A DNA stretch of 64,000 bases, taken from NCBI GenBank assembly GCA_903889895.1, contig CAISYZ010000070.1, positions 34,368 through 98,367 on the forward strand. The letters are read 5' to 3'. The DNA is from an uncultured Verrucomicrobia subdivision 3 bacterium. GTDB lineage: Bacteria > Verrucomicrobiota > Verrucomicrobiia > Limisphaerales > UBA11358. A model generated the notes under the pieces. That model did no database searches. It worked only from the letters and a program-made list of their open reading frames with translations, and was not told the DNA's origin. The position numbers were made by a program, and so were the translations under genes. Below, piece by piece: positions 1 to 64,000 of the stretch. How positions within the stretch are numbered: the stretch's first letter is position 1; each line of letters starts with the position of its first letter.

Positions 1-3
1 TCG

Positions 4-49
4 AAACAAAAACGCCGCGTTGAAAATCTCAACGCGGCGTTTGCTTTTC
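4..49. terminator. Rho-independent terminator hairpin, usable in both directions
   Basis: Perfect 12-bp stem acgccgcgttga (12-23) / tcaacgcggcgt (29-40) with a 5-nt loop. The stem is flanked by TTGCTTTT on the + strand and TTTTGTTT on the - strand. It lies just 3' of the minus-strand gene that ends at 61. Confidence 0.8.
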
Positions 50-60
50 CAGATTGAAAA

Positions 61-651
61 TTATTTCGCGCCCTGGTCAATCCACGCGCGGACAAGGCCA
101 ACCTGTTCCGCCGTCAGCGGTTTGGGCGGCGTGAAATTGCGCCGCAGCTGGCCTAAAGCATTCGTGCCCTGCAGGCCGCCGGGCGGATGATCGCCGGGGC
201 CGTGATCATCGCCACCCAAGCCACCCAGACCGCCGTCATGTGGCTGCATATCACCGCCGGGAGGACGCCCAAAATCACCACCACCGGAACTGCCGGGACC
301 GCCAGGGCCGCGGCGACCATGACCTTTGGGCGGCATCGCGGTTTCCGGGTCAAGCTGTGAAATCGCTTTTACCAACAAGCTGTTTGCGCTATCGCCCGCG
401 GTCACAATCGAGCCTTGCTTGGTGCCTTTCATCACGCCTTCGAGCGTGGTGAGGTTGAGCTGTGCTTTCGCCCGTTTCTCGTTGTGACATTGAACACAGG
501 ACGCCTTGAACAACGGCTGGATGTCCTTCGCAAAGGTTACGCCTTCCGTCTGGCTGGCCGCTGGCAGCTTGCTCCAGTCCACCGGAGCGGCCATGGTGGA
601 AAAGCCGAGGGCGATGCTGCCGACCGCGATAAGTGTATTCAGATATTTCAT
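61..651 (-). CDS. Secreted c-type haem protein, Planctomycete cytochrome C (PSCyt1)-like, with an internal Gly/Pro-rich insert
   Basis: N-terminal signal peptide MKYLNTLIAVGSIALGFSTMAAP. CxxCH haem motif CVQCH at nt 484-498. C-terminal LTAEQVGLVRAWIDQGA resembles the end of a PSCyt1 domain. A G/P/D-rich tract lies at about nt 166-333. Confidence 0.7.
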   Translation of the reverse strand: MKYLNTLIAVGSIALGFSTMAAPVDWSKLPAASQTEGVTFAKDIQPLFKASCVQCHNEKRAKAQLNLTTLEGVMKGTKQGSIVTAGDSANSLLVKAISQLDPETAMPPKGHGRRGPGGPGSSGGGDFGRPPGGDMQPHDGGLGGLGGDDHGPGDHPPGGLQGTNALGQLRRNFTPPKPLTAEQVGLVRAWIDQGAK

Positions 652-721
652 GCGCTAATAATGTTGTTTAGATAATTCGTCTTGTAGGATGTCGGATTAG
701 CCGGCGAGCGTCACCAAAAAA

Positions 722-2005
722 TCACCGTTTCAACACTGGTAATGGCACAGTCCGCATGTCGCTAATAGCGTGGTCGGCGGGCAAATTTTCGCCGGACCAA
801 AGTTTCTGCAAAGTCCACTTCGCGGCCGGCGCGCTCCAGAATTCATCCGGCGGCGGCAAGCCAAGCGGCAACAGTCCGGCGGCGCACAGATACAGACTGC
901 CGGTGGAAATATAGCTCTCCCCCAGCGCCGGCTGATGGCCACAGAAACCGATTTGCAGCCAGCCGTTCGCGTCAAAAGTTCCCGGCGCTTCAATCATTTT
1001 GCGGATGACCGCCGTCAATGCGCAGCGCACCTGCGCGGGCTGGATATGCTCCGGCAATTCATGCTGCAACGCGATTGCTGTCAGCGTCTGAAACGCACCG
1101 AAACGATAGGTCGTCGAGCGGCCGATGGACGGGAAGGTTCCGTCCGGCGCAATGAGTCGTTCCTGAACTTCGGCATATCGCTTTGCCCGCGCCAAAACGA
1201 TTTTTCGCGCCGGCGCAAAAGCCGAATCACGTTTCTGCAAAACCGCCAGCACATCCAGCAGCATCGGCTGGATCACAAAGCTGTTGTAATAATCGAAGTG
1301 AAAAAATTCACCATCGCCATACGCACCGTCGCCGCAATACCAGCCGAGCATCTTGCGCATGCAATTCTCTAGGCGCTCCTCTAGCGTCGGTTCGCCAAAT
1401 TCCAGCAGGGCGGACTCGATGGTCGCGGCGAACATGACCCAGTTGTTGTTCGCCGGCGTTGGAATTTTGCGGGATGACTTGAATGCTTCGACTATCTGTT
1501 TTTTGACACGCGTTTCCAAGGATTCCCACAAAACTTTTGGCGCGCGCAAAATTCCCTGCGCGAGAAATGCTGTGTCCACCAGCGGCTGGCCGCCAGTGGT
1601 GAAATTCATGAAATCCGCCGATTGCGGATCGGTCGCCGCGTCCAGTGAAGTCTGTGCCAGCTTGATAAACTCCTGCTGCAATTTCAGTTCATCGCCCGAA
1701 AGAGTTTCCGCAGCCAGCCACGGAGCGATGCCGCACAGCAACCGACCAAAAGCTTCTAGGTGCGTGAAGGATGCCCGTTTGGAACCGGGCTTTTGTTCGA
1801 CCGGCATTCTCAATTTCAATTCCCGCCTCGCCAGATTTTCCAGAACCGGCCGCGAAATTTTCTCCGCCACGGAAACCCAATAAAGCCGGTCATTGCCGGT
1901 ATTTGGTGTTTCGATTTTATTTTCCGCCGCGCGCAATGGCAGTCCGGTAGCACCGAGCGCGGTCAGCACGGCGGCGGACTTGAAAAATTCGCGGCGGGTT
2001 TTCAT
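722..2005 (-). CDS. Tat-exported protein, DUF2264-like (probable glycan-processing enzyme)
   Basis: The internal start MKTRREFFKSAAVLTALGATGLPLRA is a twin-arginine signal. It lies 4 nt after the dnaE stop, with cat at 2003-2005. DRLYWVSVAEKISRPVLENL and HLEAFGRLLCGIAPWL resemble DUF2264 as I recall it. The 57 codons of the 484-aa track ORF upstream of this start overlap the 3' end of dnaE and are not protein-like. Confidence 0.55.
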   Translation of the reverse strand: MKTRREFFKSAAVLTALGATGLPLRAAENKIETPNTGNDRLYWVSVAEKISRPVLENLARRELKLRMPVEQKPGSKRASFTHLEAFGRLLCGIAPWLAAETLSGDELKLQQEFIKLAQTSLDAATDPQSADFMNFTTGGQPLVDTAFLAQGILRAPKVLWESLETRVKKQIVEAFKSSRKIPTPANNNWVMFAATIESALLEFGEPTLEERLENCMRKMLGWYCGDGAYGDGEFFHFDYYNSFVIQPMLLDVLAVLQKRDSAFAPARKIVLARAKRYAEVQERLIAPDGTFPSIGRSTTYRFGAFQTLTAIALQHELPEHIQPAQVRCALTAVIRKMIEAPGTFDANGWLQIGFCGHQPALGESYISTGSLYLCAAGLLPLGLPPPDEFWSAPAAKWTLQKLWSGENLPADHAISDMRTVPLPVLKR

Positions 2006-2009
2006 CGCC

Positions 2010-5000
2010 TCATTCGTCGCTGTTATTGCCGCTACCTTTCTTGTCCCACGCGCGCCGGGCTTTTTCCGGCAGTGATTTATCCACGACGGCATAAAATGTT
2101 TTCTCGCCGAACAGCCGGTTCGCGGCGTGCTCCAGTTCGACCGATGGCATGACAGCGAAGCGCGCGTTGGTCTCAACGAAAATCGTTCCGCCTTCCGGCC
2201 GCAAAAAGCACAGGAACAACGGGCATTTACCCGGATGCGCGGCGACGAGTTCCGCGACCTTGTTCATGTCGTCCGGCTGTAAATGCGCCATCGGCAGGCG
2301 CAGATGAACCTGCCTGGTATATTTCTTCGGCGCGTCGGCCAGCGGCATGATTTCCTGTGGGAAAATCTTTGGCTTGTCCTCGCCGGTGCTGACTTCGCCA
2401 ATGACCAGCAGCGCCTTGTTCGGCTCCATCAGCGGACGAAATTTGTCGTAATCGTTCATCACCAGCAACTGCACCGACCCGTCCAAATCTTCCAGCGTCA
2501 CCATCGAATACGGCTTGCCGGATTTTTTGGACGTGCCGTGCGAAACTGCCGCAATCATGCCCCCAATTCGCGTCATGCTGCGGTTTGCCACGCCGGCGAG
2601 CTGCGAGGTGTTGTGCAGGCAAAACCGTTGCAGCAGCGGCGCGAGCGGCGTCAGCGGATGGCCGGTGACGTAGAAGCCGAGCAACTCTTTTTCGTGCGCG
2701 AGCAGTTCGTGCTGCGGCCATTCTGGTAAATTGGCAATGCTCTCCGGCACCGCGCTCGACGACTTTTCCTCCAGCGCGCCGAACAGCGAGCTCTGCCCTT
2801 TTTGCCGGTCGGACAATATGCTCGCCGCGCGCGCCAGCGTCCGTTCAATCTGTGCGATTAGGGTTGCGCGTGTCTGGCCGAAACAATCGCACGCGCCTGT
2901 TTTGATGAGCGCTTCCAGCGTCTTGCGCCCGAGCGAACGGCCGTCCACGCGTTCGCACAATTCGGCAAGTGTCTTAAATTTCCCGCTTTCACCGCGCGCT
3001 TTCAGAATCGTTTCCACCGCGCCTTCGCCCACGCCTTTGATCGCGGCCATGCCGAAGCGGATGGCCTTGCCGTCCTGCGCCGGCGCGAAATGCACGCCGC
3101 TTTCATTCACGTCCGGTCCGAGCACCTCGATGCCAAACTCGCGCGCCTCGGCAATGTATTCGGAAAGTTTTTCCGTGTTCGCCATGTCGTTCGTCATCAT
3201 GGCGCAGAAAAATTCCACCGGATAATTCGCCTTCAGATACGCGGTCTGATACGCCACGACGGCATACGCGGCGGCGTGCGATTTGTTGAAACCGTAGCCG
3301 GCGAATTTTTCCAGCAAGTCAAAAATCTGATTCGCCTTGGTTTTAGGAATCTGGTTTTTCTCGTGGCAGCCTTTGACGAAGGTCTCGCGCTGCTTCTGCA
3401 TTTCCTCGACCTTCTTCTTGCCCATCGCGCGGCGAAGCAAATCTGCGCTACCGAGCGAGTAACCGGCGAGCAACTGCGTCGCCTGCATCACCTGCTCCTG
3501 ATAAATCAGGATGCCGTAGGTCTCCTTGGAAATGGATTCGAGCAGCGGATGCTCGTATTCGACCTTGATTTCGCCGTGCCGCCGCTTGATGAAATCGGGA
3601 ATCAAATCCATCGGGCCGGGGCGATACAGCGCGACAAGCGCGGTGATGTGCTCCACCGAAGTGATCTGAAATTTTTTGCAAAGATCGCGCATGCCGCCAG
3701 ATTCCAACTGAAAAACGCCTAGTGTTTCCGCGCGGTTCAGCAGGTCGTAGGTTTTTTTGTCGTCCAGCGGCAACTGATCAACGTTGATTTCGATGCCGTG
3801 TGTGCGCTTGACCATCTCGCAGGTGTTGCGGATGACGGTCAGCGTTTTGAGGCCGAGAAAATCCATCTTCAACAAGCCGAGGTCGCCGACCGGGCCCATC
3901 GCGTATTGCGTGACGAGCGTGCCGCTTTCGTCGAGTTTCAGCGGCAGCAAATTCACCAGCGGTTCCGGCCCGATGACGACGCCCGCGGCGTGAACGCTGG
4001 CGTTGCGCGTCAGATCTTCCAGCACGAACGCCGTGTCAATCAGCTCGCGCGTCACCTCTTCGTTGTCATATGCCTCTTTGAGTTCAGGCACTTGCTTGAG
4101 CGCCTTCGCCAAATCCATTTTTAGTTCCGCCGGAATCAATTTCGCCAGCCGGTCGCAATCGCCGTAGCTCAAGCCCATCACGCGGCCTACGTCACGCACG
4201 ACGGATTTTGCGCCCATCGTGCCGAACGTGATGATCTGCGCCACGGCATCGCGGCCATATTTCTCGCGGACATAGGCGATGACATCCGCGCGCCGGTCGT
4301 CGGCGAAATCAATGTCGATATCCGGCGGATTGACGCGCTCAGGATTCAGAAAGCGCTCGAACAGCAGGCCGTAGCGGATCGGGTCCACGTTCGCGATTTC
4401 GAGCAGATAGGTGACAATCGAGCCGGCGGCACTTCCGCGCGCGACGCAGGCAATGCCTTTTTCGCGACCATGACGGATGAAATCCGCGACGATGAGAAAA
4501 TAGGAAATGAAACCAGTTTTTTCGATGACGCCGAGTTCGAGCTGCAACCGGTCAATGACCGTCTTGATGGCTTGCTCTTGATTGGGATTGCTTGGGTCAA
4601 ATGTCGGCAACCGCTTGGGATCGTCAACGCCCGTAATAATAAATTCACTGCCCTCCGCCTTGGCGTGCAGCGTGTAGCGGCGGAATAAACCTTCCGCGAG
4701 TTGCTGGCGCAAATAGCCTTCGCGCGTGAAATGTTCCGGCGGATGGAACACCGGATATTTGTTTCCGCCGAACTTGATTTCCAAATTACATTTCTCGGCG
4801 ACCTCCAAGGTATTTTTTACAGCGTCCGGCACCTCGGCGAAACGCGCCTTCATTTCTTCGGCGCTGCGGAGATAAAACTGCTCCGGCACATAGCCCGCGC
4901 CCATGCGCTTGGGATTGCTCAACAAATCCTGCGTGCCGATGCAGACGAGGCAATCGTGCGCGTGCGAATGGCCTTTCTCGATGTAATGCACATCGTTCGT

Positions 5001-5621
5001 TGCGACGAGCTTCAGGCCGAACTCCTGTGCAAATTTTATCAACTGCGTGTTGACCTTGGCCTGTTCGGGGATGCCGTGGTTTTGCAGTTCGAGAAAAAAA
5101 TTCTCCGCGCCGAGCGTTTGCTTGAACCAGTCCACCGCGTCGCGCGCCTTCGTGATTTGATCCTTCACAATCAAATCGGGAATCTCGCTCGCGAGACAGC
5201 CGGACAAACCGATCAAGCCCGCGCTGTATTTGGCGAGAATTTCCTTGTCAATGCGCGGCTTGTAATAATAGCCGTCGAGATGCGCCTCGGTCGTGAGCTT
5301 GACGAGATTTTTGTAGCCGGCCTCGTCCCGCGCCAGCAGGCCAAGATGATGATAAAGGTCGCGCGAGCCGGTGCCGGGTTTCTTTTCCAGCCGCGAGCCG
5401 GGCGCGACATAAACCTCGCAGCCGATGATGGGCTTGATGCCTTTCGCGCGGGCGGCCTGGTAAAACTCGATGACGCCATGCATCGCGCCGTGGTCGGTGA
5501 TGGCGAGCGCGGGAAATTTCAGTTCGTGCGCCTTGTCGATGAGTTTGTCCAAGCGGCAAGCGCCATCGAGCAACGAATACTCGGTGTGCAGATGCAAATG
5601 GACAAAATCAGCGTGCGACAT
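2010..5621 (-). CDS. dnaE: DNA polymerase III alpha subunit
   Basis: PHP-domain start MSHADFVHLHLHTEYSLLDGA. Full-length protein of about 1200 aa with the polymerase core and an OB-fold tail. Start chosen at M13 of the track ORF (cat at 5619-5621). Confidence 0.95.
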   Translation of the reverse strand: MSHADFVHLHLHTEYSLLDGACRLDKLIDKAHELKFPALAITDHGAMHGVIEFYQAARAKGIKPIIGCEVYVAPGSRLEKKPGTGSRDLYHHLGLLARDEAGYKNLVKLTTEAHLDGYYYKPRIDKEILAKYSAGLIGLSGCLASEIPDLIVKDQITKARDAVDWFKQTLGAENFFLELQNHGIPEQAKVNTQLIKFAQEFGLKLVATNDVHYIEKGHSHAHDCLVCIGTQDLLSNPKRMGAGYVPEQFYLRSAEEMKARFAEVPDAVKNTLEVAEKCNLEIKFGGNKYPVFHPPEHFTREGYLRQQLAEGLFRRYTLHAKAEGSEFIITGVDDPKRLPTFDPSNPNQEQAIKTVIDRLQLELGVIEKTGFISYFLIVADFIRHGREKGIACVARGSAAGSIVTYLLEIANVDPIRYGLLFERFLNPERVNPPDIDIDFADDRRADVIAYVREKYGRDAVAQIITFGTMGAKSVVRDVGRVMGLSYGDCDRLAKLIPAELKMDLAKALKQVPELKEAYDNEEVTRELIDTAFVLEDLTRNASVHAAGVVIGPEPLVNLLPLKLDESGTLVTQYAMGPVGDLGLLKMDFLGLKTLTVIRNTCEMVKRTHGIEINVDQLPLDDKKTYDLLNRAETLGVFQLESGGMRDLCKKFQITSVEHITALVALYRPGPMDLIPDFIKRRHGEIKVEYEHPLLESISKETYGILIYQEQVMQATQLLAGYSLGSADLLRRAMGKKKVEEMQKQRETFVKGCHEKNQIPKTKANQIFDLLEKFAGYGFNKSHAAAYAVVAYQTAYLKANYPVEFFCAMMTNDMANTEKLSEYIAEAREFGIEVLGPDVNESGVHFAPAQDGKAIRFGMAAIKGVGEGAVETILKARGESGKFKTLAELCERVDGRSLGRKTLEALIKTGACDCFGQTRATLIAQIERTLARAASILSDRQKGQSSLFGALEEKSSSAVPESIANLPEWPQHELLAHEKELLGFYVTGHPLTPLAPLLQRFCLHNTSQLAGVANRSMTRIGGMIAAVSHGTSKKSGKPYSMVTLEDLDGSVQLLVMNDYDKFRPLMEPNKALLVIGEVSTGEDKPKIFPQEIMPLADAPKKYTRQVHLRLPMAHLQPDDMNKVAELVAAHPGKCPLFLCFLRPEGGTIFVETNARFAVMPSVELEHAANRLFGEKTFYAVVDKSLPEKARRAWDKKGSGNNSDE

Positions 5622-5729
5622 GGCGAATAATTTAGCTCTCTGGCGCGGCGACACCAAGCCACAAAGTTTAGCCAGCTGGTGGACTTAATCTCAGAAATTT
5701 CCGGCCAGGCGAGAGTCTGGTCGTTCAAT

Positions 5730-6911
5730 TCAAGGCAGCGTGTCTTGCGCCGATAGTTCTTTCGGGTCCGTTATGTTGAAAAAGCGCTCCAGGATTTCCG
5801 TGACAACCACATCCGGCTTGCGCTGCTCAACTTCCCGGCCATCCAGCGGGTATTGCCAGAAGAAATCGGATTCCGCGAACTCGTAGCCAAAGAACGGAAT
5901 CCAACCACGACCAAAGGAATCCGTGTAAACCATCGCCCGCCCGTGCGCCTGGGGATTTCTGGCCGTGGCCATGTCCTTCACATGCGGGCCGAGGGGCGGA
6001 ATGGATTTTTCCACGGGCGGCAGGCCGGGCTTGGGCAGCATGTGCACGCCGTTGCTTTCCGCCATGCTGAGCCGGATGCCGCGCAGGTTCACCAGGTCGC
6101 CGCCGGGCATCAGCAGGTTGGTGCGGATAAATGAATCCGCCGACAACAGCGGCAAAGCTGGCAATTGCTCTTCGCGCATCACGCGGAGCACTTCCTGGCA
6201 CGCGAGAAAGGCGCCGAACTGGTTCCAGTGAGTATCGGTCTTCTGGTAGGTCGGCGCGATTTTTTTCCCCGCAATCAGCGGCGGCCGCAAATCCACCACC
6301 GTCACCGTGGAATGCGCCTTCATGTAGGCCACGAACTGATCCACTTTGGTCCGGCCGCCGAGGTCTTTCAGCCAGGCCGGCAAATATTCGGGATAGACGC
6401 TCTGCTTGTCCGGCGCGAGCACGAAGACGTATTTGACGCCGCGGGCCGCCAACCAGTCGCGCCGCCGCTCGAGCAATTTCTGCCAGCCTTGCATATCCGC
6501 GTCGGTGAACTGCAGCGCACCGCGAAAATGCTCAATCATCCAAGCCTCGGTGATGTAAAACCAGCCGGCGGTGCCCAGCAGCACGTTGCGCGAAGTCCGG
6601 TCCTCAAACAAATTCCACATCATTTTGTTGTGCCACATCACGAGGCAGCGGCGGAAACCGAAGTGGTCGTTGAAATACGCCTCCCAGCCGGCCATGAACT
6701 TTTGCAGCCCGGCGAGGCTGGCCGGCGCGGGCGGGCATTCCGCCAATACGCGGTTCTCACTCGGTGGCCGCGTCGGATCAAAGTGAAAGGCCTGATCCAA
6801 CAGCGGCACCAGCAGCACGGCGGTGAATAGCCCGATCAAAACCCAGTCCAGCCAGCGTTGGCGGAGGCGGGTTGGAGCTGGATTCAATTTGGTGTCGCGC
6901 GAGGCGCTCAT
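5730..6911 (-). CDS. AlgJ/AlgX-like (DHHW/SGNH-like) polysaccharide O-acetyltransferase component, paralog 2
   Basis: N-terminal membrane anchor. DTHW motif at nt 6225-6236. Alignable along its full length with the neighbouring gene 6973-8157 through YFNDHFGFR, LLERRRDWLAARG, DTHWNQ and ILERFFN. Confidence 0.7.
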   Translation of the reverse strand: MSASRDTKLNPAPTRLRQRWLDWVLIGLFTAVLLVPLLDQAFHFDPTRPPSENRVLAECPPAPASLAGLQKFMAGWEAYFNDHFGFRRCLVMWHNKMMWNLFEDRTSRNVLLGTAGWFYITEAWMIEHFRGALQFTDADMQGWQKLLERRRDWLAARGVKYVFVLAPDKQSVYPEYLPAWLKDLGGRTKVDQFVAYMKAHSTVTVVDLRPPLIAGKKIAPTYQKTDTHWNQFGAFLACQEVLRVMREEQLPALPLLSADSFIRTNLLMPGGDLVNLRGIRLSMAESNGVHMLPKPGLPPVEKSIPPLGPHVKDMATARNPQAHGRAMVYTDSFGRGWIPFFGYEFAESDFFWQYPLDGREVEQRKPDVVVTEILERFFNITDPKELSAQDTLP

Positions 6912-6972
6912 TGTTTAATTAATTGCTCAAGCATAAACCGGGGGCCGAACAAACGCAGCAAATTCCGTCCGC

Positions 6973-8157
6973 TCACGGCAAACCGTCGTGCGCCAGCAAC
7001 AGCTGCGGGTCGGCAGTGTTGAAATAGCGTTCCAAAATTTCGTTGATTACCACGCTGGGATGGTTTTCCAGAATGAACTGACTGCGAAAATCACGGCTTT
7101 CCGCCAGATACCAGACCCGCTTAAAACAGCAGCCCAGCACCGGCCGCCAGAACATGCCAAACGAGTCGTGAAACACCATCGCCGTCTCTGTCAGCGGAGC
7201 GACATTGTCCGAGATGGCGCAGGACTTGTGCGGATCCCAGCCGGCGGGGAGATTCGTCGTCGTCTGGACCACCGGCATCGTGACCGACGGCTGCGCAAGG
7301 AGCTTGAAACTATTTTTCTCCGTCAAATCCGCCCCGATCATCCGGGACAAATCGCCGCCGGTGGCAGGAACATTGGTCCAGCGAAAATCCTCCGACCGCA
7401 GCGGCGGCAAATCCGGGAACTGCCGGGTGAGCGCCTTCACCAGTTCCTGGCAGCCGAGGAACCCGCCAATCTGATTCCAGTGGGTGTCGTTTTGAAAATA
7501 CATCGGCGCGGTTGGTTTGGCGGCGAGCAGCGGCGCGCGCAAATCCAGGATCTCCACCGTGGAATGCGCCCGCATGAATTTTAGGAACTGGTCGAGCTTG
7601 GTCTCGCGCCCGGCGGGCACGGCATTGCGCAGCCACGCGGGCAGTTCTTCGGGATAGATGTCCTGCTTGTCCGGCGGCACAACGAAAAGATATTTGATGC
7701 CGCGCGCCGCCAGCCAGTCGCGCCGGCGTTCCAGCAGCTTCTGCCACGCGGACAATTCCTCCGGCGTAAACTTTCTCAGGCCGATAAAATGTTCCACCAT
7801 CTGCTCCTCGCCGATGAACAGCCAGTGGTTCGGCCCGATCACCACCGAGTAAACGCTGTGGTCATGAAAAAGTCCGAGTCGCCAGTTCTGAAACCAGCGG
7901 ACCAACTGGTTGCGGAAACCAAAATGGTCGTTGAAGTAGGCCTCACCAGCGACGAGATATTTCTGAATCCGGCCCGCGCGCAAATCCGCCGGGTCCGGCG
8001 CGGGCGCCGGCAGCCGGTTTTCGCTGGTGAGCCGGGAATGGTCTAGGTGGAAAAATTTGTCCGCCGCCGGCGCCGCGAGCAGGAGCAGAAAACCCGCGAT
8101 TATAAAATAATCAGCCCACGCGCGGTGCGGACGGGGATTGACGGGTGCGGTCGTCAT
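6973..8157 (-). CDS. AlgJ/AlgX-like polysaccharide O-acetyltransferase component, paralog 1
   Basis: N-terminal anchor. DTHW motif at nt 7477-7488. Shares blocks with 5730-6911. Lies directly downstream of the MBOAT gene. Confidence 0.7.
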   Translation of the reverse strand: MTTAPVNPRPHRAWADYFIIAGFLLLLAAPAADKFFHLDHSRLTSENRLPAPAPDPADLRAGRIQKYLVAGEAYFNDHFGFRNQLVRWFQNWRLGLFHDHSVYSVVIGPNHWLFIGEEQMVEHFIGLRKFTPEELSAWQKLLERRRDWLAARGIKYLFVVPPDKQDIYPEELPAWLRNAVPAGRETKLDQFLKFMRAHSTVEILDLRAPLLAAKPTAPMYFQNDTHWNQIGGFLGCQELVKALTRQFPDLPPLRSEDFRWTNVPATGGDLSRMIGADLTEKNSFKLLAQPSVTMPVVQTTTNLPAGWDPHKSCAISDNVAPLTETAMVFHDSFGMFWRPVLGCCFKRVWYLAESRDFRSQFILENHPSVVINEILERYFNTADPQLLLAHDGLP

Positions 8158-8163
8158 GCCGAG

Positions 8164-9615
8164 CTAAAACCGGAAGTAGATGAACGGATTGTAGGTGCCG
8201 CCAGCCAACCACGCCGCCGAAATCACCAGCAACACCATCACTAGTGCAATTTCGAGGATCTGGCCGGTGCCAAAATAAATCGCCCGGCTGCGTTCCGGAA
8301 TTTTACCGCCGATTTTGCCGCCGGCACTTTTAATCGCCTGCCACAGCGGCATGGCGAACAACGCGCCTACGGCCAAAGCGAAAATCGCCTCGTTGCCAAT
8401 ATAGCGTTGCAGCGGTTGCGCGTGCAGCGGATGGGCAAGGCCGAACAGCGCGCTAAAATAATTGGTCGCCTCTGGGAAGGTGTTCGCGCGGAACAGCACC
8501 CAGCCCATCATCACCGCGAAAACCGCGTAGCCATGCCGCAGCGGGCGCGGCCATTTGTCCAGCACCGCGCCGAGGCGGGTGCGCTCGAGCACCAGGAAAA
8601 AGCCGTGATAGAAACCCCACGCCACAAACGTCCAGCTCGCGCCGTGCCACAGGCCGCACAGAAAAAAAACGGCGACGAGATTCAGCCGGTTGCGGTTTTC
8701 GGTAACGCGGTTGCCGCCGAGCGGAATGTAAACATAGTCGCGGAACCACGTTGAAAGCGAGATGTGCCAGCGCCGCCAGAAATCGCGGATGGATTGCGCG
8801 GTGTAGGGAAAATTGAAGTTTTCGATGAACTCAAAGCCAAACATTTTGCCGAGGCCGACCGCCATGTCCGAGTAACCGGAGAAATCAAAATAGATTTGGA
8901 TGGTGTAGCAGAGAATACCGAACCACGCGGTGCCAATGGAAAGTTCATCCGCCGACAGCGCAAAAATCTGGTCCGCCGGCAGCGCCACCGCGTTGGCGAT
9001 GATCATTTTTTTGGCCAGCCCGCCGACGAAACGGCGCACGCCTTCCGCAAAAACCTCGCTGCGGAAAACGCGGTTTTCCAACTGCGGCGCGATGGCGTTC
9101 CAACGCAAAATCGGGCCGGCGACAAGCTGCGGAAAAAAGAAAATGTATAGCGCCGTGTCGCGCGGATCGCGCGCCGCACCGCGCTTGCGGCGGTAAATGT
9201 CGATGACGTAGGACAGCGCGTGGAACGTGAAAAACGAGATGCCAATCGGCAGCGCAATGTGTGGCACCGGCAGCGTGGTGAGACCGAGGAGCTTGAGCGG
9301 CGCATTCAACGAAGCCACCACCAGCCCGGCGTATTTAAAGAACGCAAGGAAGCCGACGTTGACAATCACAGCCACGGCCACGGCCTGTTTGCGCCGGACG
9401 ACATCCTCGGTGCGTTCGACCCATTTGCCCAGCTCGAAGTTGATGAGCGTGGAAATCAGCAGGAGCAGGATGAAACCAACCTCGCCCCACGCATAGAACA
9501 GCAGGCTGACGGCCAGCAGCCAGCCGTTGCGGGCGCGCAGGCCCGGCAGCAAAAAATAAACTGCCAAGACGATTGGCAGAAACAGGAACAAAAACAGGGG
9601 CGAGCTAAAAACCAT
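8164..9615 (-). CDS. MBOAT family O-acyltransferase (AlgI/DltB-like)
   Basis: Polytopic protein of 483 aa. Starts MVFSSPLFLFLFLPIVLAVYF. Carries the MBOAT His block FWRRWHISLSTWFRDYVYIPLGGNR. Confidence 0.85.
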   Translation of the reverse strand: MVFSSPLFLFLFLPIVLAVYFLLPGLRARNGWLLAVSLLFYAWGEVGFILLLLISTLINFELGKWVERTEDVVRRKQAVAVAVIVNVGFLAFFKYAGLVVASLNAPLKLLGLTTLPVPHIALPIGISFFTFHALSYVIDIYRRKRGAARDPRDTALYIFFFPQLVAGPILRWNAIAPQLENRVFRSEVFAEGVRRFVGGLAKKMIIANAVALPADQIFALSADELSIGTAWFGILCYTIQIYFDFSGYSDMAVGLGKMFGFEFIENFNFPYTAQSIRDFWRRWHISLSTWFRDYVYIPLGGNRVTENRNRLNLVAVFFLCGLWHGASWTFVAWGFYHGFFLVLERTRLGAVLDKWPRPLRHGYAVFAVMMGWVLFRANTFPEATNYFSALFGLAHPLHAQPLQRYIGNEAIFALAVGALFAMPLWQAIKSAGGKIGGKIPERSRAIYFGTGQILEIALVMVLLVISAAWLAGGTYNPFIYFRF

Positions 9616-9688
9616 GCTGATTTCTTATCTTAATAAGGCAGATTAAAAATTCCCATCCGGCCGTGCAATGCCAAATTTCCGGACGCAT

Positions 9689-11506
9689 TCACGAGGCAAA
9701 TTGCAGTTCGTAAAGCTTTTGATACACGCCCTGGCGGCGGGCCAGCTCGGCGTGCGTGCCGGTCTCGACAATTTTTCCGTGGTCGAGAACCACAATCAAA
9801 TCGGCGTGCAGAATGGTCGAGAGCCGGTGCGCAATGCAAATCGTGGTGCGGCCCTTCATCAGTTCGTCGAGCGCGGATTGCACGGCACGTTCGGATTCGG
9901 TGTCGAGCGCGCTGGTGGCTTCGTCGAGGACGAGAATTGGAGCGTTTTTCAAAACGGCGCGGGCGATGGCGAGACGTTGGCGCTGGCCGCCGGAAAGGGA
10001 AACGCCTTTCTCGCCGATGATGGTGTCGAAGCCCGCCGGTTTTTGCGCAATGAACTCGGTGGCGTGCGCGTGTTGCGCGGCGGCGACTATTTCCTCTTCC
10101 TTCGCGCCAAGCCGGCCTAGTTCGATGTTCCGGCGGATGGTGTCGTTGAATAAAATGTTTTCCTGCGCGACCACCGCAATTTGATTGCGCAAATCGCGCG
10201 TTCGCACGTCGCGCAAATCCACGCCGCCGATTTTGATGGTGCCGCAATCGGGGTCGTAGAAACGGAGCAGCAGGTTGGCGAGCGTGGTCTTGCCGGAGCC
10301 GCTGGAACCCACGAGCGCAACCATCTGGCCGGCCTTGACGGTGAGGTTGATGTGCTGGAGCACCTTTTTTTCGCCGAAGCTGAAGTCCACGTTTTCGATG
10401 ACGATGTCAGCCTTGTCCGCGTGCAACATTTTCGGCGCGCCGGGTTCGGGGATGCTGTTTTCCGTGGCGAGCAGTTGGAACACGCGTTCGCTGGCGGCGC
10501 GGGCCTGATGAAGCTGGTTATGCAGCCGGGTAAGTGCTTTGACGGGCGGATAAATCATCAGGATGGCGACGACGAAGGCGCTGAAATCTTCCAGTCCGGG
10601 CCGATGTTCCTTGGGCAGGTGCAACACATAAAGAAAAACCAAGGCAATGCCGGTGGCGCCAAACAATTCCATAAGCTGGCTGGGGATTTCATTGGCGCGG
10701 ATGACGCGCATAAGCTGGCCGACGTATTTCAATGTGGTGAGCTTGAACTCCTGAATGACGGTGGCTTCGAGATTGTAGGCTTTGATGACGCGGTTGCCGG
10801 TGAAGGACTCGTGCATCAGGTTGGTGAGCGCCGCGTTGTATTCCTGCACGGCGCGCGCGGATTTGCGGACCTTGCGGCCGAAAATCACAATGGGCACAAC
10901 GCACACGGGAAACACCACCACCGAGATCAACGTCAACGTGGGCTGGATGGTCAGCAACACCATCAGCGTGAAAAAAATGGTCACCGGATCGCGCACGATG
11001 GAGGCGAAGGCGTTGCCGATGATGCCGTAAAGCACCATGGTGTCGTTCGTGATGCGGGCGATCAGATCGCCGGTGCTGGAGCGGTTGAAAAAACCGAGCG
11101 AAAGATTTTGTAGATGCCCGAAAAGCTTGGTGCGGACATCGGCGATGGCATGCATGGCCGACCAGTTGGTAAGATAAACGCTGAGGTAACCTAAGGTAAT
11201 CCGCAACAGCATCACCAGCGGAATCGCGCCGACCACCAGCACCCAGCCGGACATGGAAGTGGGCGCGTGGATGTCCGGAATCCGGTCGGCGAGCCATTGC
11301 GACAGTGGCCGGATCCAGTGCGGTGCGTCCTCGAGTTTTTTGTGCAGCGTGGTTTCATTCTTGAACGTCAATTGCATCACCACGTTGATGGTGGCGATGA
11401 GCAGGCCGTTGGTTAGACCGTAAAGCACGCCGCACAGCAGCCCGATGAAAAAACGTCCGCGATACGGATAGACAAATCCCCAGATGTTTTTCAGAAAGCC
11501 GGTCAT
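9689..11506 (-). CDS. msbA: ABC exporter with fused permease and ATPase, MsbA-like lipid A/LPS flippase
   Basis: Six-TM domain followed by an NBD with Walker A GSSGSGKTT, signature LSGGQRQR and Walker B ILVLDEATSALD. Start chosen at MTGFLKNIWGFVYPYRGRF (cat at 11504-11506). Sits next to LPS-core glycosyltransferases. Confidence 0.75.
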   Translation of the reverse strand: MTGFLKNIWGFVYPYRGRFFIGLLCGVLYGLTNGLLIATINVVMQLTFKNETTLHKKLEDAPHWIRPLSQWLADRIPDIHAPTSMSGWVLVVGAIPLVMLLRITLGYLSVYLTNWSAMHAIADVRTKLFGHLQNLSLGFFNRSSTGDLIARITNDTMVLYGIIGNAFASIVRDPVTIFFTLMVLLTIQPTLTLISVVVFPVCVVPIVIFGRKVRKSARAVQEYNAALTNLMHESFTGNRVIKAYNLEATVIQEFKLTTLKYVGQLMRVIRANEIPSQLMELFGATGIALVFLYVLHLPKEHRPGLEDFSAFVVAILMIYPPVKALTRLHNQLHQARAASERVFQLLATENSIPEPGAPKMLHADKADIVIENVDFSFGEKKVLQHINLTVKAGQMVALVGSSGSGKTTLANLLLRFYDPDCGTIKIGGVDLRDVRTRDLRNQIAVVAQENILFNDTIRRNIELGRLGAKEEEIVAAAQHAHATEFIAQKPAGFDTIIGEKGVSLSGGQRQRLAIARAVLKNAPILVLDEATSALDTESERAVQSALDELMKGRTTICIAHRLSTILHADLIVVLDHGKIVETGTHAELARRQGVYQKLYELQFAS

Positions 11507-11627
11507 CGTCTGATTTTTGCAAAAGCCGCGCAAAACAAAAGAATTTGTTTTCGCAGCCGGCGTTAAAATCTTGTTTTGGCGCGGGAAAGCCGCTTGAATT
11601 GCGCCGGCCCAATCACATGGATTCACA

Positions 11628-12452
11628 ATGACTTCGTCAGCCGCCACCGGCAAGGCCGGACTCGCCATCGTCATTCCGGTTTTCAACCAGCTTCATTACA
11701 CCCGGCAGTGCGTGGAGACACTCCACCGCGCGGGGATTGCCGACAAACAGATCATTATCATCAACAACGCCTCCACCGACGGCACAGCCGATTTTCTGGT
11801 AACGCATCCGCAAATCCACACGGTCAACAACCCGGCCAACGTCGGCTGTGGTCCGGCCTGGACGCAGGGCGCAAAACTTTCCACCGCCGAGTGGACCGTG
11901 GTGCTGAACAATGACGTGCTGGTGCCGGCCGGCTGTTTTGAAGGACTCATCAGTTTTGCTACGGAAAACAATTATGACATCGCTTGTCCCGCCCTGCGCG
12001 AGGGTGAGGCGGACTACGACTGGCAAACCCATGCCGCTGAGTTCATGCGCAAAATGCGCGATGTCCGCCGCGAAAATTCCGCGCACGGCGTCGGCTTCGC
12101 CGTTCACCGGCGCGTGTTTGCGCAAATCGGCTATTTCAACAATTACGGCGGTTACGAGGACGATGATTTTTTCCGGCGCGCGCGGCAGGCCGGTTTCCAG
12201 CTCGCCACGACCGGGCGGGCGTGGCTGCATCATTTCGGTTCCGTCACGCAGAAGAGCACCAAGTTCAAGGTTGTGATGACGCGCGAACATCGCGAGCGCT
12301 ACCGCCAAGTCGTCGGGAAAAACTGGCTGCAGCGCAAAATCCACCAGCTAAATCAGAGCCTTCGCGGTGCGCGGTGGCGGCGGTCGGAACTCCGGCGCTG
12401 GGGCAGCACCTTGCATGAGCGGCGCGTGGGTGGAGTAATTGAATATCGGTAG
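11628..12452 (+). CDS. Glycosyltransferase family 2
   Basis: LAIVIPVFNQLHYTRQCVETL...IIIINNASTDGTADFL is a typical GT2 N-terminal Rossmann signature. Divergent from msbA. Confidence 0.8.
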   Translation: MTSSAATGKAGLAIVIPVFNQLHYTRQCVETLHRAGIADKQIIIINNASTDGTADFLVTHPQIHTVNNPANVGCGPAWTQGAKLSTAEWTVVLNNDVLVPAGCFEGLISFATENNYDIACPALREGEADYDWQTHAAEFMRKMRDVRRENSAHGVGFAVHRRVFAQIGYFNNYGGYEDDDFFRRARQAGFQLATTGRAWLHHFGSVTQKSTKFKVVMTREHRERYRQVVGKNWLQRKIHQLNQSLRGARWRRSELRRWGSTLHERRVGGVIEYR

Positions 12453-12463
12453 GCCGCCGAGTT

Positions 12464-13405
12464 TCAACGCGCGACTGGCCTTAATCCCCAACCTTTCGGA
12501 CATCCCTGCGAATACCATTTGTAGAGGTGAAAATATTTCCGCAGCCGGCCTGTGAACGCCGGCAACAAAAACAGGGTCGGCACCGACAGTGCGAAATACC
12601 AAACGACGCGCAAAAAAAGCCGGTGGCGGTTTTTGCGGATTTTCGCGTCATACGATTTTTCCGGCTCGGTCTTGCGCCAGTAATAATGCTGGCTTTCGTA
12701 AAACTCCACAGCGGCGCGGAGGTGGATTGATTTGCTGCTGCCGCCGCCGTGATGAAGAACGCGCACGCGCGGCGTCCAGCGCAGGCACGCGCCGGCCTGG
12801 GCGGCGCGATGGCAAAAATCAAATTCTTCACCGTAGAAAAAGAAGCCTTCATCCATGCCGTCTAGCTTGTGCCACGTTGCACGGCGAATCACCATGAAGG
12901 CGCCGATGATCCGCGACACCGGCCGGAGTCCATCCGGTTCATTTGGGTCGGGCGCGGGACGGGACGGAAAATTAGCCGAGGTTTGGAGGGAGCCGTCGGC
13001 ATTAAGCAACTGGCCGCCAAACACGTCAATTTTTGGATGGCGGCGGAGCAAATCATCCAGCACTGGCAATGTGTCTGCCAGCAGTTCCGCATCAGAGTTC
13101 AACAACACCAGCCATTCGTTGCGGGCCACGCGCGCGCCCGCATTATTGGCGGCGGCAAAACCGCGATTGTCCGCCAACGCTAGGACGTTCAAGTTTGGAA
13201 ATTCCTTTTGCAACACCGCCGCGCTGCCGTCCGGTGAATGATTGTCCACCAAAATAATTTCATGGGGAAATTTCCCGGCATGGCGGTTGATCGAAAGCAC
13301 CGCCGCGCGGGTCAAAGCCAGCGTATTGTAGGAGACGATGATGAAGGAAAAACCCGGACTCCCCGCTGCCGGGCTATCCATTGCGGGGCCGTTATCTCTG
13401 GACAT
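12464..13405 (-). CDS. Glycosyltransferase family 2
   Basis: FSFIIVSYNTLALTRAAVLSI...IILVDNHSPDGSAAVL, with a later DAELL and a GEEFDF-type block. Confidence 0.8.
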   Translation of the reverse strand: MSRDNGPAMDSPAAGSPGFSFIIVSYNTLALTRAAVLSINRHAGKFPHEIILVDNHSPDGSAAVLQKEFPNLNVLALADNRGFAAANNAGARVARNEWLVLLNSDAELLADTLPVLDDLLRRHPKIDVFGGQLLNADGSLQTSANFPSRPAPDPNEPDGLRPVSRIIGAFMVIRRATWHKLDGMDEGFFFYGEEFDFCHRAAQAGACLRWTPRVRVLHHGGGSSKSIHLRAAVEFYESQHYYWRKTEPEKSYDAKIRKNRHRLFLRVVWYFALSVPTLFLLPAFTGRLRKYFHLYKWYSQGCPKGWGLRPVAR

Positions 13406-13459
13406 AATTCAGTTGAAAATTATCATCTGCCAACCTGAAAGGCAATCACCCGCGAACCC

Positions 13460-14254
13460 ATGAATGCAACCCCGACGCTGCCGATTTCCGTCTGCCTGAT
13501 TGCCGGCAACGAGGCCGCCCGCATCCGCCGTCCGCTGGCAAGTGTGGCCGGCTGGGCGGCGGAAATCGTCGTGCTGCTTAACGACGACGTGGCCGATGGC
13601 ACCGATCGGATTGCCGCCGAATTTGGCGCGAAGGTTTTTCGCGAGCCGTGGAAAGGTTTCGGCCCGCAGAAACAATCGCTCGCGGAAAAATGCACGCAGC
13701 CGTGGCTATTGAATCTCGACGCCGACGAAGTGGTCTCGCCGGAACTGCGCGCGGAAATCACCTGCTTGTTGGCCGACGAAAAGCGGTTGCACGCCCACGC
13801 CGCCTACGATTTTCCGCGCTGCACCTTTTGCTGCGGCCGCTGGATCCGGCACGGTGCCTGGTATCCTGACCGGCAACTTCGCTTGTGGCAACGCGGCCAG
13901 GCGCAATGGTCCGCCGCGCCGGTCCATGAAAAATTACAAGTCACAGGAACCATCGGCCGGTTGCGCGGCGAGCTGCAGCATTACACCATGGACGACCTGA
14001 ACCACCACGTCCGCAAATTAATTGAATACACCGATATTTTTGCGCGGCAGCACGCCGGGCGCAAAATCGGCGCGTGGGAGTTGGCCGTCCGTCCGGGCTG
14101 GCGTTTTGTGCGGAGCTATATTTTGCGGCGCGGCTTTCTGGACGGCTGGCAGGGCTACGCCGTGGCCTGGCTCGCCGCACAGGAGGCATTTTTGCGCTAC
14201 GCCAAAATCCGCGAGGCGCAGATGTCTGCCGCCAAAAAAAATTTCCTGACGTGA
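13460..14254 (+). CDS. Glycosyltransferase family 2 (LPS core type, WaaE/KdtX-like)
   Basis: ISVCLIAGNEAARIRRPLASV...VVLLNDDVADGTDRIA...LNLDADE. Its stop overlaps the start of the GT9 gene at 14252-14256. Confidence 0.75.
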   Translation: MNATPTLPISVCLIAGNEAARIRRPLASVAGWAAEIVVLLNDDVADGTDRIAAEFGAKVFREPWKGFGPQKQSLAEKCTQPWLLNLDADEVVSPELRAEITCLLADEKRLHAHAAYDFPRCTFCCGRWIRHGAWYPDRQLRLWQRGQAQWSAAPVHEKLQVTGTIGRLRGELQHYTMDDLNHHVRKLIEYTDIFARQHAGRKIGAWELAVRPGWRFVRSYILRRGFLDGWQGYAVAWLAAQEAFLRYAKIREAQMSAAKKNFLT

Positions 14255-15249
14255 TGACCGCGCCGCAAAACATCCTGCTCATCCGCTTGAAATCCATCGG
14301 CGACGTGGTGTTCACGCTGCCCGCCGTCAATGTCGTCCGCGATAATTTTCCGGCAGCAAAAATCAGTTTTCTCACCTCATTGGAAAATGCCCCGCTGGTG
14401 GCTGGTTTTCGTGGGCTGGACGAAATCATCCCGCTGGACCGTGCGCAATTGCGCCAGCGCAATCCTTTCAAGAGCGTTCCTCAGTTTTTCAGTCTGCTGC
14501 ATCGACTACAAAACGGACCCTTCGATTTGGTGGTAGATTTTCAAGGCTACGGCGAGACTGCCTGGCTGACGCGGCTCACCGGCGCGCACCAGCGCTGGGG
14601 CAGTATTTACCGGCCGGGCAGCCGGTGGGCTTACACGCTGGGCGTCCAGCGCGATGACAGGTTGCACCACGCGGAACGCAGTTTGGCAGTTCTTGCCGCC
14701 GGCGGTTTAAAAATCGGCGCGGTGCGTAATGATTTTTTTCTGCCTGAGGCTTCGCTCACCGAGGCCCGCGCCTGGCTGGCAGCCAACCGGCTTGACGCCG
14801 CCAAACCGCTGATTTATTTCCAGCCGTTCACCAGCACGCCGCACAAGAACTGGCCGTTTGAAAATTATCTTTCGCTCGCCCGGCACTGGCACGCGCGCGG
14901 TGTCCAGATAATAATGGGTGGCGGTCCGGCGGATCGGCCGTTTCTGGAACAAGCCCGGCAGCTTGGCTGCGTCATTCCCGAACGTCTGCCGCGCCTGACG
15001 GATGCCGGCTTGATGAAGCTGTCAACCTTGGTTATCGGCGGCGACACAGGATTTCTGCATCTGGCTGTCGCTTTGGGCAAGCGCGTAATCATGCTGGTGA
15101 ATCCGCTGGTTTCGAGCAACGCCGGCCCGTTCGGACATCCCGAATGGACCGTCGCGCCACCGCTGAATCAGCCCATTGCAAGTATTCCGCTGGAAAAAAT
15201 GATTGATACCGTCGGCGCGGCGCTGGCGGAAACCGGCTCCGGAAAATAA
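14254..15249 (+). CDS. Glycosyltransferase family 9 (heptosyltransferase-like)
   Basis: The internal start MTAPQNILLIRLKSIGDVVFTLPAV is the classic GT9 N-terminus. The C-terminal half contains GGDTGFLHLAVALG. Confidence 0.8.
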   Translation: MTAPQNILLIRLKSIGDVVFTLPAVNVVRDNFPAAKISFLTSLENAPLVAGFRGLDEIIPLDRAQLRQRNPFKSVPQFFSLLHRLQNGPFDLVVDFQGYGETAWLTRLTGAHQRWGSIYRPGSRWAYTLGVQRDDRLHHAERSLAVLAAGGLKIGAVRNDFFLPEASLTEARAWLAANRLDAAKPLIYFQPFTSTPHKNWPFENYLSLARHWHARGVQIIMGGGPADRPFLEQARQLGCVIPERLPRLTDAGLMKLSTLVIGGDTGFLHLAVALGKRVIMLVNPLVSSNAGPFGHPEWTVAPPLNQPIASIPLEKMIDTVGAALAETGSGK

Positions 15250-15250
15250 A

Positions 15251-15850
15251 ATGAAAAGTGCCATCGTTGAAGTGGAAGAAATCGTGCGGTTGCAGTCCGA
15301 TTGGACTCAACAGTGGCACGAAGCCCCGACGCCTGCCCAGACCGGCGAACCCTGGGTCGCCATTGAGAACAATCACCGGATGAATTTCGATTTGTGGCAC
15401 GCCGAGGATGCCGCGCGGCGCGACGACCTTGGCCCCGCCAGCGTGCGTGATGCCAAGCGCACCATTGACCGCTGCAACCAGGCGCGCAACGACGCCATCG
15501 AAAAATTTGATGTCTGGCTACTGGGCCAGTTCCTGCCGTTGCCAGTTGACGCGCCGCTTCATTCCGAGACACCCGGCATGATAGTGGACCGGCTGTCCAT
15601 CATGGCGCTGAAAATTTACCACATGCGCATCGAGGCGGCGCGCGAAACGGCAGACGGCGCGCAACGCGAGAAGTGCGCGCAAAAGTGCGCACTGCTGGAG
15701 GAGCAGCATGGCGATTTAAAAAACTGCCTGAAGGAGCTGCTTGCGGAACTGGCGGCGGGCACGCGGCGTTTCAAGCTGTATCGCCAGTTCAAGATGTATA
15801 ACGACGCGGCGCTCAACCCACAGCTTTACCAGCAATCCGCCAAGCGGTGA
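15251..15850 (+). CDS. DUF4254-like protein of unknown function
   Basis: ATG lies 1 nt after the GT9 stop. Blocks NFDLWHAEDAARR, NQARNDAIEKFD and ETPGMIVDRLSIMALKIYH match my recollection of DUF4254, a family often found beside heptosyltransferases. Confidence 0.55.
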   Translation: MKSAIVEVEEIVRLQSDWTQQWHEAPTPAQTGEPWVAIENNHRMNFDLWHAEDAARRDDLGPASVRDAKRTIDRCNQARNDAIEKFDVWLLGQFLPLPVDAPLHSETPGMIVDRLSIMALKIYHMRIEAARETADGAQREKCAQKCALLEEQHGDLKNCLKELLAELAAGTRRFKLYRQFKMYNDAALNPQLYQQSAKR

Positions 15851-15871
15851 AACGGTGAAAAATTTCACGAA

Positions 15872-17017
15872 TTGAAAATTGCCCTGCTCATCCGGCGATA
15901 CCTGACCACCGGCGGCGCCGAACGCTATGCCGTCGAGGTCGCGCGGCGGCTGGCGCGGCAGCACGAAGTTCACGTTTTCGCGCACGAGTTCGAAGGCGAA
16001 GCCGCCGGCAACATTTTTTTCCATCGCGTGCCGCGCCCGTTCCGCAAGCCGGCGTTCGTCAGCCAGTGGTGGTTCGCGTGGTGGACAGCGCGCCACGTCC
16101 GCGGCTTCGACGTCGTCCACACCCACGAACGCGCGCTTTGCTTCGACGTGATGCACGTCCACTCCGGCACGTTCGTCGGCGGGTTGTTCGGTGCGACGCC
16201 CGAGCAGCGGAAAAATCCGTTCCGCGTCTGGCTCAAAATCCTCACCGAACCACGCGTGCCGGCCTACTGGCTGCTAGAAAAAAAACATTACCGTCCGCAG
16301 CCGAGCCGCCGCTGGATCGCTGTTTCCCAAATGATTCAGCGCGAGGTGCAACAGTTTTATCCGATTTCCAACGACCGTTTTTCCGTGGCGCACCCCGGCA
16401 CCGATTTGCCGACAAACAATCTTGCCACCGCGCGGAAAATTTGGCGGGAAAAGTTGTCCGTGGCCGACGACGAAACGCTATTGCTATTTGTCGGCTCGGA
16501 ATTCCGGCGCAAAGGCCTCGACGCGCTCGTCGCGGCGCTGGCGCGCTTGAAAGATAAACCGGTGAAGCTGGTCGTGGTCGGGGGTGGCGATGCGGAACCT
16601 TACCGGCAACAAGCTGCCGCGTTGCAAGTTGGCGAAAAAATCCGCTGGGCCGGCTTGGTGAAAAATACTCCCGATTATTACGCCGCTGCGGACATTTTTG
16701 TTTTGCCCACGCTGTCCGACGCCGGACCGATGTCGCCGCTCGAAGCCATGGCGCACGGCTGTCCGGCGATTTTCAGTTGCGCCACCTACGCCGGCATGGC
16801 GGAGATGATAACCGACGGCGAAGCCATTTTGTTGAACGACCCGAAAGATGCGGTGGAAATTGCGGGAGCGGTGGAAAAATTGATGAATCCCGCCACGCGC
16901 GAAGAATTCATCCGCAAAGGCCGCGCGCTGGCGGAAAAACTTTCGTGGGACCGCACGGCGGCGCTGGTCGAGGCCGCGCTGGAAAAATCGGCGCGCGAAC
17001 GCGGGCTTATTCCTTGA
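15872..17017 (+). CDS. Glycosyltransferase family 4 (GT-B, WaaG-like)
   Basis: TTG start giving MKIALLIRRYLTTGGAERY. C-terminal half has FVGSEFRRKGLD...LPTLSDAGPMSPLEAMAHGCP, an E-x7-E-type block. Confidence 0.8.
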   Translation: MKIALLIRRYLTTGGAERYAVEVARRLARQHEVHVFAHEFEGEAAGNIFFHRVPRPFRKPAFVSQWWFAWWTARHVRGFDVVHTHERALCFDVMHVHSGTFVGGLFGATPEQRKNPFRVWLKILTEPRVPAYWLLEKKHYRPQPSRRWIAVSQMIQREVQQFYPISNDRFSVAHPGTDLPTNNLATARKIWREKLSVADDETLLLFVGSEFRRKGLDALVAALARLKDKPVKLVVVGGGDAEPYRQQAAALQVGEKIRWAGLVKNTPDYYAAADIFVLPTLSDAGPMSPLEAMAHGCPAIFSCATYAGMAEMITDGEAILLNDPKDAVEIAGAVEKLMNPATREEFIRKGRALAEKLSWDRTAALVEAALEKSARERGLIP

Positions 17018-17948
17018 GCCGGTTGCGGAGGCTTCTTTCTTTCAGCCGGACGAACGGCGCGGTCAGGCGATGTTCCAGCCAGCACCACGCGTAAGCCGGC
17101 AGCGAAATTTTTGGCTTGGCCTGCGCAATCAAAGGCGCGGCACGCTCGCCGTATTTTTTCCGCAGGTAATAAATTTGCTTGAACCACATCCGCGCCGTGG
17201 CATGCGCGGTGAGCCACGGCTTTGTGCGATAATCCGTGAGCAGTAGCATCTGCTCCTCGCGCGCCGCGCCGGAACGCGCGTTAGCCGCCGAGGCCTGCTG
17301 CGAATGCACGCGGAAACCGAACAGCGGCTCGGCGATGTAAGCGAAGCGGCCCTGTTCGAGCAGGTGGAACCAGAATTCCATGTCCACAATTTGCCGGTAG
17401 CGCGGATCAAAACCGCGCGCGGCCTGACGGCGGCGGAACATCACCAACGTCGGTTCGCCGAGAATATTTTTATTTTCCTCGAGGCATTTTACGATGACAT
17501 CCTTGCCGTCAAGCGTTTGGGTTTTTGGAAAATAATTCCGCACGGCGAGTGCCTGCGATTTCGAGTTGATGAGTTCCGAGGCCGCGCCGACGAGCGAAAC
17601 CGAGGCGTCGCGCTCCAGCGGCTCGAGCATTTTGGCGAACGCGGACGGATGCAGAATTCGGTCGTCCTGGTGGACGAACTTGATGAATTCACTGCGCGCG
17701 GCACGCATGACGGCGTTGTGGTTGCCGGTGAGGCCAAGGTTTTTTTCGTTCTGCCACCAGCGGATGCGGGAATCTTTCTGCGCATAGCTTTTTATAATTT
17801 CCAAGGAACCGTCGGTCGAGCCGTCGTCGGCAATCAAAATCTCAAAGTCGCGGAAATCCTGCAACAGGATCGAATCGAGGCATTCCGGCAGATAACGCGC
17901 GCTGTTGTAAACCGGAATGACGACGCTGATTTTTGGCGTTTCGCTCAT
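17007..17948 (-). CDS. Glycosyltransferase family 2
   Basis: MSETPKISVVIPVYNSARYLPECLDSILLQDFRDFEILIADDGSTDGS. ATGA overlap with the upstream GT2 gene at 17945-17948. Its 3' end overlaps the convergent GT4 gene by 11 nt. Confidence 0.85.
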   Translation of the reverse strand: MSETPKISVVIPVYNSARYLPECLDSILLQDFRDFEILIADDGSTDGSLEIIKSYAQKDSRIRWWQNEKNLGLTGNHNAVMRAARSEFIKFVHQDDRILHPSAFAKMLEPLERDASVSLVGAASELINSKSQALAVRNYFPKTQTLDGKDVIVKCLEENKNILGEPTLVMFRRRQAARGFDPRYRQIVDMEFWFHLLEQGRFAYIAEPLFGFRVHSQQASAANARSGAAREEQMLLLTDYRTKPWLTAHATARMWFKQIYYLRKKYGERAAPLIAQAKPKISLPAYAWCWLEHRLTAPFVRLKERSLRNRLKE

Positions 17949-18904
17949 GGGTGCAGCCAGCAGTAAAGTGCCGCCAGCCGCTTGCAAAGGCTGTGGCTAA
18001 ATTTTTGCCCCAGCACGCGGTGGATGAAGCGCGCGGGCCGTTTTTCAAATTGAAATTGCATGCCCCGGCCTTCGGCACAATACACCGCCAGTTCCTGCCG
18101 GGGAATGCCAAACAGCACGGGCAAGTCGGCGTGCCGCGCCACGAGCGGAAGAAATTTCCTGGTGAAATGAGCCGCGAGCCGCCCCTGATACGGTGTTAAT
18201 TTCTGGAGCATGGACTGGCCATGCACGCGATAATCGCTCAAGACCTTGGAAATGAATATACCGGAGTGTCCGGCCTGCGCCAGCTTAAGCCATAGATCAT
18301 AATCTTCCCAGCCTTGCGGCAGAAAACTCCCGTATTCGGTTGAGTAGCCGCCGTGATGCAGCACCGTTTCCCGGCGAATCATCGCCATCGCGTCGATGCA
18401 CGGCCCGCCCAGCAGTCGGTTGGTTTCCCATCCGCAATCAGACAATGTGCCCAAGCTGGCGCGGGTTGCATTATCGAAGCGGTTGATGATGCCGTAGGCC
18501 ATCGCGTGATCAGATTTTACGAGGGCCAGGTAATGTTCGCGCAAACAGTCCGGGCGGATTTCGTTGTCCGCATCCAGGATGAAAACCAGCGACGCACGGG
18601 CCAAGACCAGGCCGAGGTTGCGCGTGTCCGCCAGCCCGCTGTTGGCCTGTTTGGTGACGAGCCGGATGGGCATAGGGCTTGCCGCCATGTATTGCTCAAC
18701 CACCTTCACCGAATCATCCGTCGAGCGGTCATCCACCACCACCACTTCAAAGCCGCCCGGTAGCCCGTGGGTTTTCGAGACACTGACGCTGTCAAGACAG
18801 CTGCGGATGTAGGCCGAATAATTGTAAAGCGAAACGACCACGCTGACCGTTGGTTGCACGCAATCCTGCCCGGCCTGATTGGCAACCAACTTCCAGCTAT
18901 TCAT
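17945..18904 (-). CDS. Glycosyltransferase family 2
   Basis: VSVVVSLYNYSAYIRSCLDSV...VVVVDDRSTDDSVKVV...ILDADNE. Confidence 0.8.
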   Translation of the reverse strand: MNSWKLVANQAGQDCVQPTVSVVVSLYNYSAYIRSCLDSVSVSKTHGLPGGFEVVVVDDRSTDDSVKVVEQYMAASPMPIRLVTKQANSGLADTRNLGLVLARASLVFILDADNEIRPDCLREHYLALVKSDHAMAYGIINRFDNATRASLGTLSDCGWETNRLLGGPCIDAMAMIRRETVLHHGGYSTEYGSFLPQGWEDYDLWLKLAQAGHSGIFISKVLSDYRVHGQSMLQKLTPYQGRLAAHFTRKFLPLVARHADLPVLFGIPRQELAVYCAEGRGMQFQFEKRPARFIHRVLGQKFSHSLCKRLAALYCWLHP

Positions 18905-19110
18905 AAAAAATCCGCTCTTTCATTTTACTTCAAATGCATCCGTGCCGATTTCTTGGGAAGACGTTCACTGAACAAGCCGTCGACCCCTCGACCAAAGTAG
19001 CCGGCCAGCTTGCTTGCATGCGCAGGAAACTAATTGGCGTCCGCCTCCTTGAAAAGGAGAATATATTTTCTTGTCATCGTTAAAATAATGTTTTGAAATC
19101 AGCAGAAGGC

Positions 19111-19848
19111 ATGGCTTTGTTTTCAGATCAATTGCGGCGGAAGATTTACCGCCTGAGGCTGAAGTGTTTCAAACCGGGAAAATTCGCCAGACTCCAAAAC
19201 TCCCGTTTTCCACTGGAAGACCTTCGATGCATCTTTGTGCACATACCGAAATGTGCGGGGATTTCGGTGAGCCGAAGCCTGTTCGGCGAAAACTTTGAGT
19301 TCACCCACCTGAATCTGAAGCAATACCTGGACATTCTGGGGCCGGCGGAATTCCAAACATATTACAAATTCACGGTGGTGAGAAATCCCTATGACCGGCT
19401 GGTGTCGGCCTATTTCTTCCTGAAAAAAGGTGGAATCAACGAAGAAGATAAAAACTGGGCGGAGAAAAACCTTTCAGCGTATGACAGTTTCGACAGTTTT
19501 GTGAGAGAATGGGTCAACCAAAAAAATATCCAGACTGAGATTCATTTTTGGCCACAATGCGATTTTATCTGCCTCGAAAAGAACCAGCCGGGAGTAGATT
19601 TTATCGGCTATTACGAAAACCTTGAGGCTGATTTCCGACATGTTTGCCGGAAATTGAACAGCCATTCAACCCTGCTCGCGGTGAATCGAAATGCAACCCG
19701 TGGTAAGGATTACCGGGAATACTACACAGACGAAACCAAGGCGATTGTGGCGGATGTTTATGCCAATGACATCCGGATTTTGGGATATGATTTTGATAAT
19801 TCAAGCCTGCCAAACCAACTCAGGCTGCGCGACGGGAAAGCTGCCTAA
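19111..19848 (+). CDS. Sulfotransferase family 2-like protein (PAPS-dependent)
   Basis: 5'-PSB loop IFVHIPKCAGISVS (PKCAG at nt 19246-19260) and 3'-PB block VVRNPYDRLVSAYFF. ATG at 19111 is preceded by gaagg; the track ORF starts at TTG 19093. The gene is visibly AT-richer than its flanks. Confidence 0.7.
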   Translation: MALFSDQLRRKIYRLRLKCFKPGKFARLQNSRFPLEDLRCIFVHIPKCAGISVSRSLFGENFEFTHLNLKQYLDILGPAEFQTYYKFTVVRNPYDRLVSAYFFLKKGGINEEDKNWAEKNLSAYDSFDSFVREWVNQKNIQTEIHFWPQCDFICLEKNQPGVDFIGYYENLEADFRHVCRKLNSHSTLLAVNRNATRGKDYREYYTDETKAIVADVYANDIRILGYDFDNSSLPNQLRLRDGKAA

Positions 19849-19876
19849 ACTGGCAGCTACCGGCTACCTGCAGGCA

Positions 19877-20173
19877 TCAGTCACCCAGCAGTTTCTTCAG
19901 GTGCGCCCGTGCAGCCTCCTCGCGAGATAATTTGATTTCCTTCGCCTCCCATTTCCTGCGGGCGAATTCAAAAAACTCGCAGAAATTACCGAGGTGTTTT
20001 TCGAGCACCAATTCTGCGCGACGTTCGCGGCACTGCTCCGCCACGCGCGGATCATAGCTCTGGCAGTTCAGGCACACGCGCAAGTCGGCGCGGCACTTCA
20101 TGCAAACCTCACCGCGGCCGGGATTGCCGGCCAGCGTCCAGGGTTCGCCGCATTGATGGCAGTGGCGAGTCAT
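19877..20173 (-). CDS. Small Cys-rich zinc-ribbon protein, function unknown
   Basis: 98 aa with CHQC...CMKC...CLNC pairs followed by a charged helical tail. Confidence 0.6.
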   Translation of the reverse strand: MTRHCHQCGEPWTLAGNPGRGEVCMKCRADLRVCLNCQSYDPRVAEQCRERRAELVLEKHLGNFCEFFEFARRKWEAKEIKLSREEAARAHLKKLLGD

Positions 20174-20175
20174 TT

Positions 20176-20205
20176 CAATTTACGATTCTGGATTTACAAT
20201 TTACG
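20176..20205. promoter_or_regulatory. Phased direct repeats in a divergent promoter region
   Basis: CAATTTACG occurs at 20176-20184 and again at 20197-20205, exactly 21 bp apart. A third ATTTAC lies at 20192-20197. The region sits between the Zn-ribbon gene (-) and the MFS gene (+). Confidence 0.4.
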
Positions 20206-20226
20206 CTTCGCCAGCGAAAAAATTGC

Positions 20227-21465
20227 ATGAACCAGCCGACCTCCATCCTCCGCCAGATTATCACACCGGCCGTCATTGTTGGCGCGCTGGGCTATTTCGT
20301 GGATGTTTATGATCTGATTCTTTTTGCCATCCTGCGCATTCCAAGTCTCAAGGACATGGGCTTTTCCGGCGAGTTGCTGGTCAGCCACGGCATACTGCTG
20401 CTGAATCTCCAAATGCTCGGCATGCTCGTCGGCGGCATTTTCTTCGGTGTTCTCGGCGACCGCTTCGGGCGCGTCGCGCTGCTCTTCGGCTCAATTTTGC
20501 TTTATTCCGTCGCCAACCTCGCCAACGGCTTTGTCCATTCCATCGAAGGCTATGCGCTTTGGCGCTTCGTTGCCGGCTTCGGGCTGGCCGGCGAACTCGG
20601 CGGCGGCATCACGCTCGTCACCGAGGTTTTGCCCAAGGCATTACGCGGCTACGGCACTACCATCATCTCCACCGTCGGCGTGTTCGGCGCAGTCATCGGT
20701 GGTCTCGTCGCACAGCGCGTGGAATGGCGCACGGCCTATTTCATCGGCGGCGGGCTTGGTCTGGTCCTGTTTTTCTTGCGTCTTAGCGTGGCCGAGTCAG
20801 GCATGTTTAAACAACTCAGCGCCGCGCCGACGCAAGTATCACGTGGAAATTTTCTCATGCTGTTCAACAACCTTACACGCTTCATGAAATATCTCCGCTG
20901 CATCCTCATTGGCCTGCCGCTTTGGTGCATCGTCGGCATCCTCGTCACCTTCTCGCCGGAAATTTCCGGCGCGCTGAAAATCCAGGGTGAAGTCAAGGTC
21001 GCGCAGGCCATCGCCTTTTGTTACCTCGGCATCACCTTCGGCGGTTTTGCCAGCGGCTACTTCAGCCAGCTGCTGCAATCGCGGCGGAAAATTCTCTTTT
21101 GGTTCCTCATTTTTACCGCTCTCGCAATGTCCGCCTATTTTCTGACCTCCGGACAATCGAACGGCACGTTTTACCTGACGATTCTGCTGCTCGGCTTCGG
21201 CGTCGGCTACTGGACGGTGTTTGCGACCATCGCCGCCGAACAGTTCGGCACCAACATCCGCGCCACCGTGGCCACCACCGTGCCAAATTTTGTGCGCGGC
21301 GCGACCGTCCCGCTGACGCTGGCCTTCAACCACCTCAAGCCAATGTGCGGCATCGTCACCTCGGCAGCGGCGATTGCCTTTGCCTGTGTGTTCATCGCGC
21401 TCTGGGCGCTGCGCGGTCTGGATGAAACCTACGACAAGGAACTCGATTATCTGGAGCCGAATTAA
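20227..21465 (+). CDS. MFS transporter
   Basis: 412 aa with about 12 TM segments. Contains the MFS loop motif GVLGDRFGR. Confidence 0.8.
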   Translation: MNQPTSILRQIITPAVIVGALGYFVDVYDLILFAILRIPSLKDMGFSGELLVSHGILLLNLQMLGMLVGGIFFGVLGDRFGRVALLFGSILLYSVANLANGFVHSIEGYALWRFVAGFGLAGELGGGITLVTEVLPKALRGYGTTIISTVGVFGAVIGGLVAQRVEWRTAYFIGGGLGLVLFFLRLSVAESGMFKQLSAAPTQVSRGNFLMLFNNLTRFMKYLRCILIGLPLWCIVGILVTFSPEISGALKIQGEVKVAQAIAFCYLGITFGGFASGYFSQLLQSRRKILFWFLIFTALAMSAYFLTSGQSNGTFYLTILLLGFGVGYWTVFATIAAEQFGTNIRATVATTVPNFVRGATVPLTLAFNHLKPMCGIVTSAAAIAFACVFIALWALRGLDETYDKELDYLEPN

Positions 21466-21552
21466 GGAAATTGCCGGTTTCCCCTTTCTTCGAGTTTTAA
21501 ATTATAAGTTTTTAGTTGGATTTCATTTTCCGAAACTCAAAACTTAAAACTG

Positions 21553-22125
21553 ATGAAGCTCGGTATTTTTGGCGGCTCGTTTGACCCGGTTCACCTCGGC
21601 CATCTGCTCGTAGCGCAGGCGGCAATTGAGGAGCTGGGGTTGGACCGGTTGCATTTTATTCCGGCGGCCCAATCGCCGTTCAAGCCGGAAACCAAACCCG
21701 CGCCGGACGCCGTGCGGCTGCAATGGCTCCGCCTCGCGCTCGCCGGAAAATCCAACTGCGAAATTGACGCCCAGGAAGTCCGGCGCGGCGGCATCTCCTA
21801 CACGGTGGACACGCTGCGCGACTACGCAAAACGATTTGCCGGCGCGGAACTGTTTTATCTTGTCGGCGCGGACAACGTGCCGAAGCTGAACGCCTGGCGC
21901 GAGCCGGCGGAACTCGCGCGGCTAGCGGAGTTCGTGGCGATTCCGCGTCCGGGAGGAATTGCGCCAGTTTTTCCGCCGCCGTTTCGCGGGCGGCGGCTGC
22001 GCGGTTTCCCCTTCGCCGTTTCTTCGTCGGAAATCCGCGCGCGTGTGAAGGCTGGTTTGCCCATTGAAAACTTGGTTCCTACCGCCGTCGCGGAGGCAAT
22101 TTGCGCGGCAAAGATTTATCTTTAG
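21553..22125 (+). CDS. nadD: Nicotinate-nucleotide adenylyltransferase
   Basis: MKLGIFGGSFDPVHLGHL (the (H/T)xGH motif) and a C-terminal ISSSEIR-type block VSSSEIR. Confidence 0.9.
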   Translation: MKLGIFGGSFDPVHLGHLLVAQAAIEELGLDRLHFIPAAQSPFKPETKPAPDAVRLQWLRLALAGKSNCEIDAQEVRRGGISYTVDTLRDYAKRFAGAELFYLVGADNVPKLNAWREPAELARLAEFVAIPRPGGIAPVFPPPFRGRRLRGFPFAVSSSEIRARVKAGLPIENLVPTAVAEAICAAKIYL

Positions 22126-22171
22126 AATTTTATCGGTGTCCATCTTCGTCCATCCGTGGTTTAATTAGTCC

Positions 22172-23548
22172 GTGAACATTTTGAATTTGAACCCGGACTC
22201 CGACATCGGCGCCAGCGCGTGGCTGGTGGAGCTGGATGACCACCGCATTTTGCTCGACGCGGGAATGCACCCGAAACGCGAGGGTCGCGAGGCAACGCCG
22301 CTTTTCAACAAGTCCGGCACGCACGATGTGGATGCTATTGCGCTGTCGCATTGCCACCATGATCACGTCGGTGCGCTGCCGCTGGCGTGCCGGAAATTTC
22401 CCAAGGCACACGTCTTGATGACGGAGCTGAGCTACCTGCTGGTGGAACGCGTGTTGCACAATTCGGTGAACGTAATGACGCGCCAGCGCGACGAACTGGG
22501 CATCCGCGAATATCCGCTCTACACGCATGATGAGCTGGACGAGATTGCGCCGCACTTCCAAGGCTTCAAATACAACCGCGAGGTGGAATGGCAGGCTTAT
22601 CACAAGGCGCGGGCGGGCCTGCCGTCGCCGACGCTGGAATTCTTCGACGCGGGCCATACGCTCGGCTCGGCGGGCATTTTGCTGCGCGGTAAAAAGGAAA
22701 CTTTGTTTTACACGGGTGATGTGTGTTTCCACGACCAGACGATTTTGAAAAGCGCGCGCTTTGAGGACGTGAAGGCGGATGTGCTGATCATGGAAACAAC
22801 GCGCGGCAACCGCGAGGTGCCGGCGGCGTTCACGCGCGAAAAAGAAATTGAACGGCTCGTCGAAGCAATTCACGCGGCGGAAAAAAAGAAGGGCGCGATT
22901 ATGATTCCGTCGTTCGCACTCGGCCGCACGCAGGAAATCCTGGCGCTGCTGGCACTGTTGATGCGCGAGGGAAAATTGAAAAAACAGCCAATTTATATCG
23001 GCGGGCTGGGACGCGTATTCACGGAGATTTACGACATCGAGGCGCACCGGATGCACCGGCAGCACACGAACTTGAATTTGAACGAGGCGCTGCAATTGGT
23101 CGTTCTGGAAAAAGGCGCGGCGGACAACATTAAGTTGAGCGGCGGAAAAATTTTCGTCATCACCGCCGGCATGATGAGCGAGAACACGGCAGCACACACG
23201 CTGGCGACGCGCATGATCGGCGACGAGAAGCAGAGTATTTTCTTCGTCGGCTACGCGGATCCAGATTCGCCGGCGGGACACCTCAAAGCGGCAAAGCAAG
23301 GCGAGACGTTTGTGTTCAGTCCGAGCGCGGGCCAGGTGACGAAGCGTTGCGACGTGCAGGATTTTGACCTGACGGCGCACGCGAACCGGCAGGATTTGCT
23401 GGAGTTTGTCGGGCAGGTATCGCCGCGCGCGGTATTGCTGGGCCACGGCGATGACGCGGCCCGAAAATGGTTCGAGGAGCAAATCAATCTGCGCTGGCCG
23501 AAAATAAAAGTTTTCCAGCCGCAACCGGCAAAGATGGTTTCGGTTTAG
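22172..23548 (+). CDS. MBL-fold beta-CASP family hydrolase (RNA-metabolising nuclease type)
   Basis: GTG start. HCHHDHVGALP metallo-beta-lactamase motif. The beta-CASP-like region ends in LTAHANRQDLLEF and LLGHGD. Confidence 0.8.
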   Translation: MNILNLNPDSDIGASAWLVELDDHRILLDAGMHPKREGREATPLFNKSGTHDVDAIALSHCHHDHVGALPLACRKFPKAHVLMTELSYLLVERVLHNSVNVMTRQRDELGIREYPLYTHDELDEIAPHFQGFKYNREVEWQAYHKARAGLPSPTLEFFDAGHTLGSAGILLRGKKETLFYTGDVCFHDQTILKSARFEDVKADVLIMETTRGNREVPAAFTREKEIERLVEAIHAAEKKKGAIMIPSFALGRTQEILALLALLMREGKLKKQPIYIGGLGRVFTEIYDIEAHRMHRQHTNLNLNEALQLVVLEKGAADNIKLSGGKIFVITAGMMSENTAAHTLATRMIGDEKQSIFFVGYADPDSPAGHLKAAKQGETFVFSPSAGQVTKRCDVQDFDLTAHANRQDLLEFVGQVSPRAVLLGHGDDAARKWFEEQINLRWPKIKVFQPQPAKMVSV

Positions 23549-23580
23549 CCGAAGTCGGACTCAAAGACTTCCACAAACGA

Positions 23581-23622
23581 AAACCGCCGGAAGAACAAAT
23601 TCTTCCGGCGGTTTTGTGTTTT
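23581..23622. terminator. Bidirectional Rho-independent terminator
   Basis: 12-bp stem ccgccggaagaa (23584-23595) / ttcttccggcgg (23600-23611) followed by TTTTGTGTTTT. The complement also shows a T-run. Lies between convergent genes. Confidence 0.85.
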
Positions 23623-23629
23623 AAGATTT

Positions 23630-24841
23630 TTAGTGGCCGCCGTTGACGATGTTGGCGAGGTTGAAAATGGGCAGGAACATACAAATCACCATGCCGCCGA
23701 TGACCACGCCGAGAAACACGATGAGGAGCGGTTCGATGAGCGACATAAGGCCAGAAAGCGTCGTCTCGATTTCTTCATCGAGGAAGTTGGCGACGCGTTC
23801 GAGCATGTTGTCGATGTTACCGGTCTGCTCGCCGGCGCTCAACATGCGGATAATCATGCTGGGGAAGACCGGGTGTTTGGACAACGCTTGCGAAATGCCC
23901 TCGCCGCGTTCGATGTCGGTGGCGGAAGTCTTGATGGCTTTTTCCATCACGGTGTTGCCGACGGTAGCGGAGACGATTTGCAGAACTTCGAGAATCGGCA
24001 CGCCGCTGCGGATGAGCGAAGACAGCGTGCGGGTGAACCGCGCGAGGCAGATCTTGTGAGCGATGCTGCCGAAAATGGGTAGCTTGATGCGTTGGCGGTC
24101 CCAAAAATCCCGACCTTGCTTGGTTTTGATAAAATAAAGCCAGCCCCAGACACCAGCACCGGCCAACACGATCAAATAGACAAAATAGTGCTGCATTATT
24201 TCGCTCACTCCGATCATGAATTCGGTGGGGGCGGGCAGCTTGGCGCCGAATCCGGAATAAACGTCTTTGAAAGTAGGGATGACTTTGACGAGCAGGAAAA
24301 TCGTGATGGTAATGGCGACGACGGTCACGACGGTTGGATACATGAGGGCCGTCTTTACTTTTTTACGGAGGCGCTCGCTGTTTTCCAAGTAGGTTGCGAG
24401 GCGGGCCAGAATTTCCGCCAGCAAGCCGCCCTTTTCACCGGCACTGACCATGGAAACATAAAGTCGGTTAAAGGCCTTGGGATGGCGGGTCAACGCCTCG
24501 GAAAAACTTTCACCGCTTTCGACGCGGGTGCAAATATCGCGGATGGTGTCGCGCATGACCTTGTTAGGCGTCTGCTCCGCCAATGCCTGCAGGGCTTGGA
24601 CAATGGCAATACCGGCGTCAATCATGGTGGCGAGCTGGCGGGTGAAGACCACCAGATCGTTCAGGCTGACCGCGCCGCCCTTGGTCTGGCCGCGTTTGGC
24701 TGTCTTTTCACGAATCTCCACCACCAGCAGATTGCGGTTGAGCAACGCGGCAATGGCAGCCTGCTCGGTGATTGCCTCAACGGTGTTGCGAATTTCGCGG
24801 CCGGTGGCCGTTTCTCTGGCGGTGTAGGCAAATAATGGCAT
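23630..24841 (-). CDS. Type II secretion / type IV pilus platform protein (GspF/PilC family)
   Basis: Two GspF repeats and three TM segments. Start chosen at MPLFAYTARETATGREI (cat at 24839-24841). Confidence 0.85.
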   Translation of the reverse strand: MPLFAYTARETATGREIRNTVEAITEQAAIAALLNRNLLVVEIREKTAKRGQTKGGAVSLNDLVVFTRQLATMIDAGIAIVQALQALAEQTPNKVMRDTIRDICTRVESGESFSEALTRHPKAFNRLYVSMVSAGEKGGLLAEILARLATYLENSERLRKKVKTALMYPTVVTVVAITITIFLLVKVIPTFKDVYSGFGAKLPAPTEFMIGVSEIMQHYFVYLIVLAGAGVWGWLYFIKTKQGRDFWDRQRIKLPIFGSIAHKICLARFTRTLSSLIRSGVPILEVLQIVSATVGNTVMEKAIKTSATDIERGEGISQALSKHPVFPSMIIRMLSAGEQTGNIDNMLERVANFLDEEIETTLSGLMSLIEPLLIVFLGVVIGGMVICMFLPIFNLANIVNGGH

Positions 24842-25220
24842 ACCTGTGTTCGTGAATAATTTAATATGGTGGAATTGCAAGCGCAATTATTCCCACCAAA
24901 GACATATTAGCACGATTTGTTCCAAAGTGGGCTGACGGCGAAAAGACCAAAGGTTGTGGGTGTTTCCCCGCTTGCCGACTGGTAAAATCATGCGGCAATA
25001 CCCGAAATGTGACATTAGGTGCATGTAAAATGTGCATAAATCATTTTTGTTTCCGGTTGTGTCCTAGTTACTTTAGGCAAAATTTAAGAAAAATTTTTGT
25101 TGTCAACTGGTTTGGATTTCCCTACGTTTGAAGTCAATCGCACCTGCAGGGTGCTTGGGGTAAACTGTTTTTACCCCGCTTAAACAGTAAAACAAAAACC
25201 AAACAACATCGGAGGAACAG

Positions 25221-26483
25221 ATGAAGTTTAATATCAATAAATGGACATTGGGTCTCGCCGCCGTCGGAGCCGTCAGCATGGCTTCCGCCGTCCGTGCAGA
25301 CGACGCACCGAAATTGAGCCCGGTTGAAACGGCGCTTTCCAGCACCGTCATCAGCGGCTACGTCAGCGCTTCTGCGAACTACGAAGCCAGCCCCAGCGCA
25401 GTCGGCGGCTCGATCGGTGGCAACATTCCGTTGCAAGCCGGCAAAGCCAACGGCTTCAACCTTGACGTCGTGAAGCTCTCGATCGCCAAGGCGGAAGATG
25501 AAACCCCTTGGGCGGCCGGCTATGAAGCCGACTTGCTCTTCGGACCTGACGCTGTCGGTTGGAACCCGTCTCCGGGCGCGGCCAATTCCGAAGTTTCCAT
25601 CCAGCAGGCCTACGTCTCCCTCCGCACGCCGGTGGGCAATGGCATTGACTGGAAAATCGGCGTGTTCAACACCCCGATTGGATACGAAGGCTTCGACGCC
25701 GTCAGCAATCCGAACTACACCCGTTCTTGGGGTTGGGCGGTTGAGCCGACCGAGCACACCGGTATCCTCGGCACCTATCAGGTCAACAACGAATTGTCGT
25801 TCTCGGCTGGTGTGGCTAACACGCTCAGCGCTGGCATCAATTCCCGCAATCTCTATAAATCAACCAGTGCCGACGTGAACAAAGGCGCTTGGAATAAAAC
25901 CTTCTTGGGTTCTGTTACCCTGACCGCTCCCAGCAACTGGGGTTGGGCCTCTGGCTCCTCACTCACTGCGGGCGTGGTTTATGGTTTTGCCAACAGCGGC
26001 TTTAGCACGTTTGGCAACGGCGGCAAACAAGGCGGCAACCAAGCCAACTACTATGCTGGCGCGACGCTCAACACCCCGTGGAAGAGCGTTAGCTTTGGCG
26101 CAGCCTTGGACTACGTTCAGAACTTCGGCGGCGGCGCTGCTTTCAACAATCCGTTGAGCATTCATGCCGACGAAATCATTGGCGGCCTCTACAACACCGT
26201 TCAAGTCACGGACAAGTTGAGCTTCAACTCCCGTGCTGAATACTGGGAAATCGACGCCGCCGGTTCAACCGTTTCTGCCCTCACCGGCAGCGACAACGGC
26301 GTGGCGCTCACTGAAACCGTTGCCTATAACCTGTGGAACAACGTCACCACCCGCCTCGAAGCGCGTTATGACCACGTCCTCGGTGGCACTTGGGCTGGCG
26401 CGGTTGGTTACTTCGCTCCCTCGGGCGCGAGTGTGACCCGCACCTCCGTTGGCCTCTACGCCAACGTGGTTTACAAATTCTAA
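25221..26483 (+). CDS. Outer-membrane beta-barrel porin
   Basis: Signal peptide MKFNINKWTLGLAAVGAVSMASAVRA. Alternating beta-strand pattern. C-terminal YANVVYKF with terminal Phe. GGAGG RBS upstream. Confidence 0.75.
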   Translation: MKFNINKWTLGLAAVGAVSMASAVRADDAPKLSPVETALSSTVISGYVSASANYEASPSAVGGSIGGNIPLQAGKANGFNLDVVKLSIAKAEDETPWAAGYEADLLFGPDAVGWNPSPGAANSEVSIQQAYVSLRTPVGNGIDWKIGVFNTPIGYEGFDAVSNPNYTRSWGWAVEPTEHTGILGTYQVNNELSFSAGVANTLSAGINSRNLYKSTSADVNKGAWNKTFLGSVTLTAPSNWGWASGSSLTAGVVYGFANSGFSTFGNGGKQGGNQANYYAGATLNTPWKSVSFGAALDYVQNFGGGAAFNNPLSIHADEIIGGLYNTVQVTDKLSFNSRAEYWEIDAAGSTVSALTGSDNGVALTETVAYNLWNNVTTRLEARYDHVLGGTWAGAVGYFAPSGASVTRTSVGLYANVVYKF

Positions 26484-26500
26484 TCTGAATTAGAATCCTT

Positions 26501-26532
26501 CGCCCCTGCCGGTTCGCCGGCAGGGGCTTTTT
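26501..26532 (+). terminator. Rho-independent terminator of the porin gene
   Basis: 11-bp stem gcccctgccgg / ccggcaggggc with loop ttcg, followed by TTTTTG. Confidence 0.9.
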
Positions 26533-26558
26533 GTTGGAAAAATCCGTTTGCTTACATA

Positions 26559-26586
26559 CAACATATCATCAAATCAAGATATGTTG
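26559..26586. promoter_or_regulatory. Perfect 9-bp inverted repeat, candidate operator upstream of metF
   Basis: caacatatc (26559-26567) and gatatgttg (26578-26586) separated by 10 nt, in an AT-rich stretch about 65 nt before the metF ATG. Confidence 0.35.
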
Positions 26587-26650
26587 ATTTTATATTTGCA
26601 AAACCCTACGCTCCCCAGTAGTTTTTCCACACCAAACTGAATTAACGCTT

Positions 26651-27538
26651 ATGAAATTCATCCGCGACATACTGGCAGCGAAAAAGGCCGCCGGCCAACC
26701 CGTCGTCTCCTTTGAATTTTTCCCGCCCAAGACCGACGAAGGCGAACGTGCGCTGCTGGAAAAACATATCCCCGCGCTGCTCGCCGGGCGACCGGATTTT
26801 TGCTCCGTGACCTACGGTGCCGGCGGCAGCACGCGTGACAAGACCCTTATGATTGTGGACCGCATCCAGCGCGAACACAGCCTGCCCGCGCTCGCGCACC
26901 TCACTTGCGTGAATCACACCCGTGCGGAAATCAGTGTGTTGCTCGAAAAGTTTCGCGCGCTCGGCTGCCAAAACATTCTTGCGCTGCGCGGCGATCCGCC
27001 CGGCGGCGGCGATTTCCAGACTACGCCTGACGGCTTTGAATTTTCAGCGCAGCTCGTGAAATTCATCCGCGAGGCCAGTGATTTCTCCATCGGCGTGGCC
27101 GGGTTTCCCGAAGGCCACATCGCTTGCAAGGCCGGCAAGCTCGCGGACTGGCAGCACTTAAAGGAAAAGGTGGATGCCGGGGCCGACTTTATCGTCACCC
27201 AGTTGTTTTTCGACAACGCGGATTATTTTGCGTTCCGCGACCACGTCACGCAGAAGCTTGGCGTGAATGTGCCGCTGGTGCCGGGTGTGGTGGCGATTTT
27301 AAGCGCGACGCAAATCACAAAGTTCACGCAGATGTGCGGCGCGAAAATCCCGCCGACCTTGCGTAAAAAGCTGGATGAAATCGGCACGGACGATGAAGCG
27401 GCGGCGAAGTTCGGTATCGAATATGCGACGCACCAGTGCGAGGAGCTGCTCCGCGCCGGTGCGCCCGGCCTCCATTTCTACACGCTTAACAAGGCGCACT
27501 CCACGGTGCAGATTTTGAAAAATCTCGGACTGGCCTGA
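26651..27538 (+). CDS. metF: Methylenetetrahydrofolate reductase
   Basis: VSFEFFPPKTDEG...CSVTYGAGGSTRD...ALRGDPP...FPEGH are typical MetF blocks. Confidence 0.9.
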   Translation: MKFIRDILAAKKAAGQPVVSFEFFPPKTDEGERALLEKHIPALLAGRPDFCSVTYGAGGSTRDKTLMIVDRIQREHSLPALAHLTCVNHTRAEISVLLEKFRALGCQNILALRGDPPGGGDFQTTPDGFEFSAQLVKFIREASDFSIGVAGFPEGHIACKAGKLADWQHLKEKVDAGADFIVTQLFFDNADYFAFRDHVTQKLGVNVPLVPGVVAILSATQITKFTQMCGAKIPPTLRKKLDEIGTDDEAAAKFGIEYATHQCEELLRAGAPGLHFYTLNKAHSTVQILKNLGLA

Positions 27539-28495
27539 TTACAGCCCGAACTGGTTTGCCATGATGCCGATGACGCTCAACGGCCCAGTGTCCTCCAAGC
27601 CGTCGGCCGCCTTGTCCAGCTTTTGCAGCGAGAGCTTGGCGCTCTTGTAAAAATCCTGTTCGTTCACCAGTTTGCCGATGGTGCCGTCGCCCTGGTTCAC
27701 CTTCAGCAGAATTGAATTCAGGTTGGTCATCGAACTGGTGGCGGAATTATAAAGTGCCTCGTCCGTCAGCAGCTTGCCGATGGTGCCCTTGCCGGCACGC
27801 GCGTCTTCAACCGTCAGCCTGATGGAGCCAATGGTATCCTGAAGGTTGCTCACGGTGTCCAGCGCCGACGCATAAAGTGTGTCGTCATAGATCAGCTTGC
27901 CGACCGTGCCCTTGCCGCTGCGGATTTCGCCGGAAATATTTTCGATGTTGTCGAGCGTGTTCTTGATGCTTTCCTTTTTGGAGGTGATGACGTCATCCAG
28001 CGCACCGAACATGTGCTTGATCTCGTCGCCGGCAAAATTTTTCGTGATGTTCTGGATACCGCCAGCGGCGTTGTCCAGCTTGGCCATGATGGCGTTCAAA
28101 TCCGTCTGCTCGACACTCGCCAACTCGGTGCCGTCCACGGCCAGCGTGTTGTCCGACGGCGCGCCAAAATCCAGCGCCACAAAATTCTGCCCCATCAGGC
28201 CGGTGAACCGGATGCTGGCGATGCTGCTGGTTTTCACGACCGCCGTCTGGCGCAGTTTTAGCGTCACGCGGACGCGGTTCGTGGTCAGTTCGATACTCTC
28301 GACGCGGCCGATTTCGACGCCGGCCATTTTCACGCGGTCGCCCGGCTTCAAATCCTGCACGGTCTGGAACTGCGCGGAAACCCGGTAACCGTGGCCAAAC
28401 AAATCCACGCTGCCGAGCGTCTCGACGAGCGCCCACGCGGCGATAAGCGTGATGGCGACGAAGAGGCCAAGTTTGGTTTCGAGGGAATTTTTCAT
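27539..28495 (-). CDS. mlaD: MlaD/MCE-family protein with an extended C-terminal repeat region
   Basis: N-terminal TM segment followed by an MCE domain (VKMAGVEIGRVESIEL). Three C-terminal repeats: GKGTVGKLIYDDTLY, GKGTIGKLLTDEALY and GDGTIGKLVNEQDFY. Confidence 0.8.
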   Translation of the reverse strand: MKNSLETKLGLFVAITLIAAWALVETLGSVDLFGHGYRVSAQFQTVQDLKPGDRVKMAGVEIGRVESIELTTNRVRVTLKLRQTAVVKTSSIASIRFTGLMGQNFVALDFGAPSDNTLAVDGTELASVEQTDLNAIMAKLDNAAGGIQNITKNFAGDEIKHMFGALDDVITSKKESIKNTLDNIENISGEIRSGKGTVGKLIYDDTLYASALDTVSNLQDTIGSIRLTVEDARAGKGTIGKLLTDEALYNSATSSMTNLNSILLKVNQGDGTIGKLVNEQDFYKSAKLSLQKLDKAADGLEDTGPLSVIGIMANQFGL

Positions 28496-28507
28496 AGGCG
28501 GAACGGT

Positions 28508-29269
28508 TTATTTTTCTCGTTTAAAATCGGCGTGCAGAAAACTCTGCACCAGCGGGTCGTTGAAATTTTTCACCTCGTCCGGCGTCCCGATGGTCAGGAT
28601 GCGGCCCTCGGCAATCACCGCAATGCGGTCAGCCACGCCGAACGCGAGGTCGCGGTCGTGCGACACCACCAGCGAGGTCACGCCGATGCGGCGCTGTAAA
28701 TCGAGAATCTCGTTGCCGATGACGACGGATGAAACCGGATCCAGCTCGCTCGTCGGTTCATCGTAAAGAATCAACTGTGGCTCGATGACCAGCGCGCGCG
28801 CAATGGCAACGCGCTTTTTCATGCCGCCGGAAAGTTCGGACGGCATCTTGTCCATGACGTTTTTCAGGCCGACGTCCGTCAGCTTTTCGCTGACAATCTT
28901 TTCGATTTCCGCCGGTGATTTCAACCGGTGTTCGGCGAGATACAGACCGACGTTTTCACCGACGGTCAGTGAATTCAGCAGCGCGCCGGATTGAAAAACC
29001 AGCGCCATGCGGTATTTCGCGGCGATTTCCGGCGTGGTGATGGGCTCGCCGTTGATGAGGATTTCGCCCGCATCGGGCTCTTCGAGACCGATGAGATGCT
29101 TGAGCAGGACACTCTTGCCGCTGCCGCTCGGCCCCATGATGACAAAAATTTCGCCGGGCTGGACGGTAAAATCAATACCCTTGAGCACTTCCTGCCCGTC
29201 AAAGCTCTTGCACAGGCCGCGCACCGCGAGGCCAACGCCGCCGGAAATTTTTTCGTTCGCGCCGTTCAT
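28508..29269 (-). CDS. mlaF: ABC transporter ATP-binding protein, MlaF-like
   Basis: Walker A GPSGSGKS, signature LSGGMKKR and Walker B ILYDEPTSELD. Start MNGANEK (cat at 29267-29269) forms an ATGA overlap with the mlaE stop. Confidence 0.85.
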   Translation of the reverse strand: MNGANEKISGGVGLAVRGLCKSFDGQEVLKGIDFTVQPGEIFVIMGPSGSGKSVLLKHLIGLEEPDAGEILINGEPITTPEIAAKYRMALVFQSGALLNSLTVGENVGLYLAEHRLKSPAEIEKIVSEKLTDVGLKNVMDKMPSELSGGMKKRVAIARALVIEPQLILYDEPTSELDPVSSVVIGNEILDLQRRIGVTSLVVSHDRDLAFGVADRIAVIAEGRILTIGTPDEVKNFNDPLVQSFLHADFKREK

Positions 29270-30003
29270 TTCAACAGAAAGCGGGTGAGGATGTAGTCGA
29301 AAATCACGATGAGCACGATGGAGTTCACCACGGCCTTCGTAACCGAGCGCCCGATGCCGCGCGGGCCGCCGATGGTCGTCAGCCCCTGGTGGCACGAAAC
29401 CACGCCGACGATGACCGCGAAGCAAAAGCTCTTGAACACGCCGTTAGCCACGTCCGACAGCTCGACGATGTCCTTCAAGTCGGCGAAGAAAACCTTGAAG
29501 GGAATGTCCATGAGGTGATTGTAATTCGCCACCATCGCACCGCCGAACCAGCCGGTGAGAATGGAAAAAACCACCAGCATCGGCAGCGCCACCGAAATCG
29601 CCAGCACGCGGGGCAGCACAAGGTAATGAACCGGGTTGATGTTCATCGTCCGCAGCGCATCAATTTCCTGATACACGCGCATCGAGCCGATTTCCGCCGC
29701 CATCGCCGAGCCGATGCGGCCGGCGATGAGAATCGCCATCATCACCGGCGCGAGTTCCTTGGCGATGCCGAGGCCGACCACGCCGCCGACGGCATTGGTG
29801 AAGCTGCGCTCCACCAGTGGTGGGCCAAAGTTCAGCGCGATGACGCCACCGATGAAGAATGACAGCATGCAGACCATCAGCAAACTGGCGTTGCCGATTT
29901 CAAAAAACTGTTCTTTCACCTTCTGCCGATGACGCCACGCGAGCGGCAACGCCAGCAGCGTGCGCCAGAACAACAGCATGACTTGTCCGACATTTTCAAA
30001 CAT
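29266..30003 (-). CDS. mlaE: ABC transporter permease, MlaE-like
   Basis: 245-aa polytopic protein with typical MlaE blocks GRIGSAMAAEIGSMRVYQEIDAL and GGPRGIGRSVT. Confidence 0.85.
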   Translation of the reverse strand: MFENVGQVMLLFWRTLLALPLAWRHRQKVKEQFFEIGNASLLMVCMLSFFIGGVIALNFGPPLVERSFTNAVGGVVGLGIAKELAPVMMAILIAGRIGSAMAAEIGSMRVYQEIDALRTMNINPVHYLVLPRVLAISVALPMLVVFSILTGWFGGAMVANYNHLMDIPFKVFFADLKDIVELSDVANGVFKSFCFAVIVGVVSCHQGLTTIGGPRGIGRSVTKAVVNSIVLIVIFDYILTRFLLK

Positions 30004-30012
30004 GGTGCAAAA

Positions 30013-31494
30013 TTATTGGGCGGCCGTCTTTTCGGCGGCCCGGTGGAAATAGAACCACTGCGTCCGGCTGCTTTCCCCATCCAATTGATACTGGAAAAGG
30101 CCGAACAGGAGCGAGACTTTTTTGTGCGCCGGCGCAGTCTCGCGACGATATAAATTCCACAACAGCGAGCGGCTGGAAGCGCCGGTCAGCGGATTGTCCG
30201 CCGCGCGCCAGAGCGACCACAGCGGCGACCAGTTGCGTTCGACGCCGCGATTGTCCGGGGTGAACGGCTCCGCCAACGCGAGCACCTGCAGGCGTTGTTC
30301 GCCGTGCTGGCCAAGATGCCATTCAAAGAACGGCCACATTTCCAGCCGAACTTTTCCCAGTCCGGTCTCGGTGTTTTTTTCCTCGAGTTTGGAATATAAA
30401 TAAAACAGCACCTGCGTCCGCCGCTGGTCCAAAATTCCAGAGTGAAACCAGTGGGACTGCCAGAGTGGCCACAGATACGAATCGGCTTCCTGCGTGGCAT
30501 TGTGTGAGCGGCTGAATAGCGGGAAGACGCGCGTGGTGGTCTTGCCCTCGCCGCGCGCGATGATAATAAACGGCCACGGCATCTGCCATTCGCGATAGTT
30601 TTTTTCGCGATTGTCCAGCCAGGTGAAAAACGGCCAGAGCACGGTGGTGACCTCCAGTTGCGGCGAGCGCGTGGTGGCAAAAAACGGAATCGAGGCGCGA
30701 AATTTCTCCTCGTTGGTCGTGCCCAGGCCGGTGGTCTGCCGCAGATACAGCGGCCAGACGTAAAAGGATTTTTCATGGCCGCCGGTGGTCTCGACGTCAC
30801 CGAAGCCGTTGGTGTGCGTGGTCACGCCCTGCTGTTCGTGCCCGACAAACGGCCAGACCTGCCAGCCGCGCAGATGGTCACCACGGCTGGTCGCGCCAAA
30901 CGGATACAGATAGTTTTCCGTGATGACATCATTTTTGCGCGTCTCGCTGTAAAACGGGAACATCACGAAAAAGATTTCGTCGTGAAACAGGCGGTTTTTG
31001 AGCCGGCCATAAAACGGCATAAGCGCGGTGTAATTTAAATTGGTGTCCGTGGCTCGTTGCTGAAAATACAGCGGGTAGATGGTAACGCGGCTCACCTCCG
31101 TGCCGTCCGCCTGCTGGCCGCCAGCGGTGCTGATGAGCTGGAACAATTGCCAGCGCCGTTCCTCGCCGTAGCGGATGCGCGACAGCAGCGGATACAGGAA
31201 ATCATCCTCGTGCGATTCCACCTCTGGATTTTGGTCGCAGGAAAAGAACGGCGGCAACGCCCAGGTTTTTTCCGAACCGCTTTGCTGCGAATAATAAAAC
31301 GGCCCGCCGGCTTCGGTGCGCCAGCCAGCTTCGAGCGTCAGGGAAAAATGATCAAACGCAAAACCGGCGGAATCCCATTTCTCCTCAGCGGCGGAAACGG
31401 CAAAAGCCAGACCGATGACAAAAGCCATGACCAAAAGGCACCGGTTTTGGCCGGGTTCACCTTTTTTCGGTATCGTTATTGGCTTTCGAATCAT
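30013..31494 (-). CDS. Exported aromatic-Pro repeat protein of unknown function
   Basis: Start MIRKPITIPKK followed by the hydrophobic segment CLLVMAFVIGLAFAVSA. At least 14 copies of an (aromatic/aliphatic)-P-(F/L)-(aromatic) motif: PPFFS, LYPLLS, IYPLYF, LMPFYG, MFPFYS, LYPFGA, VWPFVG, VWPLYL, SIPFFA, LWPFFT, PWPFII, VFPLFS, LWPLWQ and MWPFFE. Sits between the MMPL gene and mlaE. Confidence 0.6.
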   Translation of the reverse strand: MIRKPITIPKKGEPGQNRCLLVMAFVIGLAFAVSAAEEKWDSAGFAFDHFSLTLEAGWRTEAGGPFYYSQQSGSEKTWALPPFFSCDQNPEVESHEDDFLYPLLSRIRYGEERRWQLFQLISTAGGQQADGTEVSRVTIYPLYFQQRATDTNLNYTALMPFYGRLKNRLFHDEIFFVMFPFYSETRKNDVITENYLYPFGATSRGDHLRGWQVWPFVGHEQQGVTTHTNGFGDVETTGGHEKSFYVWPLYLRQTTGLGTTNEEKFRASIPFFATTRSPQLEVTTVLWPFFTWLDNREKNYREWQMPWPFIIIARGEGKTTTRVFPLFSRSHNATQEADSYLWPLWQSHWFHSGILDQRRTQVLFYLYSKLEEKNTETGLGKVRLEMWPFFEWHLGQHGEQRLQVLALAEPFTPDNRGVERNWSPLWSLWRAADNPLTGASSRSLLWNLYRRETAPAHKKVSLLFGLFQYQLDGESSRTQWFYFHRAAEKTAAQ

Positions 31495-31579
31495 TGCGCT
31501 TTCGGCGTTTTTCACGCCGAGTTTAACATTGACATTGACTTTGTTGGTCTTTGGTTTATTGTTCCAAACAATTGAGGTT

Positions 31580-34336
31580 TTACCTCGGTTCCTCCTGACC
31601 CGGTGCTGGCATTGATTTGTTGGCACTGGGTTTTTCTTTGATCAGCGGAAACCGCCGGCCTACCAAATTCAGCAGCGCCGGCAAAAATGTCAGGCCCGCA
31701 ATCATGCACGTCGCGATGCCCGTGGCCATCATACAGCCAAGGCTATAGATGCCGCGATGCTGCGCAAGCATCAGGCTGCCGAATCCCGCGATGGCCGTCA
31801 ATCCCGACACCAGCACCGCCTTACCCGTGCTGCGCGCCAGAATGCTCGCGGTGCGCTCCTCGGCGTAGCGGTTCAAAATATGGATGCCGTTGGTCACGCC
31901 GATGCCGATGACCAGCGGCAGCGTCATGATGTTCGCCAGGTTCACCGGAATGCCCGCCCAGCCCATGATGCCCGCCAGCCACAGCGTCCCGATGGCGACC
32001 GGAATCAGCGATAAAATCACCGCGACCAAGCTGCGGAAATGGAACAGCACCATTAGCGCGATGGCCGTCAGCGAATACCACGCCGCCTGGATGTAGCTGT
32101 TCTTCAACAGCGTCTCGTATTCCAGAAGCTGCACCGGCGTGCCGGTGACGTTCGGATCCACCGTCCGCAAATCCGCCACGAAACGCTCCTGCGGCGCGCG
32201 TTGCCAGACGTCTTCCTTGGGATAAACCTGGATGAGAAATTTCCCGTTCACGCCGACAAACCGGTGGCGCAGGGCGGGCGGCAAATCGTCCACGCCCAGC
32301 GGCGCCTGGCTGTCCTGCCGCTGCAACAATTCAAACGTGTCGCGCAAATCGCCGAGCAGCATCTGCTGGAACTGCCCCAGCTTCAACGCGTGATCCGCGC
32401 GGACCGTCGCGTCGCCGGCCAGCGCGTCCTTGCGCAGGCTCGTGATGGCTTCGCTCAAATCATTCAATTGCGCGACCAGCACCGGATCGTTGGTGCCGAC
32501 GGCGCGCTCGGCCAGGCCGAGATAGCAGGAAGTGTAGAACAGCGTGCCGCTCAACTGCTCCACGTCCACCGGCTGCGCGTCCGGCGGACTGAATTTCAGC
32601 GCGGCCACCTCGCCTTTAACTTCCTCGATGAGCCGGAGTTTTGCCGGCGACGCCGGCTCCAGAAAATCCCGGTAGAACGGCGGCTGGGTTTCCGCCACCG
32701 TGGGCAGCTGCTCGATTTTTTCCTGCAACGCCACCGCGTTCGTGAGCGAATCGGCGACGACCGCGCCGTAGAGCAGCGACTTTTCCGCGGAGTTGAGCAG
32801 CTTCTGCTCGAAGACCACCGACGACAAACTCGGGCTTTGCATCTTGATGAGGTTGTAATCGAAATAAACCTTCCGCGCCTCCCACGCCGCCGCCGCGCAG
32901 AGCGCCAGCGTGATGCTTAGCACCAGCACCGGCCGTTGCAGCCAGAAGTTTTCCAGCCGCGCCCGCCGGTCGTCCTCGCGGATGGCGTGGTCGAGCACAT
33001 TTTGCCGGCCGCGCAGCAGCAGCACCGGCAGCATCGTCATCATGGGAATGAAACACACCAGCAGGCCGCCGCCGCAGATGATGCCCATTTCCTTGATGCC
33101 CTGAAAATTCGTGAAATACATCGACAGAAACGCGCCGGCCGTCGTCAGTGCGCCGATGAAAATGCCCTGGCCGGTGAACACCATCGCCTTGGTGATGGCT
33201 TCCTGCTCGGTTTTGCCGTGGTGCAATTCCTCCTCGTAGCGCGTGATGAGGTGCACGCCGAAATCAATCGCCAGCCCGATGAGCATCGGCACGAAGGTGA
33301 TGGTCAAAATGTTCAGGTGCCCGATGGTCACCGTCGTGAACGCCAGCGTGTAGCCGAGGCCGACGACGAGGCAGATGGTCGCCTTCACCGGCCGGCCGGT
33401 TTCGTGATAGCCGTAGATGAAAATCAGCGCGCACACCAGCATCGCCACCACGCTGGCCACCGTTGTGTCCCGTTGCGACTGCATCATCTCGTCGTAATCC
33501 AGCACCGGCTCGCCGGTGATGCCCACGTTCACGCCCGGCACCTCGGCCTTGGTCTGCCCCACCAGTTCGCGCAACCGGTCCACCGCGTCGCCGGTCTGGT
33601 CATCGGTCGGCGCGTGCGTGGTGACCACGAAAATTTTCCCGTGCGCAAACGTCAGGTAGCTGTCCAGCACCGCGTCGTCGCTGCCGCCGAGGAGCGTGAC
33701 CACGTTGGGCGACGGCGGCAGGCCGCTGCGATGCAAGGCGTCGCCGGCCTGCGACACGATGCGCGTCAGCGCCGGCAACGATTTCGCCAGCGACCGGTTT
33801 TCCGCGTTGTCCACCTGCGACGCCGAGCGGAAGGCGAGGTTGATCTGGTCAAAGAGCGAGACGAGATTCGTCGTCTGCGCGAACTGCGTGATGAACGGCC
33901 GCGCCGCGCGCAACGTATCGCGCATTTCCACGAGGTTCGTCTCGGTGGCGTAATGCAGCGCCTTGTTGCCCATCATGCCGAGGCTCTGCTGGTAAAACAC
34001 ATCGCAGAAGAGATTTGTCTGCGCCTGCATTTTCGCGGCGATGCGCTCGACGAACTGCCGGTTTTTTTCGAGGTCGTCGCTTTCCACCACCACCACCAAA
34101 TCGTCCGGCTGGGGAAATTCCTTTTCCAGCGCGAGATAGTTCTGGTGGTATTTCTGGTTCGGGCCGACCAGATTGTCGCGGTTCATGTCCGCCTTCAGGA
34201 AGAAGACGGTGTAGAGCACGCAGAGGATGAAGAGCCCCACCTGCGGCCAGAAGAACCAGTGCGGATAACGGCACACCGCCGCCGCCAGCCGCCCCAGCAG
34301 CCGACCCATGACACTGTCTGGACGGAGCGCCTTCAC
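31580..34336 (-). CDS. MMPL/RND-superfamily transporter, HpnN-like
   Basis: 918 aa with two 6-TM bundles, each followed by a large soluble loop. N-terminus reads RLAAAVCRYPHWFFWPQVGLFILCVLY. ATGA overlap with the upstream YbjQ-like gene. Confidence 0.75.
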   Translation of the reverse strand: MKALRPDSVMGRLLGRLAAAVCRYPHWFFWPQVGLFILCVLYTVFFLKADMNRDNLVGPNQKYHQNYLALEKEFPQPDDLVVVVESDDLEKNRQFVERIAAKMQAQTNLFCDVFYQQSLGMMGNKALHYATETNLVEMRDTLRAARPFITQFAQTTNLVSLFDQINLAFRSASQVDNAENRSLAKSLPALTRIVSQAGDALHRSGLPPSPNVVTLLGGSDDAVLDSYLTFAHGKIFVVTTHAPTDDQTGDAVDRLRELVGQTKAEVPGVNVGITGEPVLDYDEMMQSQRDTTVASVVAMLVCALIFIYGYHETGRPVKATICLVVGLGYTLAFTTVTIGHLNILTITFVPMLIGLAIDFGVHLITRYEEELHHGKTEQEAITKAMVFTGQGIFIGALTTAGAFLSMYFTNFQGIKEMGIICGGGLLVCFIPMMTMLPVLLLRGRQNVLDHAIREDDRRARLENFWLQRPVLVLSITLALCAAAAWEARKVYFDYNLIKMQSPSLSSVVFEQKLLNSAEKSLLYGAVVADSLTNAVALQEKIEQLPTVAETQPPFYRDFLEPASPAKLRLIEEVKGEVAALKFSPPDAQPVDVEQLSGTLFYTSCYLGLAERAVGTNDPVLVAQLNDLSEAITSLRKDALAGDATVRADHALKLGQFQQMLLGDLRDTFELLQRQDSQAPLGVDDLPPALRHRFVGVNGKFLIQVYPKEDVWQRAPQERFVADLRTVDPNVTGTPVQLLEYETLLKNSYIQAAWYSLTAIALMVLFHFRSLVAVILSLIPVAIGTLWLAGIMGWAGIPVNLANIMTLPLVIGIGVTNGIHILNRYAEERTASILARSTGKAVLVSGLTAIAGFGSLMLAQHRGIYSLGCMMATGIATCMIAGLTFLPALLNLVGRRFPLIKEKPSANKSMPAPGQEEPR

Positions 34337-34671
34337 GCGGTCTTTTCCACAAACACCGCCGTGCCGTAGCAGAGCACCTCGGTGATGCCCGGCGCGATTT
34401 CCGTGGCGTCATAACGCACGCCGATGACGGCGTTGGCGCCGAGCTGGCCGGCGTGGGTGAGCATGAGGTTAAACGCATCCTCGCGGGCGCGCTCGCAGAG
34501 GTTCGTGTATATGGAAATGTTGCCGCCGAAAATGGCCTGGATGCTCGCGCCGACGTTGCCGATGACCGACCGCGAACGCACGATGATGCCGCGCACCACG
34601 CCATAGGACTTGGTGATGTGAAAACCCGGCAGGTCAAACGTCGTCGTCGTCAGCGGATGGGTCATACTCAT
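34333..34671 (-). CDS. YbjQ/UPF0145 family protein
   Basis: The internal start MSMTHPLTTTTFDLPGFHITKSYGVVRGIIVRSRS...AVIGVRYDATEI gives 112 aa typical of UPF0145. The upstream 120 codons of the track ORF are Arg/Pro-rich and not protein-like. Confidence 0.75.
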   Translation of the reverse strand: MSMTHPLTTTTFDLPGFHITKSYGVVRGIIVRSRSVIGNVGASIQAIFGGNISIYTNLCERAREDAFNLMLTHAGQLGANAVIGVRYDATEIAPGITEVLCYGTAVFVEKTA

Positions 34672-35047
34672 AACCCATTGATTGAACACGACCCGGCGCA
34701 TCCGCAAAAGCGAAATCTTGCCGGACGCCGGTTCGGCGGCACCAAAAGAAATATTAATCCGCTGGTTTACTTTAAATTTAAACTGCGGCGGACCCATAGA
34801 CGGGCGCAAAAATTCTGCTATAAATCGCCGTTGCGGCCTGGGGACCGGCCGTGTCTTACCCGGAGTCCTGCCCAGAAACCATGACCCTGTCATCGCGGCA
34901 AGCAAGCAGCCAGCGGCCCGCCGGCCCAAAGTCCGGACCGCCCGCCCCGGCGCTTTGTCCCCCGCACCCGGCGGCTTCCGCCGCCCGACGGCGGGAGTTT
35001 TCCTGGCTCCCGGGCATTCCCGCCGCGTCACGGATACCGTTTTCCAC

Positions 35048-35236
35048 GGCTTGGGGGAAGTCCCCCATGACGCGGCGGACTCCCGCCATCAGCTGGGGGA
35101 AGCCCGCCACGGCGCGGGGGACTTCCCCGAGCAGCCGGGGGACGTCCGCCATGAGCCGGGGGACTTCCCCCATGGCGCGGAAAACCCCCGCGACCTCGCG
35201 GAAATGTCCCGCCGGACGACGGGGGAAGGCGTTGGC
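35048..35236. repeat. Nine tandem 21-bp repeats with a G4-N4-C4 core
   Basis: Units such as gggggaagtcccc, gggggacttcccc, gggggacgtccgcc and ggggaagcccgcc. The base following each G-run falls at 35058, 35079, 35100, 35121, 35142, 35163, 35184, (35205) and 35226, an exact 21-nt register. Confidence 0.8.
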
Positions 35237-35281
35237 CGGCGAAAAGGCCCGATTTCTCCTTAAAAACCCCCTTTTTGACCT

Positions 35282-36052
35282 ATGAGAATCGCTACCTGGG
35301 ATTCCGGTGACCCGGAAATGTATTTCGACAATCCCAACCTCCGCTGGGGTTCGCCCTCCTACCTCCTGGAGCCCGGCGATCCCGGCTACGTGCCACCTTT
35401 CCCGACGGTTCAAACAACAAGCATAAAAAAACACATGAAAAAGAAACACGACATAGTCCCAAAACCCATTGCCAAATATCTCGATTGGCATGACAACCTC
35501 AAAAACGGCGTCACCGCCACCACGCCCGGCGCCACGGCGGCGGATGTGACCATGCTGACCACCGATAACGGCGCGCTCCACACCAAACACACGGCCGCCA
35601 ACAACGCCGACATTGTGGCCAAAACCGCCCACACGGATTTTGCCACCGCGCAAGCCAACAGCATACGCAACGCCCGCGCCCTGGCCCAACGCATCAAAAA
35701 AAGCACCGGCTGCACTCCCGCCCTGATCGCCTCCCTGCAACTGGACGGTATCGAGGACACCACCGACATGACCCAGGAGAAACCCACCGTCACCGCCACC
35801 GCCAAAGCCAACGGCGTCATCGAAGTGGGCTTCAACAAAATCCAAGCCGAAGGCGTGCACATCTACGAAGACCGCGCCGGCACCGGCGTCTTCAACTATC
35901 TGGGCAGCGAGGTCCACTCGCCCTACGTGGACAACCGCCCGCTGCTGACGCCCGGCAAACCCGAGACCCGCCGTTACAAAGCCGTGTTCTTCATCGGCAA
36001 AGCCGAGATTGGTTTGGAAAGCGACATCGTGGAAGCCACCGCCCATCCCTAA
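35282..36052 (+). CDS. Hypothetical protein with a helical middle region and an Ig/FN3-like C-terminal domain
   Basis: 256 aa. N-terminus contains MYFDNPNLRWGSPSYLLEPGDPGY. An Ala/Thr-rich helical region follows. The beta-rich C-terminus reads PTVTATAKANGVIEVGFNKIQAEGVHIYEDR...RRYKAVFFIGKAEIG. A strong terminator follows the gene. No family name recognised. Confidence 0.6.
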   Translation: MRIATWDSGDPEMYFDNPNLRWGSPSYLLEPGDPGYVPPFPTVQTTSIKKHMKKKHDIVPKPIAKYLDWHDNLKNGVTATTPGATAADVTMLTTDNGALHTKHTAANNADIVAKTAHTDFATAQANSIRNARALAQRIKKSTGCTPALIASLQLDGIEDTTDMTQEKPTVTATAKANGVIEVGFNKIQAEGVHIYEDRAGTGVFNYLGSEVHSPYVDNRPLLTPGKPETRRYKAVFFIGKAEIGLESDIVEATAHP

Positions 36053-36069
36053 AACCGGCGGGCTAACGG

Positions 36070-36105
36070 CCCGGCGGGAAAAGGTTTTCCCGCCGGGTTT
36101 TTTTT
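36070..36105 (+). terminator. Rho-independent terminator
   Basis: Stem cccggcgggaaaa / ttttcccgccggg followed by eight T residues. Confidence 0.9.
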
Positions 36106-36241
36106 AGGTGCGGGAATATTCTTTGACAGAAATTCGCCAGTCCGCTTTCATAAACTCATGCTAAAAAAGGCCGCCGCCAAAACAACCGTGCAATCCCCAA
36201 AACACGGACTGCGGACTGCTATCAATTAGGCGGCGAATCGT

Positions 36242-36634
36242 ATGAGCGTGTATTTTAGATGGTTGGTTGGTTCTATGCTTTCAACGCTGCCTCTGTGGAT
36301 CGTGGTTGTATTTTTTTTGATGTGGCGGAGGCGGACTGCTACGCCAGACGTTGAGCGGCGACCAGTCTGGAGCATTTTAGCAGTGGTGTTTCAAATCGTT
36401 GCCATAGTTGCTGCCGTTTCAGCGTTTTGCATTTTTACTCAGCCCGAAAGCTTAATTGGTTTTATGTATGCCGTTCCAACCTACGCGTTCTTTGCCATGC
36501 TCGGCACTATTGCAGCTTTTGTAGCTGTTTTTCGTCGTGAGCAATGGCCTGCATTGTCGTGGGTCGCATTGTTTTTGAATGGTGTCCCATTTGTGATATT
36601 TCTCAGGCTGATAATTCAAAAAGTGAGTTTATGA
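36242..36634 (+). CDS. Small 4-TM membrane protein, unknown function
   Basis: 130 aa with four hydrophobic segments. Lies in a visibly AT-richer stretch. Confidence 0.5.
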   Translation: MSVYFRWLVGSMLSTLPLWIVVVFFLMWRRRTATPDVERRPVWSILAVVFQIVAIVAAVSAFCIFTQPESLIGFMYAVPTYAFFAMLGTIAAFVAVFRREQWPALSWVALFLNGVPFVIFLRLIIQKVSL

Positions 36635-36863
36635 TTTTGCCGCCTTACAGACTGATAGGTGACAAAGGATTCTAAAATTTCAAAAGCCCAACGGCGCGGT
36701 TTGGGTTGGCCGGCTCCCGAGAATTCGGGATTGGCAAAGACTCCAAAGGGCGGCACGCTGATACGGCATTGATCCCCGAGCGCGTGAAGCCCCGGCTTCG
36801 CGCCCGGCCGGAACGGAATGCCCGGTTTAGCCCGATGAGCCCACAACCTGCCCCTGCGCCAAT

Positions 36864-38438
36864 GTGCCAATGAAACTGCCCGGATACTTTTTTTGCTGCG
36901 GCCTGAGCCTGCTGCCCGCGCTGGGCCGCGCGGAAGCCCCGGCCAGGCCGAACATTCTCTTCATCCTCGTGGATGATTACGGCATCAAGGACGTGGGCAT
37001 CGAGGGCAGCCAGTTTTACGAAACGCCGAACATTGATGCGTTCGCCCGCAGCGGCATGCGGTTCACCCAGGGCTACGCCGCCGGCGCGGTGTGCAGCCCG
37101 TCGCGCGCGAGCATTTTGCTCGGGCAATATCCCACGCGGCACGGCATCACCGAATGGATCGGCGCGGAAACCGGCCAGGCGTTCGCCGCCGAGCACCGGA
37201 CGCGGTTGCTGCCGCCGGACTACGTGCAAAACCTGCCGGCCAACGCCACCACGCTGGCCGCGGCGCTGAAGGGGGCGGGTTATAGAACTTTTTTTGCCGG
37301 CAAATGGCATCTCGGCAGCAAAGGCGCGTGGCCGGAGGACCGCGGTTTCGACCTTAACAAGGGCGGCTGGGACTCGGGGAGCCCCAAGGGCGGCTACTAC
37401 GCACCGTGGATCAACCCCACGCTGCCGAGCGGCCCGCCCGGCCAGTCGTTGACCCAGCGCCTCGCGGATGAAACGATTGCGTTCATCGAGCAAAACACCA
37501 ACCGGCCGTTCCTGGCTTACCTCGCGTTTTACGCCGTGCATGGCCCGGTCGAAACCACCCGGCCGCTCTGGGAAAAATATCGCGCGAAGGCCGCCGCCCA
37601 GCCGGCGCCGCCGGCGCGGTTTGCCATCGACCGCACCCTGCCGGTCCGTCTCGTGCAGGACAATCCCATTTACGCCGGGCTGATTGAGGAAATGGACAAC
37701 GCCGTCGGCCGGGTGCTGAAAAAAATTGACGCGCTAAATCTGGCGACCAATACCATCATTGTATTCACCAGCGACAATGGCGGCGTGGTTTCCGGCGACA
37801 GCTTCAGTTCTTCCCAGCTGCCCTATCGCGGCGGCAAAGGCCGCCAATGGGAAGGCGGCACGCGCGTGCCCCTTTACATCCGCGCCCCCGGCCTGACGCG
37901 TTCGGGCAGCGTGTGCGACACCCCGGTGAGCGGCATTGATTTTTTCCCGACGCTGCTCGCCCTCGGCGGCGTCACTGCGGCGCCGCAGCAGACCGTGGAT
38001 GGCGTGAGCCTCGTGCCGTTGCTCCAAGGCGCCCGCCTCGCACCGCGGCCGCTCTTCTGGCATTATCCGCACTACGGCAACCAGGGCGGCGAGCCCACCT
38101 CCATCATTCGTTCCGGCGACTGGAAACTCATCCACTACTGGGAAGACGGCCACAACGAACTTTACAATTTGGCCGCCGACATGGGTGAGCAGCACGACCT
38201 GGCCAGGACTGAGACGAACCGGGCCGCCGCCTTGTGGTCGCAGTTACAGGCATGGCTTAAAGCCACCGGCGCAAAAATTCCGCAGCCCAATCCCGCTTAC
38301 CAACCAGCCTGGGCGGAGCAACAGCGTCAAGCCGCGTTGCGCCAAAAAGCCTATCTCGAAAAGCAACACGCCGAATTTCTCGATCCCCATTGGCAGCCGG
38401 ATCCGACGTGGTGGAAGAGCCAGCAAACGCCGGACTGA
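36864..38438 (+). CDS. Formylglycine-dependent sulfatase (arylsulfatase family)
   Basis: Signal peptide, then PNILFILVDDYG. CSPSR formylglycine motif at nt 37092-37106. GTG start at 36864, or ATG at 36870. Confidence 0.9.
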   Translation: MPMKLPGYFFCCGLSLLPALGRAEAPARPNILFILVDDYGIKDVGIEGSQFYETPNIDAFARSGMRFTQGYAAGAVCSPSRASILLGQYPTRHGITEWIGAETGQAFAAEHRTRLLPPDYVQNLPANATTLAAALKGAGYRTFFAGKWHLGSKGAWPEDRGFDLNKGGWDSGSPKGGYYAPWINPTLPSGPPGQSLTQRLADETIAFIEQNTNRPFLAYLAFYAVHGPVETTRPLWEKYRAKAAAQPAPPARFAIDRTLPVRLVQDNPIYAGLIEEMDNAVGRVLKKIDALNLATNTIIVFTSDNGGVVSGDSFSSSQLPYRGGKGRQWEGGTRVPLYIRAPGLTRSGSVCDTPVSGIDFFPTLLALGGVTAAPQQTVDGVSLVPLLQGARLAPRPLFWHYPHYGNQGGEPTSIIRSGDWKLIHYWEDGHNELYNLAADMGEQHDLARTETNRAAALWSQLQAWLKATGAKIPQPNPAYQPAWAEQQRQAALRQKAYLEKQHAEFLDPHWQPDPTWWKSQQTPD

Positions 38439-38520
38439 CGCAACGAATTGGTAGGGCGACAAAAAGGGCGTTGTCAGCAATAGCCTTCGTTGGGCGTCTT
38501 ATCGCGGTGGCCGGGCCAAC

Positions 38521-40998
38521 TTATTTCGCCTTCGGTTCCACCGGTATCCGCATGCAGTAAAACGAGCGCCACGCAAACACCAGCGCAATGAGGAAACACA
38601 CGCTGCCGATAACGTAGGACAAGATGGAGTCGGGATTTTTCTGTTTCAGTTCCACGGCAATCTCCACCGCCAGCAGCCCGAACAGCGTGGTGAACTTGAT
38701 GATGGGGTTCATCGCCACGGAGCTGGTGTCCTTGAACGGGTCGCCCACGGTGTCGCCGACGACGGTGGCGGCGTGGAGCGGCGTGTTTTTCATCTTCAAA
38801 TCCACTTCCACGATTTTCTTGGCGTTGTCCCACGCGCCGCCGGCGTTCGCCATGAAGATGGCCTGGAACAACCCGAAGAACGCGATGGCGATGAGGTAGC
38901 CGATGAAGAAATACGGGTTCAAAAACGGCAGGCCGAGCGCGAAGCAAAAGATGACGATGAAGATGTTGATCATGCCCTTCTGCGCGTAGCGCGTGCAGAT
39001 TTCCACGACGCGTTTGCTGTCCTCGATGGACGCGGAATCCTTGTCGAGCTTGATGTTTTTCTTGATGAAGACGACCGCGCTGTAAGCGCCCGCGACGACG
39101 GCTTGAATGGTCGCGCCGGTGAACCAATAAATCACCGAGCCGCCCATGAGCAGACCAAAAACAATCTGCGGCATGACGAGCGAGAGCCGGCCGACGGCGT
39201 CGCCGAAGACGTGTTCGAGCAGCATGATGATGCCGAAAATCATCGTGGTGGAGCCGACCACCGCCGTGCCGATGAGCACGGGCTTGGCGGTGGCCTTGAA
39301 GGTGTTGCCCGCGCCGTCGCCTTTTTCGAGTTCCGTTTTGGCGGTGTGGAAATCGGGTTTGAAGCCGAAATCTTTTTCGATTTCCGCGCCGATGCCCGGC
39401 AGCTTTTCGATGCGGGACAATTCAAAGACGGATTGGGCGTTGTCCGTCACCGGGCCAAAGCTGTCCACGGCAATCGTCACCGGGGCCATCGCGAGAAAAC
39501 CAAACGCGACAAGGCCGAACGCAAAAATCGGCGCGCCGAAGACGAACTTGGCCGGGATGAGCGCCATGAAGTCGTGGTTCAGCGAGAATAGATACGAGAC
39601 AAACATCAGACCGAGGATGACGAGACCCATCCAGAACGCGGAGAAATTGCCGGCGACGAGGCCGGAGAGGACGTTGAGCGACGCGCCGCCCTGGTCGGAG
39701 GCGTCGGTGACTTCCTGCACGTGCTTGGACTTGGTGCTGACGAAGATTTTCGTGAACTCCATGATGAGCGCGCCCGCGAGCGTGCCGCACGCGATGATGC
39801 TGGACAGCACCCACCAGAGGTTGGGCAGCGGTTTGACAATGTAGTTCGTTGTATGCGCATCGGGGATTATGGTTTCAGTAATCGAAAAATCACCAAGCAA
39901 CAGCCAGCTCGCGCCGAAGCAGACGAGGATGGAAACGATGCTGGTGATCCAGACGAGGTCGGTGAGCGGCGCTTCCCAGTTGAAATCTTTTTGGTGGCCG
40001 TAACGGACTTTGGCCAGAGCCATATTGAAATAAAACGAGCCGAGCGAGGCCAGCACCATGAGCGCCTGAATCGCGAACATCCAGATGATGAGCTTCGCGC
40101 AGAGCAGCGGCGAAAGCGCCAGCGCCAGCGCGAGAAAGGCGATGAGCGCCACTCCGGTGACGCCGTAGGTTTCAAAGCCGTCCGCCGTCGGGCCGACGGA
40201 ATCGCCGGCGTTGTCGCCCGTGCAGTCGGCGATGACGCCGGGATTCTTCGGATCATCTTCCGGCAGGTTGAAAACAATTTTCATCAGGTCGGAACCGATG
40301 TCGGCAATTTTGGTGAAGATGCCGCCGCCGATGCGCAAGGCCGACGCGCCGAGCGATTCGCCGATAGCGAAACCGATGAAGCACGGCCCGGCGAGTTCCG
40401 TGGGCACGAAGGCTAGAATCGCGATCATGCACGCGAGTTCCACGCAGATGAGCAGCAGACCGATGCTCATGCCGGCTTGCAGCGGGATGAAAAGCGTTTT
40501 CAGCGGACTGCCGCGCAGCGACGCGAAGGCCGCGCGGCTGTTGGCGATGGTGTTGATACGAATGCCGAACCACGCCACGCCGTAGCTGCCGAGGATGCCG
40601 AAGACGGAACACGCCAGAATCACCAGGACTTGACCGAGCGGCTTGTGTTGGAGGCCGATGAAATAATAGATCATGCACACCGCGATGAGCACCCAGAGCG
40701 CGGCGAGAAATTTTCCCTGCTGGAACAAATAGGTTTTGCACGTCTCCCAAATGATTTGGGACACGTCGCTCATCGAGCGGTGCACCGGCAGCGCGCGGGT
40801 GCGGACGTATTCCATGAGGCCGAACGCCGCGCCGACGGCGCACACAAACAGTCCGAAAAACAAAATCGCCTGCGCCGTGACGGTGCCATGAAAGAAATTC
40901 AACTGTTCGAGCGAGGGCAGTTGGATGTCGGCGTCACCGGCAAACGCGCTGGTGGCGCACAGAGACAATACGACTAGCAGTAAATTCCGCTTTGGCAT
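38521..40998 (-). CDS. hppA: Membrane-bound ion-translocating pyrophosphatase
   Basis: Polytopic protein with M-PPase blocks GGIFTKIADIGSDLMK, DNAGDSVGP, GGAWDNAKK and DTVGDPFKDT. Start chosen at MPKRNLLL (cat at 40996-40998). Confidence 0.9.
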   Translation of the reverse strand: MPKRNLLLVVLSLCATSAFAGDADIQLPSLEQLNFFHGTVTAQAILFFGLFVCAVGAAFGLMEYVRTRALPVHRSMSDVSQIIWETCKTYLFQQGKFLAALWVLIAVCMIYYFIGLQHKPLGQVLVILACSVFGILGSYGVAWFGIRINTIANSRAAFASLRGSPLKTLFIPLQAGMSIGLLLICVELACMIAILAFVPTELAGPCFIGFAIGESLGASALRIGGGIFTKIADIGSDLMKIVFNLPEDDPKNPGVIADCTGDNAGDSVGPTADGFETYGVTGVALIAFLALALALSPLLCAKLIIWMFAIQALMVLASLGSFYFNMALAKVRYGHQKDFNWEAPLTDLVWITSIVSILVCFGASWLLLGDFSITETIIPDAHTTNYIVKPLPNLWWVLSSIIACGTLAGALIMEFTKIFVSTKSKHVQEVTDASDQGGASLNVLSGLVAGNFSAFWMGLVILGLMFVSYLFSLNHDFMALIPAKFVFGAPIFAFGLVAFGFLAMAPVTIAVDSFGPVTDNAQSVFELSRIEKLPGIGAEIEKDFGFKPDFHTAKTELEKGDGAGNTFKATAKPVLIGTAVVGSTTMIFGIIMLLEHVFGDAVGRLSLVMPQIVFGLLMGGSVIYWFTGATIQAVVAGAYSAVVFIKKNIKLDKDSASIEDSKRVVEICTRYAQKGMINIFIVIFCFALGLPFLNPYFFIGYLIAIAFFGLFQAIFMANAGGAWDNAKKIVEVDLKMKNTPLHAATVVGDTVGDPFKDTSSVAMNPIIKFTTLFGLLAVEIAVELKQKNPDSILSYVIGSVCFLIALVFAWRSFYCMRIPVEPKAK

Positions 40999-41126
40999 AG
41001 GGCGGGAAAATTGCCGCAGGATGGTGATGAAGACCAGATTTATTTTGTGCGGCGTCATCACGAGATTACGCCATGTCTGCACAATCGCGCTTGCCGCTGT
41101 GCGCGGCGTGCCGCAATCTTTTCCCG

Positions 41127-42143
41127 ATGTCCGAACGGCCCGTCTCCACCCTCAACAAACCCGACACCGCGCTCGAAATGACGCTGCGGCCCTCGCTCTT
41201 TTCAGATTTCACCGGCCAGCCCAAGGTGAAGGAGCGGCTGGAAATCGCCGTCGAAGCCGCCAAGCAACGCGGCGAGGCGCTCGACCACATCCTGCTCTCC
41301 GGTCCGCCCGGCCTCGGCAAAACCACCATCGCAAATATTTTGGCGAAGGCGATGGGCGCGAGCGTCAAGGCCACCAGCGGTCCGACGATTGAAAAAGCTT
41401 CCGACCTCGCGGGCCTGCTAACGAATCTGGAGGAAGGCGACGTGCTCTTCATCGACGAAATCCATCGCCTGCAAAAAACCATCGAGGAATACCTCTATCC
41501 GGCGATGGAGGATTTCAAGTTGGACATCATCATTGACCAAGGGCCGAACGCGCGCAGCGTGCGGCTGAACTTGCCGCGCTTTACGCTCATCGGCGCAACG
41601 ACGCGCAGCGGTTTGTTGAGCGCGCCGTTGCTCACGCGGTTCGGGATGCGCGAGCGGCTGGATTATTATTGCGCGAGCGATTTGGATAAAATTGTTCTCC
41701 GCTCGGCGAATTTGCTCAACGTGGAAATTGACCCCGCCGGCGCGCATGAAATCGCCCGGCGCAGCCGCGGCACGCCGCGTATCGTAAATAATCTGCTCCG
41801 CCGCGTGCGCGACTACGCGCAGGTGCGGCACGACGGCCGCATCACAAAGCAAGTCGCCGATAAAGCGCTGGCGATGCTGGAAATTGACGAGAATGGTTTG
41901 GACGAAATGGACAAGCGCATCCTCGAAGCCATCATTGTGAAGTTCGGCGGCGGACCGGTCGGTGTGAATTCCCTCGCCGTCGCCGTCGGCGAGGAACCGG
42001 ACACGATTGAGGAAGTTTACGAGCCGTATCTCATCATGGAAGGCTACCTCAACCGCACACCGCAAGGGCGCATCGCGACGGAATTGAGCTATAAAAAACT
42101 TGGCCTGAAACCGGCGACGGGAAATCAGTCGAAACTTCTCTGA
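41127..42143 (+). CDS. ruvB: Holliday junction branch migration helicase RuvB
   Basis: [19 protein letters not shown], Walker [10 protein letters not shown], Walker [10 protein letters not shown] and [16 protein letters not shown]. Start at MSERPVS (atg at 41127). Confidence 0.92.
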
Positions 42144-42147
42144 TGGC

Positions 42148-44022
42148 ATGAACGCCGTCCGTCTCTGGCTTTGGATTTCGGCAACCGCGAGTCTCGCCGG
42201 CTGGAGTTTGTCGGCCATCGGCCAGTTGAACCGCGCGGGCTACGTGGTTTTCTTCGCACTCGCCGCCGGCGTTTTTTCCCTGTGCCGGCAAAAAATTGAT
42301 TTTCCCGCGCCGAAAAAACTTTTCCGCCGGTTCCGCCGTCCGCTGCCGTCGGCGTTTTTGCTTCTGGCAATTCTGGTTTTTCTTGGCGGCGTGATTTATC
42401 CACCGAGCAATTACACCGGGCTGAATTACCGACTCGCGCGCACACTGCAATGGCTCGCTCACGACGGCTGGTTCTGGATTCACACGCCCATCTTCCGCAT
42501 GAACGACCGCGCGGTCGGCATCGAATGGCTGTCCGCACCGCTGGTGCTATTCACGAAATCGGACCGCGCGCTTTTTCTGGTAAACTTCCTGCCGTTCCTG
42601 CTGCTGCCGGGGTTGGTGTTCGCGGTGTTCACGCGGCTCGGCGTGCGCGCCCGCGTGGCGTGGCCATGGATGTGGCTGCTGCCGCTGGGCTACGATTTTC
42701 TGCTGCAAGCCGGCGGCAACGCGAACGACACGTTCCCCGCTGTCTATGCGCTGGCGATGATCGCATTCGGCTGCCGCGCGTGGGCAACGCGCAAACCGGC
42801 GGACTTGTGGTGCGCGATGCTTGCCGCCGCGCTGATGACGGGTGCTAAGGCCAGCAACCTGCCACTGCTGCTGGCCTTCGTCATTTTAATTTTCCCGCTG
42901 GTGCCGGTTTTGCGGAAACGCTGGCTGTCGACGACTATGGTGCTTTTGCTGGCAGTCATGGTTTCGTTTCTGCCCATCGCATATTTTAATTTCCATTATC
43001 TCCACGACTGGTCGGGCGCGGCGATCGAGCGCGCGAACATGACGATGAAAAATCCGTTCGTCGGCGTCTGGGGCAACGCGCTGCAAATCTTGGTGAACAA
43101 TTTTCTGCCGCCGCTGTTCCCGCTGGCCGGCTGGTGGAATCATCACATCCTGAATTTCGCGCCGGGATTTCTGATGCGAGCGCTCGTGGCGAATTTTGAG
43201 CCGGATTTTCAGGTGGTGCCAGAACTGCCGACGGATGACTGGGCCGGCCTCGGCTTCGGTTGCAGCGTGCTGCTGCTCGTCTCGCTCGTCGCTGGCTGGC
43301 GGTTACGCCGCAGTAGTGGAAATTTTTTCGCGCCGGTTTCCGCGCTGCCGGAAAAACTGCGCTGGTGCGTTTTGCTGTCGCCGTGGCTGGCACTGATGGC
43401 CTTCACGGCGAAGTCCGGCATGATTACGCCGCACCGCATCATCGGGCCGTATTATCCGCTGCTGCTGCCGGCGCTGCTGGTCGGCGGGGGACATTCGTTG
43501 GTGGTGCGACGGCGCTGGTGGCGCAGGCTCGCGCTGGGTGCAACGATCCTGGCCTTGGTGGTTTTGGTGCTGCAACCGGACCGCCCGCTGTGGCCGGCGC
43601 AAACTATTTTATCAAAACTCGCGGCGCGGCATCCCGATTCGCACGCGGTGGCGCGGGCAAAGGAAGTTTACGCCGTTTATGCAGCGCGCAATGACGCGCT
43701 GGCCGGCGTGCGCAACCTGGTGCCGCCGGAGACAAAAGTTGTCGGCTTCATCGGCACGGAGGACGACTGCGATATTTCGCTGTGGCGGCCGTTTGGCACG
43801 CGACGCGTGGAGCATTTTTTCCTGACGGATTCGCCGGCCGATATCCGGCAGAAAGTTCAATGCGTCGTCGTGGGTGGTTTCAATCTGGAAATGCACCACC
43901 AGACCATTGACGGCTGGCTGAAGTCGGCAGATGCCGAACTCATTGGCACCACGAATGTCCTGCTGAAAATCACCGAGGGCCCGCAGCCGTGGTATGTCGC
44001 GCGGTTCAAGCCGGAAAAATAA
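42148..44022 (+). CDS. Polytopic membrane protein, possibly a GT-C-type glycosyltransferase or polymerase-like enzyme
   Basis: 624 aa with about 11-13 TM segments in the first 460 aa or so, then a soluble C-terminus. Starts 4 nt after ruvB. The functional call is weak. Confidence 0.35.
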   Translation: MNAVRLWLWISATASLAGWSLSAIGQLNRAGYVVFFALAAGVFSLCRQKIDFPAPKKLFRRFRRPLPSAFLLLAILVFLGGVIYPPSNYTGLNYRLARTLQWLAHDGWFWIHTPIFRMNDRAVGIEWLSAPLVLFTKSDRALFLVNFLPFLLLPGLVFAVFTRLGVRARVAWPWMWLLPLGYDFLLQAGGNANDTFPAVYALAMIAFGCRAWATRKPADLWCAMLAAALMTGAKASNLPLLLAFVILIFPLVPVLRKRWLSTTMVLLLAVMVSFLPIAYFNFHYLHDWSGAAIERANMTMKNPFVGVWGNALQILVNNFLPPLFPLAGWWNHHILNFAPGFLMRALVANFEPDFQVVPELPTDDWAGLGFGCSVLLLVSLVAGWRLRRSSGNFFAPVSALPEKLRWCVLLSPWLALMAFTAKSGMITPHRIIGPYYPLLLPALLVGGGHSLVVRRRWWRRLALGATILALVVLVLQPDRPLWPAQTILSKLAARHPDSHAVARAKEVYAVYAARNDALAGVRNLVPPETKVVGFIGTEDDCDISLWRPFGTRRVEHFFLTDSPADIRQKVQCVVVGGFNLEMHHQTIDGWLKSADAELIGTTNVLLKITEGPQPWYVARFKPEK

Positions 44023-46530
44023 TCACGGCTGCTGCACTACGCGATAAAACCGGCAACGGAAACCGCCCGCGCCGGGGTCGGTCAGGTAAAACGGCGCGGC
44101 GGTGGCAGCGTTGGTGTTCAACGCGGTCCAGTTCACCAGATTGGTTGAGGTTTGCAGCACGTATTGTTTGTCCACTAGGCCGGACAGTTGCAATTGCACC
44201 GCGCCGTTGGAGAAGGTGGTGCCGGCCAGCACCGGCGCGTAGGCCGGGTAAAGCTGCGTCTGCGGGATGATTTCCTGGGTCCGGGCCGCGCTGCTCCACG
44301 CGAGCTGCGCCGACGAGCCGCCGGTGTCCTGGAAATATTCCATCGTGAGCGGATATTTTTTCCCGGCGGCAAGCGTGACCGTGCCGCTCCATTCCGTCGC
44401 CGACTGATCCGCCCATTCGTCAACGAGCAACTGGCCGTTGACCCACAGCCGTGCGCCGTCGTCGGTGGTGGTGTAAAAGGTGTAGGTGTCGTTGAACTGC
44501 GGCTGCACCGCGCCGGTCCAGCGGATGGTGAAATTGGTGGCGCTGATGCCGGTTGCCGGCGCGGTGCCGCTCCAGTTGAAATTCACCGTGGCATCCGTGC
44601 GTGTGAGCGTGGGTGCGCCGGTGAACGTCATCAACTGGCCGGAATAATAGTCGCCGGTCAAGCCGGTGCCAGCGCCGATGGAGTTCGTGTTGACGAACGT
44701 GGCGAGCGCCGTTTCACTGGGCACGCCGCCGGTGACAAAAGCGCGGGCGGAAAGGCCGGCGGTGTTGGTCAGCGCGAACGGCCCGGTGTAATGCAGAGAG
44801 TTGGTCGTCGGCACAGTTTCATTTAGCGTGTAATAAATCGCCGCGCCGGGCGTGGTGTCCGTGAGCGTCACGGTGATGGCGTTGGTGAAATTGCCGCCGG
44901 CGGGCGAGATCACGGGCGTCGTCACAAACACGCCGGTGCCAAACACCGCCAGCCCGTTCTGCGAGCCGACATAGACCTTGCCGTTGGCGACGGTCGGCAC
45001 GGAAAATTTCACCGCCGGGCCGGGATAATCACGCGCACCGTCATCCGCCTGCAGGCTGTTGTAGATTTCCAGCGCGACGTTAGTGGCGTTGTAAGCACGT
45101 AATACCGCCGGGCCGCTGACATCGTAATCGTCGGACTCGATGGCCCAGACGATGGCGTTGCTGGTGCCGTTGGCGGAAATACTCGGCGTGGCGCCGGGGA
45201 AACCATACGCCGTCGGGCCTTGCGCCGGCGGCGTGGTGGCGATGACGCCATTGCTGATGCTGAACGCCTTCATCGTGTCGTTCACACCCACATAATAAAT
45301 CGTCTTTTGGAAATACGCCGGCGTGTCGAAACACAGCGGCATCGCACCCGGCAGAGATTGCACAATCTGGCTATCGCTGCCAGCCTGGTAATGGCCAAGG
45401 CTGTCGCGATCCATTAGATAAATTTTCCCTTCCTTTCCGGCACCGATTAGCAGGTGCGGATGTGTCATGCTACCGGCCTCATCCGGCAACACCATCGTGC
45501 CGCCGGAACCCAGATCTATGTCGCTGTCGTTCAAAGTCTGTTGATTGAAAGGGGTGAAATAATCTGCCGCCTGCAGGCCGTTGGTAGTTGAGAGCTTGAT
45601 ATAGCTGTCGCCATAATCGCCATTCGTCGTGGCATCAAACGTGCCGTTGCCGGTGGCTACGTAGATGTTGCCGTTCGTATCGCAAGCGGGCGCATCGCCG
45701 GCTTCCCAAAGACCGCCCTGGCTGCCGTTGGGCGTGGTGTTGAAAACATTCGATAACGTCAGCGTCTGCGCGCCATAGCCGATCAGCCAGCCGTGATACA
45801 AACCGTTATCGCAATGTGACGCGGAACCGACATAAACCACACCGCGATTCAGCAGCAGTCCCATGCGGTTTAGTTGGATTAATCCTTGAAAAGTCACATG
45901 ACCGCTACCATCGGTGCCGTCGCCCGTGCCCGCGACGGTGGGCTGAACGACCACTGGCCCGCCAAATTTCTCCGCGCCCGTCGCCACATTTAGCGCGTGC
46001 AGCCGGTGCACAAAATTGGTCACGCCACCGCTGACCTCTTTCGTCTTGGCCTCGACATAAATCGTCCCGTTCGTCGCGTCAATAACCGGCGTGCTGGTGA
46101 TGCCGATTTCCGGCACGAGGTCGTCACAGAGCGTGAACGGATTCGACACATCCGCGCTCGTGACCGTGGTCACACCCGCCGCCGGATTGAGGAAGCTCAC
46201 CTGCCACAGCGTCGCCATGCTGGCATCCGCATCGAACGCGTAAACGCTGTCATGCTCGGTAGCGACATACACCACATTATGCACGCCCTGGCCAGGAATG
46301 TTTACGTTCGTCAGCACCAATGGCTGCGCATAGACGTAACCGTCCACAGCATAGGAAAATAATTTGCCGAATGTCGCGGAATTGACGTTGGTGAGGTTCA
46401 GCACGGTTTCGTTTGTATTCAGGCCGGTGCGGGCGAGGTCATTGTGGTAAGTCAGCACGGCAACACCCGCGCTCGCGGCCGTTATGAAGCACACCAGTAA
46501 AATTGTCAGCCAAAACAATTTGATACGCAT
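44023..46530 (-). CDS. Secreted multidomain protein: beta-propeller (PQQ/BamB-like), chitobiase-C-like domain, PA14 domain and a C-terminal beta-sandwich
   Basis: Signal peptide MRIKLFWLTILLVCFITAASA. AIYYTLNETVPTTNSLHYTGPF resembles a Fn3-associated/CHB_HEX_C-like block. PA14 signature GLTGDYYSG...FTIRWTGAVQPQFNDTYTFYTTTDDGARLWVNGQLLVDEW. Ends in FYRVVQQP. Confidence 0.7.
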   Translation of the reverse strand: MRIKLFWLTILLVCFITAASAGVAVLTYHNDLARTGLNTNETVLNLTNVNSATFGKLFSYAVDGYVYAQPLVLTNVNIPGQGVHNVVYVATEHDSVYAFDADASMATLWQVSFLNPAAGVTTVTSADVSNPFTLCDDLVPEIGITSTPVIDATNGTIYVEAKTKEVSGGVTNFVHRLHALNVATGAEKFGGPVVVQPTVAGTGDGTDGSGHVTFQGLIQLNRMGLLLNRGVVYVGSASHCDNGLYHGWLIGYGAQTLTLSNVFNTTPNGSQGGLWEAGDAPACDTNGNIYVATGNGTFDATTNGDYGDSYIKLSTTNGLQAADYFTPFNQQTLNDSDIDLGSGGTMVLPDEAGSMTHPHLLIGAGKEGKIYLMDRDSLGHYQAGSDSQIVQSLPGAMPLCFDTPAYFQKTIYYVGVNDTMKAFSISNGVIATTPPAQGPTAYGFPGATPSISANGTSNAIVWAIESDDYDVSGPAVLRAYNATNVALEIYNSLQADDGARDYPGPAVKFSVPTVANGKVYVGSQNGLAVFGTGVFVTTPVISPAGGNFTNAITVTLTDTTPGAAIYYTLNETVPTTNSLHYTGPFALTNTAGLSARAFVTGGVPSETALATFVNTNSIGAGTGLTGDYYSGQLMTFTGAPTLTRTDATVNFNWSGTAPATGISATNFTIRWTGAVQPQFNDTYTFYTTTDDGARLWVNGQLLVDEWADQSATEWSGTVTLAAGKKYPLTMEYFQDTGGSSAQLAWSSAARTQEIIPQTQLYPAYAPVLAGTTFSNGAVQLQLSGLVDKQYVLQTSTNLVNWTALNTNAATAAPFYLTDPGAGGFRCRFYRVVQQP

Positions 46531-46614
46531 TAACAGATGTTAGGTGTTTCGGCCGCAAAAGTAAATTTTTGACGCGGTAGACATCTTGCAACCAGCCCGA
46601 CCTAATGCCTGACG

Positions 46615-49083
46615 CTATTCCTTCAACAAAATGATGGCATCACGGTCGAACGGCGCGAGATGGATAGCTTCTCCGGCGGCCATTTGGCGGGTGAATAGTT
46701 GCGCGGGCACTAGCATCAATCGGTTGTCGCGCCAGACCAAACCGGGTTTTGAAATTTCCTGGAAACCGCTTTCCGTCAAAAATGAGGGCGTTGAATCCTG
46801 CTTCGTTGCCATGACGAAAACTGTCGCCGGGCGCGCGAGCTTGAAGCTCAAGTCGGTTTCTTGGCCGGCCTTGGTCACGCGGCGCAGCGCGATCCATTTC
46901 GCGCCTTCAATTTCCGGCGGCAGCGTGGCGAAAGAATTGTCCGCCGAGCCGTCAAGGTCGTAATAAACCGGCCACTGCGCCCGCACCGGCATGTCCATGA
47001 AGTAAGCCCGGTTGTTCGTGCCCGACGTTTGCAGATCGGTCACCAGCGGCGTAGCGGGCAATTCCGGCAAACCGTTCGCGCCGTAAAAATAAATTACGGC
47101 GGAATCGCTGTGGCCGGCCACATCAGAAACCATCGCCACGTTTTTGCCGGTGTGCAGCGGTGTTTTCCAGAAAAAAACATTGTCCACCCGGCGGCCGTTC
47201 GTCTGCGTGTAGCTGCCATTGGCCAGCGTGGAAATGATTTCGCCGTTGAGTGTGAGCGTCAGCTTCGCCGCGCTGCTGTATGCCTTGATGCCGTTGTCCA
47301 CCGCGCCGGTGCGGAGAAAATACCGCTGCGACGTGAGATGCACCGTCGGTTCATTCGGACGCAGGAAACAGCGATATAAATAATATACGTCCTTTTTGTC
47401 GCCAGCGTAGGTGAGCAGCCCTTTTGTGTTCCAGCCAACCGGCTTTTTGTATTTCACATCCGTAAAATCACGCAGCGTCCACCAGGTGAACATGCCGATG
47501 GAACCGTCGTTTTCCTTGAGCTGTTCTTGAAACCGTGCCTCGCCGAGCAACTGCTGGTATTCCTCCGGTTCATATTTATCAATGCGCACACTCGCATCCG
47601 CGTAATCGCAATGAATTGTCGTCACGCCGCCCGCGCCGGTTTCGCTGACGTAGCCCTTCTTGGCAAAACTCCAGGCATCGCCTTTGCCATACCAGCCGGG
47701 ATAACTGTTGATGCCGTGAAACGCCGCATTGGTGGATTTCATGTTCGCGACAACGACAATCCGCGTCGGGTCGAGCGCCTTGACGACCGGCACTTCACGG
47801 TCGGCCACTTCCTGCCCGGCTTCGTTGCCGACGGACCACAACGCGATGGACGGATGATTGTAATTCTGTTTCACCAATTCAGTCGTGATGCGGTCGGCGG
47901 TTTCGCCGGATTTATCGCCACGGTTGCTGTGACCATTTTCGGCCCAGCAGAAAATGCCCAGCTGGTCGCACAAATCATATTCGAGCTGCGCGTGCGGATA
48001 ATGTGGCAGCCGCATGAAGTTGAAACCTAAGTCCTGAATGAACGCGTAGTTGGCGCGGAAATCCTCATCCGCCATCGCAGAAGCTTTGGCCTCGATTTCC
48101 TGGTGCAAATCCGCGCCGAAGAGAATGATTGGCTTGCCGTTGAGCTTCACGCGGCCGGTGGTAGTTTCAAACACCAGATTGCGAAAGCCGGTCGGCTGCG
48201 TGATTTCGTCCACCACGTTGCCGTCGCGCAACAACTCTATTTTCACATGATATAAATTCGGCGTGGTCGGCTCCCAAAGTTTTGGCGACTTCACTTTGCC
48301 GGAAAATTCAAGGGCGGCACGTTCGCCTGCCGCAACTTTTGTCTTGCTGGTAAAAGTTTTCACCGCCGTGCCAGCCGGATCGAGCAGCGTCGCGCGAACC
48401 TCCACCGCTTGCTTCTGGCCGGCGGAATTTTTCACGAGCACTTTCACTGACAAATCGGCGCTCGCAGCGGAAACCTTTTGCGGCGTGATATAAACGCCCG
48501 GCGAAGCGTAATCTTCCAACTCAACGTGCAACGGGTCGGTGGCAACCAGCCAGACCTTGCGATAAAGCCCGCCCCAAATGGTATAAAGCCCGTTCTTGTT
48601 CGGCAGACAATCCGTCATGTTGGCGGGCGTATTGTCCACGCGCACCGCCAGTTCGTTCTGGTCGCTGGGTTTGAGCGCCTTCGTCGCGTCAAAAACAAAG
48701 CGCGTGTAGCCGCCACGATGCTGGCCGAGCGGTTGGCCGTTCACGAAAACATCCGCAATGGTCGCCGCGCCTTCAAAGACGAGGTAAAGCTGCTTGCCGG
48801 CAAATTCCGGCGGAACAGAAAGATTGCGGCGATACCAGCCGTGCGTGAGTTCGGAGAAATGCGCGCGCGTCTGAAAAACGTGCGGCACGCTCACGGCTGC
48901 CCACGACGCGGAAGCGAATTCCGCCGAGCCGATTTCCGGCAGCGCCGCCGCTGCGCCCGCGCCGGTGAACTGCCAGCCCGCGCCGGACAACAAGATTTGC
49001 TGCCGCACAGCCGGATTGCTGTCATCGGCGTTCGCCAGCATGCGCGCCACCAGCAGCAAAAGAAAGAGTGACCATTTTTTCAT
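46615..49083 (-). CDS. Glycoside hydrolase family 2
   Basis: Start MKKWSLFLLLLVARMLA (cat at 49081-49083). Sugar-binding block HGWYRR. TIM-barrel blocks NFMRLPHYPH, HPSIALWSVGNE and YVSETG. Confidence 0.8.
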   Translation of the reverse strand: MKKWSLFLLLLVARMLANADDSNPAVRQQILLSGAGWQFTGAGAAAALPEIGSAEFASASWAAVSVPHVFQTRAHFSELTHGWYRRNLSVPPEFAGKQLYLVFEGAATIADVFVNGQPLGQHRGGYTRFVFDATKALKPSDQNELAVRVDNTPANMTDCLPNKNGLYTIWGGLYRKVWLVATDPLHVELEDYASPGVYITPQKVSAASADLSVKVLVKNSAGQKQAVEVRATLLDPAGTAVKTFTSKTKVAAGERAALEFSGKVKSPKLWEPTTPNLYHVKIELLRDGNVVDEITQPTGFRNLVFETTTGRVKLNGKPIILFGADLHQEIEAKASAMADEDFRANYAFIQDLGFNFMRLPHYPHAQLEYDLCDQLGIFCWAENGHSNRGDKSGETADRITTELVKQNYNHPSIALWSVGNEAGQEVADREVPVVKALDPTRIVVVANMKSTNAAFHGINSYPGWYGKGDAWSFAKKGYVSETGAGGVTTIHCDYADASVRIDKYEPEEYQQLLGEARFQEQLKENDGSIGMFTWWTLRDFTDVKYKKPVGWNTKGLLTYAGDKKDVYYLYRCFLRPNEPTVHLTSQRYFLRTGAVDNGIKAYSSAAKLTLTLNGEIISTLANGSYTQTNGRRVDNVFFWKTPLHTGKNVAMVSDVAGHSDSAVIYFYGANGLPELPATPLVTDLQTSGTNNRAYFMDMPVRAQWPVYYDLDGSADNSFATLPPEIEGAKWIALRRVTKAGQETDLSFKLARPATVFVMATKQDSTPSFLTESGFQEISKPGLVWRDNRLMLVPAQLFTRQMAAGEAIHLAPFDRDAIILLKE

Positions 49084-49207
49084 AAATTTCCTGTTTGCGT
49101 GAATAGAATAAGACCGCCAGATGCGTCCATAGGTGACAAGCAAATTGCGCAGCGGCTTTGGGCTTTTGTTCCCTCCGGCTTTGGTGTTTCATTCCTACGC
49201 TTTGATT

Positions 49208-49945
49208 ATGCCCAAGCGCGCCGGCCTTCATATAATTTTTGTAATCGGCGCATTTACATTGATTGAACTGCTCGTCGTCATTGCCATCATCGCCATCCTC
49301 GCCGCGCTGCTGCTGCCGGCGCTGGCCCGCGCCAAGCAAAAGGGCCAGCAGGCGGTCTGCCTTTCCAATCTCAAACAAATCGGCCTCGCGTTCGAAATCT
49401 ACCTCACCGACAACAATAGCCATTTTCCGGACCGGCGCGATTTGAAATCCAGTCTGCCCAACGGCTACCGTCCGTGGACCACCTGGCCGCCGTCCGATCC
49501 GCGCGCTGGCTGGGCGGCAACAAATTTTTGGGCCGCGTGCCCGAACTGGAATGTCTGGTCCTGCCCGGCGGCGGTGAATTCACCGGTCGGCAACATCGTG
49601 CAATCTTTGCAAGCCACCTCGAATAACACCAACACGCCGCCGTGCCGCTACTGGGCCTGGCGCTTTGACCGGCCGGACGATCCCGTAGGACAGGAAGATT
49701 TTTGGGGCAAGTCAGAATCACAGGTGGTGGCCGATTTGGAGACTGCCAGTTTGACCGATGCAACGCTCGGCCCCATCGGCAGCGCTACGGATGTGGAACT
49801 GGTCGTGGATCCCTATTTTCCGAACTCCGTTCCCACCGTGCCCGCCGGTTTCAGCGGCCACACCATCCACGGCGGCGGACGTTGCCGCGTGTTTCTTGAC
49901 GGCCATATTCAATTTCTCCGCGACGCCCGCACGCCTCTGCAATAA
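49208..49945 (+). CDS. Prepilin-type N-terminal cleavage/methylation protein with an H-X9-DG motif
   Basis: [30 protein letters not shown] pseudopilin N-terminus. [12 protein letters not shown] at nt 49868-49903 fits H-X9-DG. Confidence 0.85.
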
Positions 49946-49963
49946 CCGGCGGCAAAATCCAAA

Positions 49964-51667
49964 TCAAAGTTTAGCACGCTGCGCCGCGACCTGTTCTGGC
50001 GTGACCGACGAGGCGCCAGTTGCAAAGCGCGTGCGAATATAATTGATGACGCCGGCGATGTCAGCATCACTCAACACGTTGAAAGGTGGCATCGAGCCAG
50101 TGTATTTGGCGCGGTCGGCGGGCAGCACGGCGGCGGGGCCTTTCAGAAGAATGTTGATGAGCCGGGTCGGGTCGCCGGCGACAACAGCGCTGCCGATGAG
50201 CGGCGGTTGCATGGACGGCACGCCGCGTCCGTCCGGCATGTGGCAGGCAGCGCAGACCGTCGCAAAAATCTTGTTGGCGGGATTTTTGGGGTCGGCAACG
50301 GTGTTGTCCGTGCCGTCCGCGACGGCGGGGAGGTTGAAATTATTTTTCTTCGCCCTATTTTTCTCGCCGGTGTAAATCACGCGCCAGATGCGGCCTTTCT
50401 CGGTGTCGCTGATGTAAAGCGAGCCGTCCGGCCCGACGGCGACGCCGCACGGACGATATTTCGCGCCGCTGCCTTTGGCGTAAAATTCCGCGCCGGGAAT
50501 GCCCTCGACAAAATTCTCCCACTTGCCGGTCGGCATCCCTTGCGCGTCGAATGGAATGAACACGACCTTGTAACCGGCTTGCGGCAGCGGCGCGCGGTTC
50601 CACGAGCCGTGGAACGCGAGAAACATTCCGTTGCGATAATGTTCCGGGAACTGAGTGCCGTCGTAGAGGCACATTTGCAGCGGCGCCCAGTGCGCGGGAA
50701 AGGCGATGAGCGGCTTGTCGAATTCGGGATTGTCCGCGCGCTTGCGGTTGTCGCCGCCGTATTCCGGCGCGAGCATCCGCGCATTTTTAATTGGATCCCA
50801 ATAGGAATACGGCCAACCGATATTCACGCCTTCCTTGAGCAAGTGAAATTCCTCGGCGTCGCGCTCGGCGTTGTCGAGCGCGTCGTAGTCGGTGGGGTCA
50901 ACTATGTTCATGTTGTCGCGCCCCATCATGCACATGAAAAAATTCTTCGAAACCGGCTGCCACACGAGCGCGAGGCTGTGCCGGTGGCCGGTCGAGAAGC
51001 GCACGCCATCGGCCTGCGTCTGATTCGTCTTATCCGGGTCGAAGCGCCAGAAGCCGCCGTAGGTTTCCTGAAATTTTTCCACCTCGGCGTTGCTGAATCC
51101 TTTCGCGCCGAATTGCCGGTCGGGCTGGCTGAACACGTTATAAGGCGAGCCAATTTCCACGAGCATGTGGCCGCTTTCATCAAACGCGAACGCCTTCTGG
51201 TCGTGATCGCGTTGCGCTGGCAAATCATGGACGATGACTTCCAGCGGGCTGGAGGGCACGAGTTCACCGGGAATGTATTTGTAGCGATACACCGCCGTGC
51301 GGCTGGAGTGATACAAATAGCCGTTGTGAAACATGATGTGCGTGCCACCGTCGCCGGGGCCGAACTGCTCAATCACATCCGCCCGACCGTCGCCGTTCGT
51401 GTCGCGCAGCGCGAAAATCTGGCCGTAATGCCCCTTCGCGAAGACGTCGCCGTTCGGCGCGACGGCGAGGCCGCGCAGATTTTCATGGCTGTTGCCGACT
51501 TTTTTGCCGACGACCACGTTGTCCGCGTAAATCAGCGCGCGAAAGCCGGGCGGCAATACCAACCCGTCGTCATCGGCATCCGGCACGGGCAGCGCGCCCA
51601 TGCTGGCGGTCGCCGCGCAAACCAGACCGGCAAGATAAGCGATAAACGTCTTGTTCATTAGAGCCAT
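49964..51667 (-). CDS. PQQ-dependent sugar (sorbosone/glucose) dehydrogenase fused to a C-terminal c-type cytochrome domain
   Basis: Signal peptide, then a beta-propeller GSDH-like region (DTNGDGRAD, SLYISD). C-terminal CAACHMPDG haem motif. Alternative start MNKT at 51658. Confidence 0.75.
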   Translation of the reverse strand: MALMNKTFIAYLAGLVCAATASMGALPVPDADDDGLVLPPGFRALIYADNVVVGKKVGNSHENLRGLAVAPNGDVFAKGHYGQIFALRDTNGDGRADVIEQFGPGDGGTHIMFHNGYLYHSSRTAVYRYKYIPGELVPSSPLEVIVHDLPAQRDHDQKAFAFDESGHMLVEIGSPYNVFSQPDRQFGAKGFSNAEVEKFQETYGGFWRFDPDKTNQTQADGVRFSTGHRHSLALVWQPVSKNFFMCMMGRDNMNIVDPTDYDALDNAERDAEEFHLLKEGVNIGWPYSYWDPIKNARMLAPEYGGDNRKRADNPEFDKPLIAFPAHWAPLQMCLYDGTQFPEHYRNGMFLAFHGSWNRAPLPQAGYKVVFIPFDAQGMPTGKWENFVEGIPGAEFYAKGSGAKYRPCGVAVGPDGSLYISDTEKGRIWRVIYTGEKNRAKKNNFNLPAVADGTDNTVADPKNPANKIFATVCAACHMPDGRGVPSMQPPLIGSAVVAGDPTRLINILLKGPAAVLPADRAKYTGSMPPFNVLSDADIAGVINYIRTRFATGASSVTPEQVAAQRAKL

Positions 51668-51775
51668 TGAGACGCCAATCTAGGCGGACGGGTTTCCAAG
51701 TAAAGCGAAACTCTTGGCATTCCGGTTTTAACTTTCGTTCCGGCCCCGATTCGTGTTTCATCTTCCCGTTTCGAT

Positions 51776-53284
51776 ATGCCCAAACGCACCGACATCCACA
51801 GCGTCCTCATCATCGGCGCCGGCCCGATCATCATCGGCCAGGCGTGCGAGTTCGATTATTCCGGCACCCAGGCGTGCAAAGCCCTCCGCGAGGAAGGCTA
51901 CCGCGTCGTCCTCATCAACTCCAACCCGGCCACCATCATGACCGACCCGGAGTTCGCCGACCGCACCTACATCGAACCCATCACGCCGGAATGCGTGGAG
52001 AAAATCATCATCCGCGAGAAGGAAGCGATGAAAGCCATGGGCGCGAAGGGCAAACTCGTTTTGCTTCCGACGCTCGGCGGTCAAACCGCATTGAACACCG
52101 CGATGTCCCTCCACAAAAACGGCGCGCTCGCCCGTCACGACGTGGAAATGATCGGCGCGAAACCCGAAGCCATTCACAAGGGCGAAGACCGGTTCGCGTT
52201 CAAGGAACTCATGCTCCAGATCGGTCTCGACGTTCCCATCTCCGGCGTCGCGCACAATCTCGACGAAGCCCGCGATGTCGCGAAGAAGATCGGCCGTTTC
52301 CCGCTCATCATCCGGCCCGCCTTCACGCTCGGCGGCACGGGCGGCGGCATCGGCTACAATCAGGACGAGTTCGAAGCCATCGCCAAGAACGGCATCGAGC
52401 TTTCGCCCGTGAACGAAATCCTCATCGAGGAATCCCTGCTCGGCTGGAAGGAATACGAAATGGAAGTGATGCGCGACAAGGCCGACAACTGCGTCATCAT
52501 CTGCTCCATCGAAAACTTCGATCCCATGGGCGTCCACACCGGCGACAGCATCACCGTCGCGCCCATCCAGACGCTCACCGACAAGGAATTTCAGATCATG
52601 CGCGACCAGAGCTTCGCCGTGATCCGCGCCGTGGGTGTCGAGACCGGCGGCTCGAACATCCAGTTTGGCGTCAGCCCGGAGAACGGCCGCATGGTCATCA
52701 TTGAAATGAACCCGCGCGTCAGCCGCAGTTCCGCGCTCGCGTCCAAGGCCACCGGCTTTCCCATCGCGAAGATCGCCGCCAAACTCGCCGTCGGCTACCT
52801 GCTCGACGAACTCAAGAACGACATCACGCGCGAAACCCCCGCGAGCTTCGAGCCGAGCATTGATTACGTCGTCACCAAGATTCCGCGCTTTGCCTTTGAG
52901 AAATTCCCGCAAGCCGACCCCACGCTCACCACGCAGATGAAATCCGTCGGCGAAGCGATGGCCATTGGCCGCACCTTTAAGGAAAGTTTGCAAAAATGCC
53001 TGCGCTCGCTGGAGATCGGCCGCAGCGGCCTGGGCGGCGACGGCAAACCCTGGCGTATCGGCACGGAAGTCTATGGCGACCGCGACATCCTGCCGCGCGA
53101 CGTCATCAGCCGCAAGCTGAGCGTGCCCAACGCCGAACGCATCTTCTTCATCCGCCACGCCCTGCGCGCCGGCTTCACCATCGAGGAGATTTTCAACCTC
53201 ACGAAGATTGACCGCTGGTTTCTGGTGCAGATCAAAGAGATTGTGGATTTTGAGGAAGAACTCGCCACCGCCAAGAACTGTTGA
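51776..53284 (+). CDS. carB: Carbamoyl-phosphate synthase large subunit, N-terminal half only (truncated or split)
   Basis: [57 protein letters not shown] and the first ATP-grasp domain are unmistakable. The ORF ends at ...[25 protein letters not shown]. That point lies inside the oligomerisation domain of what is normally a protein of about 1070 aa. Confidence 0.9.
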
Positions 53285-53307
53285 GAGGATGCTTGGGAGT
53301 TTCTGAC

Positions 53308-54030
53308 ATGAACGCACAAATAAGAGAATTCTATCGGGAACTCGATTTGGAGGCCGGTGCAGACTTGGTTGCGGTTCGACAATCGTATCGCCAGCTTGTG
53401 AAAGTTTGGCATCCAGACCGTTTCGGCCACGATCAGAAGCTCCAAGCCGTTGCGAACGACAAGCTAAAGAAAATCAACTTTGCATTCGAATCATTAGTCG
53501 CGTTCTTTGAAAGCGGAGGAAAGGCTGAAACTTCTCCTCCACCAAAAGCCGAATCGTCGCCGAAAACGTCTCGGAGTCCGTCGGCTGAAGAGATTTACCG
53601 GATTGGAATCGACCGATACTACGCAAGAGACTACCACAGCGCGGCACATTTTTTTGGACAAGCAGCGGAGTTGGGTGACGCAAAAGCCCAGTATGCAATC
53701 GGGTTCATGCTTTACCAGCACACTACCCGCAATGTTTTCACGTTGCGCAAACAGTCCAAGAATGAACATGAGGCGTTGATTTGGTGGCACAAGGCTGCCG
53801 AGCAAGGAAACTCGAATGCGCAATATATGCTGGGCATTTGCTATCAATACGCCAACAGCACACCCTATGATGGAACAGAGGCAAGAAAATGGTTTGAACG
53901 TGCTGCCTCAAGCGGTCACCACCTTGCAAAAGACCGCTTAAAACAGATTGCCATTTTTCATTCAATTCGCGCTGTGCCACTGGCCAAGTGGGTGATGGAA
54001 GCTCCACCAGGAGCACCATTGCCAAATTGA
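53308..54030 (+). CDS. J-domain protein with C-terminal Sel1-like repeats
   Basis: J-domain FYRELDLEAGADLVAVRQSYRQLVKVWHPDRF, with HPD at nt 53410-53418. A Ser/Pro linker follows. Three Sel1-like units are marked by AQYAIGFMLYQ, WWHKAAEQGNSNAQYMLGICYQ and ARKWFERAASSGHHLA. Low GC. Confidence 0.75.
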   Translation: MNAQIREFYRELDLEAGADLVAVRQSYRQLVKVWHPDRFGHDQKLQAVANDKLKKINFAFESLVAFFESGGKAETSPPPKAESSPKTSRSPSAEEIYRIGIDRYYARDYHSAAHFFGQAAELGDAKAQYAIGFMLYQHTTRNVFTLRKQSKNEHEALIWWHKAAEQGNSNAQYMLGICYQYANSTPYDGTEARKWFERAASSGHHLAKDRLKQIAIFHSIRAVPLAKWVMEAPPGAPLPN

Positions 54031-54031
54031 A

Positions 54032-54595
54032 TCAAGTTTCCATTCCGTCAGTTATTACATCCACGGTAACGGTCAGTAGCGTCATCGCTTCATCGAATTT
54101 GTCCTTCACTTCCAGAAGGTTCACCTTTTTGTCATGTGCAGAACCCTGTTGCGGGTATCTGAAATTCTCGCCGAAGGGATCGTTTTCGTTGAACCAAATC
54201 ATCGCGGCTTCAGTGATGTCATAATACTCGTCAAAGCCGTCCTTCTTGGCGTCACTGACTCCTCCGTTTTGCCAAAGCGTGTAGAACTCTTTTTTGAGCC
54301 TTTTGTGGAGTTCCAGAAAATCATGCCGGTCTTTTCGAGGGTTGTATTTTGTGCCGTTGAATTCGCAGATTTTGGTGATTGTGTATTTGTAGCCCAATTC
54401 CATCGCGTGACGCATCATGAAAAGCAGAGGCATGGAAATTCTGTCGGCAGTTTCATTGCCCTCTGAAACTTCTCGAAATAGCTTGTTCACGGCGTCCTGA
54501 TAGAACGACATGAACACATTGAATTTTAGATACAGGCCAACATGTGCCGTAAAATGGCCTTCATGAAGATTTCGGGGATTGTTGCTGCGTTTCAC
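54032..54595 (-). CDS. Hypothetical 187-aa cytoplasmic protein, no family recognised
   Basis: Low-GC ORF convergent with the J-domain gene (1-nt gap) and divergent from the integrase. Mostly helical, with no TM segment or signal peptide. Confidence 0.5.
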   Translation of the reverse strand: MKRSNNPRNLHEGHFTAHVGLYLKFNVFMSFYQDAVNKLFREVSEGNETADRISMPLLFMMRHAMELGYKYTITKICEFNGTKYNPRKDRHDFLELHKRLKKEFYTLWQNGGVSDAKKDGFDEYYDITEAAMIWFNENDPFGENFRYPQQGSAHDKKVNLLEVKDKFDEAMTLLTVTVDVITDGMET

Positions 54596-54650
54596 AATTT
54601 CGCGTTAGTCTTGGATTTCAAGATTGAGTTGTCCATTGCAATTCTTCTCC

Positions 54651-54763
54651 GGCTACGCAGCTCCGTCAGGAGCGAAATCTTTGTAGCCACCCGCGCCACC
54701 CCATTCCCCAGCCCCGTCGGGGCGGCATATTCCGGTGCTTGCGCACGGCCACCAGACGGAGCT
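54651..54763. other. Structured GC-rich segment upstream of the integrase (nested inverted repeats plus a G-quadruplex-type tract on the minus strand)
   Basis: agctccgtc (54659-54667) pairs with gacggagct (54755-54763). ggctac (54651-54656) pairs with gtagcc (54683-54688). A gcccc-gtc-ggggc hairpin lies at 54711-54723. The C-tract at 54688-54715 reads GGGGCTGGGGAATGGGGTGGCGCGGG on the minus strand. Confidence 0.4.
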
Positions 54764-54932
54764 TGAAACCTTGTTTGATTTTGGCTGCTACAACTATGCC
54801 GCGCCTGCCGGCGCTGCAAATGAATCCCAACGGGACACAATATATTTGCGCATTGTCCATAAAATACAAATCTTATAAAAATAGTTGCCTTCCGGTTGCC
54901 AATACTTTTCAAATCGGGTATATTGGGTGGCA

Positions 54933-56204
54933 ATGAAAGCACCGAAGGCACGATTCAAGATTTTGCCCTACACCAATCCGCGCACAGGCACGCCAAGCTG
55001 GCGGGTCACCGGCACCCGCCGTAATGGCGAACGCATCCGCGAGAATTTCGCTCGCGCCGAGGAGGCGCAATATCGGCACACGGAGTTGGAGGGCGAGTTT
55101 CATGCGGCCAACGGCGTGGCGGCGCTGCGGGCCACACGGCTGACGGATGAACAGGTTGGGATTGCTGAAGCCGCTTTCAAGCGGCTGGAGCAGGATGGTG
55201 ATTTGATCACGGCGGTGGATCATTGGCTGCGAACGGGCAAGCCGAAAACCATCAAGGAATCCCCCCGGCTGGACGAGGCATTGAAAATATATGCGGACTG
55301 GCTGACCACCACCACGGATTTACGTGCACTGACCAAATACCATCTACGCAACCGGGTGACGCACTTCGTCAGCAATGTCTCCAACCTGCGGGTCACAGAT
55401 GTATTGCCGGAGCATATCGAAAAATATCTTGCCCAACGCAATGTGTCGGCGAACACCAAGGATGCGGATTGCCGGGCGATTTCGAGTTTCTTCACCTGGT
55501 GCATGAAGGGCAAGCGGCATTGGTGTGTGAATAATCCGTGCTACGCCGTCGAGATTGAAGGGCTGACGAGCGATGATGATCGCGAACCGGTGGTGCTGCC
55601 GGTGAACGACTGCGCGGCGCTGTTGCGCGCGGCCGAGAACTTTGAAAAAGGCCATCTCGTGCCGTATGTGGCACTCTGCCTATTTGGCGGGCTGCGGCCA
55701 TTTGAGGCGGCGCGGTTGTCGTGGGAGCAGGTCAATCTAGCCGATGGTGAAATTCGCCTGAAGGGAACGCAGACCAAAACCGGCAAGGGGCGGATTGTGG
55801 TGATTTCCAAGACGCTCAAGGCGTGGTTGACCAAGTATCGTAAGGCCGGTGAGATTTATCGCTCGCCGTATGATGCCGATCTCAAAAAAGTGCGCGCCGT
55901 CACCGGGTATGGGCCAAAGAACGAGAAACAGCCGGACTTGAAGCCGTGGGTGCCGGATGTGTTACGGCACACGGCGATCTCGCATTATTTCCGACTGACG
56001 GGCAGCTACGGCCGGACGGCGGAGCAGTTCGGCAATTCCGAGGGCATCATCAAGAAGCATTACCAGGGGCGGGTCACAAGCGCGGAGACGAAGGCGTTTT
56101 ATGCGCTGCGGCCGGTGGCAGCACCACAGCCAAAAACACGGGCGAAAAAAACGGCCAAGCTGGCGAAAAATATGGGGGACCCAGCGGTCGAGGGGGTGGT
56201 GTAG
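54933..56204 (+). CDS. Tyrosine-type site-specific recombinase/integrase
   Basis: Start MKAPKARFKILPY (atg at 54933). The catalytic region contains GGLRPFEAARL, DVLRHTAISHYF and IIKKHYQG, matching the R..HxxR..Y pattern. Confidence 0.85.
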   Translation: MKAPKARFKILPYTNPRTGTPSWRVTGTRRNGERIRENFARAEEAQYRHTELEGEFHAANGVAALRATRLTDEQVGIAEAAFKRLEQDGDLITAVDHWLRTGKPKTIKESPRLDEALKIYADWLTTTTDLRALTKYHLRNRVTHFVSNVSNLRVTDVLPEHIEKYLAQRNVSANTKDADCRAISSFFTWCMKGKRHWCVNNPCYAVEIEGLTSDDDREPVVLPVNDCAALLRAAENFEKGHLVPYVALCLFGGLRPFEAARLSWEQVNLADGEIRLKGTQTKTGKGRIVVISKTLKAWLTKYRKAGEIYRSPYDADLKKVRAVTGYGPKNEKQPDLKPWVPDVLRHTAISHYFRLTGSYGRTAEQFGNSEGIIKKHYQGRVTSAETKAFYALRPVAAPQPKTRAKKTAKLAKNMGDPAVEGVV

Positions 56205-56210
56205 ACGCGT

Positions 56211-58895
56211 TTATTGTGCGGTGATCTTCTGCCGGATTTTTTCGAGGTCTTTGCCCTCGGGCATCACGAACAGGCATTGGCCGGCGCTTCGACTTTCCCA
56301 CACCGCGCCGACGGCGCGTTTTTCTTCCGCATCAGCAAACAGGTGTTCGCCCTTGTATTCCACCACCAGCACGCGGCCGTCATTCAGTTGGCAAAGAAAA
56401 TCAGGATAAAACCAATGCTTTGAGGTTTGCAGCCGGAAGGAACTGGTTTTGTTGGCCAGATTCCGCACCCAAAATTTCACTTCCGTCAACCCGTCGAGAA
56501 ATTGCGCGCATTTGAATTCATCGCGCAAGGTGCCATCGGCCCGCTTCTCCGGCAGTTCGCCGGGCTTGGGGCCAAAGTAATGTTTTTTGAACTGAAAGCC
56601 GCCTTCGTAGAGCGCGCCAGGCTCATAGCTCATCGTCTTGAAATTGATCGCGCGCTCGTCGCTGACGGTCAGGGCGGAACCGGCCAGCAGGAATTGCTGG
56701 AACGCCGTTTTCTGTTCGCCATCACGATGCTGCTGGATGCGTTCCTCTATCTGTTCTCGCAAGCGAAAGCGATCCAGCGCCAGCACGCCGATGTCGGCGA
56801 TGCCATATTTTGCCATCAGGCCGCGAATGACCTGCCGCAAAAATTCCGCCGATTCGCCGGCGGGAATATCCTGATGGTCAATGTGCCGGTCCAGCCAGCC
56901 GACCAAATCTTCCAGCTTCCAATCGCCTGAACCACCCAGCGCGATGACCTGCTGATGCAGCGTCGCCACGAAATCTGTTTCGGCTTTATCCTGCAACATT
57001 TCCGTTTGCACCTCGCCTTTGGTGCCAATGTCCACCAATCCCGCCTTGCCTGCCGGACGTTTCAGCGGATTGTAGCCATCAGCCAGCGATGCGTTCTTTG
57101 CGCTCAATTTCCACGGATGCTCCAAGAGAAACGTGTTTTCAAACTCAAATAAAATTCCAGCCTCGCGCACGCAAAGCAGCGGCACGATGAAATCCATCTG
57201 CAATTCATAGGGCGACGGCGTGCGGGTTTTCCCGCTGCCGCCAAAAGCCTTGTCCAACTCGCGCACCAGTTCAACCGCTTCGGCAATTTTGGCTTTGGCT
57301 TCCGGCGTTTTGACGCAACTGGCCAGCTTTTCAGCCTCGACCTGGTCGAGCGGGACCAGCACGGTGATGGCACCGCTGGCTGTATCAATGCGCGCCTTAC
57401 CCGCCAGTGCCGGCACCTGGGTTTTTGTCACCGTCACGTCAATGTCCGCTGGCAACACCTGCACCGTCTTGGGCTGCGCGCCCAGCGGCAACGAACCTTG
57501 CGACACCGGAATGATAATCCGCTCGGTTTCCGCCCGCGTGAAGCCGTTGCTTTCCAGCGCCTCGCGCAACTCGTTCAAAACTTCCGGCAACGAATCCGAA
57601 ACCGAGAACGCATACGCGCAATTCAAATCGGGATGCTGCTTGGCCCGGGCGTTGGGCAGCCGGAGAATGCGCCCGACGATTTGTTCAATCGCCGTGGCCG
57701 AGCGCGTCTCCTTCAAACTGCAAAGCACATAAGCAAACGGACAATCCCAGCCTTCTCGCAACTTCTGCACGGTGATGATGAACCGCACCGCCGGTTCTTT
57801 GGCGGATCGGATTGCCTCCGCGCTGGGCAATTCGTCGTTATTGCCCACGGAGATTTTCACCTGGTCCTTGGCGATGCCAAAATCACTGGCCAGCCGGTCG
57901 CGCAATGGTTCGCACGCGTCCACGCGCTCCGCCTGAATCAGCATGATGGGCCGCAAATACTCGCCGGTCTGTTGCGCCTCGGCGATGGCGATTTTTTCCA
58001 AGTCGCCACGCAACGTAATGGCCTCGGACAGCAGTTGATCCTTCTGGCTCGGATGCCGGGTGATGACGCGCAACGGCAATTTCACCATGTCCGCCGCCTT
58101 CAATTCCGCCGCTGAAACGTGGTGCAAAATGTTCGACGGCGCGACGCCGGTGCGCGCGGGGGTGGCAGTGAATTCCACGATGCACGACGGCAGCACATTG
58201 CCCAGCGTGGCAAAACTCAAATCCGTCCGCGCATTGTGGGCCTCGTCCACGATGACGATGGGCCGCCGCAGGCGCAGCATATTTACCAGCGACGGCTTGG
58301 GTTTGCCATCCGCACCCGGCAGCAAGTCCGTCAACCGGTCGGCGGGAACATTCAGCAGATGTTCGGAGAAACTGCCGTTCTGGTCATACACTTTCCGCCC
58401 GGTGGTATCCTCGGCGCGAAAAGCCTGGATGGTCGAAACGATGACAACGGTTTGACCGTCCACCGTGGCGCGCGGCAGCCGCAAGGCTTCTTCAATCGTC
58501 ACTACTTCCACCGAACCGCACGCCAGTTCCAGCGCACGACGATAATCATGGCGCGGATCGCGCAAGGCGTCAGCGGTCTGGTCAAGAATTGTGTTGCTGG
58601 GCACCAGCCAGAGCACCACCGCGCGCTCGGCGCGCATGAAATCCGTCATGGCCAGGCCCGCCGCGTGGCAGGCCAGTAAAGTTTTTCCGCCGCCCGTGGG
58701 CACACGCAGGCAGACGTAGGGCATCTGCGGTTTCATGCCAGCCACGCTCACCGGAATGTAAGGTGTGGCCGTGCCGAATGTGCGCGCGGTGATTTCACGG
58801 AAAGCCGGTTCGGGATTCTGCTCCCGCGCGGCGAGACGGAAAAAATCCCGCAACGAATCCAGCACCCGCGTTTGATAGGGTTTCGGTGTGATCAT
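56211..58895 (-). CDS. Type III restriction enzyme Res subunit (SF2 helicase plus PD-(D/E)xK nuclease)
   Basis: Walker A PTGGGKT at nt 58680-58700. DEAH at nt 58236-58247. C-terminal FYPDFL...VVEYKG nuclease-like motif. The start forms an ATGA overlap with the mod stop at 58892-58895. Confidence 0.85.
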   Translation of the reverse strand: MITPKPYQTRVLDSLRDFFRLAAREQNPEPAFREITARTFGTATPYIPVSVAGMKPQMPYVCLRVPTGGGKTLLACHAAGLAMTDFMRAERAVVLWLVPSNTILDQTADALRDPRHDYRRALELACGSVEVVTIEEALRLPRATVDGQTVVIVSTIQAFRAEDTTGRKVYDQNGSFSEHLLNVPADRLTDLLPGADGKPKPSLVNMLRLRRPIVIVDEAHNARTDLSFATLGNVLPSCIVEFTATPARTGVAPSNILHHVSAAELKAADMVKLPLRVITRHPSQKDQLLSEAITLRGDLEKIAIAEAQQTGEYLRPIMLIQAERVDACEPLRDRLASDFGIAKDQVKISVGNNDELPSAEAIRSAKEPAVRFIITVQKLREGWDCPFAYVLCSLKETRSATAIEQIVGRILRLPNARAKQHPDLNCAYAFSVSDSLPEVLNELREALESNGFTRAETERIIIPVSQGSLPLGAQPKTVQVLPADIDVTVTKTQVPALAGKARIDTASGAITVLVPLDQVEAEKLASCVKTPEAKAKIAEAVELVRELDKAFGGSGKTRTPSPYELQMDFIVPLLCVREAGILFEFENTFLLEHPWKLSAKNASLADGYNPLKRPAGKAGLVDIGTKGEVQTEMLQDKAETDFVATLHQQVIALGGSGDWKLEDLVGWLDRHIDHQDIPAGESAEFLRQVIRGLMAKYGIADIGVLALDRFRLREQIEERIQQHRDGEQKTAFQQFLLAGSALTVSDERAINFKTMSYEPGALYEGGFQFKKHYFGPKPGELPEKRADGTLRDEFKCAQFLDGLTEVKFWVRNLANKTSSFRLQTSKHWFYPDFLCQLNDGRVLVVEYKGEHLFADAEEKRAVGAVWESRSAGQCLFVMPEGKDLEKIRQKITAQ

Positions 58896-60481
58896 GCCAC
58901 TTTGATTTCGTAGGGCGTCTGGCGGACGATGATGCGCTCGGCCTGCAACCGGTCTTTGCCCAACAGACAGCCGGCGCAATAAATGACTTTCTGGCCGTCG
59001 AACTTGGGCAACTGCGCCAGCACGGCGCGCGTCAGAATGTTGCCGCCATTGGCACTCTTGTCACCCAGGATGCCGTTGAACAAAAGATAAATACCGACAC
59101 CACGACACTCGCCAAGCAAGGGCGATTTTAGCACGCGCTCGCGCGGCAACGGCTCGCCGGTCTCGGTGAAATAGACGTGCCGCGCCAGATCTGCGAAACG
59201 CACGGATGATTTGATTTGCCCGTGTTCGTCAAACAGCGTCTCGCCGAGTTCGCAGAAGCGGAAGCCTCCGCCGAGTCCTTCCACTTTTTCGCCCTTGGCG
59301 TTGGTGTAGCCTTGGGCGACGCGCTTGACGCGCTCGGCGGTGATGTCGCGCGCGATTTTGGCTTCCATTTCCACGAGGATGAATTTGCGGTGGCCGCCGT
59401 CCGCCTTGTTCAAATTCAAAACCGCGTGGCCGGTCGTGCCGCTGCCGGCGAATGAATCCAGAATCAATGAATCTTTATCCGTCGTCTGTTCAATCAAGCT
59501 TTCAATCAACGAACGTGGTTTGGGGAAAATGAATGGAGATGCGCCCATTATTCCCGCAACTTCTTCCGTGCCTTCATTTGTGTTGCCACACTCGATTATT
59601 GAGGAGAACCCTGTAAAATCACTTTCCAGTTCAGCCAAGAATTTTTTGTGCCTCGGTCTGCCGTTCGGCGATTTTGGCCAAATAACTCGATTCTCACGAA
59701 TCTTTTGCGCCATCGTATCCGTGGAATATCTCCACCCTTTATCTGGACAGCCGTAATTGATGCCTGTCGCTGGATCAACTAAATCATAATGAAGATTTGG
59801 CCGGCGATCTTTCGTCGCCAAGCCAACCATGTTATCACTCATCCAATCACCGCGCGGGTCTTTGTCAGGGTTGGTATACTTGGTTTTATCTTTCATCGCG
59901 CCGCGCAGGCTTGCATCAGGCCCTCGATAGACCAAAACGTATTCGTGATCTGTTGACACATTTGCTTTGTGTCGCGAATCGAGGTTGCGCCTACTTTTCC
60001 AGACGAAAGTTCCAACAAATCTATCGGGTGGCAGCAGTTCATCCATGACGAGCTTCAGCCGATATAATTCCACGTCATCAATGCAGATTAAAATAAAGCC
60101 GTCTTTGCGAAGAAACTTCAACAACAATTGAAGTCGCGGATACATCATGCAAAGCCACTTGTCATGGCGGCATAGATCATCAATTTCTTTCCCTACGGTT
60201 TTCCCGAGCCAATCAGAAATCAAAGGACTGTTGACCTGATCGTTGTAGGTCCAAGTTTGTTCGCCGGTGTTGTATGGCGGGTCAATGCAGACGCACTTGA
60301 CCTGGCCGGCGTAGTAAGGCAGCAGCGCCTTGAGCGCCACCAGATTGTCGCCCTGCACGATGAGGTTGCCCGCGCCCGGTTCGCCGACGGAAAGCTCCGG
60401 CACGTCGCGGAGCAAACGGAACGGAACGGCGTGATGATGATTCACGACGGCTTCTTTTCCGATCCAGTTGAGGGTGGGCAT
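58892..60481 (-). CDS. Type III R-M Mod subunit, beta-class N6-adenine (or N4-cytosine) DNA methyltransferase
   Basis: MPTLNWIGKE start. DPPY at nt 60272-60283 lies N-terminal to FAGSGTTGHAV, i.e. motif IV, then TRD, then motif I, which is the beta-class order. Confidence 0.85.
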   Translation of the reverse strand: MPTLNWIGKEAVVNHHHAVPFRLLRDVPELSVGEPGAGNLIVQGDNLVALKALLPYYAGQVKCVCIDPPYNTGEQTWTYNDQVNSPLISDWLGKTVGKEIDDLCRHDKWLCMMYPRLQLLLKFLRKDGFILICIDDVELYRLKLVMDELLPPDRFVGTFVWKSRRNLDSRHKANVSTDHEYVLVYRGPDASLRGAMKDKTKYTNPDKDPRGDWMSDNMVGLATKDRRPNLHYDLVDPATGINYGCPDKGWRYSTDTMAQKIRENRVIWPKSPNGRPRHKKFLAELESDFTGFSSIIECGNTNEGTEEVAGIMGASPFIFPKPRSLIESLIEQTTDKDSLILDSFAGSGTTGHAVLNLNKADGGHRKFILVEMEAKIARDITAERVKRVAQGYTNAKGEKVEGLGGGFRFCELGETLFDEHGQIKSSVRFADLARHVYFTETGEPLPRERVLKSPLLGECRGVGIYLLFNGILGDKSANGGNILTRAVLAQLPKFDGQKVIYCAGCLLGKDRLQAERIIVRQTPYEIKVA

Positions 60482-60548
60482 GGCTGACAGCACGCGAGCC
60501 AGTCAGACACGGGAAATCTAAATAGAAGAGGCGCGAACTCGTCGTGCC

Positions 60549-60680
60549 CTGCCCTGAGGCACCGCGAAGCGCCTGTCAAACGAGACACGCCAAGCCGCGC
60601 CCACTTGGGCGCGCTCGGTCGGTTCGTTTGACGGGCTAGAAAATTCGCGGTTTTCAGGGCAGCCCGTAGCCGAAGCTACG
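60549..60680 (-). other. Long nested imperfect hairpin plus a UUCG-capped hairpin, candidate structured RNA or leader
   Basis: Four nested helices: 60549-60557/60654-60662 (9 bp), 60562-60568/60644-60650 (7 bp), 60575-60583/60624-60632 (9 bp) and 60597-60602/60607-60612 (6 bp). The adjacent hairpin cgtagc-cgaa-gctacg (60665-60680) reads as a C(UUCG)G tetraloop on the minus strand. Confidence 0.5.
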
Positions 60681-60788
60681 CAAAATTGTTAATTATATTA
60701 TTCTGGGTTCGTTTTTGTTTTTAGCGCCGCCAGTTTGGCGGCAAAAATTATCGGGGTCAATCCGCGTTCGCAGAATCCGGCAGCGGTT

Positions 60789-61655
60789 TTATTTTGCGTT
60801 CGGTTCCCGGATTTTCCTGGCATGGCCCGGCGGCAGGTAGTTTTCGCCGGTCACAACGCGTTTGCCAGTCTGGGCTTCGAGTTCCAGCCGGGCGCGTTTG
60901 GCAATCTTGCCGCCGGTCTTGGCGGCGGTCTGATTTTCGGCCATGCCGGTGGCGGCAATGGTCTCGGCAATCTGGCGGGTGGAAAGTTCAGCGAGGGCGG
61001 TGAAGATGAGTTCGGCCTCGCTCATGTGGTCGCGGAGGTTCTGGGTTTTGAGGCCTTTCAAAACCTTGTGGGCATTGACACTGACGCCACTCCATTCCTG
61101 ATGAATAAGGTTGGTGAGGATGGCGTATTCATCGCCTTTCTTGATGTCGTGCGTGGCCCAGTAGTCGGTGAGTTTGTTGCGGGTTTCCTGCCCGGTCATG
61201 CGCTGCTGAATCCACTTGTCACTGCGACCATGTTTCTGCCAGGTGGCGCGGGCGCGTTCGAGGGCGCGGGCGGGGTCGGCCATTTCCTGCATCCGCTCGT
61301 AGCCGGTTTTGGCGAGCCAGAGCTTGATCGGCTCGGCCTTGGGGCTGGGAACGCTCTGAACGAGGCGCAACAGCGTTTCGGCATTGGCGACGTCAGTGAG
61401 GTAGCTTTTGCCGTCGGCGGCTGCCAATTTCAGTTGGTTACAATTTGTAACCAACTGAGATCCCTCCTTATTTAACCGGTGTTTCAGGACTTTCCAGTAA
61501 TTCTGAGCCGCCTTGTAATCCGGCTGCTGGGTGAGAACTTGGATGATGTCCACGACCGAAAACCACCACGTTTCGGTCTTTTCGTCGTAGAGGCGGCGAA
61601 TTCTGTGTCCCTCAAAAATGGCCAGGTCTTTTTTCATAATGTCGGTTGAAACCAT
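60789..61655 (-). CDS. BRO-N domain protein, DinD/antirepressor-like
   Basis: LAIFEGHRIRRLYDEKTETWWFSVVDIIQVL is a BRO-N signature. The long helical C-terminal half resembles DNA-damage-inducible protein D. Alternative start at M7 (61637). Confidence 0.7.
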   Translation of the reverse strand: MVSTDIMKKDLAIFEGHRIRRLYDEKTETWWFSVVDIIQVLTQQPDYKAAQNYWKVLKHRLNKEGSQLVTNCNQLKLAAADGKSYLTDVANAETLLRLVQSVPSPKAEPIKLWLAKTGYERMQEMADPARALERARATWQKHGRSDKWIQQRMTGQETRNKLTDYWATHDIKKGDEYAILTNLIHQEWSGVSVNAHKVLKGLKTQNLRDHMSEAELIFTALAELSTRQIAETIAATGMAENQTAAKTGGKIAKRARLELEAQTGKRVVTGENYLPPGHARKIREPNAK

Positions 61656-61860
61656 TGAATCAAAGTGCGGACATCCTATTTCAAAAACGCGCCGGTTTTA
61701 TTTTAGCGCCGGCAGTGTGCGCGTTCGGCTGGGCATCGTCAATCGCGGGGTGCATTCGACTTTATTTTACCCGCCCGGGTTGGTAAATCATTCGGAATGA
61801 AACCGAACGAATCGTCACGAACAATGCCGATACCGGCGGAAAATTCGACCGCGCCTGGCC

Positions 61861-62592
61861 ATGAAAATTTCCAATGACTATCGTCAGCAAGACTTTCAGT
61901 GCTGGCCCAGACCGTCAGAGCTGAATCTGGCGCGGCTGGCCGCGCAGTTGGCGCGCACCGAAAAAATCGATCCGCAGCAATTGGTCAAGGAGGCTTGGGC
62001 GCTCTATTGGGAAAGCTGCCGGATGCTTAAAGAGGATGACCGGATGGTGGAGGAATATTTCAAGGTCATTGAGGGCGAGGACGATCATCAATATGATTAC
62101 CCGGACGAAGCCGAAACGCCGCCGGTGCCAACCCCAAAGAAATATCCAGTTTCCTACAAGGAAGCAGAGTTGCTGTTGTTACCCAAGCTGAAGGGGCGCA
62201 CCGCCGAGCGCGCCAAAATCATGCGCGATTTCGTGTTTGTGGATTTTGTCCGCAGCAAACATGCCGGGTTAAAAACCGACGACGGGATGGGGATCATGAA
62301 ATTCAACCCCGAAGACCTGGAGCGTTTACGCAAAGAGTCCGAGGATGAACGCGCCGAGGTTTTTCGGTATTTGCGATCCAAGACATTTGATGCGCGGGAA
62401 TATGAAATATTTGCCCATCATTTCCTGACTTGGTATCGGCAACGCACCGGCTACCTCAAGAGCATGATCCGATCGGAAAGTGCGCGAAAACGGTGGGCCG
62501 AACGGCGGAAACATCATCAGGCCAAAACCGGAGCCCGACCGAATCGGGCCGCCTTAAAAGAGATTTTGGCACCTTCGAAAAAACCCGCTTGA
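61861..62592 (+). CDS. Hypothetical protein with an acidic centre and a basic C-terminus
   Basis: 243-aa ORF with normal coding appearance. Divergent from the BRO-N gene. No family recognised. Confidence 0.5.
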   Translation: MKISNDYRQQDFQCWPRPSELNLARLAAQLARTEKIDPQQLVKEAWALYWESCRMLKEDDRMVEEYFKVIEGEDDHQYDYPDEAETPPVPTPKKYPVSYKEAELLLLPKLKGRTAERAKIMRDFVFVDFVRSKHAGLKTDDGMGIMKFNPEDLERLRKESEDERAEVFRYLRSKTFDAREYEIFAHHFLTWYRQRTGYLKSMIRSESARKRWAERRKHHQAKTGARPNRAALKEILAPSKKPA

Positions 62593-62628
62593 CGGGAGCA
62601 AATCCCTGAAAAAGCGAAAGCCGCAGCG

Positions 62629-62731
62629 GTCGCGTCGTTTTTTGCATCGCGACGCCCGCTAAAAAGTGTGTTTTGCATCCGCGACGGAATTGATCCGTCG
62701 CGTTTTGCATTTTGGCCAGCGCACTTTGCAG
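62629..62731. promoter_or_regulatory. Cluster of TTTTGCAT / CGCGAC repeats and a 9-bp inverted repeat (operator or iteron-like)
   Basis: TTTTGCAT occurs at 62640-62647, 62671-62678 and 62703-62710, with CTTTGCA at 62724-62730. gtcgcg (62629-62634) pairs with cgcgac (62648-62653). cgcgacgga (62680-62688) pairs with tccgtcgcg (62694-62702). Confidence 0.5.
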
Positions 62732-62788
62732 AGAGAGCAGTTAAACGAGCCAAAAAGGCCTAATCAATTCATTTGGTATTGATTGGGC

Positions 62789-63091
62789 ATGCAGAAAAAA
62801 TTCAATCCCACGGCGCGGCTCGCCTCTTTGGACGGGCTGCTGGAAACGGTCATCCCGGCCTACTTAAACCCCACACCCTCCCGCGAAACCTTGCGGGAGT
62901 GGTTTGATGAAGCGCGCATTCCGCGCTTCAAGGCGAATCCCACAGCCAAGCGCGGCGGCGGGCCGGTTTATTATTCGGTGGCCGCCGTGGAGAAATTCCT
63001 CCAGACCCGGACGCTGCCGTGCCGCCTGCCGGCGGCGACGCTGCCGGATCGGAATCCAAACAAGTCCACAACCGCCCCGGGCTTGAATTGA
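62789..63091 (+). CDS. Helix-turn-helix protein, excisionase/AlpA-like
   Basis: TLREWFDEARIPRFKANP...PVYYSVAAVEKFL resembles excisionase-family HTH proteins. Sits just upstream of the replication gene. ATG at 62789; the track ORF starts at TTG 62783. Confidence 0.5.
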   Translation: MQKKFNPTARLASLDGLLETVIPAYLNPTPSRETLREWFDEARIPRFKANPTAKRGGGPVYYSVAAVEKFLQTRTLPCRLPAATLPDRNPNKSTTAPGLN

Positions 63092-63092
63092 T

Positions 63093-63404
63093 ATGGCAAC
63101 CATTCCACTCAACACCGCCGTTGGTGATCGCGACTTGTGCGCCTGGCAACCGGTTCGTGGCATCGTCTGGGTGCAGACCCGTAACCCAAACCATGCCCGC
63201 CGCATGGCCAAGCGCAGCGACGGCAAGCTGGTTGCATGGGGCGTCGCCGGCGGCTACCTGAAGACCTTCGAGTTCCAGCAATCAATGGCTTGGGCCATCC
63301 GGTTGTTGAATCGCTACACCGCCGCCGAAACGACCGCTAATGCGGCATTGGGGCACGACATTTGCCCGGAGACAAATCAGAAGACAGGAAAGGACGGTCT
63401 ATGA
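63093..63404 (+). CDS. Hypothetical small protein
   Basis: 103 aa. Starts 1 nt after the previous stop, and its own stop overlaps the next ATG (ATGA at 63401-63404). Confidence 0.45.
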   Translation: MATIPLNTAVGDRDLCAWQPVRGIVWVQTRNPNHARRMAKRSDGKLVAWGVAGGYLKTFEFQQSMAWAIRLLNRYTAAETTANAALGHDICPETNQKTGKDGL

Positions 63405-64000
63405 CAATGATGCAAACCACTGTGAATGGCAGCCCACTGGATAAATTCACTGCCCAGCTCGGCGACGATGTGTTTTTCGTGCCATGCGAGCGGGGCACGA
63501 AAAAACCACTTCTGACCTATGTCGAGCGGCCGTTTGAATCCACGAAGACTGATGCCTACCGCGCTGTTTTCGCTGAAACTAAATCCAACATTGCGGTTTA
63601 TCTCGGCAAAGCGTCGGGCGGATTGTGTGCGGTTGATTTCGACACCGACGAAGATCTGTCCGCGTTTCTCGCGGTCAATCCGAAGCTGGAAGCGACGACG
63701 CGCTCGCGCGGCAGTCGCGGCGGCATAATCTGGTTGCGCATCGAGGGGGAATACCCCGAGAGCTGCAACCCAGAACATAAACATTTCGAGTGGCGGGCCG
63801 ACAAGCGGCTCTCGACGATCTACGGCCGCCATCCGAACGGGATGGATTACACCCTGCTGGTGGATGCAGTGCCAGTGGCACTTCCATTCTCTGAAATCAT
63901 CTGGCCAGAAGGCTGGGAGTTGCCGTGGGTGGGTGCCGCCGAGCGCGCCGCCGCGGCGGCACTGGAACGCGAATACGGCCGGCCGTTCTACACCACCAAG
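63401..64000 (+). CDS. Bifunctional DNA primase/polymerase (PrimPol, AEP fold) N-terminal domain protein, 3' end beyond the window
   Basis: Not in the supplied ORF track because the frame has no stop before the window end. My translation reads MTMMQTTVNGSPLDKF..VFFVPCERGTKKPLLTY..NIAVYLGKASGGLCAVDFDTDED..STIYGRHPNGMDY. The DxD motif (DFD) lies at nt 63635-63643. Confidence 0.7.
   Translation, partial: MTMMQTTVNGSPLDKFTAQLGDDVFFVPCERGTKKPLLTYVERPFESTKTDAYRAVFAETKSNIAVYLGKASGGLCAVDFDTDEDLSAFLAVNPKLEATTRSRGSRGGIIWLRIEGEYPESCNPEHKHFEWRADKRLSTIYGRHPNGMDYTLLVDAVPVALPFSEIIWPEGWELPWVGAAERAAAAALEREYGRPFYTTK

Follow-up and report, generated by a model that had tools for sequence, protein, structure and literature searches.

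A conserved Rep-mlaEFD gene cassette in Limisphaerales and a candidate distal partner for long MlaD proteins

The six clustered genes described here, from a bacterium of the Limisphaerales (Verrucomicrobiota), are best read as two separable modules, a reading to which we assign a probability of roughly 0.55. One is a cassette encoding an exported repeat protein (Rep) together with MlaE, MlaF and MlaD, in which Rep would be the outer-membrane-proximal partner of MlaD, and the other is a separate machine, ybjQ-(yebC)-MMPL. The window, that is, the whole stretch of 64,000 nucleotides that was analyzed, carries the six ORFs on the minus strand in the order ybjQ-MMPL-Rep-mlaE-mlaF-mlaD, and all were found where the preliminary description of this DNA had placed them, with Rep between MMPL and mlaE:

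27539..28495, minus strand: MlaD, long, 318 aa (PF02470, E = 4e-20)
28508..29269, minus strand: ABC ATPase in the MlaF position (ABC_tran, E = 4.5e-35)
29266..30003, minus strand: MlaE permease (PF02405, E = 4.9e-70)
30013..31494, minus strand: Rep, exported all-beta hairpin-repeat protein, 493 aa (no named family)
31468..31596, minus strand: junction element, three sequence islands (alignment and counts across loci)
31580..34336, minus strand: MMPL, HpnN-like MMPL/RND lipid exporter, 918 aa from GTG (PF03176, E = 1.2e-48)
34333..34671, minus strand: YbjQ/UPF0145 protein, 112 aa (PF01906, E = 3.2e-29)

These ORFs are not chance, because their GC3 is 0.68–0.85 and each has conserved homologues in at least 80 genomes. 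The gaps of 85 nt (MMPL to Rep), 9 nt (Rep to mlaE) and 12 nt (mlaF to mlaD) and the ATGA overlap of mlaE and mlaF can all be read in the sequence as first described; the overlap of ybjQ and MMPL, which had been given as ATGA, is GTGA, since the longest MMPL ORF begins with GTG, and the first ATG of that ORF lies 27 nt downstream, at 34309. Judging from the sequence, the start of Rep at 31494 is also uncertain, and the stretch that codes for "PITIP" there is conserved at the nucleotide level, including in relatives that have it out of frame. A convincing terminator or promoter was sought in the six-gene cluster and not found. Among the approximately 50 ORFs of at least 80 aa in the window, there was no MlaA, MlaC or STAS protein (MlaB) and no shc or hpn gene of hopanoid biosynthesis.

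The association of Rep with the Mla system, already proposed from this locus, extends far beyond it. Rep is adjacent to mlaE-mlaF-mlaD on the same strand in about 97% of 160 loci and adjoins mlaE in 151 of 155, and the gene immediately downstream of Rep is mlaE in 75 of 78 genomes, in all nine look-up loci and in 67 of 68 metagenome loci. A median of 13 nt separates the two genes, and start/stop overlaps occur in several phyla. Linked loci include relatives of Geobacter and Desulfuromonas at 25–35% identity; the linkage is also present in loci L170–L173, the last of which has the permuted order mlaE-F-D-Rep, and the genes flanking the cassette are unrelated between lineages. Rep-mlaE-mlaF-mlaD is thus shown to be a cassette of four genes that stays together in at least two phyla. 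It occurs without MMPL or YbjQ in all nine distinct distant loci examined, in about 10 of 54 mid-range metagenome loci and in locus L088.

The Mla part of this cassette belongs to the MlaEFD-only type of minimal Mla/MCE ABC lipid transporter. MlaE passes TIGR00056 (217.8, cutoff 212.2). MlaF has a generic ABC_tran domain and stays below the NF008809 equivalog cutoff (172 bits vs. 441); its assignment rests on gene position, which is kept in at least 150 loci, and on the ATGA overlap with mlaE. MlaD carries the MCE domain PF02470 and scores below the cutoff of TIGR04430, the short MlaD equivalog (87.3 bits vs. 135). In MlaD, an N-terminal TM helix is followed by the MCE domain and by a helical extension in which the repeat G(K/D)GT(V/I)GKL..D..(L/F)Y occurs three times; the protein ends in a conserved hydrophobic tail, with only about 15 hydrophobic residues at the C-terminus. 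Among solved structures, Mce1B (8FED_B, residues 7–221) is the best relative, and the match runs past the MCE domain. Full-length MlaD homologues with 27–52% identity adjoin Rep in other phyla; the Rep-linked proteins have the helical repeat extension and the tail ...GPLSVLG..LF in common, and many of them, including that at 52% identity, have a precomputed match to PF28544 (Helical_needle). By these sequence comparisons, the extended C-terminus of MlaD, pointed out in the preliminary description, is homologous to MCE helical extensions. The lack of MlaA, MlaB and MlaC in the window had also been reported correctly, but it is not unusual: a long MlaD without these three proteins has been described as the norm outside Proteobacteria, MlaEFD alone being the ancestral and commonest state in phylogenomics and 85% of MlaD proteins being long (PMC10665443). 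The window corresponds to this minimal type, with an mlaE-mlaF-mlaD cluster, a long MlaD with a helical extension and no MlaABC. MlaD proteins of the PVC group have no C-terminal barrel, and "as yet unidentified proteins" have been proposed for them (PMC10665443).

What looks new here is Rep, a family without a name and a fold without a structural neighbour. It has no sequence match in Pfam, NCBIfam or the PDB, forms a family of 1,499 representative clusters at 50% identity and shows 58–86% identity within the order. A type-I signal peptide at about residues 16–38, cleavable in most family members and with a lipobox in a minority of homologues only, is followed by some 23 hairpins, each with an aromatic-Pro turn, and the invariant residues are P, G, W, Y and L only. 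The AlphaFold2 model (pLDDT 93, pTM 0.81) is all-beta, with 45 strands that average 5.9 residues and have both faces polar to weakly hydrophobic; a Foldseek search with this model returned no neighbour with a TMq above 0.18 and no barrel match. An integral outer-membrane beta-barrel was rejected, as the strands are polar and 5–7 residues long, against an expected length of about 9 or more and a hydrophobic outer face. A small PqiC-like lipoprotein (PqiC/ABC_trans_aux) was likewise rejected on the missing Pfam match, the type-I signal peptide and the minority of homologues with a lipobox. The signal peptide, the nature of the invariant residues, the confident model and the lack of any enzyme or family match suggest that Rep is an exported, non-enzymatic scaffold of about 23 beta-hairpins, one edge of which would be lined by the conserved aromatic-proline turns.

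MMPL, by contrast with the Mla genes, is a lineage-specific upstream neighbour of the Rep-mla cassette. It lies upstream of Rep in one large verrucomicrobial clade only and is absent from several basal loci, and the loci without it are basal on the Rep tree. The gene order is kept in 75–78 of 78 Limisphaerales genomes and 43 of 54 mid-range loci, and the adjacency of MMPL and Rep is retained down to about 45% Rep identity. The gap between them is 41–226 nt in most loci, and its median of 128 nt, compared with 13 nt between Rep and mlaE, does not support the translational link between the two classes of transporter that had been stated earlier. MMPL aligns over its full length with the structure of HpnN from B. 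multivorans (5KHN, 1e-52), which shows homology only; it matches BstA at 3e-76 and falls below the HpnN cutoffs (TIGR03480, 556.6 vs. 751.85 bits; NF052374, 325.7 vs. 1100). YbjQ meets PF01906 (102 bits, cutoff 23), with 2GTC and 1VR4 as PDB matches, and is probably an unrelated neighbour. Its inclusion in the proposed machine was not supported, as a YebC/TACO1 gene sits between YbjQ and MMPL in about 33 of the 73 loci for which both were measured.

The junction of MMPL and Rep contains a conserved element made up of three islands. Island 1 (31596–31570) comprises the last MMPL codons and a GAGG/CCTC hairpin that surrounds the stop codon; island 2 (31542–31522) is AAAGTCAATGTCAATGTTAAA and is followed by a 41-nt spacer; island 3 (31480–31468) is AATAACGATACCG. 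The spacer measures 40–42 nt in 67 of 83 loci. Each of the 92 loci in which we found the element has MMPL upstream; the 31 loci without MMPL all lack it, and 92 of its 94 matches in 2.3 Mb fall at the MMPL-Rep junction. Relative to Rep, about half of the loci carry it out of frame; it shows no covariation and has no match in Rfam. The element appears to be regulatory. Since it is conserved and the adjacency of the modules is kept, the two are probably co-regulated and complementary in envelope-lipid homeostasis rather than parts of one complex; as a counterweight, the element and the long-retained MMPL-Rep adjacency would also fit a closer functional coupling.

In Veillonella parvula, too, mlaE-mlaF-mlaD occurs without MlaA, MlaB and MlaC, MlaD continues beyond the MCE domain in a long helical extension, and a second, separate lipid-transport gene adjoins the cluster (tamB there, MMPL here); tamB is opposite in function, and the V. 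parvula locus offers a precedent for two separate lipid machines being clustered (PMC10665443). The MlaD of V. parvula carries an outer-membrane beta-barrel of its own at the C-terminus (PMC10665443); our cassette instead encodes a separate exported protein of 493 aa. The E. coli MlaFEDB-MlaC-MlaA system shares with the window a homologous MlaE, the MCE domain of MlaD and, at the place of MlaF, an ABC ATPase, but its MlaD has 183 aa against 318 aa here, it has no counterpart of Rep, and the window lacks MlaB, MlaC and MlaA and encodes MlaF and MlaD proteins under the NCBIfam equivalog cutoffs. In chloroplasts, an MlaE/MlaF/MlaD-type ABC importer, TGD1/2/3, is accompanied by TGD4, a separate beta-rich protein of about 480 aa on the outer-membrane side, which recalls the Rep cassette; TGD4 is an integral LptD-like barrel, unlike Rep, whose polar strands of 5–7 residues argue against one. 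The MCE needles of Brucella MpcEFDA (PMC12436622) and P. aeruginosa PA3213/PA3214 (PMC13631591) work with an outer-membrane partner. These two and E. coli PqiABC share with our locus an MCE helical needle spanning the periplasm and a separately encoded partner on the outer-membrane side, and Mpc is also driven by MlaE/MlaF-like ABC parts (PMC12436622). The partner in these systems is a small PqiC-like lipoprotein, whereas Rep is large, not a lipoprotein and without detectable similarity to PqiC. As for MMPL, an HpnN-like RND/MMPL gene associated with Mla-related genes is also seen for BstA and for HpnN with HpnM (MlaC-like) and HpnS (MlaA-like), HpnM being the shuttle that HpnN is proposed to use; the associates in Proteobacteria are thus MlaC and MlaA homologues, while here they are the ABC core MlaEFD and Rep (PMC12324291). 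The locus further differs from that of the hopanoid exporter in that the window holds no hopanoid biosynthesis gene and MMPL lies under the HpnN equivalog cutoffs. The shc gene adjoins Rep-mlaEFD in one other locus only, L170; this gene, the HpnN-like neighbour and a carotenoid gene in Geotalea are leads to the lipid class.

[quoted passage not shown] Lipid flux would be driven through MlaE by ATP hydrolysis at MlaF, and by the same analogy may be retrograde. The MMPL of the second module would work alone as an HpnN-like RND exporter, moving lipid outward on the proton gradient, and a hopanoid or another isoprenoid may be its cargo. This module would have been placed upstream of the first once, in the ancestor of the large verrucomicrobial clade, and then retained.

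The preliminary description had instead proposed a composite trans-envelope machine; in this rival model, all six proteins would form it, with Rep as a bridge between the periplasmic domain of MMPL and the MlaD ring. The cluster is real, its genes are packed on one strand, its order is kept in 78/78 close genomes and the same 43/54 mid-range loci, and the junction element is conserved; moreover, three Limisphaerales loci (L023, L036 and L055) keep MMPL and Rep together with no mlaEFD downstream, so that the MMPL exporter could be served by Rep as well. Nevertheless, the comparison with relatives upheld the Rep-Mla part of the order and not the MMPL part, as Rep-mlaEFD stands without MMPL or YbjQ in all distant lineages, the 9/9 distant loci among them, and in basal verrucomicrobial ones. 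The housekeeping gene yebC interrupts ybjQ-MMPL, the MMPL-Rep spacer is long and differs in length between loci, and HpnN-type transporters work without Mla ABC parts (5KHN; PMC12324291), so we consider a single machine quite improbable.

A soluble, MlaC-like carrier that moves lipid between MlaFED, possibly also MMPL, and the outer membrane would agree with the cleavable type-I signal peptide of most family members and the rarity of the lipobox, with strands of insufficient length and hydrophobicity to cross a membrane, with the linkage of Rep to both transporters in Verrucomicrobia and with the MlaC-like shuttle HpnM proposed for HpnN in Proteobacteria. At about 450 residues, however, Rep is far above the size of known lipid shuttles, its weakly hydrophobic strand faces offer no evident lipid pocket, and the long MlaD extension favours a bridge; a carrier rather than a fixed docking partner is therefore unlikely. 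It is also hard to regard Rep as an assembly, stability or regulatory factor, or as an unrelated exported protein that shares the mlaEFD transcript. The novelty of the fold and the 4/155 loci without mlaE beside Rep would allow it, but a linkage that persists across phyla while the flanks change and the order is even permuted is a classic signature of shared function, and the strong conservation of Rep within the order also speaks against this reading, which we regard as quite improbable.

We thus retain the two-module reading, with Rep as a candidate for the missing distal partner of barrel-less long MlaD proteins. A further proposal, that Rep founds a new class of such partners with a new fold and is in Verrucomicrobia a shared hub for both MlaFED and an HpnN-like exporter, possibly of hopanoids or other isoprenoids, is rather unlikely at present. 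If that proposal is true, Rep would let MlaEFD-only systems with a barrel-less long MlaD reach the outer membrane, and would represent a new class of envelope lipid-trafficking component.

The six consecutive genes lie on the minus strand at exactly the positions that the preliminary description gave them. By coordinate, they are:

27539-28495, minus strand: MlaD, with an MCE domain (PF02470, E = 4e-20)
28508-29269, minus strand: ABC ATPase in the MlaF position
29266-30003, minus strand: MlaE (PF02405, E = 4.9e-70; above the TIGR00056 cutoff)
30013-31494, minus strand: Rep, the exported repeat protein, an open reading frame without a family match
31580-34336, minus strand: MMPL/RND protein, closest to HpnN (TIGR03480, 556.6 bits, below the cutoff of 751.85)
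34333-34671, minus strand: YbjQ/UPF0145 protein

Reading the junctions from the sequence, we recovered the reported ATGA overlap of mlaE and mlaF and the gaps of 9, 12, and 85 nt; the YbjQ/MMPL overlap, described as ATGA, is GTGA, because the MMPL open reading frame starts with GTG (an ATG is present 27 nt downstream). A minus-strand terminator scan between the genes found no strong candidate, and the count from a promoter scan was no higher than the shuffle level. At the far end of the group, MTHFR (plus strand) and mlaD (minus strand) converge at 27538/27539 with abutting stop codons and zero intergenic bases, so that there is no space for a terminator hairpin between them. No MlaA, MlaC, STAS, or hopanoid-synthesis domain was found in the approximately 50 open reading frames of at least 80 aa in the window, whose organism is placed by its relatives in the Limisphaerales (Verrucomicrobia subdivision 3).

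The order YbjQ-MMPL-Rep-MlaE-MlaF-MlaD is near-invariant in 80 species-level Limisphaerales genomes. The flanking MTHFR, porin, and PilC genes are likewise conserved there, which makes close genomes by themselves weak proof of linkage, and we therefore traced Rep outward to distant relatives (the metagenome scan was run with a 5-sequence alignment). The distant set consists of nine distinct loci, from Geotalea daltonii, Desulfuromonas versatilis, and seven metagenomic lineages. Rep directly adjoins mlaE-(mlaF)-mlaD on the same strand in all nine, frequently with overlapping start and stop codons within the cassette, while the surrounding genes differ and are unrelated between loci. Neither MMPL nor YbjQ was found within 8-10 kb of Rep in any of them. 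The composite MMPL and Mla machine proposed in the preliminary description is partly supported: at this distance the link between Rep and mlaEFD holds, and MMPL and YbjQ are absent. The same division appears in the counts: Rep is followed by mlaE in 151 of 155 informative loci, with a median gap of 13 nt, whereas MMPL is followed by Rep in 78 of 78 close genomes, 43 of 54 mid-range metagenome loci, and none of the distant loci, with a median intergenic gap of 128 nt. MMPL-less loci are basal on the Rep tree, as would be expected if MMPL and Rep were brought together once in an ancestor and then inherited vertically. One related locus (L173:5520-9443) has the rearranged order mlaE-mlaF-mlaD-Rep, and the linkage persists despite the change. 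Three Limisphaerales genomes (L023, L036, and L055) keep ybjQ-MMPL-Rep with no mlaEFD in the 10 kb downstream, and in them alone does Rep stay beside MMPL instead of mla. The gap between YbjQ and MMPL is bimodal, and its long class contains a yebC/TACO1-family gene (at 4244-4978 of the related locus L089 and in 66 other loci); the window has no yebC at this place, and its ybjQ overlaps the MMPL start. From the distant loci, the counts, the gaps, and the tree we therefore conclude that Rep-mlaEFD is a conserved unit and that MMPL is a lineage-specific, separable neighbor, as is YbjQ, which is more loosely tied than MMPL. We give this two-module architecture, Rep-mlaE-mlaF-mlaD and ybjQ-(yebC)-MMPL, a probability of about 0.9.

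The boundary between the modules carries a conserved feature of its own:

31468-31596, minus strand: tripartite nucleotide element at the MMPL-Rep junction, conserved in related loci

The element occurs in 92 loci, exclusively where MMPL lies upstream. Island 1 comprises the final MMPL codons, with the stop codon inside an invariant GAGG/CCTC hairpin; island 2 (AAAGTCAATNTCAATGTTAAA) lies about 30 nt beyond it, and island 3 (AATAACGATAACG) comes after a spacer that is variable in sequence and fixed in length at 41 nt. Island 3 overlaps the annotated N-terminus of Rep in the window. A conserved N-terminal peptide, 'ITIT', was ruled out as its explanation, since in about half of the loci the reading frame does not match or stops intervene; this pattern indicates that it is conserved as nucleic acid. 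Because of the element, the annotated start codon of Rep is also questionable. A structured RNA is unsupported: RNAalifold returned only an invariant 4-bp hairpin, with no covariation, the spacer has no stable fold (mean z-score -0.5), and an Rfam search of the element gave nothing. It may be an internal promoter, an operator, or a protein-bound leader. The element shows that the MMPL-Rep junction itself is under selection, which modestly raises the chance of functional co-ordination between MMPL and Rep-mlaEFD.

Rep carries a signal peptide; neither Pfam nor NCBIfam has a family that matches it, and we found no paper on its own family. A profile search against 1.84 billion representatives collected 1,499 clusters, 419 of them at E <=1e-30, with full-length members down to 24-30% identity. 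Scanned against Pfam, 59 members gave stray matches only, and a PDB profile search gave only noise. No residues other than P, G, W, Y, and L are invariant among 136 diverse members, which speaks for a scaffold and against an enzyme. The prolines fall in (L/V)(W/Y/F)P(L/F)(F/Y) motifs, mostly 17-20 residues apart and in a few places farther apart. AlphaFold2 reached a pLDDT of 35 with 26 close sequences and a confident model (pLDDT 93, pTM 0.81) with the 136 diverse ones. The model has 45 strands of about six residues each, in which tight two-residue turns alternate with aromatic-proline turns of 3-5 residues, and a single 24-residue insertion with two short helices lies over ERNWSPLWSLW, the most conserved motif. 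The pattern of sequence and secondary structure requires all of the conserved aromatic-proline turns to be at a single edge of the predicted sheet. Foldseek against the PDB and BFVD gave no query TM-score >0.18; the resemblance to MORN, OspA, the teneurin YD shell, and propeller blades, all hairpin-meander sheets, is local only (TMq <=0.18), and we dropped fold assignment on this basis. An integral outer-membrane barrel was ruled out by the shortness of the strands and the polarity of both their faces. A lipobox occurs in a minority of Rep homologues only; the Rep of L173 is a lipoprotein by its signal (…FLVGC). Mean-field DCA for closure of the sheet (429 sequences) was dominated by gap and two-clade artefacts and was discarded.

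The MlaD proteins linked to Rep share one architecture in all lineages: a TM helix, an MCE domain, a helical stretch, three to six repeats of the form G(E/K)GT(L/I)GKL..D..LY, and a conserved tail (KAT(D/E)GLED.GPLSVLG...LF). Many of these homologues have a precomputed Pfam match to PF28544 (Helical_needle), and the alignment of the window MlaD to mycobacterial Mce1B extends past the MCE domain. The preliminary description had regarded the lack of MlaA, MlaB, and MlaC as unusual. This lack and a long MlaD are both the norm according to the findings of Grasekamp et al. (2023; PMC10665443): the ancestral and widespread core is MlaEFD by itself, MlaABC is essentially proteobacterial, and long forms make up 85% of MlaD proteins. 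In Veillonella a C-terminal barrel of MlaD bridges to the outer membrane, while MlaD of the PVC group is without a barrel, and these authors speculated on 'as yet unidentified proteins' (PMC10665443). An MCE needle with a separate outer-membrane partner is found in PqiABC, Brucella Mpc (PMC12436622), and PA3213/PA3214 (PMC13631591); the partner in these systems, a small PqiC-like lipoprotein, is unrelated to Rep. The locus combines a minimal Mla/MCE ABC system and a new, unnamed accessory protein whose predicted fold is unmatched.

For Rep, every functional statement is one that we infer. We think it probable, by a modest margin over even odds, that Rep is a physical component of the MlaFED system. 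MlaFE would drive lipids through the ring of an MlaD hexamer and along its helical extension, and Rep would be the docking or transfer scaffold at the distal end, on the side of the outer membrane, standing in for MlaC/MlaA, the MlaD barrel, or PqiC; this specific outer-membrane docking role is tentative and somewhat less likely than not. Rep might instead be a soluble shuttle, which we consider unlikely. That it is an assembly or regulatory factor, or an unrelated protein, is less probable still.

A single machine of all six proteins would agree with the near-invariant order in the Limisphaerales and with selection on the junction, but it is hard to reconcile with the distant cassettes that have neither MMPL nor YbjQ, and we hold it to be improbable. 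In V. parvula, mlaEFD adjoins tamB, a separate system of opposite function (PMC10665443), a precedent for two lipid machines at one locus that form no single complex. An association of HpnN with the Mla-like accessory proteins HpnM and HpnS has been proposed in Proteobacteria (PMC12324291), a parallel to the window locus with a different arrangement. In the mechanism that we propose, the HpnN-like exporter would act independently and be co-regulated, its flux opposing or complementary. As to the lipid, one related locus carries a gene for squalene-hopene cyclase (L170:13130-15025, GCA_965657355.1) 1.1 kb downstream of its Rep-mlaEFD cassette, on the same strand, and in Geotalea daltonii (L081) a gene of a carotenoid-synthesis family is directly 3′ of mlaD. 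These isolated cases hint at isoprenoid lipids; as a general link to hopanoids the cyclase fails, being adjacent in only 1 of 171 loci.

Elsewhere in the window, the 610-nt gap from ybjQ to a divergent open reading frame (35282-36052, plus strand, 256 aa, no Pfam or NCBIfam match) contains a GC-rich tandem repeat at 35044-35180, with a period of 21/42 nt and about six copies of 21 nt (consensus GGGGGACTCCCGCCATGACGC). A strong terminator-like hairpin follows this frame at 36068-36099, and a longer antisense frame (34856-36046), which overlaps the 256-aa one, is probably spurious. An envelope-glycan cluster at 5730-19848 encodes two AlgX-like SGNH proteins, an MBOAT protein, an MsbA-like ABC exporter, several GT2/GT4/GT9 glycosyltransferases, a DUF4254 protein, and a sulfotransferase, and the wider neighborhood is therefore envelope-related. 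No tRNA genes were found in the window. The region 53281-61655, with lower GC and GC3, is probably mobile or foreign, and includes:

54885-56204: phage-type integrase
56211-58979: ResIII helicase
60789-61655: Bro-N protein
within the same region: DnaJ-Sel1 protein

How phospholipids and other lipids cross the periplasm is an open question in most bacteria, and published work left open how a long, barrel-less MlaD contacts the outer membrane. The Rep family, encoded in the cassette and with a confidently predicted, unmatched fold, is a concrete and testable candidate for this contact, and its members include cultivable, genetically tractable Geobacter and Geotalea species. Moreover, the lineage-specific pairing with an HpnN-like exporter, together with the junction element, offers a handle on how opposing lipid fluxes may be co-ordinated.

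Follow-up and report, generated by a model that had tools for sequence, protein, structure and literature searches.

An exported beta-hairpin-repeat protein family linked to MlaEFD-type lipid-transport genes in two bacterial phyla

Analysis of a 64,000-nucleotide stretch of DNA from an uncultured verrucomicrobial bacterium (hereafter the window) brought to light a protein, here termed X, whose gene adjoins those for a MlaE-type permease, a MlaF-type ATPase and a long MlaD/MCE protein. Because this mlaE-mlaF-mlaD linkage spans two phyla and survives a change in gene order, it is very likely that X belongs to the neighboring lipid-transport system, and the same conserved operon linkage makes it probable that X is an accessory subunit of MCE/MlaFED-type transporters. 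More specifically, we favor with moderate confidence the view that X is a dedicated accessory, on the periplasmic or outer-membrane side, of a needle-type MCE lipid transporter, being Sec-exported and either soluble or peripherally associated with a membrane; the functional part of this view is drawn from gene linkage.

To our knowledge, good descriptions of how lipids pass to and from the outer membrane exist for just a few Proteobacteria. Phylogenomics has indicated that most other diderms, the PVC group included, possess only a "minimal" MlaEFD core, which leaves the outer-membrane end of the system open (PMC10665443). Being large, conserved, single-copy and present in at least two phyla, the X family offers a concrete candidate for the missing piece on the outer-membrane side, and its fold is without a solved analogue. 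Its occurrence in cultivable relatives, namely Desulfuromonas versatilis and Geoalkalibacter, makes the question of the outer end of MlaEFD a testable one.

The X gene, its product and its operon

The features of the operon and of X itself are as follows:

27539..28495, minus strand: long MlaD/MCE protein of 318 aa, with a TM helix, an MCE domain and a C-terminal extension (PF02470, E = 4e-20)
28508..29269, minus strand: MlaF-type ABC ATPase (PF00005, E = 7.1e-35; ORF translation)
29266..30003, minus strand: MlaE-type permease (PF02405, E = 4.9e-70; TIGR00056 above cutoff)
30013..31494, minus strand: gene X, a 493-aa exported beta-hairpin-repeat protein (ORF and translation)
30034..31353, minus strand: predicted beta-hairpin repeat domain of X, residues 48-487, with 45 strands in about 23 hairpins, one edge carrying the hydrophobic-Pro-hydrophobic connectors and the opposite edge the 2-residue turns (DSSP of the AlphaFold2 model)
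30211..30282, minus strand: conserved non-repeat insert of X, residues 405-428, LALAEPFTPDNRGVERNWSPLWSL (AlphaFold2 model and family consensus)
31390..31494, minus strand: signal peptide of X, residues 1-35, with a basic n-region, the h-region LLVMAFVIGLAFAV and cleavage between VSA and AEE (sequence)
31580..34336, minus strand: HpnN-like RND (MMPL/HAE3) transporter, directly upstream of X (PF03176, E = 1.2e-48)
34333..34671, minus strand: YbjQ-like small protein, whose gene opens the Limisphaerales-type operon (PF01906, E = 3.2e-29)

The plus-strand translation of 30013-31494 is riddled with stops, placing gene X on the minus strand, where the ORF yields a product beginning MIRKPITIPKKGEPGQNRCLLVMAFVIGLAFAVSAAEE. 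All the cores listed in the preliminary description of this DNA, from PPFFS to MWPFFE together with the degenerate SPLWSLW, LLWNLY and LLFGLF, are found in this minus-strand translation. The likely start is the ATG at 31494, from which the homologues align; a longer GTG-initiated ORF from 31626 was rejected, as it would run into the end of the upstream RND gene. As read from the sequence, the N-terminus is a Sec signal of the signal-peptidase-I type that is devoid of a lipobox, and the AlphaFold2 model renders residues 16-35 as a helix followed by a linker. Nearly all homologues examined likewise carry signals of this type, which bears out the earlier claim that the protein is exported, and a lipobox was seen in merely 2 of 73 diverse representatives of the family, so that few members are lipoproteins. 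In GC-rich relatives X is preceded by long frames of 999-1883 aa that could be mistaken for fusion partners; these were dismissed as Arg/Gly/Pro-rich junk, and in such genomes the signal peptide directly precedes the X domain.

The genes of the operon are tightly packed. The mlaE start lies 9 nt past the X stop in the junction sequence, and the likely start of MlaF, placed by the position of MNGANEK, is the ATG at 29269, overlapping the mlaE stop. In the AlphaFold2 model of the MlaD protein the TM helix (residues 5-27) and the MCE domain (36-128) are confident, while the roughly 185 residues that follow the MCE domain (134-318) are predicted to be helical at a pLDDT below 50. The RND protein scores 556.6 bits against the HpnN family model TIGR03480, under its cutoff of 751.85.

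Conservation of the gene neighborhood

Relatives of X recovered from genome contigs provided 80 loci, all but one of them labelled Limisphaerales, Verrucomicrobia or unclassified. In 72 of these, mlaE, mlaF and mlaD come directly after X, with six further loci cut or interrupted and two without the genes. The 80 Limisphaerales-type loci have the HpnN-like RND gene upstream of X, and the YbjQ-like gene keeps its position in 71, the nine loci without it beginning at or near a contig start. The order X-MlaE-MlaF-MlaD was also observed in all six distant annotated loci, which come from Desulfuromonas versatilis, Geoalkalibacter halelectricus, an Opitutaceae MAG and three further assemblies. The MlaD partners in these distant loci are long, most of them having the PF28544 Helical_needle domain, and none of the six has an RND gene beside X. 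Among the loci examined, only those of Limisphaerales type showed the HpnN-like RND and YbjQ genes joined to the cassette.

To these we added 60 further family loci, hand-picked from two phylum samples and mostly representing full-length matches on contigs long enough to reveal neighbors. X precedes MlaE (and MlaF and MlaD) in 36 of them, follows directly after MlaD in a permuted MlaF-MlaD-X order in 13, and is unlinked in 11. These loci cover 1.5 kb upstream of X, an interval that contains no RND gene and is uninformative with respect to RND linkage. In both gene orders X is adjacent to the Mla genes and on the same strand. X followed by MlaE, MlaF and a long MlaD is an order found repeatedly in both Verrucomicrobiota and the phylum to which Desulfuromonas belongs, with MlaF-MlaD-X found in some lineages. 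Long MCE ORFs are encoded elsewhere in each of the ten unlinked X genomes tested. The preliminary description had regarded X as the most likely novel component of an MMPL/MlaE system and had named the lack of conserved linkage with Mla/MMPL genes as grounds for abandoning this idea. X adjoins Mla genes across two phyla and in two orders, so this is not the case and the MlaEFD half of the proposal is supported, but the MMPL/RND half does not extend to the distant loci.

We also surveyed the genomes for other lipid-transport genes. The window's genome (76% complete) gave no match to MlaA, MlaC or a PqiC-like protein, and neither MlaA nor MlaC occurs in any of seven genomes from the same class that are nearly complete and carry X. 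The seven nearly complete Verrucomicrobiota genomes with X do have a PqiC-like (PF03886) gene elsewhere, and the three genomes with X from the Desulfuromonas phylum have both MlaA and MlaC elsewhere, which indicates that X is not simply a substitute for these proteins. The notion of X as a general replacement of MlaA, MlaC or PqiC was discarded given such genes elsewhere in some X-bearing genomes.

Repeat architecture and predicted fold

In mature X, 14 of the 24 prolines stand in a hydrophobic-Pro-hydrophobic context, with degenerate copies toward the C-terminus. Composition-preserving shuffles (n = 20,000) yield 2.7 +/- 1.5 such cores and at most 10, none of them reaching 14. The spacing from core to core is mostly 17-22 residues, rising to 33-45 where an extra hairpin is inserted. 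Since the prolines of the repeat vary hardly or not at all among homologues of only 22-33% identity, the repeat is a conserved feature rather than a chance pattern. The hydropathy profile confines hydrophobicity to positions -2 to +2 around each proline. The best-conserved stretch outside the repeats is the insert at residues 405-428 (family consensus LSPLE.FFP.NE.IR..WSPLFALYR), the sole helical element of the repeat domain, with model helices at 416-421 and 423-426.

The AlphaFold2 model of X (pLDDT 90.9, pTM 0.76) is all-beta, with 45 short strands that average 6.0 residues and do not exceed 8. As modeled, the protein consists of about 23 beta-hairpins in one continuous antiparallel meander. 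The proline motifs fall in loops of 3-4 residues that alternate with 2-residue turns, and in the model they are short inter-hairpin connectors forming a continuous aromatic ladder along one edge of the sheet, the remainder of which is polar. The strand faces conform to this picture: a face with a mean Kyte-Doolittle hydropathy above 1.0 occurs in only 11 of the 45 strands, and the more hydrophobic face averages 0.09. The aromatic edge may line a lipid groove, enter a membrane surface or act simply as a structural backbone of the fold, and the protein as a whole may be an extended ribbon or a closed assembly.

Our own mean-field DCA of the family, performed at Meff 238 and then at Meff 347, supported the antiparallel pairing of neighboring strands and contacts between successive proline loops. 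The map shows only a near-diagonal band, with unit offsets of 0-2, and no consistent long-range band was found. Several isolated long-range couplings are strong, among them 85-421 (z = 7.9) and 306-447 (z = 7.0), and hint that the chain folds back on itself; signs of closure between the N- and C-termini are weak. Couplings seem to converge on the helical insert (405-426), but the enrichment is marginal, at 1.57-fold for pairs between this plug and other residues (p = 0.02), and core-plug pairs show no enrichment. Proline-flanking residues of distant repeats covary 3.2-fold more than expected (p = 8e-5); this could reflect a concerted, clade-wide residue preference instead of contacts.

Profile-HMM searches of X against Pfam and NCBIfam returned no family at E <= 0.1, six distant homologues gave no meaningful Pfam match at E <= 1, and neither the single sequence nor a 144-sequence profile matched any PDB sequence, in agreement with the original remark that no family could be named. 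The family nevertheless comprises 1139 clusters at 50% identity, all its named members being annotated as hypothetical, and is present as a single copy in most genomes. Membership in MlaA or MlaC (PF04333, PF05494) and in the PqiC-like/ABC_trans_aux lipoproteins (PF03886) was rejected, as none of these domains was detected in X, which also has no lipobox.

Likewise, Foldseek searches of the model against PDB and BFVD found no global analogue (TM <= 0.26). The local matches are single-layer hairpin arrays, the ApoB100 belt and the teneurin YD shell, the top ones being MORN arrays and engineered OspA sheets with probabilities up to 1.0. With these X shares, at the level of structure alone, tandem hairpin repeats of about 20 residues in a continuous antiparallel sheet whose two faces are largely solvent-exposed. 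It differs in being a periplasmic bacterial protein, in its TM-scores of at most 0.26, and in replacing the MORN signature YxGxW...GxG by a hydrophobic-aromatic-Pro-aromatic motif in the inter-hairpin connector; the Pfam search detected no MORN profile (PF02493/PF07661) in it. Pfam similarly revealed no RHS/YD repeats (PF05593) in X, the teneurin YD shell reaching a TMq of only 0.13-0.17, and no propeller repeat profile (WD40, PQQ, YWTD, Kelch) in X or the six distant homologues. Propeller-containing chains do appear among the weak Foldseek matches, at TM <= 0.19, and the strand faces of X are mostly polar. The beta-flower/Tubby-like clan (CL0395; PF21784-6) was set aside as well: its fold has 8-12 short strands in a shallow barrel around a hydrophobic helix (PMC10584680), against 45 strands in X, which gave no Pfam match to it, and Tubby-like structures are absent from the top 50 PDB matches. 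Of the alternatives initially put forward, a solenoid, a propeller or a beta-barrel, the idea of a regular beta repeat is thus retained, while the Foldseek results give no indication of a classical propeller or parallel solenoid and the short polar strands speak against a transmembrane barrel.

Candidate roles of X

In the arrangement that we favor, the permease MlaE and the ATPase MlaF would form the transporter together with a long MlaD whose C-terminal extension is helical, and X would be the dedicated accessory of this transporter. X would be positioned where the MlaD extension ends near the outer membrane, turning its aromatic edge to the membrane interface, and may dock or stabilize the MlaD tip and aid in the hand-off of lipids. 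Such a role would be analogous to that of the PqiC-like lipoproteins of needle-type MCE systems, as in E. coli PqiABC, P. aeruginosa PA3211-PA3214 and Brucella abortus MpcEFDA. The genes for these lipoproteins share an operon with the gene for an MCE protein that has a helical periplasmic extension, and the lipoproteins are believed to work at the outer-membrane end of that protein (PMC10897342, PMC13631591, PMC12436622). The X cassette resembles mpcEFDA in having four genes, for a permease, an ATPase, an MCE protein and an accessory. However, there is no sequence relationship between the accessories: the PF03886 domain has about 160 residues and oligomerizes into a toroid, whereas X is a 493-aa all-beta hairpin repeat, is usually not a lipoprotein, and can coexist with a separate PF03886 gene in the same genome.

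A second comparison is with Veillonella parvula, which has MlaEFD without MlaA or MlaC; its long helical MlaD, fused at the C-terminus to an outer-membrane barrel, has been proposed to bridge the envelope (PMC10665443). Here too a long helical MlaD would need a beta-structure at its far end, but X is a separate gene product, and is not described in that study. In the PVC group, MlaD is reported to be without the outer-membrane barrel that is fused to it in Veillonella, and as yet unidentified partner proteins have been raised as a possibility (Grasekamp et al., PMC10665443). This absence would suit X as the detached counterpart of the Veillonella barrel, or of chloroplast TGD4, inserted by BAM as an integral outer-membrane barrel for lipid exit or entry. 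X is indeed all-beta and exported, with a conserved C-terminal WRLFLFDF-like strand and an aromatic terminus in some homologues (P0368, ...FFWNSF; P0291, ...FLWTEW). Yet most homologues have a polar tail of 10-15 residues after the last strand, only a few clades ending in F or W, and the Foldseek matches to VDAC and Tom40 are weak (TM 0.10-0.20). Strands that span a membrane run to about 9 or more residues with an alternating hydrophobic lipid-facing side; those of X, being too short and too polar, contradict a transmembrane barrel, which we regard as very improbable. The same model could be read as a periplasm-spanning hydrophobic rail or sheath whose aromatic edge provides or shields a continuous lipid track, as in bridge-type lipid transporters. 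The coevolution restricted to the near-diagonal is as expected of an elongated repeat array, the local Foldseek matches (engineered OspA, MORN, the ApoB100 belt) are elongated single-layer arrays, and the hydrophobic stripe is unbroken along its edge. But a stripe on one edge is no groove, one would expect a pTM below 0.76 from a long flexible ribbon, the isolated long-range couplings hint at back-folding, and the MCE needle is thought to be the conduit itself (PMC10665443), so that a rail appears unlikely.

Two further readings look beyond the MCE transporter. In the first, X would be no transporter component: like many hairpin-repeat arrays, it would have a structural, adhesive or wall-binding function in the periplasm and only share a transcript with mlaEFD, or else it would act in assembly or regulation. 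This is in keeping with its local structural likeness to MORN-like and cell-wall-binding-type hairpin arrays (PMC10584680) and with the unlinked fraction of the picked loci. We consider this quite unlikely: the adjacency holds at 22-33% protein identity, over two phyla and a gene-order permutation, X is usually single-copy, and all unlinked genomes tested retain MCE genes. Alternatively, in this genome X may chiefly serve the HpnN-like RND pump, accepting hopanoids in the periplasm or at the outer membrane as the functional equivalent of proteobacterial HpnM, HpnS and HpnT. It sits directly between the hpnN-like gene and mlaE, an order kept in the 80 Limisphaerales-type loci, and the window's genome encodes a squalene-hopene cyclase (449 bits). 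In Proteobacteria, microsynteny beside HpnN-type RND genes identified HpnM, HpnS and HpnT as candidate hopanoid trafficking factors with ties to Mla-type proteins, Mla-like paralogues being linked to hpnN there (PMC12324291). These too are periplasmic or outer-membrane accessories adjoining an HpnN-type RND, but they are MlaC-like, MlaA-like or lipocalin-like, and X is none of these. The primary linkage of X is to MlaEFD, with the HpnN linkage seen only in Limisphaerales-type loci and missing from all six distant ones, and the RND protein falls below the HpnN family cutoffs; a main role with the pump is accordingly very unlikely.

Returning to X as an accessory of the MCE transporter, a bolder version, which we offer only tentatively, is that it founds an undescribed fold and family, which in many diderms other than Proteobacteria would make up the outer end of a "minimal" MlaEFD lipid bridge of ancestral origin, and that in Limisphaerales-type genomes it also serves the HpnN-like pump as a shared docking station for phospholipids and hopanoids. 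The Limisphaerales-type operon, with its HpnN-like RND and YbjQ genes, suggests that hopanoids and phospholipids are moved to the outer membrane in a co-ordinated way, and this operon fusion with the pump would tie phospholipid transport to that of hopanoids.

Sequence and distribution of the repeat protein family

The preliminary description placed an exported protein with aromatic-Pro-aromatic repeats at 30013-31494; this position is correct and the gene, here termed X, lies on the minus strand, with the plus-strand translation being full of stops. The minus-strand ORF encodes 493 aa, beginning with MIRKPITIPKKGEPGQNRCLLVMAFVIGLAFAVSAAEE, and contains every repeat core that had been named. 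Its start is probably the ATG at 31494, as judged from the sequence, because alignments with homologues begin there and a longer GTG-initiated ORF would run into the upstream gene. In mature X 14 of the 24 prolines have F/W/Y/L/I/M/V on both sides, while shuffles of the same composition yield 2.7 +/- 1.5 such prolines and none of 20,000 reaches 14. The cores are mostly spaced at 17-22 residues, and the repeat prolines are invariant or nearly so in alignments with homologues showing only 22-33% identity to X. The signal-like N-terminus noted earlier is a signal-peptidase-I (SPase I) type signal, present in X and almost all homologues, and a classical lipobox is seen in 2 of 73 diverse representatives. 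At the other end there is a conserved WRLFLFDF-like last strand, followed in most members by a polar tail of 10-15 residues; a few clades have an aromatic C-terminal residue.

Searches of X against Pfam-A and NCBIfam, and against PDB sequences both as a single sequence and as a 144-sequence profile, recovered no match, thereby bearing out the initial failure to name a family; six distant homologues likewise had no match in Pfam. The family is large: among 8,000 candidates scored, over 3,000 clusters (90% identity) reach E <= 0.001, and a count at 50% identity gives 1,139 clusters; the source names met are without exception "hypothetical" or "uncharacterized". X represents a real, conserved, unnamed and undescribed protein family. 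Named carriers include Limisphaerales and Opitutaceae among Verrucomicrobiota, as well as Desulfuromonas versatilis, Geoalkalibacter and Trichloromonas. In our genome samples matches were found in 147 of 301 Verrucomicrobiota and 57 of 151 genomes from the D. versatilis phylum, and most matching genomes have a single copy.

Limisphaerales-type copies (L002-L081) display a conserved n-region motif, x-P/K-I/V-T-I-T-K-K, before the hydrophobic signal core (residues 1-11 in the window's X; 31465-31494, minus strand), a motif that aligned copies of the Opitutaceae and Desulfuromonas types lack. Apparent fusion proteins in six-frame searches of GC-rich relatives (L232-L236) were rejected: their stop-free frames of 999-1883 aa are Arg/Gly/Pro-rich out-of-frame junk with a normal signal peptide at the end.

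A polar all-beta hairpin array with an aromatic-proline edge

A confident AlphaFold2 model of X based on a 144-sequence alignment (mean pLDDT 90.9, pTM 0.76) shows the following elements:

Residues 16-35: helix, the signal peptide
Residues 48 to 487: 45 beta-strands, each of 4-8 residues
Residues 416-426: one short helical insert

The motifs map onto the strands in a strict order of strand, 2-residue turn, strand and 3-4-residue connector bearing the hydrophobic-Pro-hydrophobic motif; by this alternation every Pro motif in the hairpin meander falls along the same edge. Hydropathy maxima occur only at -2 to +2 of each proline, with the rest of the hairpin being rich in Thr/Arg/Glu/Lys/Gly. X is shown to be exported and to form a polar, all-beta array of hairpins in which one edge carries the aromatic-proline motifs. 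The structure search proposed at the outset, run with Foldseek on this model against PDB and BFVD, found no global analogue (best PDB TMq 0.19), only high-probability local matches to single-layer hairpin arrays, namely engineered OspA, MORN-repeat proteins, teneurin YD shells and the ApoB100 belt. Direct-coupling analysis of the family (up to 502 sequences, Meff 347) supports antiparallel pairing between neighboring strands and contacts between successive Pro loops; the contact band covers unit offsets 0-2 only, with no consistent long-range band. This map is best fitted by an elongated repeat array, though X may be partly back-folded or closed in view of strong couplings at a few isolated pairs (85-421, 306-447).

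Operon linkage with needle-type MlaEFD

In the window X is part of a six-gene operon:

34333-34671, minus: YbjQ-like gene, first in operon
31580-34336, minus: HpnN-like RND gene (TIGR03480, 556.6 bits, under cutoff), second
30013-31494, minus: X, third
29266-30003, minus: MlaE gene, starting 9 nt past the X stop, fourth
After MlaE, minus: MlaF gene, fifth
27539-28495, minus: MlaD gene (318 aa), sixth

The full gene order is retained in 67 of 80 related loci (53-80% identity; labelled Limisphaerales, Verrucomicrobia or unclassified, with a single exception); nearly all the others are interrupted by contig ends, and in two of the 80 MlaE is absent within 8 kb downstream of X. All six distant genomes with annotated contigs have X-MlaE-ABC ATPase-MlaD, none with an RND gene adjoining X, and their MlaDs (328-362 aa) match PF28544 (Helical_needle) strongly in four cases and weakly or faintly in two. 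Among 60 further family hits, hand-picked from both phylum samples and for the most part full-length on contigs that were long enough for neighbors, X is followed by MlaE(-F-D) in 36, occurs in a permuted MlaF-MlaD-X order in 13 (21-391 nt past the MlaD alignment) and is unlinked in 11; MCE ORFs of about 340-390 aa were found at other loci in all ten unlinked-X genomes tested. The linkage with needle-type MlaEFD is tight and ancient, and its persistence through such divergence and a change of gene order provides strong evidence, at the sequence level, that X and MlaEFD constitute a conserved functional unit. Of the initial assignment to an MMPL/Mla system, the MlaEFD link is conserved; RND and YbjQ genes were seen with it in Limisphaerales-type loci only.

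In AlphaFold2 the TM helix and MCE domain of the window's MlaD are confidently modelled, and its C-terminal 185 residues are helical at low confidence (pLDDT <50), as expected when an oligomeric needle is modelled as a monomer. Behind the MCE domain, residues about 194-300 hold three G-x-G-T-[IV]-G-K-L...Y modules; the same region of the Desulfuromonas orthologue matches PF21785 (5-fold beta-flower) at 22.6 bits, below the cutoff of 38. A second MCE/MlaD-type gene (323-aa open frame) lies elsewhere in the window genome (C210:6967-7197); X is single-copy there, so one of these two MCE systems is without it.

The (MlaE)-MlaF-MlaD-X order, rearranged yet adjacent, replaces X-MlaE-MlaF-MlaD in part of the D. 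versatilis phylum (L134-L143, L148, L150, L151). In L144-L146, from genomes of 1.6-1.8 Mb, the unlinked X lies between coaD-like and hemerythrin-like genes, with a long MCE gene at another locus.

Potential role in lipid transport

Judged from linkage only, X probably adds a new accessory component to a type of lipid transporter that is already known. We propose that it would act in the periplasm as an accessory subunit of MlaEFD, most likely placed at that end of the MlaD extension which lies towards the outer membrane. Such a role would be analogous to that of the PqiC-like lipoproteins, which are not homologous to X (PMC10897342, PMC13631591, PMC12436622). Grasekamp et al. noted that PVC MlaD proteins lack the fused outer-membrane barrel present in Veillonella MlaD and considered that as yet unidentified partners may exist (PMC10665443), a gap that X would fill. 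Two roles may be considered for the aromatic edge: contact with the membrane interface or lipid tails, or simply that of a spine stabilising the single-layer sheet.

Competing with this accessory role are the proposals that X is a periplasm-spanning rail or an unrelated structural protein. The beta-barrel suggested in the preliminary description, if understood as an integral outer-membrane barrel, is contradicted by the short strands (mean 6.0 residues), of which only 11 of 45 have one face with a mean Kyte-Doolittle value >1.0. Similarly, an HpnN-specific hopanoid acceptor is contradicted by six distant X loci from which HpnN is missing. The linkage to HpnN parallels that of the Mla-like HpnM and HpnS, which adjoin hpnN in Proteobacteria (PMC12324291), and suggests that the Limisphaerales-type lineage co-ordinates its traffic of hopanoids and phospholipids. 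The window genome also encodes a squalene-hopene cyclase (C253:16949-17905; PF13243, 449 bits, 667-aa frame); going by its gene content, the organism probably makes hopanoids, and the presence of an HpnN-like pump in the operon agrees with this.

We rejected X as a simple one-for-one substitute for MlaA, MlaC or a PqiC-like protein, since some X-bearing genomes keep such genes elsewhere. The window genome (76% complete) has no match to MlaA, MlaC or PF03886 (PqiC-like); MlaA and MlaC are also missing from seven nearly complete X-bearing genomes in its class, each with a PF03886 gene at another locus, and in three X-bearing genomes from the Desulfuromonas phylum MlaA, MlaC and PF03886 genes all occur at other loci. 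In D. versatilis (L082, 7822-8790) and Geoalkalibacter halelectricus (L084, 8058-9020) the gene immediately upstream of X, in the same orientation, encodes a TPR-like protein of ~320 aa, which may be a further lineage-specific accessory.

What the first reader, a model, noticed from the sequence alone, without database searches (positions are those of the whole stretch)
35048..35236. Nine degenerate tandem repeats in a strict 21-bp register, each with a GGGG(G)A-N3-CCC(C) core
Seen in sequence: the unit cores are gggggaagtcccc, cggcggactcccgcc, gggggaagcccgcc, gggggacttcccc, gggggacgtccgcc, gggggacttccccc, gcggaaaacccccgc, gcggaaatgtcccgcc and gggggaaggcg. The first base after each G-run falls at 35058 + 21n for n = 0-8.

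The core is conserved while the 9-10 nt between cores vary. That pattern argues for a DNA- or RNA-level signal and against coding heptads. The overlapping ORFs (34682-35263 on +, 34856-36046 on -) are Arg/Gly/Pro-rich and not protein-like.

A 21-bp period equals two helical turns, so all sites face one side of the duplex. Each core can also fold as a 4-bp G-C mini-hairpin in RNA.

Inference: candidates are an iteron or centromere-like protein-binding array, a regulator array for the orphan gene at 35282, or a structured RNA. It is not a CRISPR array, because there are no unique spacers.
Basis: partly seen in the sequence, partly recalled or inferred. Interest (0 to 1): 0.6.

Follow-up and report, generated by a model that had tools for sequence, protein, structure and literature searches.

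The report
Phased 21-nt repeat leader of FN3 gene
The nine 21-base repeats are real and non-coding, and they are one local copy of a widespread but undescribed arrangement: a strictly 21-base-spaced repeat array between a promoter-like box and a small FN3-type gene, whose function is still unknown.

Summary
Observation confirmed. TRF finds periods 21/42/63, and 9 of the window's 11 GGSGGA-N3-CCSCS matches lie in the array against 0.8 expected.

The array is longer than reported: at least four decayed units extend it to 34969. It ends 41 nt before the ATG at 35282.

That gene is not an orphan. It encodes a helical-hairpin plus FN3 protein from a family of 886 clusters (50% identity). Relatives in Verrucomicrobiota, Bacteroidota and Spirochaetota nearly always carry their own 21-nt array upstream: 28 of 30 loci in this genus and all 5 paralogues in this genome, each with a different repeat sequence. 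This genome holds about 78 intergenic 21-nt arrays.

Protein coding is disfavoured: substitutions are uniform across codon phases, 1-2-nt indels occur, and no reading frame is kept. Iteron, centromere, CRISPR, REP and CsrA-sponge readings fail their defining features.

Against a syntenic relative, the cores are conserved (11% changed) while loops and spacers are not (33-36%). Promoter-like boxes lie upstream of the arrays, so the array is probably part of the transcribed leader.

The mechanism is unresolved. I favour a DNA-level reading of two-helical-turn phasing (about 0.4) over an RNA-leader role (about 0.3).

This scan has reported the same kind of cassette before on other DNA. The nearest print is a descriptive account of constant-size 20-21-nt repeats.

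The parts
34816..34825 (+). Promoter-like box TGCTATAAAT (extended -10 type) at the left edge of the cassette. It is the candidate start region of a roughly 450-nt leader.
   Evidence: It lies in the best-conserved block between the window and the syntenic relative L162. L165 has the variant TGCTAAATAAT at the same relative place although its cassette sits at another locus. This is inference only. The simple sigma-70 scan found nothing here.
34969..35052 (+). Four decayed 21-nt units, the older upstream part of the array.
   Evidence: They align unit for unit, without gaps, with the corresponding units of L162 (units -4 to -1).
35053..35241 (+). Nine well-kept 21-nt units, each with a GGSGGA-NN-TCCSCC core. 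The last two full units are of the GGAAAA type and the final unit is truncated.
   Evidence: Core conservation against spacer divergence is shown. The array is identical in unit number in three strain-level variants.
35242..35281 (+). Conserved 3' box (..CCCGATTTCTCCTTAAAAACCCCCTTTTTGACC) between the array and the start codon.
   Evidence: Related boxes (GCCAAAA..CCTTCAAAAACCC.T.TTTT) follow the arrays of L133, L134, L137, L139, L162, L164 and L165, and also the gene-less array on contig C163.
35282..36052 (+). Gene for a 256-aa protein with three parts: an N-terminal 50-aa module, a helical hairpin and a C-terminal FN3 domain.
   Evidence: Homologs are listed. The AlphaFold model has mean pLDDT 84, with helices at 61-140 and a beta sandwich at 170-254. 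PDB fold matches are FN3 domains only. The start at 35282 is supported three ways: the N-terminal module is conserved in P0003 and P0006 and in paralogues on C199 and C257, and substitutions there are phase-biased. Most homologs are 204 aa and start at the position that corresponds to ATG 35435.
36068..36109 (+). Intrinsic terminator (14-bp stem followed by a T-run) that closes the monocistronic cassette.
   Evidence: A similar hairpin lies about 170 nt after the gene-less array on C163.

Best explanation
SHOWN. The repeats are a non-coding cis element belonging to the gene at 35282. They make up most of the stretch between a promoter-like box (about 34816) and the start codon. The whole unit (promoter box, 21-nt array, 3' box, small helical+FN3 gene, terminator) is one copy of a cassette type that recurs many times in this genome and across phyla. 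The 21-nt period is always kept, while the repeat sequence differs from copy to copy. Within this lineage the palindromic cores are under purifying constraint and the loops and spacers are not.

INFERRED, my preferred mechanism. The array is read as double-stranded DNA through its phasing. 21 bp is two helical turns, so every core, or any bend a unit carries, faces the same side. This allows either a dimeric protein to line up cooperatively on the GGSGGA-NN-TCCSCC palindromes, or the unit bends to add up into a curved, silencer-attracting segment. Either would gate transcription from the upstream promoter into the gene.

I put about 0.4 on this DNA-level phasing reading. I put about 0.75 on the broader claim that the array is a non-coding, gene-linked control element.
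For: Gene linkage:
- 28 of 30 relatives in the genus have lags 21, 42 and 63 as the three strongest self-similarity lags upstream.
- All 5 paralogues in this genome have their own array.
- Family genes sit directly after G5A-type arrays in Prevotellaceae, Dysgonomonadaceae, Treponema and Chthoniobacteraceae.

Not coding: phase-uniform substitutions and 1-2-nt indels. Open frames are explained by composition.

Core constraint: 11% of core positions changed, against 33-36% in loops and spacers and 17% at third codon positions of the gene.

For a DNA reading:
- The period is kept while the sequence is not.
- Indels between species are whole units of 21 or 42 nt.
- The palindromes have a 6-2-6 layout, and a 2-nt centre suits a dimer site better than an RNA loop.
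- There is no G-T over A-C excess on the sense strand in recurrent stems (70 against 90).
- Print reports the same 20-21-nt constant size, and a second class of 52 nt. My note: that is about five helical turns (PMC8161180).

The array is stable among strain variants of 96-98% DNA identity.
Against: No DNA-binding protein is encoded in the cassette or next to it. The gene product has no nucleic-acid-binding fold.

Nearly identical paralogues (C132 and C215) have strongly diverged arrays.

Promoter-like boxes lie upstream of the arrays:
- Sense-strand TTGAC occurs in 19 of 40 loci against 5 of 40 on the antisense strand.
- A Bacteroidetes -7 box lies 44 nt before the L063 array.
- Only 20-62 nt separate the array from the ATG in the Bacteroidales FN3 loci.

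The array is therefore probably transcribed, which fits an RNA role equally well. The sense strand is C-rich over G in 38 of 45 arrays. Many arrays show no consistent palindrome at all.
Confidence: 0.4

Rival explanations
1. RNA-level leader element. The array is transcribed as the 5' leader of the FN3 mRNA and acts as RNA. It could fold into phased hairpins or one long imperfect duplex, recognised by an RNA-binding protein or RNase III. Alternatively it could be processed into unit-length RNAs, as in type III toxin-antitoxin or sponge RNAs.
For: Promoter-like boxes lie upstream of the arrays, not between the array and the gene. The gap between array and ATG is only 41 nt here and 20-62 nt in the Bacteroidales FN3 loci. 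The leader after the arrays is rich in C and A. The predicted fold of 35027-35290 is -141.5 kcal/mol, z = -5.1. There are two double changes G3/C12 to C3/G12 between the window and L162. Palindromes are swapped as wholes between close relatives: GGGGGA..TCCCCC against TTAGGG..CCCTAA.
Against: A period of 21 nt has no known meaning for RNA. The antisense strand folds as well or better (z = -6.1), as expected for palindromic DNA. There is no G-U over A-C excess. In this array the common mismatch at positions 6/9 is A-C on the sense strand. Many family arrays lack consistent stems. Array orientation relative to the next gene is not constant in one Prevotellaceae genome. No Rfam family matches. 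No CsrA gene was found in this 76%-complete genome. The protein is not ToxN-like.
Confidence: 0.3
2. Small upstream gene or translated leader. The array is the heptad-repeat middle of a short, fast-evolving ORF (here ATG 34881 or GTG 34851 to TGA 35285). Its stop overlaps the FN3 start codon (ATGA), so the 21-nt period would simply be seven codons.
For: In the window and in L162, L164, L165, L169 and L166 the frame that ends at the ATGA overlap is open for 440-650 nt through the array. This holds in the TTTAGGG-type arrays, where only one sense frame is open, and across a 190-nt insertion. An ATG sits at a fixed distance after the promoter-like box in many loci. Sense strands carry fewer stop triplets than antisense strands.
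Against: Substitutions in arrays are uniform over the three phases in 10 ortholog pairs, while the adjoining true coding stretch shows a clear phase bias. Indels of 1 and 2 nt occur within arrays. Homologous arrays are read in different frames relative to the conserved ATG (L140, L171 and L195). The reach of the open frame to the gene start is not beyond a composition-preserving null (16 observed against 12.6 expected of 23, P = 0.07). Stops are not avoided in one particular frame (8 against 6.8 expected). The C163 array contains a 20-nt unit. Periods of 20-23 nt are reported in print.
Confidence: 0.1
3. A tolerated minisatellite with no function of its own. The arrays arise and turn over by slippage and template switching in the leaders of these genes. 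Quasi-palindrome correction, not selection, would keep the cores.
For: Arrays diverge far faster than the genes (C132 against C215; window against L164/L165). Spacers changed at 36%, above the 17% seen at third codon positions. Gene-less copies persist (C163 and C225). The genome holds about 78 such arrays, many not next to a recognisable family gene.
Against: A neutral process does not explain three things: the same 21-nt period across phyla and sequences, the near-constant association with one gene architecture, and the unit-for-unit conservation of cores and unit number between species and strains.
Confidence: 0.12
4. Iteron or centromere-like array of a replicon or segregation system.
For: Direct repeats of about 21 bp spaced two helical turns apart resemble plasmid iterons and parC-type centromeres. 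This resemblance rests on my own knowledge.
Against: The neighbours are MTHFR, Mla transporter, MMPL, YbjQ, sulfatase, H+-PPase and RuvB, with no Rep, ParA or ParB. The contig is 102 kb of chromosome. Dozens of arrays per genome sit at unrelated loci. No relative was found in viral contigs.
Confidence: 0.02

Closest known systems
Constant-size 20-21-nt (20-23-nt) tandem repeats with variable sequence in bacterial genomes (Subirana & Messeguer; summarised in Int J Mol Sci 2021, PMC8161180, which cites their J Bacteriol 2020 study)
   Same: Non-coding tandem arrays whose unit length is fixed at about 21 nt while the sequence differs between families and species. There are several families per genome, a short conserved motif inside each unit, and mostly 4-10 units. 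The function is unknown. The authors guess at a protein that polymerises on the DNA, or at small RNAs.
   Different: As far as I could read, the print is descriptive. It does not report the linkage to a small helical+FN3 gene family, the position between a promoter box and the start codon, the conserved 3' box, or core-versus-spacer constraint. The 2020 paper itself is not in the searchable library, so I could not check it.
Iterons of theta-replicating plasmids and phages (R6K, pSC101, P1, F, RK2) and parC/sopC-type centromeres (from my own knowledge)
   Same: Direct repeats of 17-22 bp spaced about two helical turns apart. Cooperative protein binding on one face of the helix is what the array would work like under my preferred reading.
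   Different: There is no initiator or partition gene, no replicon context, many arrays per chromosome, and each array precedes a small FN3 gene.
Type III toxin-antitoxin loci (ToxIN, CptIN, TenpIN) (from my own knowledge; comparison suggested by scan note e1-3800584)
   Same: A tandem repeat array sits directly upstream of, and co-oriented with, a single protein gene, probably on one transcript. The repeat sequence is specific to each copy.
   Different: The units are 21 nt, not 34-45 nt. No terminator is evident between the array and the gene. The protein is a helical hairpin plus FN3, not a ToxN/AbiQ endoribonuclease. Near-identical proteins carry different arrays.
CsrB/RsmZ-type sponge RNAs and CsrA-bound leaders (from my own knowledge)
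   Same: Every unit of this array type contains GGA next to a short GC stem, repeated every 21 nt.
   Different: No CsrA gene was found in this genome, which is 76% complete. Other arrays of the same cassette family lack GGA. There is no Rfam match.
Promoter-associated variable-number tandem repeats (contingency or rheostat loci) (from my own knowledge)
   Same: A repeat array lies in the control region of a gene. Whole-unit gains and losses occur between species.
   Different: There is no copy-number change among four strain-level variants. The units are long and phased, and unit order is conserved.

Membership tests
Constant-size 20-21-nt tandem repeat class (Subirana & Messeguer) | Tandem units of constant length of about 20-21 nt | tested here: met
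   TRF period 21. Units are strictly in register at 35053 + 21n.
Constant-size 20-21-nt tandem repeat class (Subirana & Messeguer) | Variable sequence between families; several families in one genome; not protein-coding | tested here: met
   Five paralogue arrays have five different units. There are 85 period-21 regions in the genome, 78 of them outside long ORFs. Coding tests were negative.
Array-led small helical+FN3 gene cassette (seen repeatedly in this scan, not in print to my knowledge) | 21-nt-period array directly upstream of, and co-oriented with, a roughly 200-260-aa helical + FN3 protein gene, closed by a terminator | tested here: met
   The array ends 41 nt before ATG 35282. The protein model shows a helical hairpin plus FN3. 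The terminator is at 36068. Of relatives' loci, 28 of 30 show the period.
Plasmid/phage iterons | Adjacent replication initiator gene and replicon context (origin, AT-rich unwinding element) | tested here: not met
   Thirteen flanking proteins were scanned against Pfam. All hits are housekeeping or transport families, with no Rep. No viral relatives were found.
Plasmid/phage iterons | Direct repeats of 17-22 bp at a spacing of about 2 helical turns | tested here: met
   Period 21.
Centromere-like par sites | Neighbouring parA/parB (or parM/parR) genes | tested here: not met
   None among the flanking genes.
CRISPR array | Repeats of 23-47 nt separated by unique spacers of similar length; cas genes | tested here: not met
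   Units are 21 nt with 7-nt inter-core segments and no unique spacers.
REP/BIME-type dispersed palindromes | Tens to hundreds of dispersed copies of one palindrome per genome | tested here: not met
   This unit type occurs at only three loci: C70, C163 and C225.
CsrB/RsmZ sponge RNA | CsrA/RsmA protein encoded in the genome | tested here: inconclusive
   No PF02599 match in G000, but the genome is only 76% complete.
CsrB/RsmZ sponge RNA | Repeated GGA motifs presented in hairpin loops of an independent small RNA | tested here: inconclusive
   GGA is present in every unit, but at the stem-loop junction. No separate terminator lies before the gene. There is no Rfam hit.
Type III toxin-antitoxin (ToxIN-like) | Toxin of the ToxN/AbiQ endoribonuclease fold | tested here: not met
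   Fold search returns only FN3 domains. The N-terminal part is a helical hairpin.
Type III toxin-antitoxin (ToxIN-like) | Repeat RNA processed to units that bind the cognate protein | not testable with these tools
   This needs RNA data.
Protein-coding heptad repeat | One conserved reading frame with codon-type substitution pattern and only in-frame indels | tested here: not met
   Phase counts are 15/10/13 for the window against L162, and uniform in 10 pairs that also show 1-2-nt indels. The frame differs between L140, L171 and L195.

The most novel reading that the evidence does not exclude
The 21-nt arrays are a general gene-control device that does not depend on sequence but measures period. 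On this reading the cell reads two-helical-turn phasing itself, through a curved or protein-coated DNA segment. The device would govern a very large, unnamed family of small helical+FN3 genes, with dozens of copies per genome in several phyla. It would also give a function to the 'enigmatic' constant-size tandem repeats already in print.
Probability: 0.3. Interest if true: 0.85.

Novelty: new variant of a known kind. Interest (0 to 1): 0.6.

Why it matters
Constant-size 20-21-nt tandem repeats have been catalogued in many bacteria without any functional context. This window ties one such array to a defined place: between a promoter-like box and the start codon of a small FN3-type gene. Three things follow.

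- The pairing recurs across phyla and dozens of times within one genome.
- Each copy keeps the period but not the sequence.
- Within a lineage the palindromic cores are constrained.

That turns an unexplained repeat class into a testable cis-regulatory hypothesis. It also points to a large, uncharacterised gene family whose expression may be controlled in an unfamiliar way. Similar arrays occur in a cultured actinobacterium (Williamsia sp. CHRR-6), so bench tests are feasible.

Tried and rejected
- **DNA similarity in relatives.** A search of 40 relatives with the array found only two chance hits. The array sequence is not conserved even within the genus.
- **Rfam.** Permissive threshold over 30-40 kb: nothing at the array.
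- **Sigma-70 consensus scans.** The tool found none in 34300-36300. My own stricter scan over 45 loci was uninformative. Only the TTGAC pentamer count gave a signal.
- **Coding hypothesis.** I pursued this in depth because a long frame ends in an ATGA overlap with the gene. I rejected it on substitution phase, indels, frame inconsistency and composition-matched nulls.
- **RNA wobble test.** G-T against A-C in recurrent stems showed no asymmetry. The test is dominated by a few homogeneous arrays.
- **Shared unit consensus.** A search across arrays found only partial motifs (TCCGCCAG, CTGGC/GCCAG) in subsets.
- **CsrA.** Not found.
- **Viral contigs.** No relatives of the protein.
- **PHROGs and Pfam.** Only weak FN3 hits.
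- **Literature.** No paper was found on 21-bp arrays upstream of FN3 genes. The 2020 J Bacteriol paper is not in the library.
- **Caution on the pattern scan.** The cross-phylum pattern scan also returns chance or coding matches in high-GC genomes. One example is L014, a GTPPPSG repeat inside a 778-aa ORF. I relied only on long arrays inspected individually.

Full report
**1. The observation**

The stretch 35048-35236 reads as described. In the register that starts each unit at the G-run, the units begin at 35053 + 21n:
- GGGGGAAGTCCCCCATGACGC
- GGCGGACTCCCGCCATCAGCT
- GGGGGAAGCCCGCCACGGCGC
- GGGGGACTTCCCCGAGCAGCC
- GGGGGACGTCCGCCATGAGCC
- GGGGGACTTCCCCCATGGCGC
- GGAAAACCCCCGCGACCTCGC
- GGAAATGTCCCGCCGGACGAC
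- GGGGGAAGGCG...

TRF reports periods 21, 42 and 63; the 42-nt period scores best (79% matches, score 151). Lag-21 self-identity is 0.57 against a window mean of 0.284 (z = 6.6). The core pattern occurs 11 times in the window, 9 of them here, against 0.79 expected from shuffles.

The core is an imperfect 14-bp palindrome, GGSGGA-NN-TCCSCC. Alternate units carry reverse-complementary centres (AAGT and ACTT), which explains the 42-nt super-period. At least four decayed units precede the nine (34969-35052).

**2. Copies in the same genome**

The window is part of a 102-kb contig of a 4.1-Mb, 57% G+C metagenome-assembled genome. It is 76% complete with 4.9% contamination. Hits to its proteins are labelled Verrucomicrobiota.

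The same unit type occurs at two more loci:
- C163 carries two modules in tandem next to purH. One unit there is 20 nt long.
- The start of C225 is identical to part of C163 over 113 nt, so it marks an assembly break.

All copies share an internal order: several GGGGGA-type units, two GGAAAACCCCCGC units, then a terminal GGCGGGGGAAG.

The C163 copy keeps the 3' box and a terminator-like hairpin but has no gene between them. It lies 310 nt upstream of a PEP-CTERM protein gene. In a related metagenome contig (L165) the homologous gene with its array sits next to purH. C163 may therefore be a relic of a cassette that lost its gene. That is an inference.

**3. The gene**

The ORF at 35282-36052 has 296 close homologs and 886 representative clusters at E <= 0.001. 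Most are 204 aa and start at the position that corresponds to ATG 35435.

In this subclade, however, the 50-residue N-terminal extension (MRIATWDSGDPEMYFDNPNLRWGSPSYLLEPGDPGYVPP) is real:
- It is conserved in P0003 and P0006.
- It is conserved in the distant paralogue on C199.
- It is 67% identical in an otherwise unrelated array-led gene on C257.
- Substitutions there are biased toward one codon phase (7/20/8).

The AlphaFold model (mean pLDDT 84) shows a long helical hairpin (61-140) and a C-terminal beta sandwich. Fold search against the PDB returns only FN3 domains. There is no signal peptide and no Pfam family.

**4. Array and gene travel together**

A pattern scan of one genome per species found long arrays of G5A-NN-TC5 units at a 21-nt period in Prevotellaceae, other Bacteroidales, Treponema, Puniceicoccales, Verrucomicrobiaceae, Chthoniobacteraceae and others. 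Many lie at contig ends. Seven of these arrays are directly followed by a homolog of the window's gene, at 15-22% identity and with the same architecture. One Prevotellaceae array (L063) has the unit GGGGGAGTTCCCCCATGACGC, which matches the window's first unit at 19 of 21 positions, including all seven spacer bases, in the same orientation to the gene.

Selecting instead by protein:
- 33 of 151 genomes of the genus carry the gene, often in several copies.
- 28 of 30 loci have 21, 42 and 63 as their three top self-similarity lags upstream.
- The unit sequences are quite different from locus to locus.

In this genome the four further paralogues found by translated search each have their own array with a different unit.

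A genome-wide scan finds 85 regions of 21-nt periodicity, 78 of them outside long ORFs. Seven are next to family genes detectable by HMM. Many more are next to ORFs of 200-290 aa, and four of the five I inspected have the helical + FN3 layout (the fifth, on C257, appears helical throughout). One of them aligns over its full length with the family profile (hhalign E = 1e-4).

Arrays also precede unrelated secreted-protein genes in Bacteroidales.

**5. Coding or not**

I took the coding rival seriously. In the window and in L162, L164, L165, L169 and L166, the frame that ends in a TGA overlapping the gene's ATG is open for 440-650 nt through the array. Many loci also have an ATG at a fixed distance behind a promoter-like box.

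The tests went against it:
- Against the syntenic relative L162 (84% protein identity, arrays aligned unit for unit), substitutions fall 15/10/13 on the three phases of that frame. The gene itself shows 24/22/43.
- Ten ortholog pairs give uniform phases in arrays. They also show 1- and 2-nt indels alongside whole-unit indels of 21 or 42 nt.
- Homologous arrays are read in different frames relative to the conserved ATG (L140, L171 and L195).
- The reach of open frames to the gene start is not beyond a dinucleotide-preserving null (16 of 23 observed, 12.6 expected, P = 0.07).
- Stops are not avoided in one frame in particular (8 against 6.8 expected). The sense strand is simply poor in stop triplets.

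I conclude the array is not under protein-coding constraint. Translation as a sequence-free leader is not excluded.

**6. What is constrained**

Between the window and L162:
- Core positions (1-6 and 10-14) changed at 10 of 88 sites.
- Loop positions changed at 8 of 24.
- Spacer positions changed at 20 of 56.

Two of the three changes at position 12 are paired with the complementary change at position 3 (GGGGG..CCCCC to GGCGG..CCGCC). The unit number is the same.

Relatives whose protein is 79-82% identical (L164, L165) carry TTTAGGG-NN-CCCTAAA palindromes at the same period instead.

Three strain-level variants with the array region (L166, L167, L169; 96-98% DNA identity, gene product 99% identical) have the same nine units and no copy-number change. 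Two of them carry a 190-nt REP-like insertion between the array and the ATG.

**7. Where the promoter is**

The simple sigma-70 scans were uninformative. Other evidence points upstream of the arrays:
- The pentamer TTGAC occurs on the sense strand within 240 nt upstream of the array in 19 of 40 loci, against 5 of 40 on the antisense strand. Downstream of the array the counts are 3 and 3. A -10-like hexamer usually lies about 17 nt further on.
- In the Bacteroidales FN3 loci the well-defined -7 box (TAnnTTTG) lies upstream of the array (44 nt before it in L063). Only 20-62 nt separate the array from the ATG.
- In the window the gap is 41 nt. The best-conserved upstream block holds TGCTATAAAT at 34816-34825.

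The array is therefore most likely inside a long transcribed leader. This is inferred, not shown. In contrast, arrays next to non-family genes in Bacteroidales have the -7 box between the array and the gene.

**8. DNA or RNA**

For RNA:
- The position in the leader.
- C over G on the sense strand in 38 of 45 arrays.
- A strong predicted fold (z = -5.1), though it is a long-range pairing of array halves rather than mini-hairpins.

Against RNA:
- The antisense strand folds at least as well.
- There is no G-T over A-C excess in recurrent stems (70 against 90, with control ratio 449:682).
- Many arrays lack consistent stems.
- A 2-nt palindrome centre is too small for an RNA loop.
- Orientation relative to the next gene is not constant.

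For DNA:
- The period, not the sequence, is what is conserved.
- 21 bp is two helical turns.
- Print reports 20-21 nt and, in Bacillus, 52 nt as the only constant sizes. My remark: 52 nt is about five turns.

Against a specific DNA-binding protein:
- None is encoded nearby.
- The gene product has no such fold.
- The nearly identical paralogues C132 and C215 have diverged arrays.

I therefore favour a DNA-level reading of phasing, either cooperative coating or additive bending, at about 0.4. I put an RNA-leader role at about 0.3, a translated leader at 0.1, a functionless minisatellite at 0.12 and an iteron or centromere at 0.02.

**9. Known systems**

Iteron, centromere, CRISPR, REP, ToxIN and coding-heptad memberships each fail a defining feature, and the CsrB-sponge test is inconclusive (see the membership table). 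The array does meet the descriptive definition of the constant-size 20-21-nt tandem repeats of Subirana and Messeguer (PMC8161180).

Earlier notes of this scan describe the same cassette on other genomes. I had found the gene linkage independently before reading them. They supplied the lead to the 2021 paper and the ToxIN comparison. One of them favours the coding reading that my tests here do not support.

**10. Limits**

- The genome is an incomplete MAG.
- The loci compared are related, so the counts are not independent.
- Array detection used fixed thresholds.
- No transcript, binding or curvature data could be obtained.

Noticed in passing
L166:1116-1340 and L167:551-775 (strain variants of window about 35240-35275); also L133 and L135 leaders: A roughly 190-nt insertion carrying REP-like GC-rich palindromes (CCCTCTCCTCCC..GGAGGAGAGGG, CCCCTCACCCC..) sits between the array and the ATG in two strain-level variants. 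Similar hairpins lie in the leaders of other family genes.
   Followed up: partly
window 35282-35434; G000 C199:21834-; L199:333-488 (G000 C257): The 50-residue N-terminal module (M-R-I-A-x-x-D-S-G-D-P-E-M-x-F-D-N-P-N-L-x-W..P-S-Y-L-x-E-P-G-D-P-G-Y) is shared at 67% identity with an array-led gene on C257 whose remainder is unrelated. It also occurs in a distant paralogue on C199. It behaves as a portable module of unknown role.
   Followed up: partly
G000 whole genome, e.g. C196:40807-41210, C2:24779-25078, C96:812-1088: The genome holds about 78 intergenic regions with 21-nt periodicity, roughly one per 50 kb. Several begin behind a shared box ..AATTGGCTTTTTTTATAC. Most flanking genes were not examined.
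   Followed up: partly
L038:543-826, minus strand (Prevotellaceae MAG): Here a G5A-type array lies inside a 236-aa ORF. The ORF starts with a lipoprotein-like signal peptide (MKTFLTFLTVLSLC..) and reads the units as MTRGDSP heptads before a non-repeat domain. This may be a case of an array captured in a linker.
   Followed up: no
L065:2210-2740 (Williamsia sp. CHRR-6, a cultured actinobacterium): Two adjacent intergenic 21-nt arrays: CGTCGACTGGGCGGTAACTCC-type units, then 16 units of GCGGACTTCCGCCCAACCGAT. The strain has further pattern matches at three more places (one on the same contig). It is a possible experimental host.
   Followed up: no
L083:1-613, L044:3957-4616, L038:3776-4031 (termite-gut Bacteroidales MAGs): Several different 21-nt arrays lie side by side or in the same short locus. 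These genomes appear very rich in such arrays.
   Followed up: no
G000 C163:12350-12790 and C225:1-113: A gene-less double array of the window's unit type lies next to purH, followed by a terminator-like hairpin and a PEP-CTERM protein gene. The C225 contig begins inside an identical 113-nt stretch, so the assembly is broken at this repeat.
   Followed up: partly
   Followed up: partly
window 36242-36634: A 130-aa predicted membrane protein downstream of the cassette has no Pfam family. The corresponding neighbour differs in L162 and L165.
   Followed up: no
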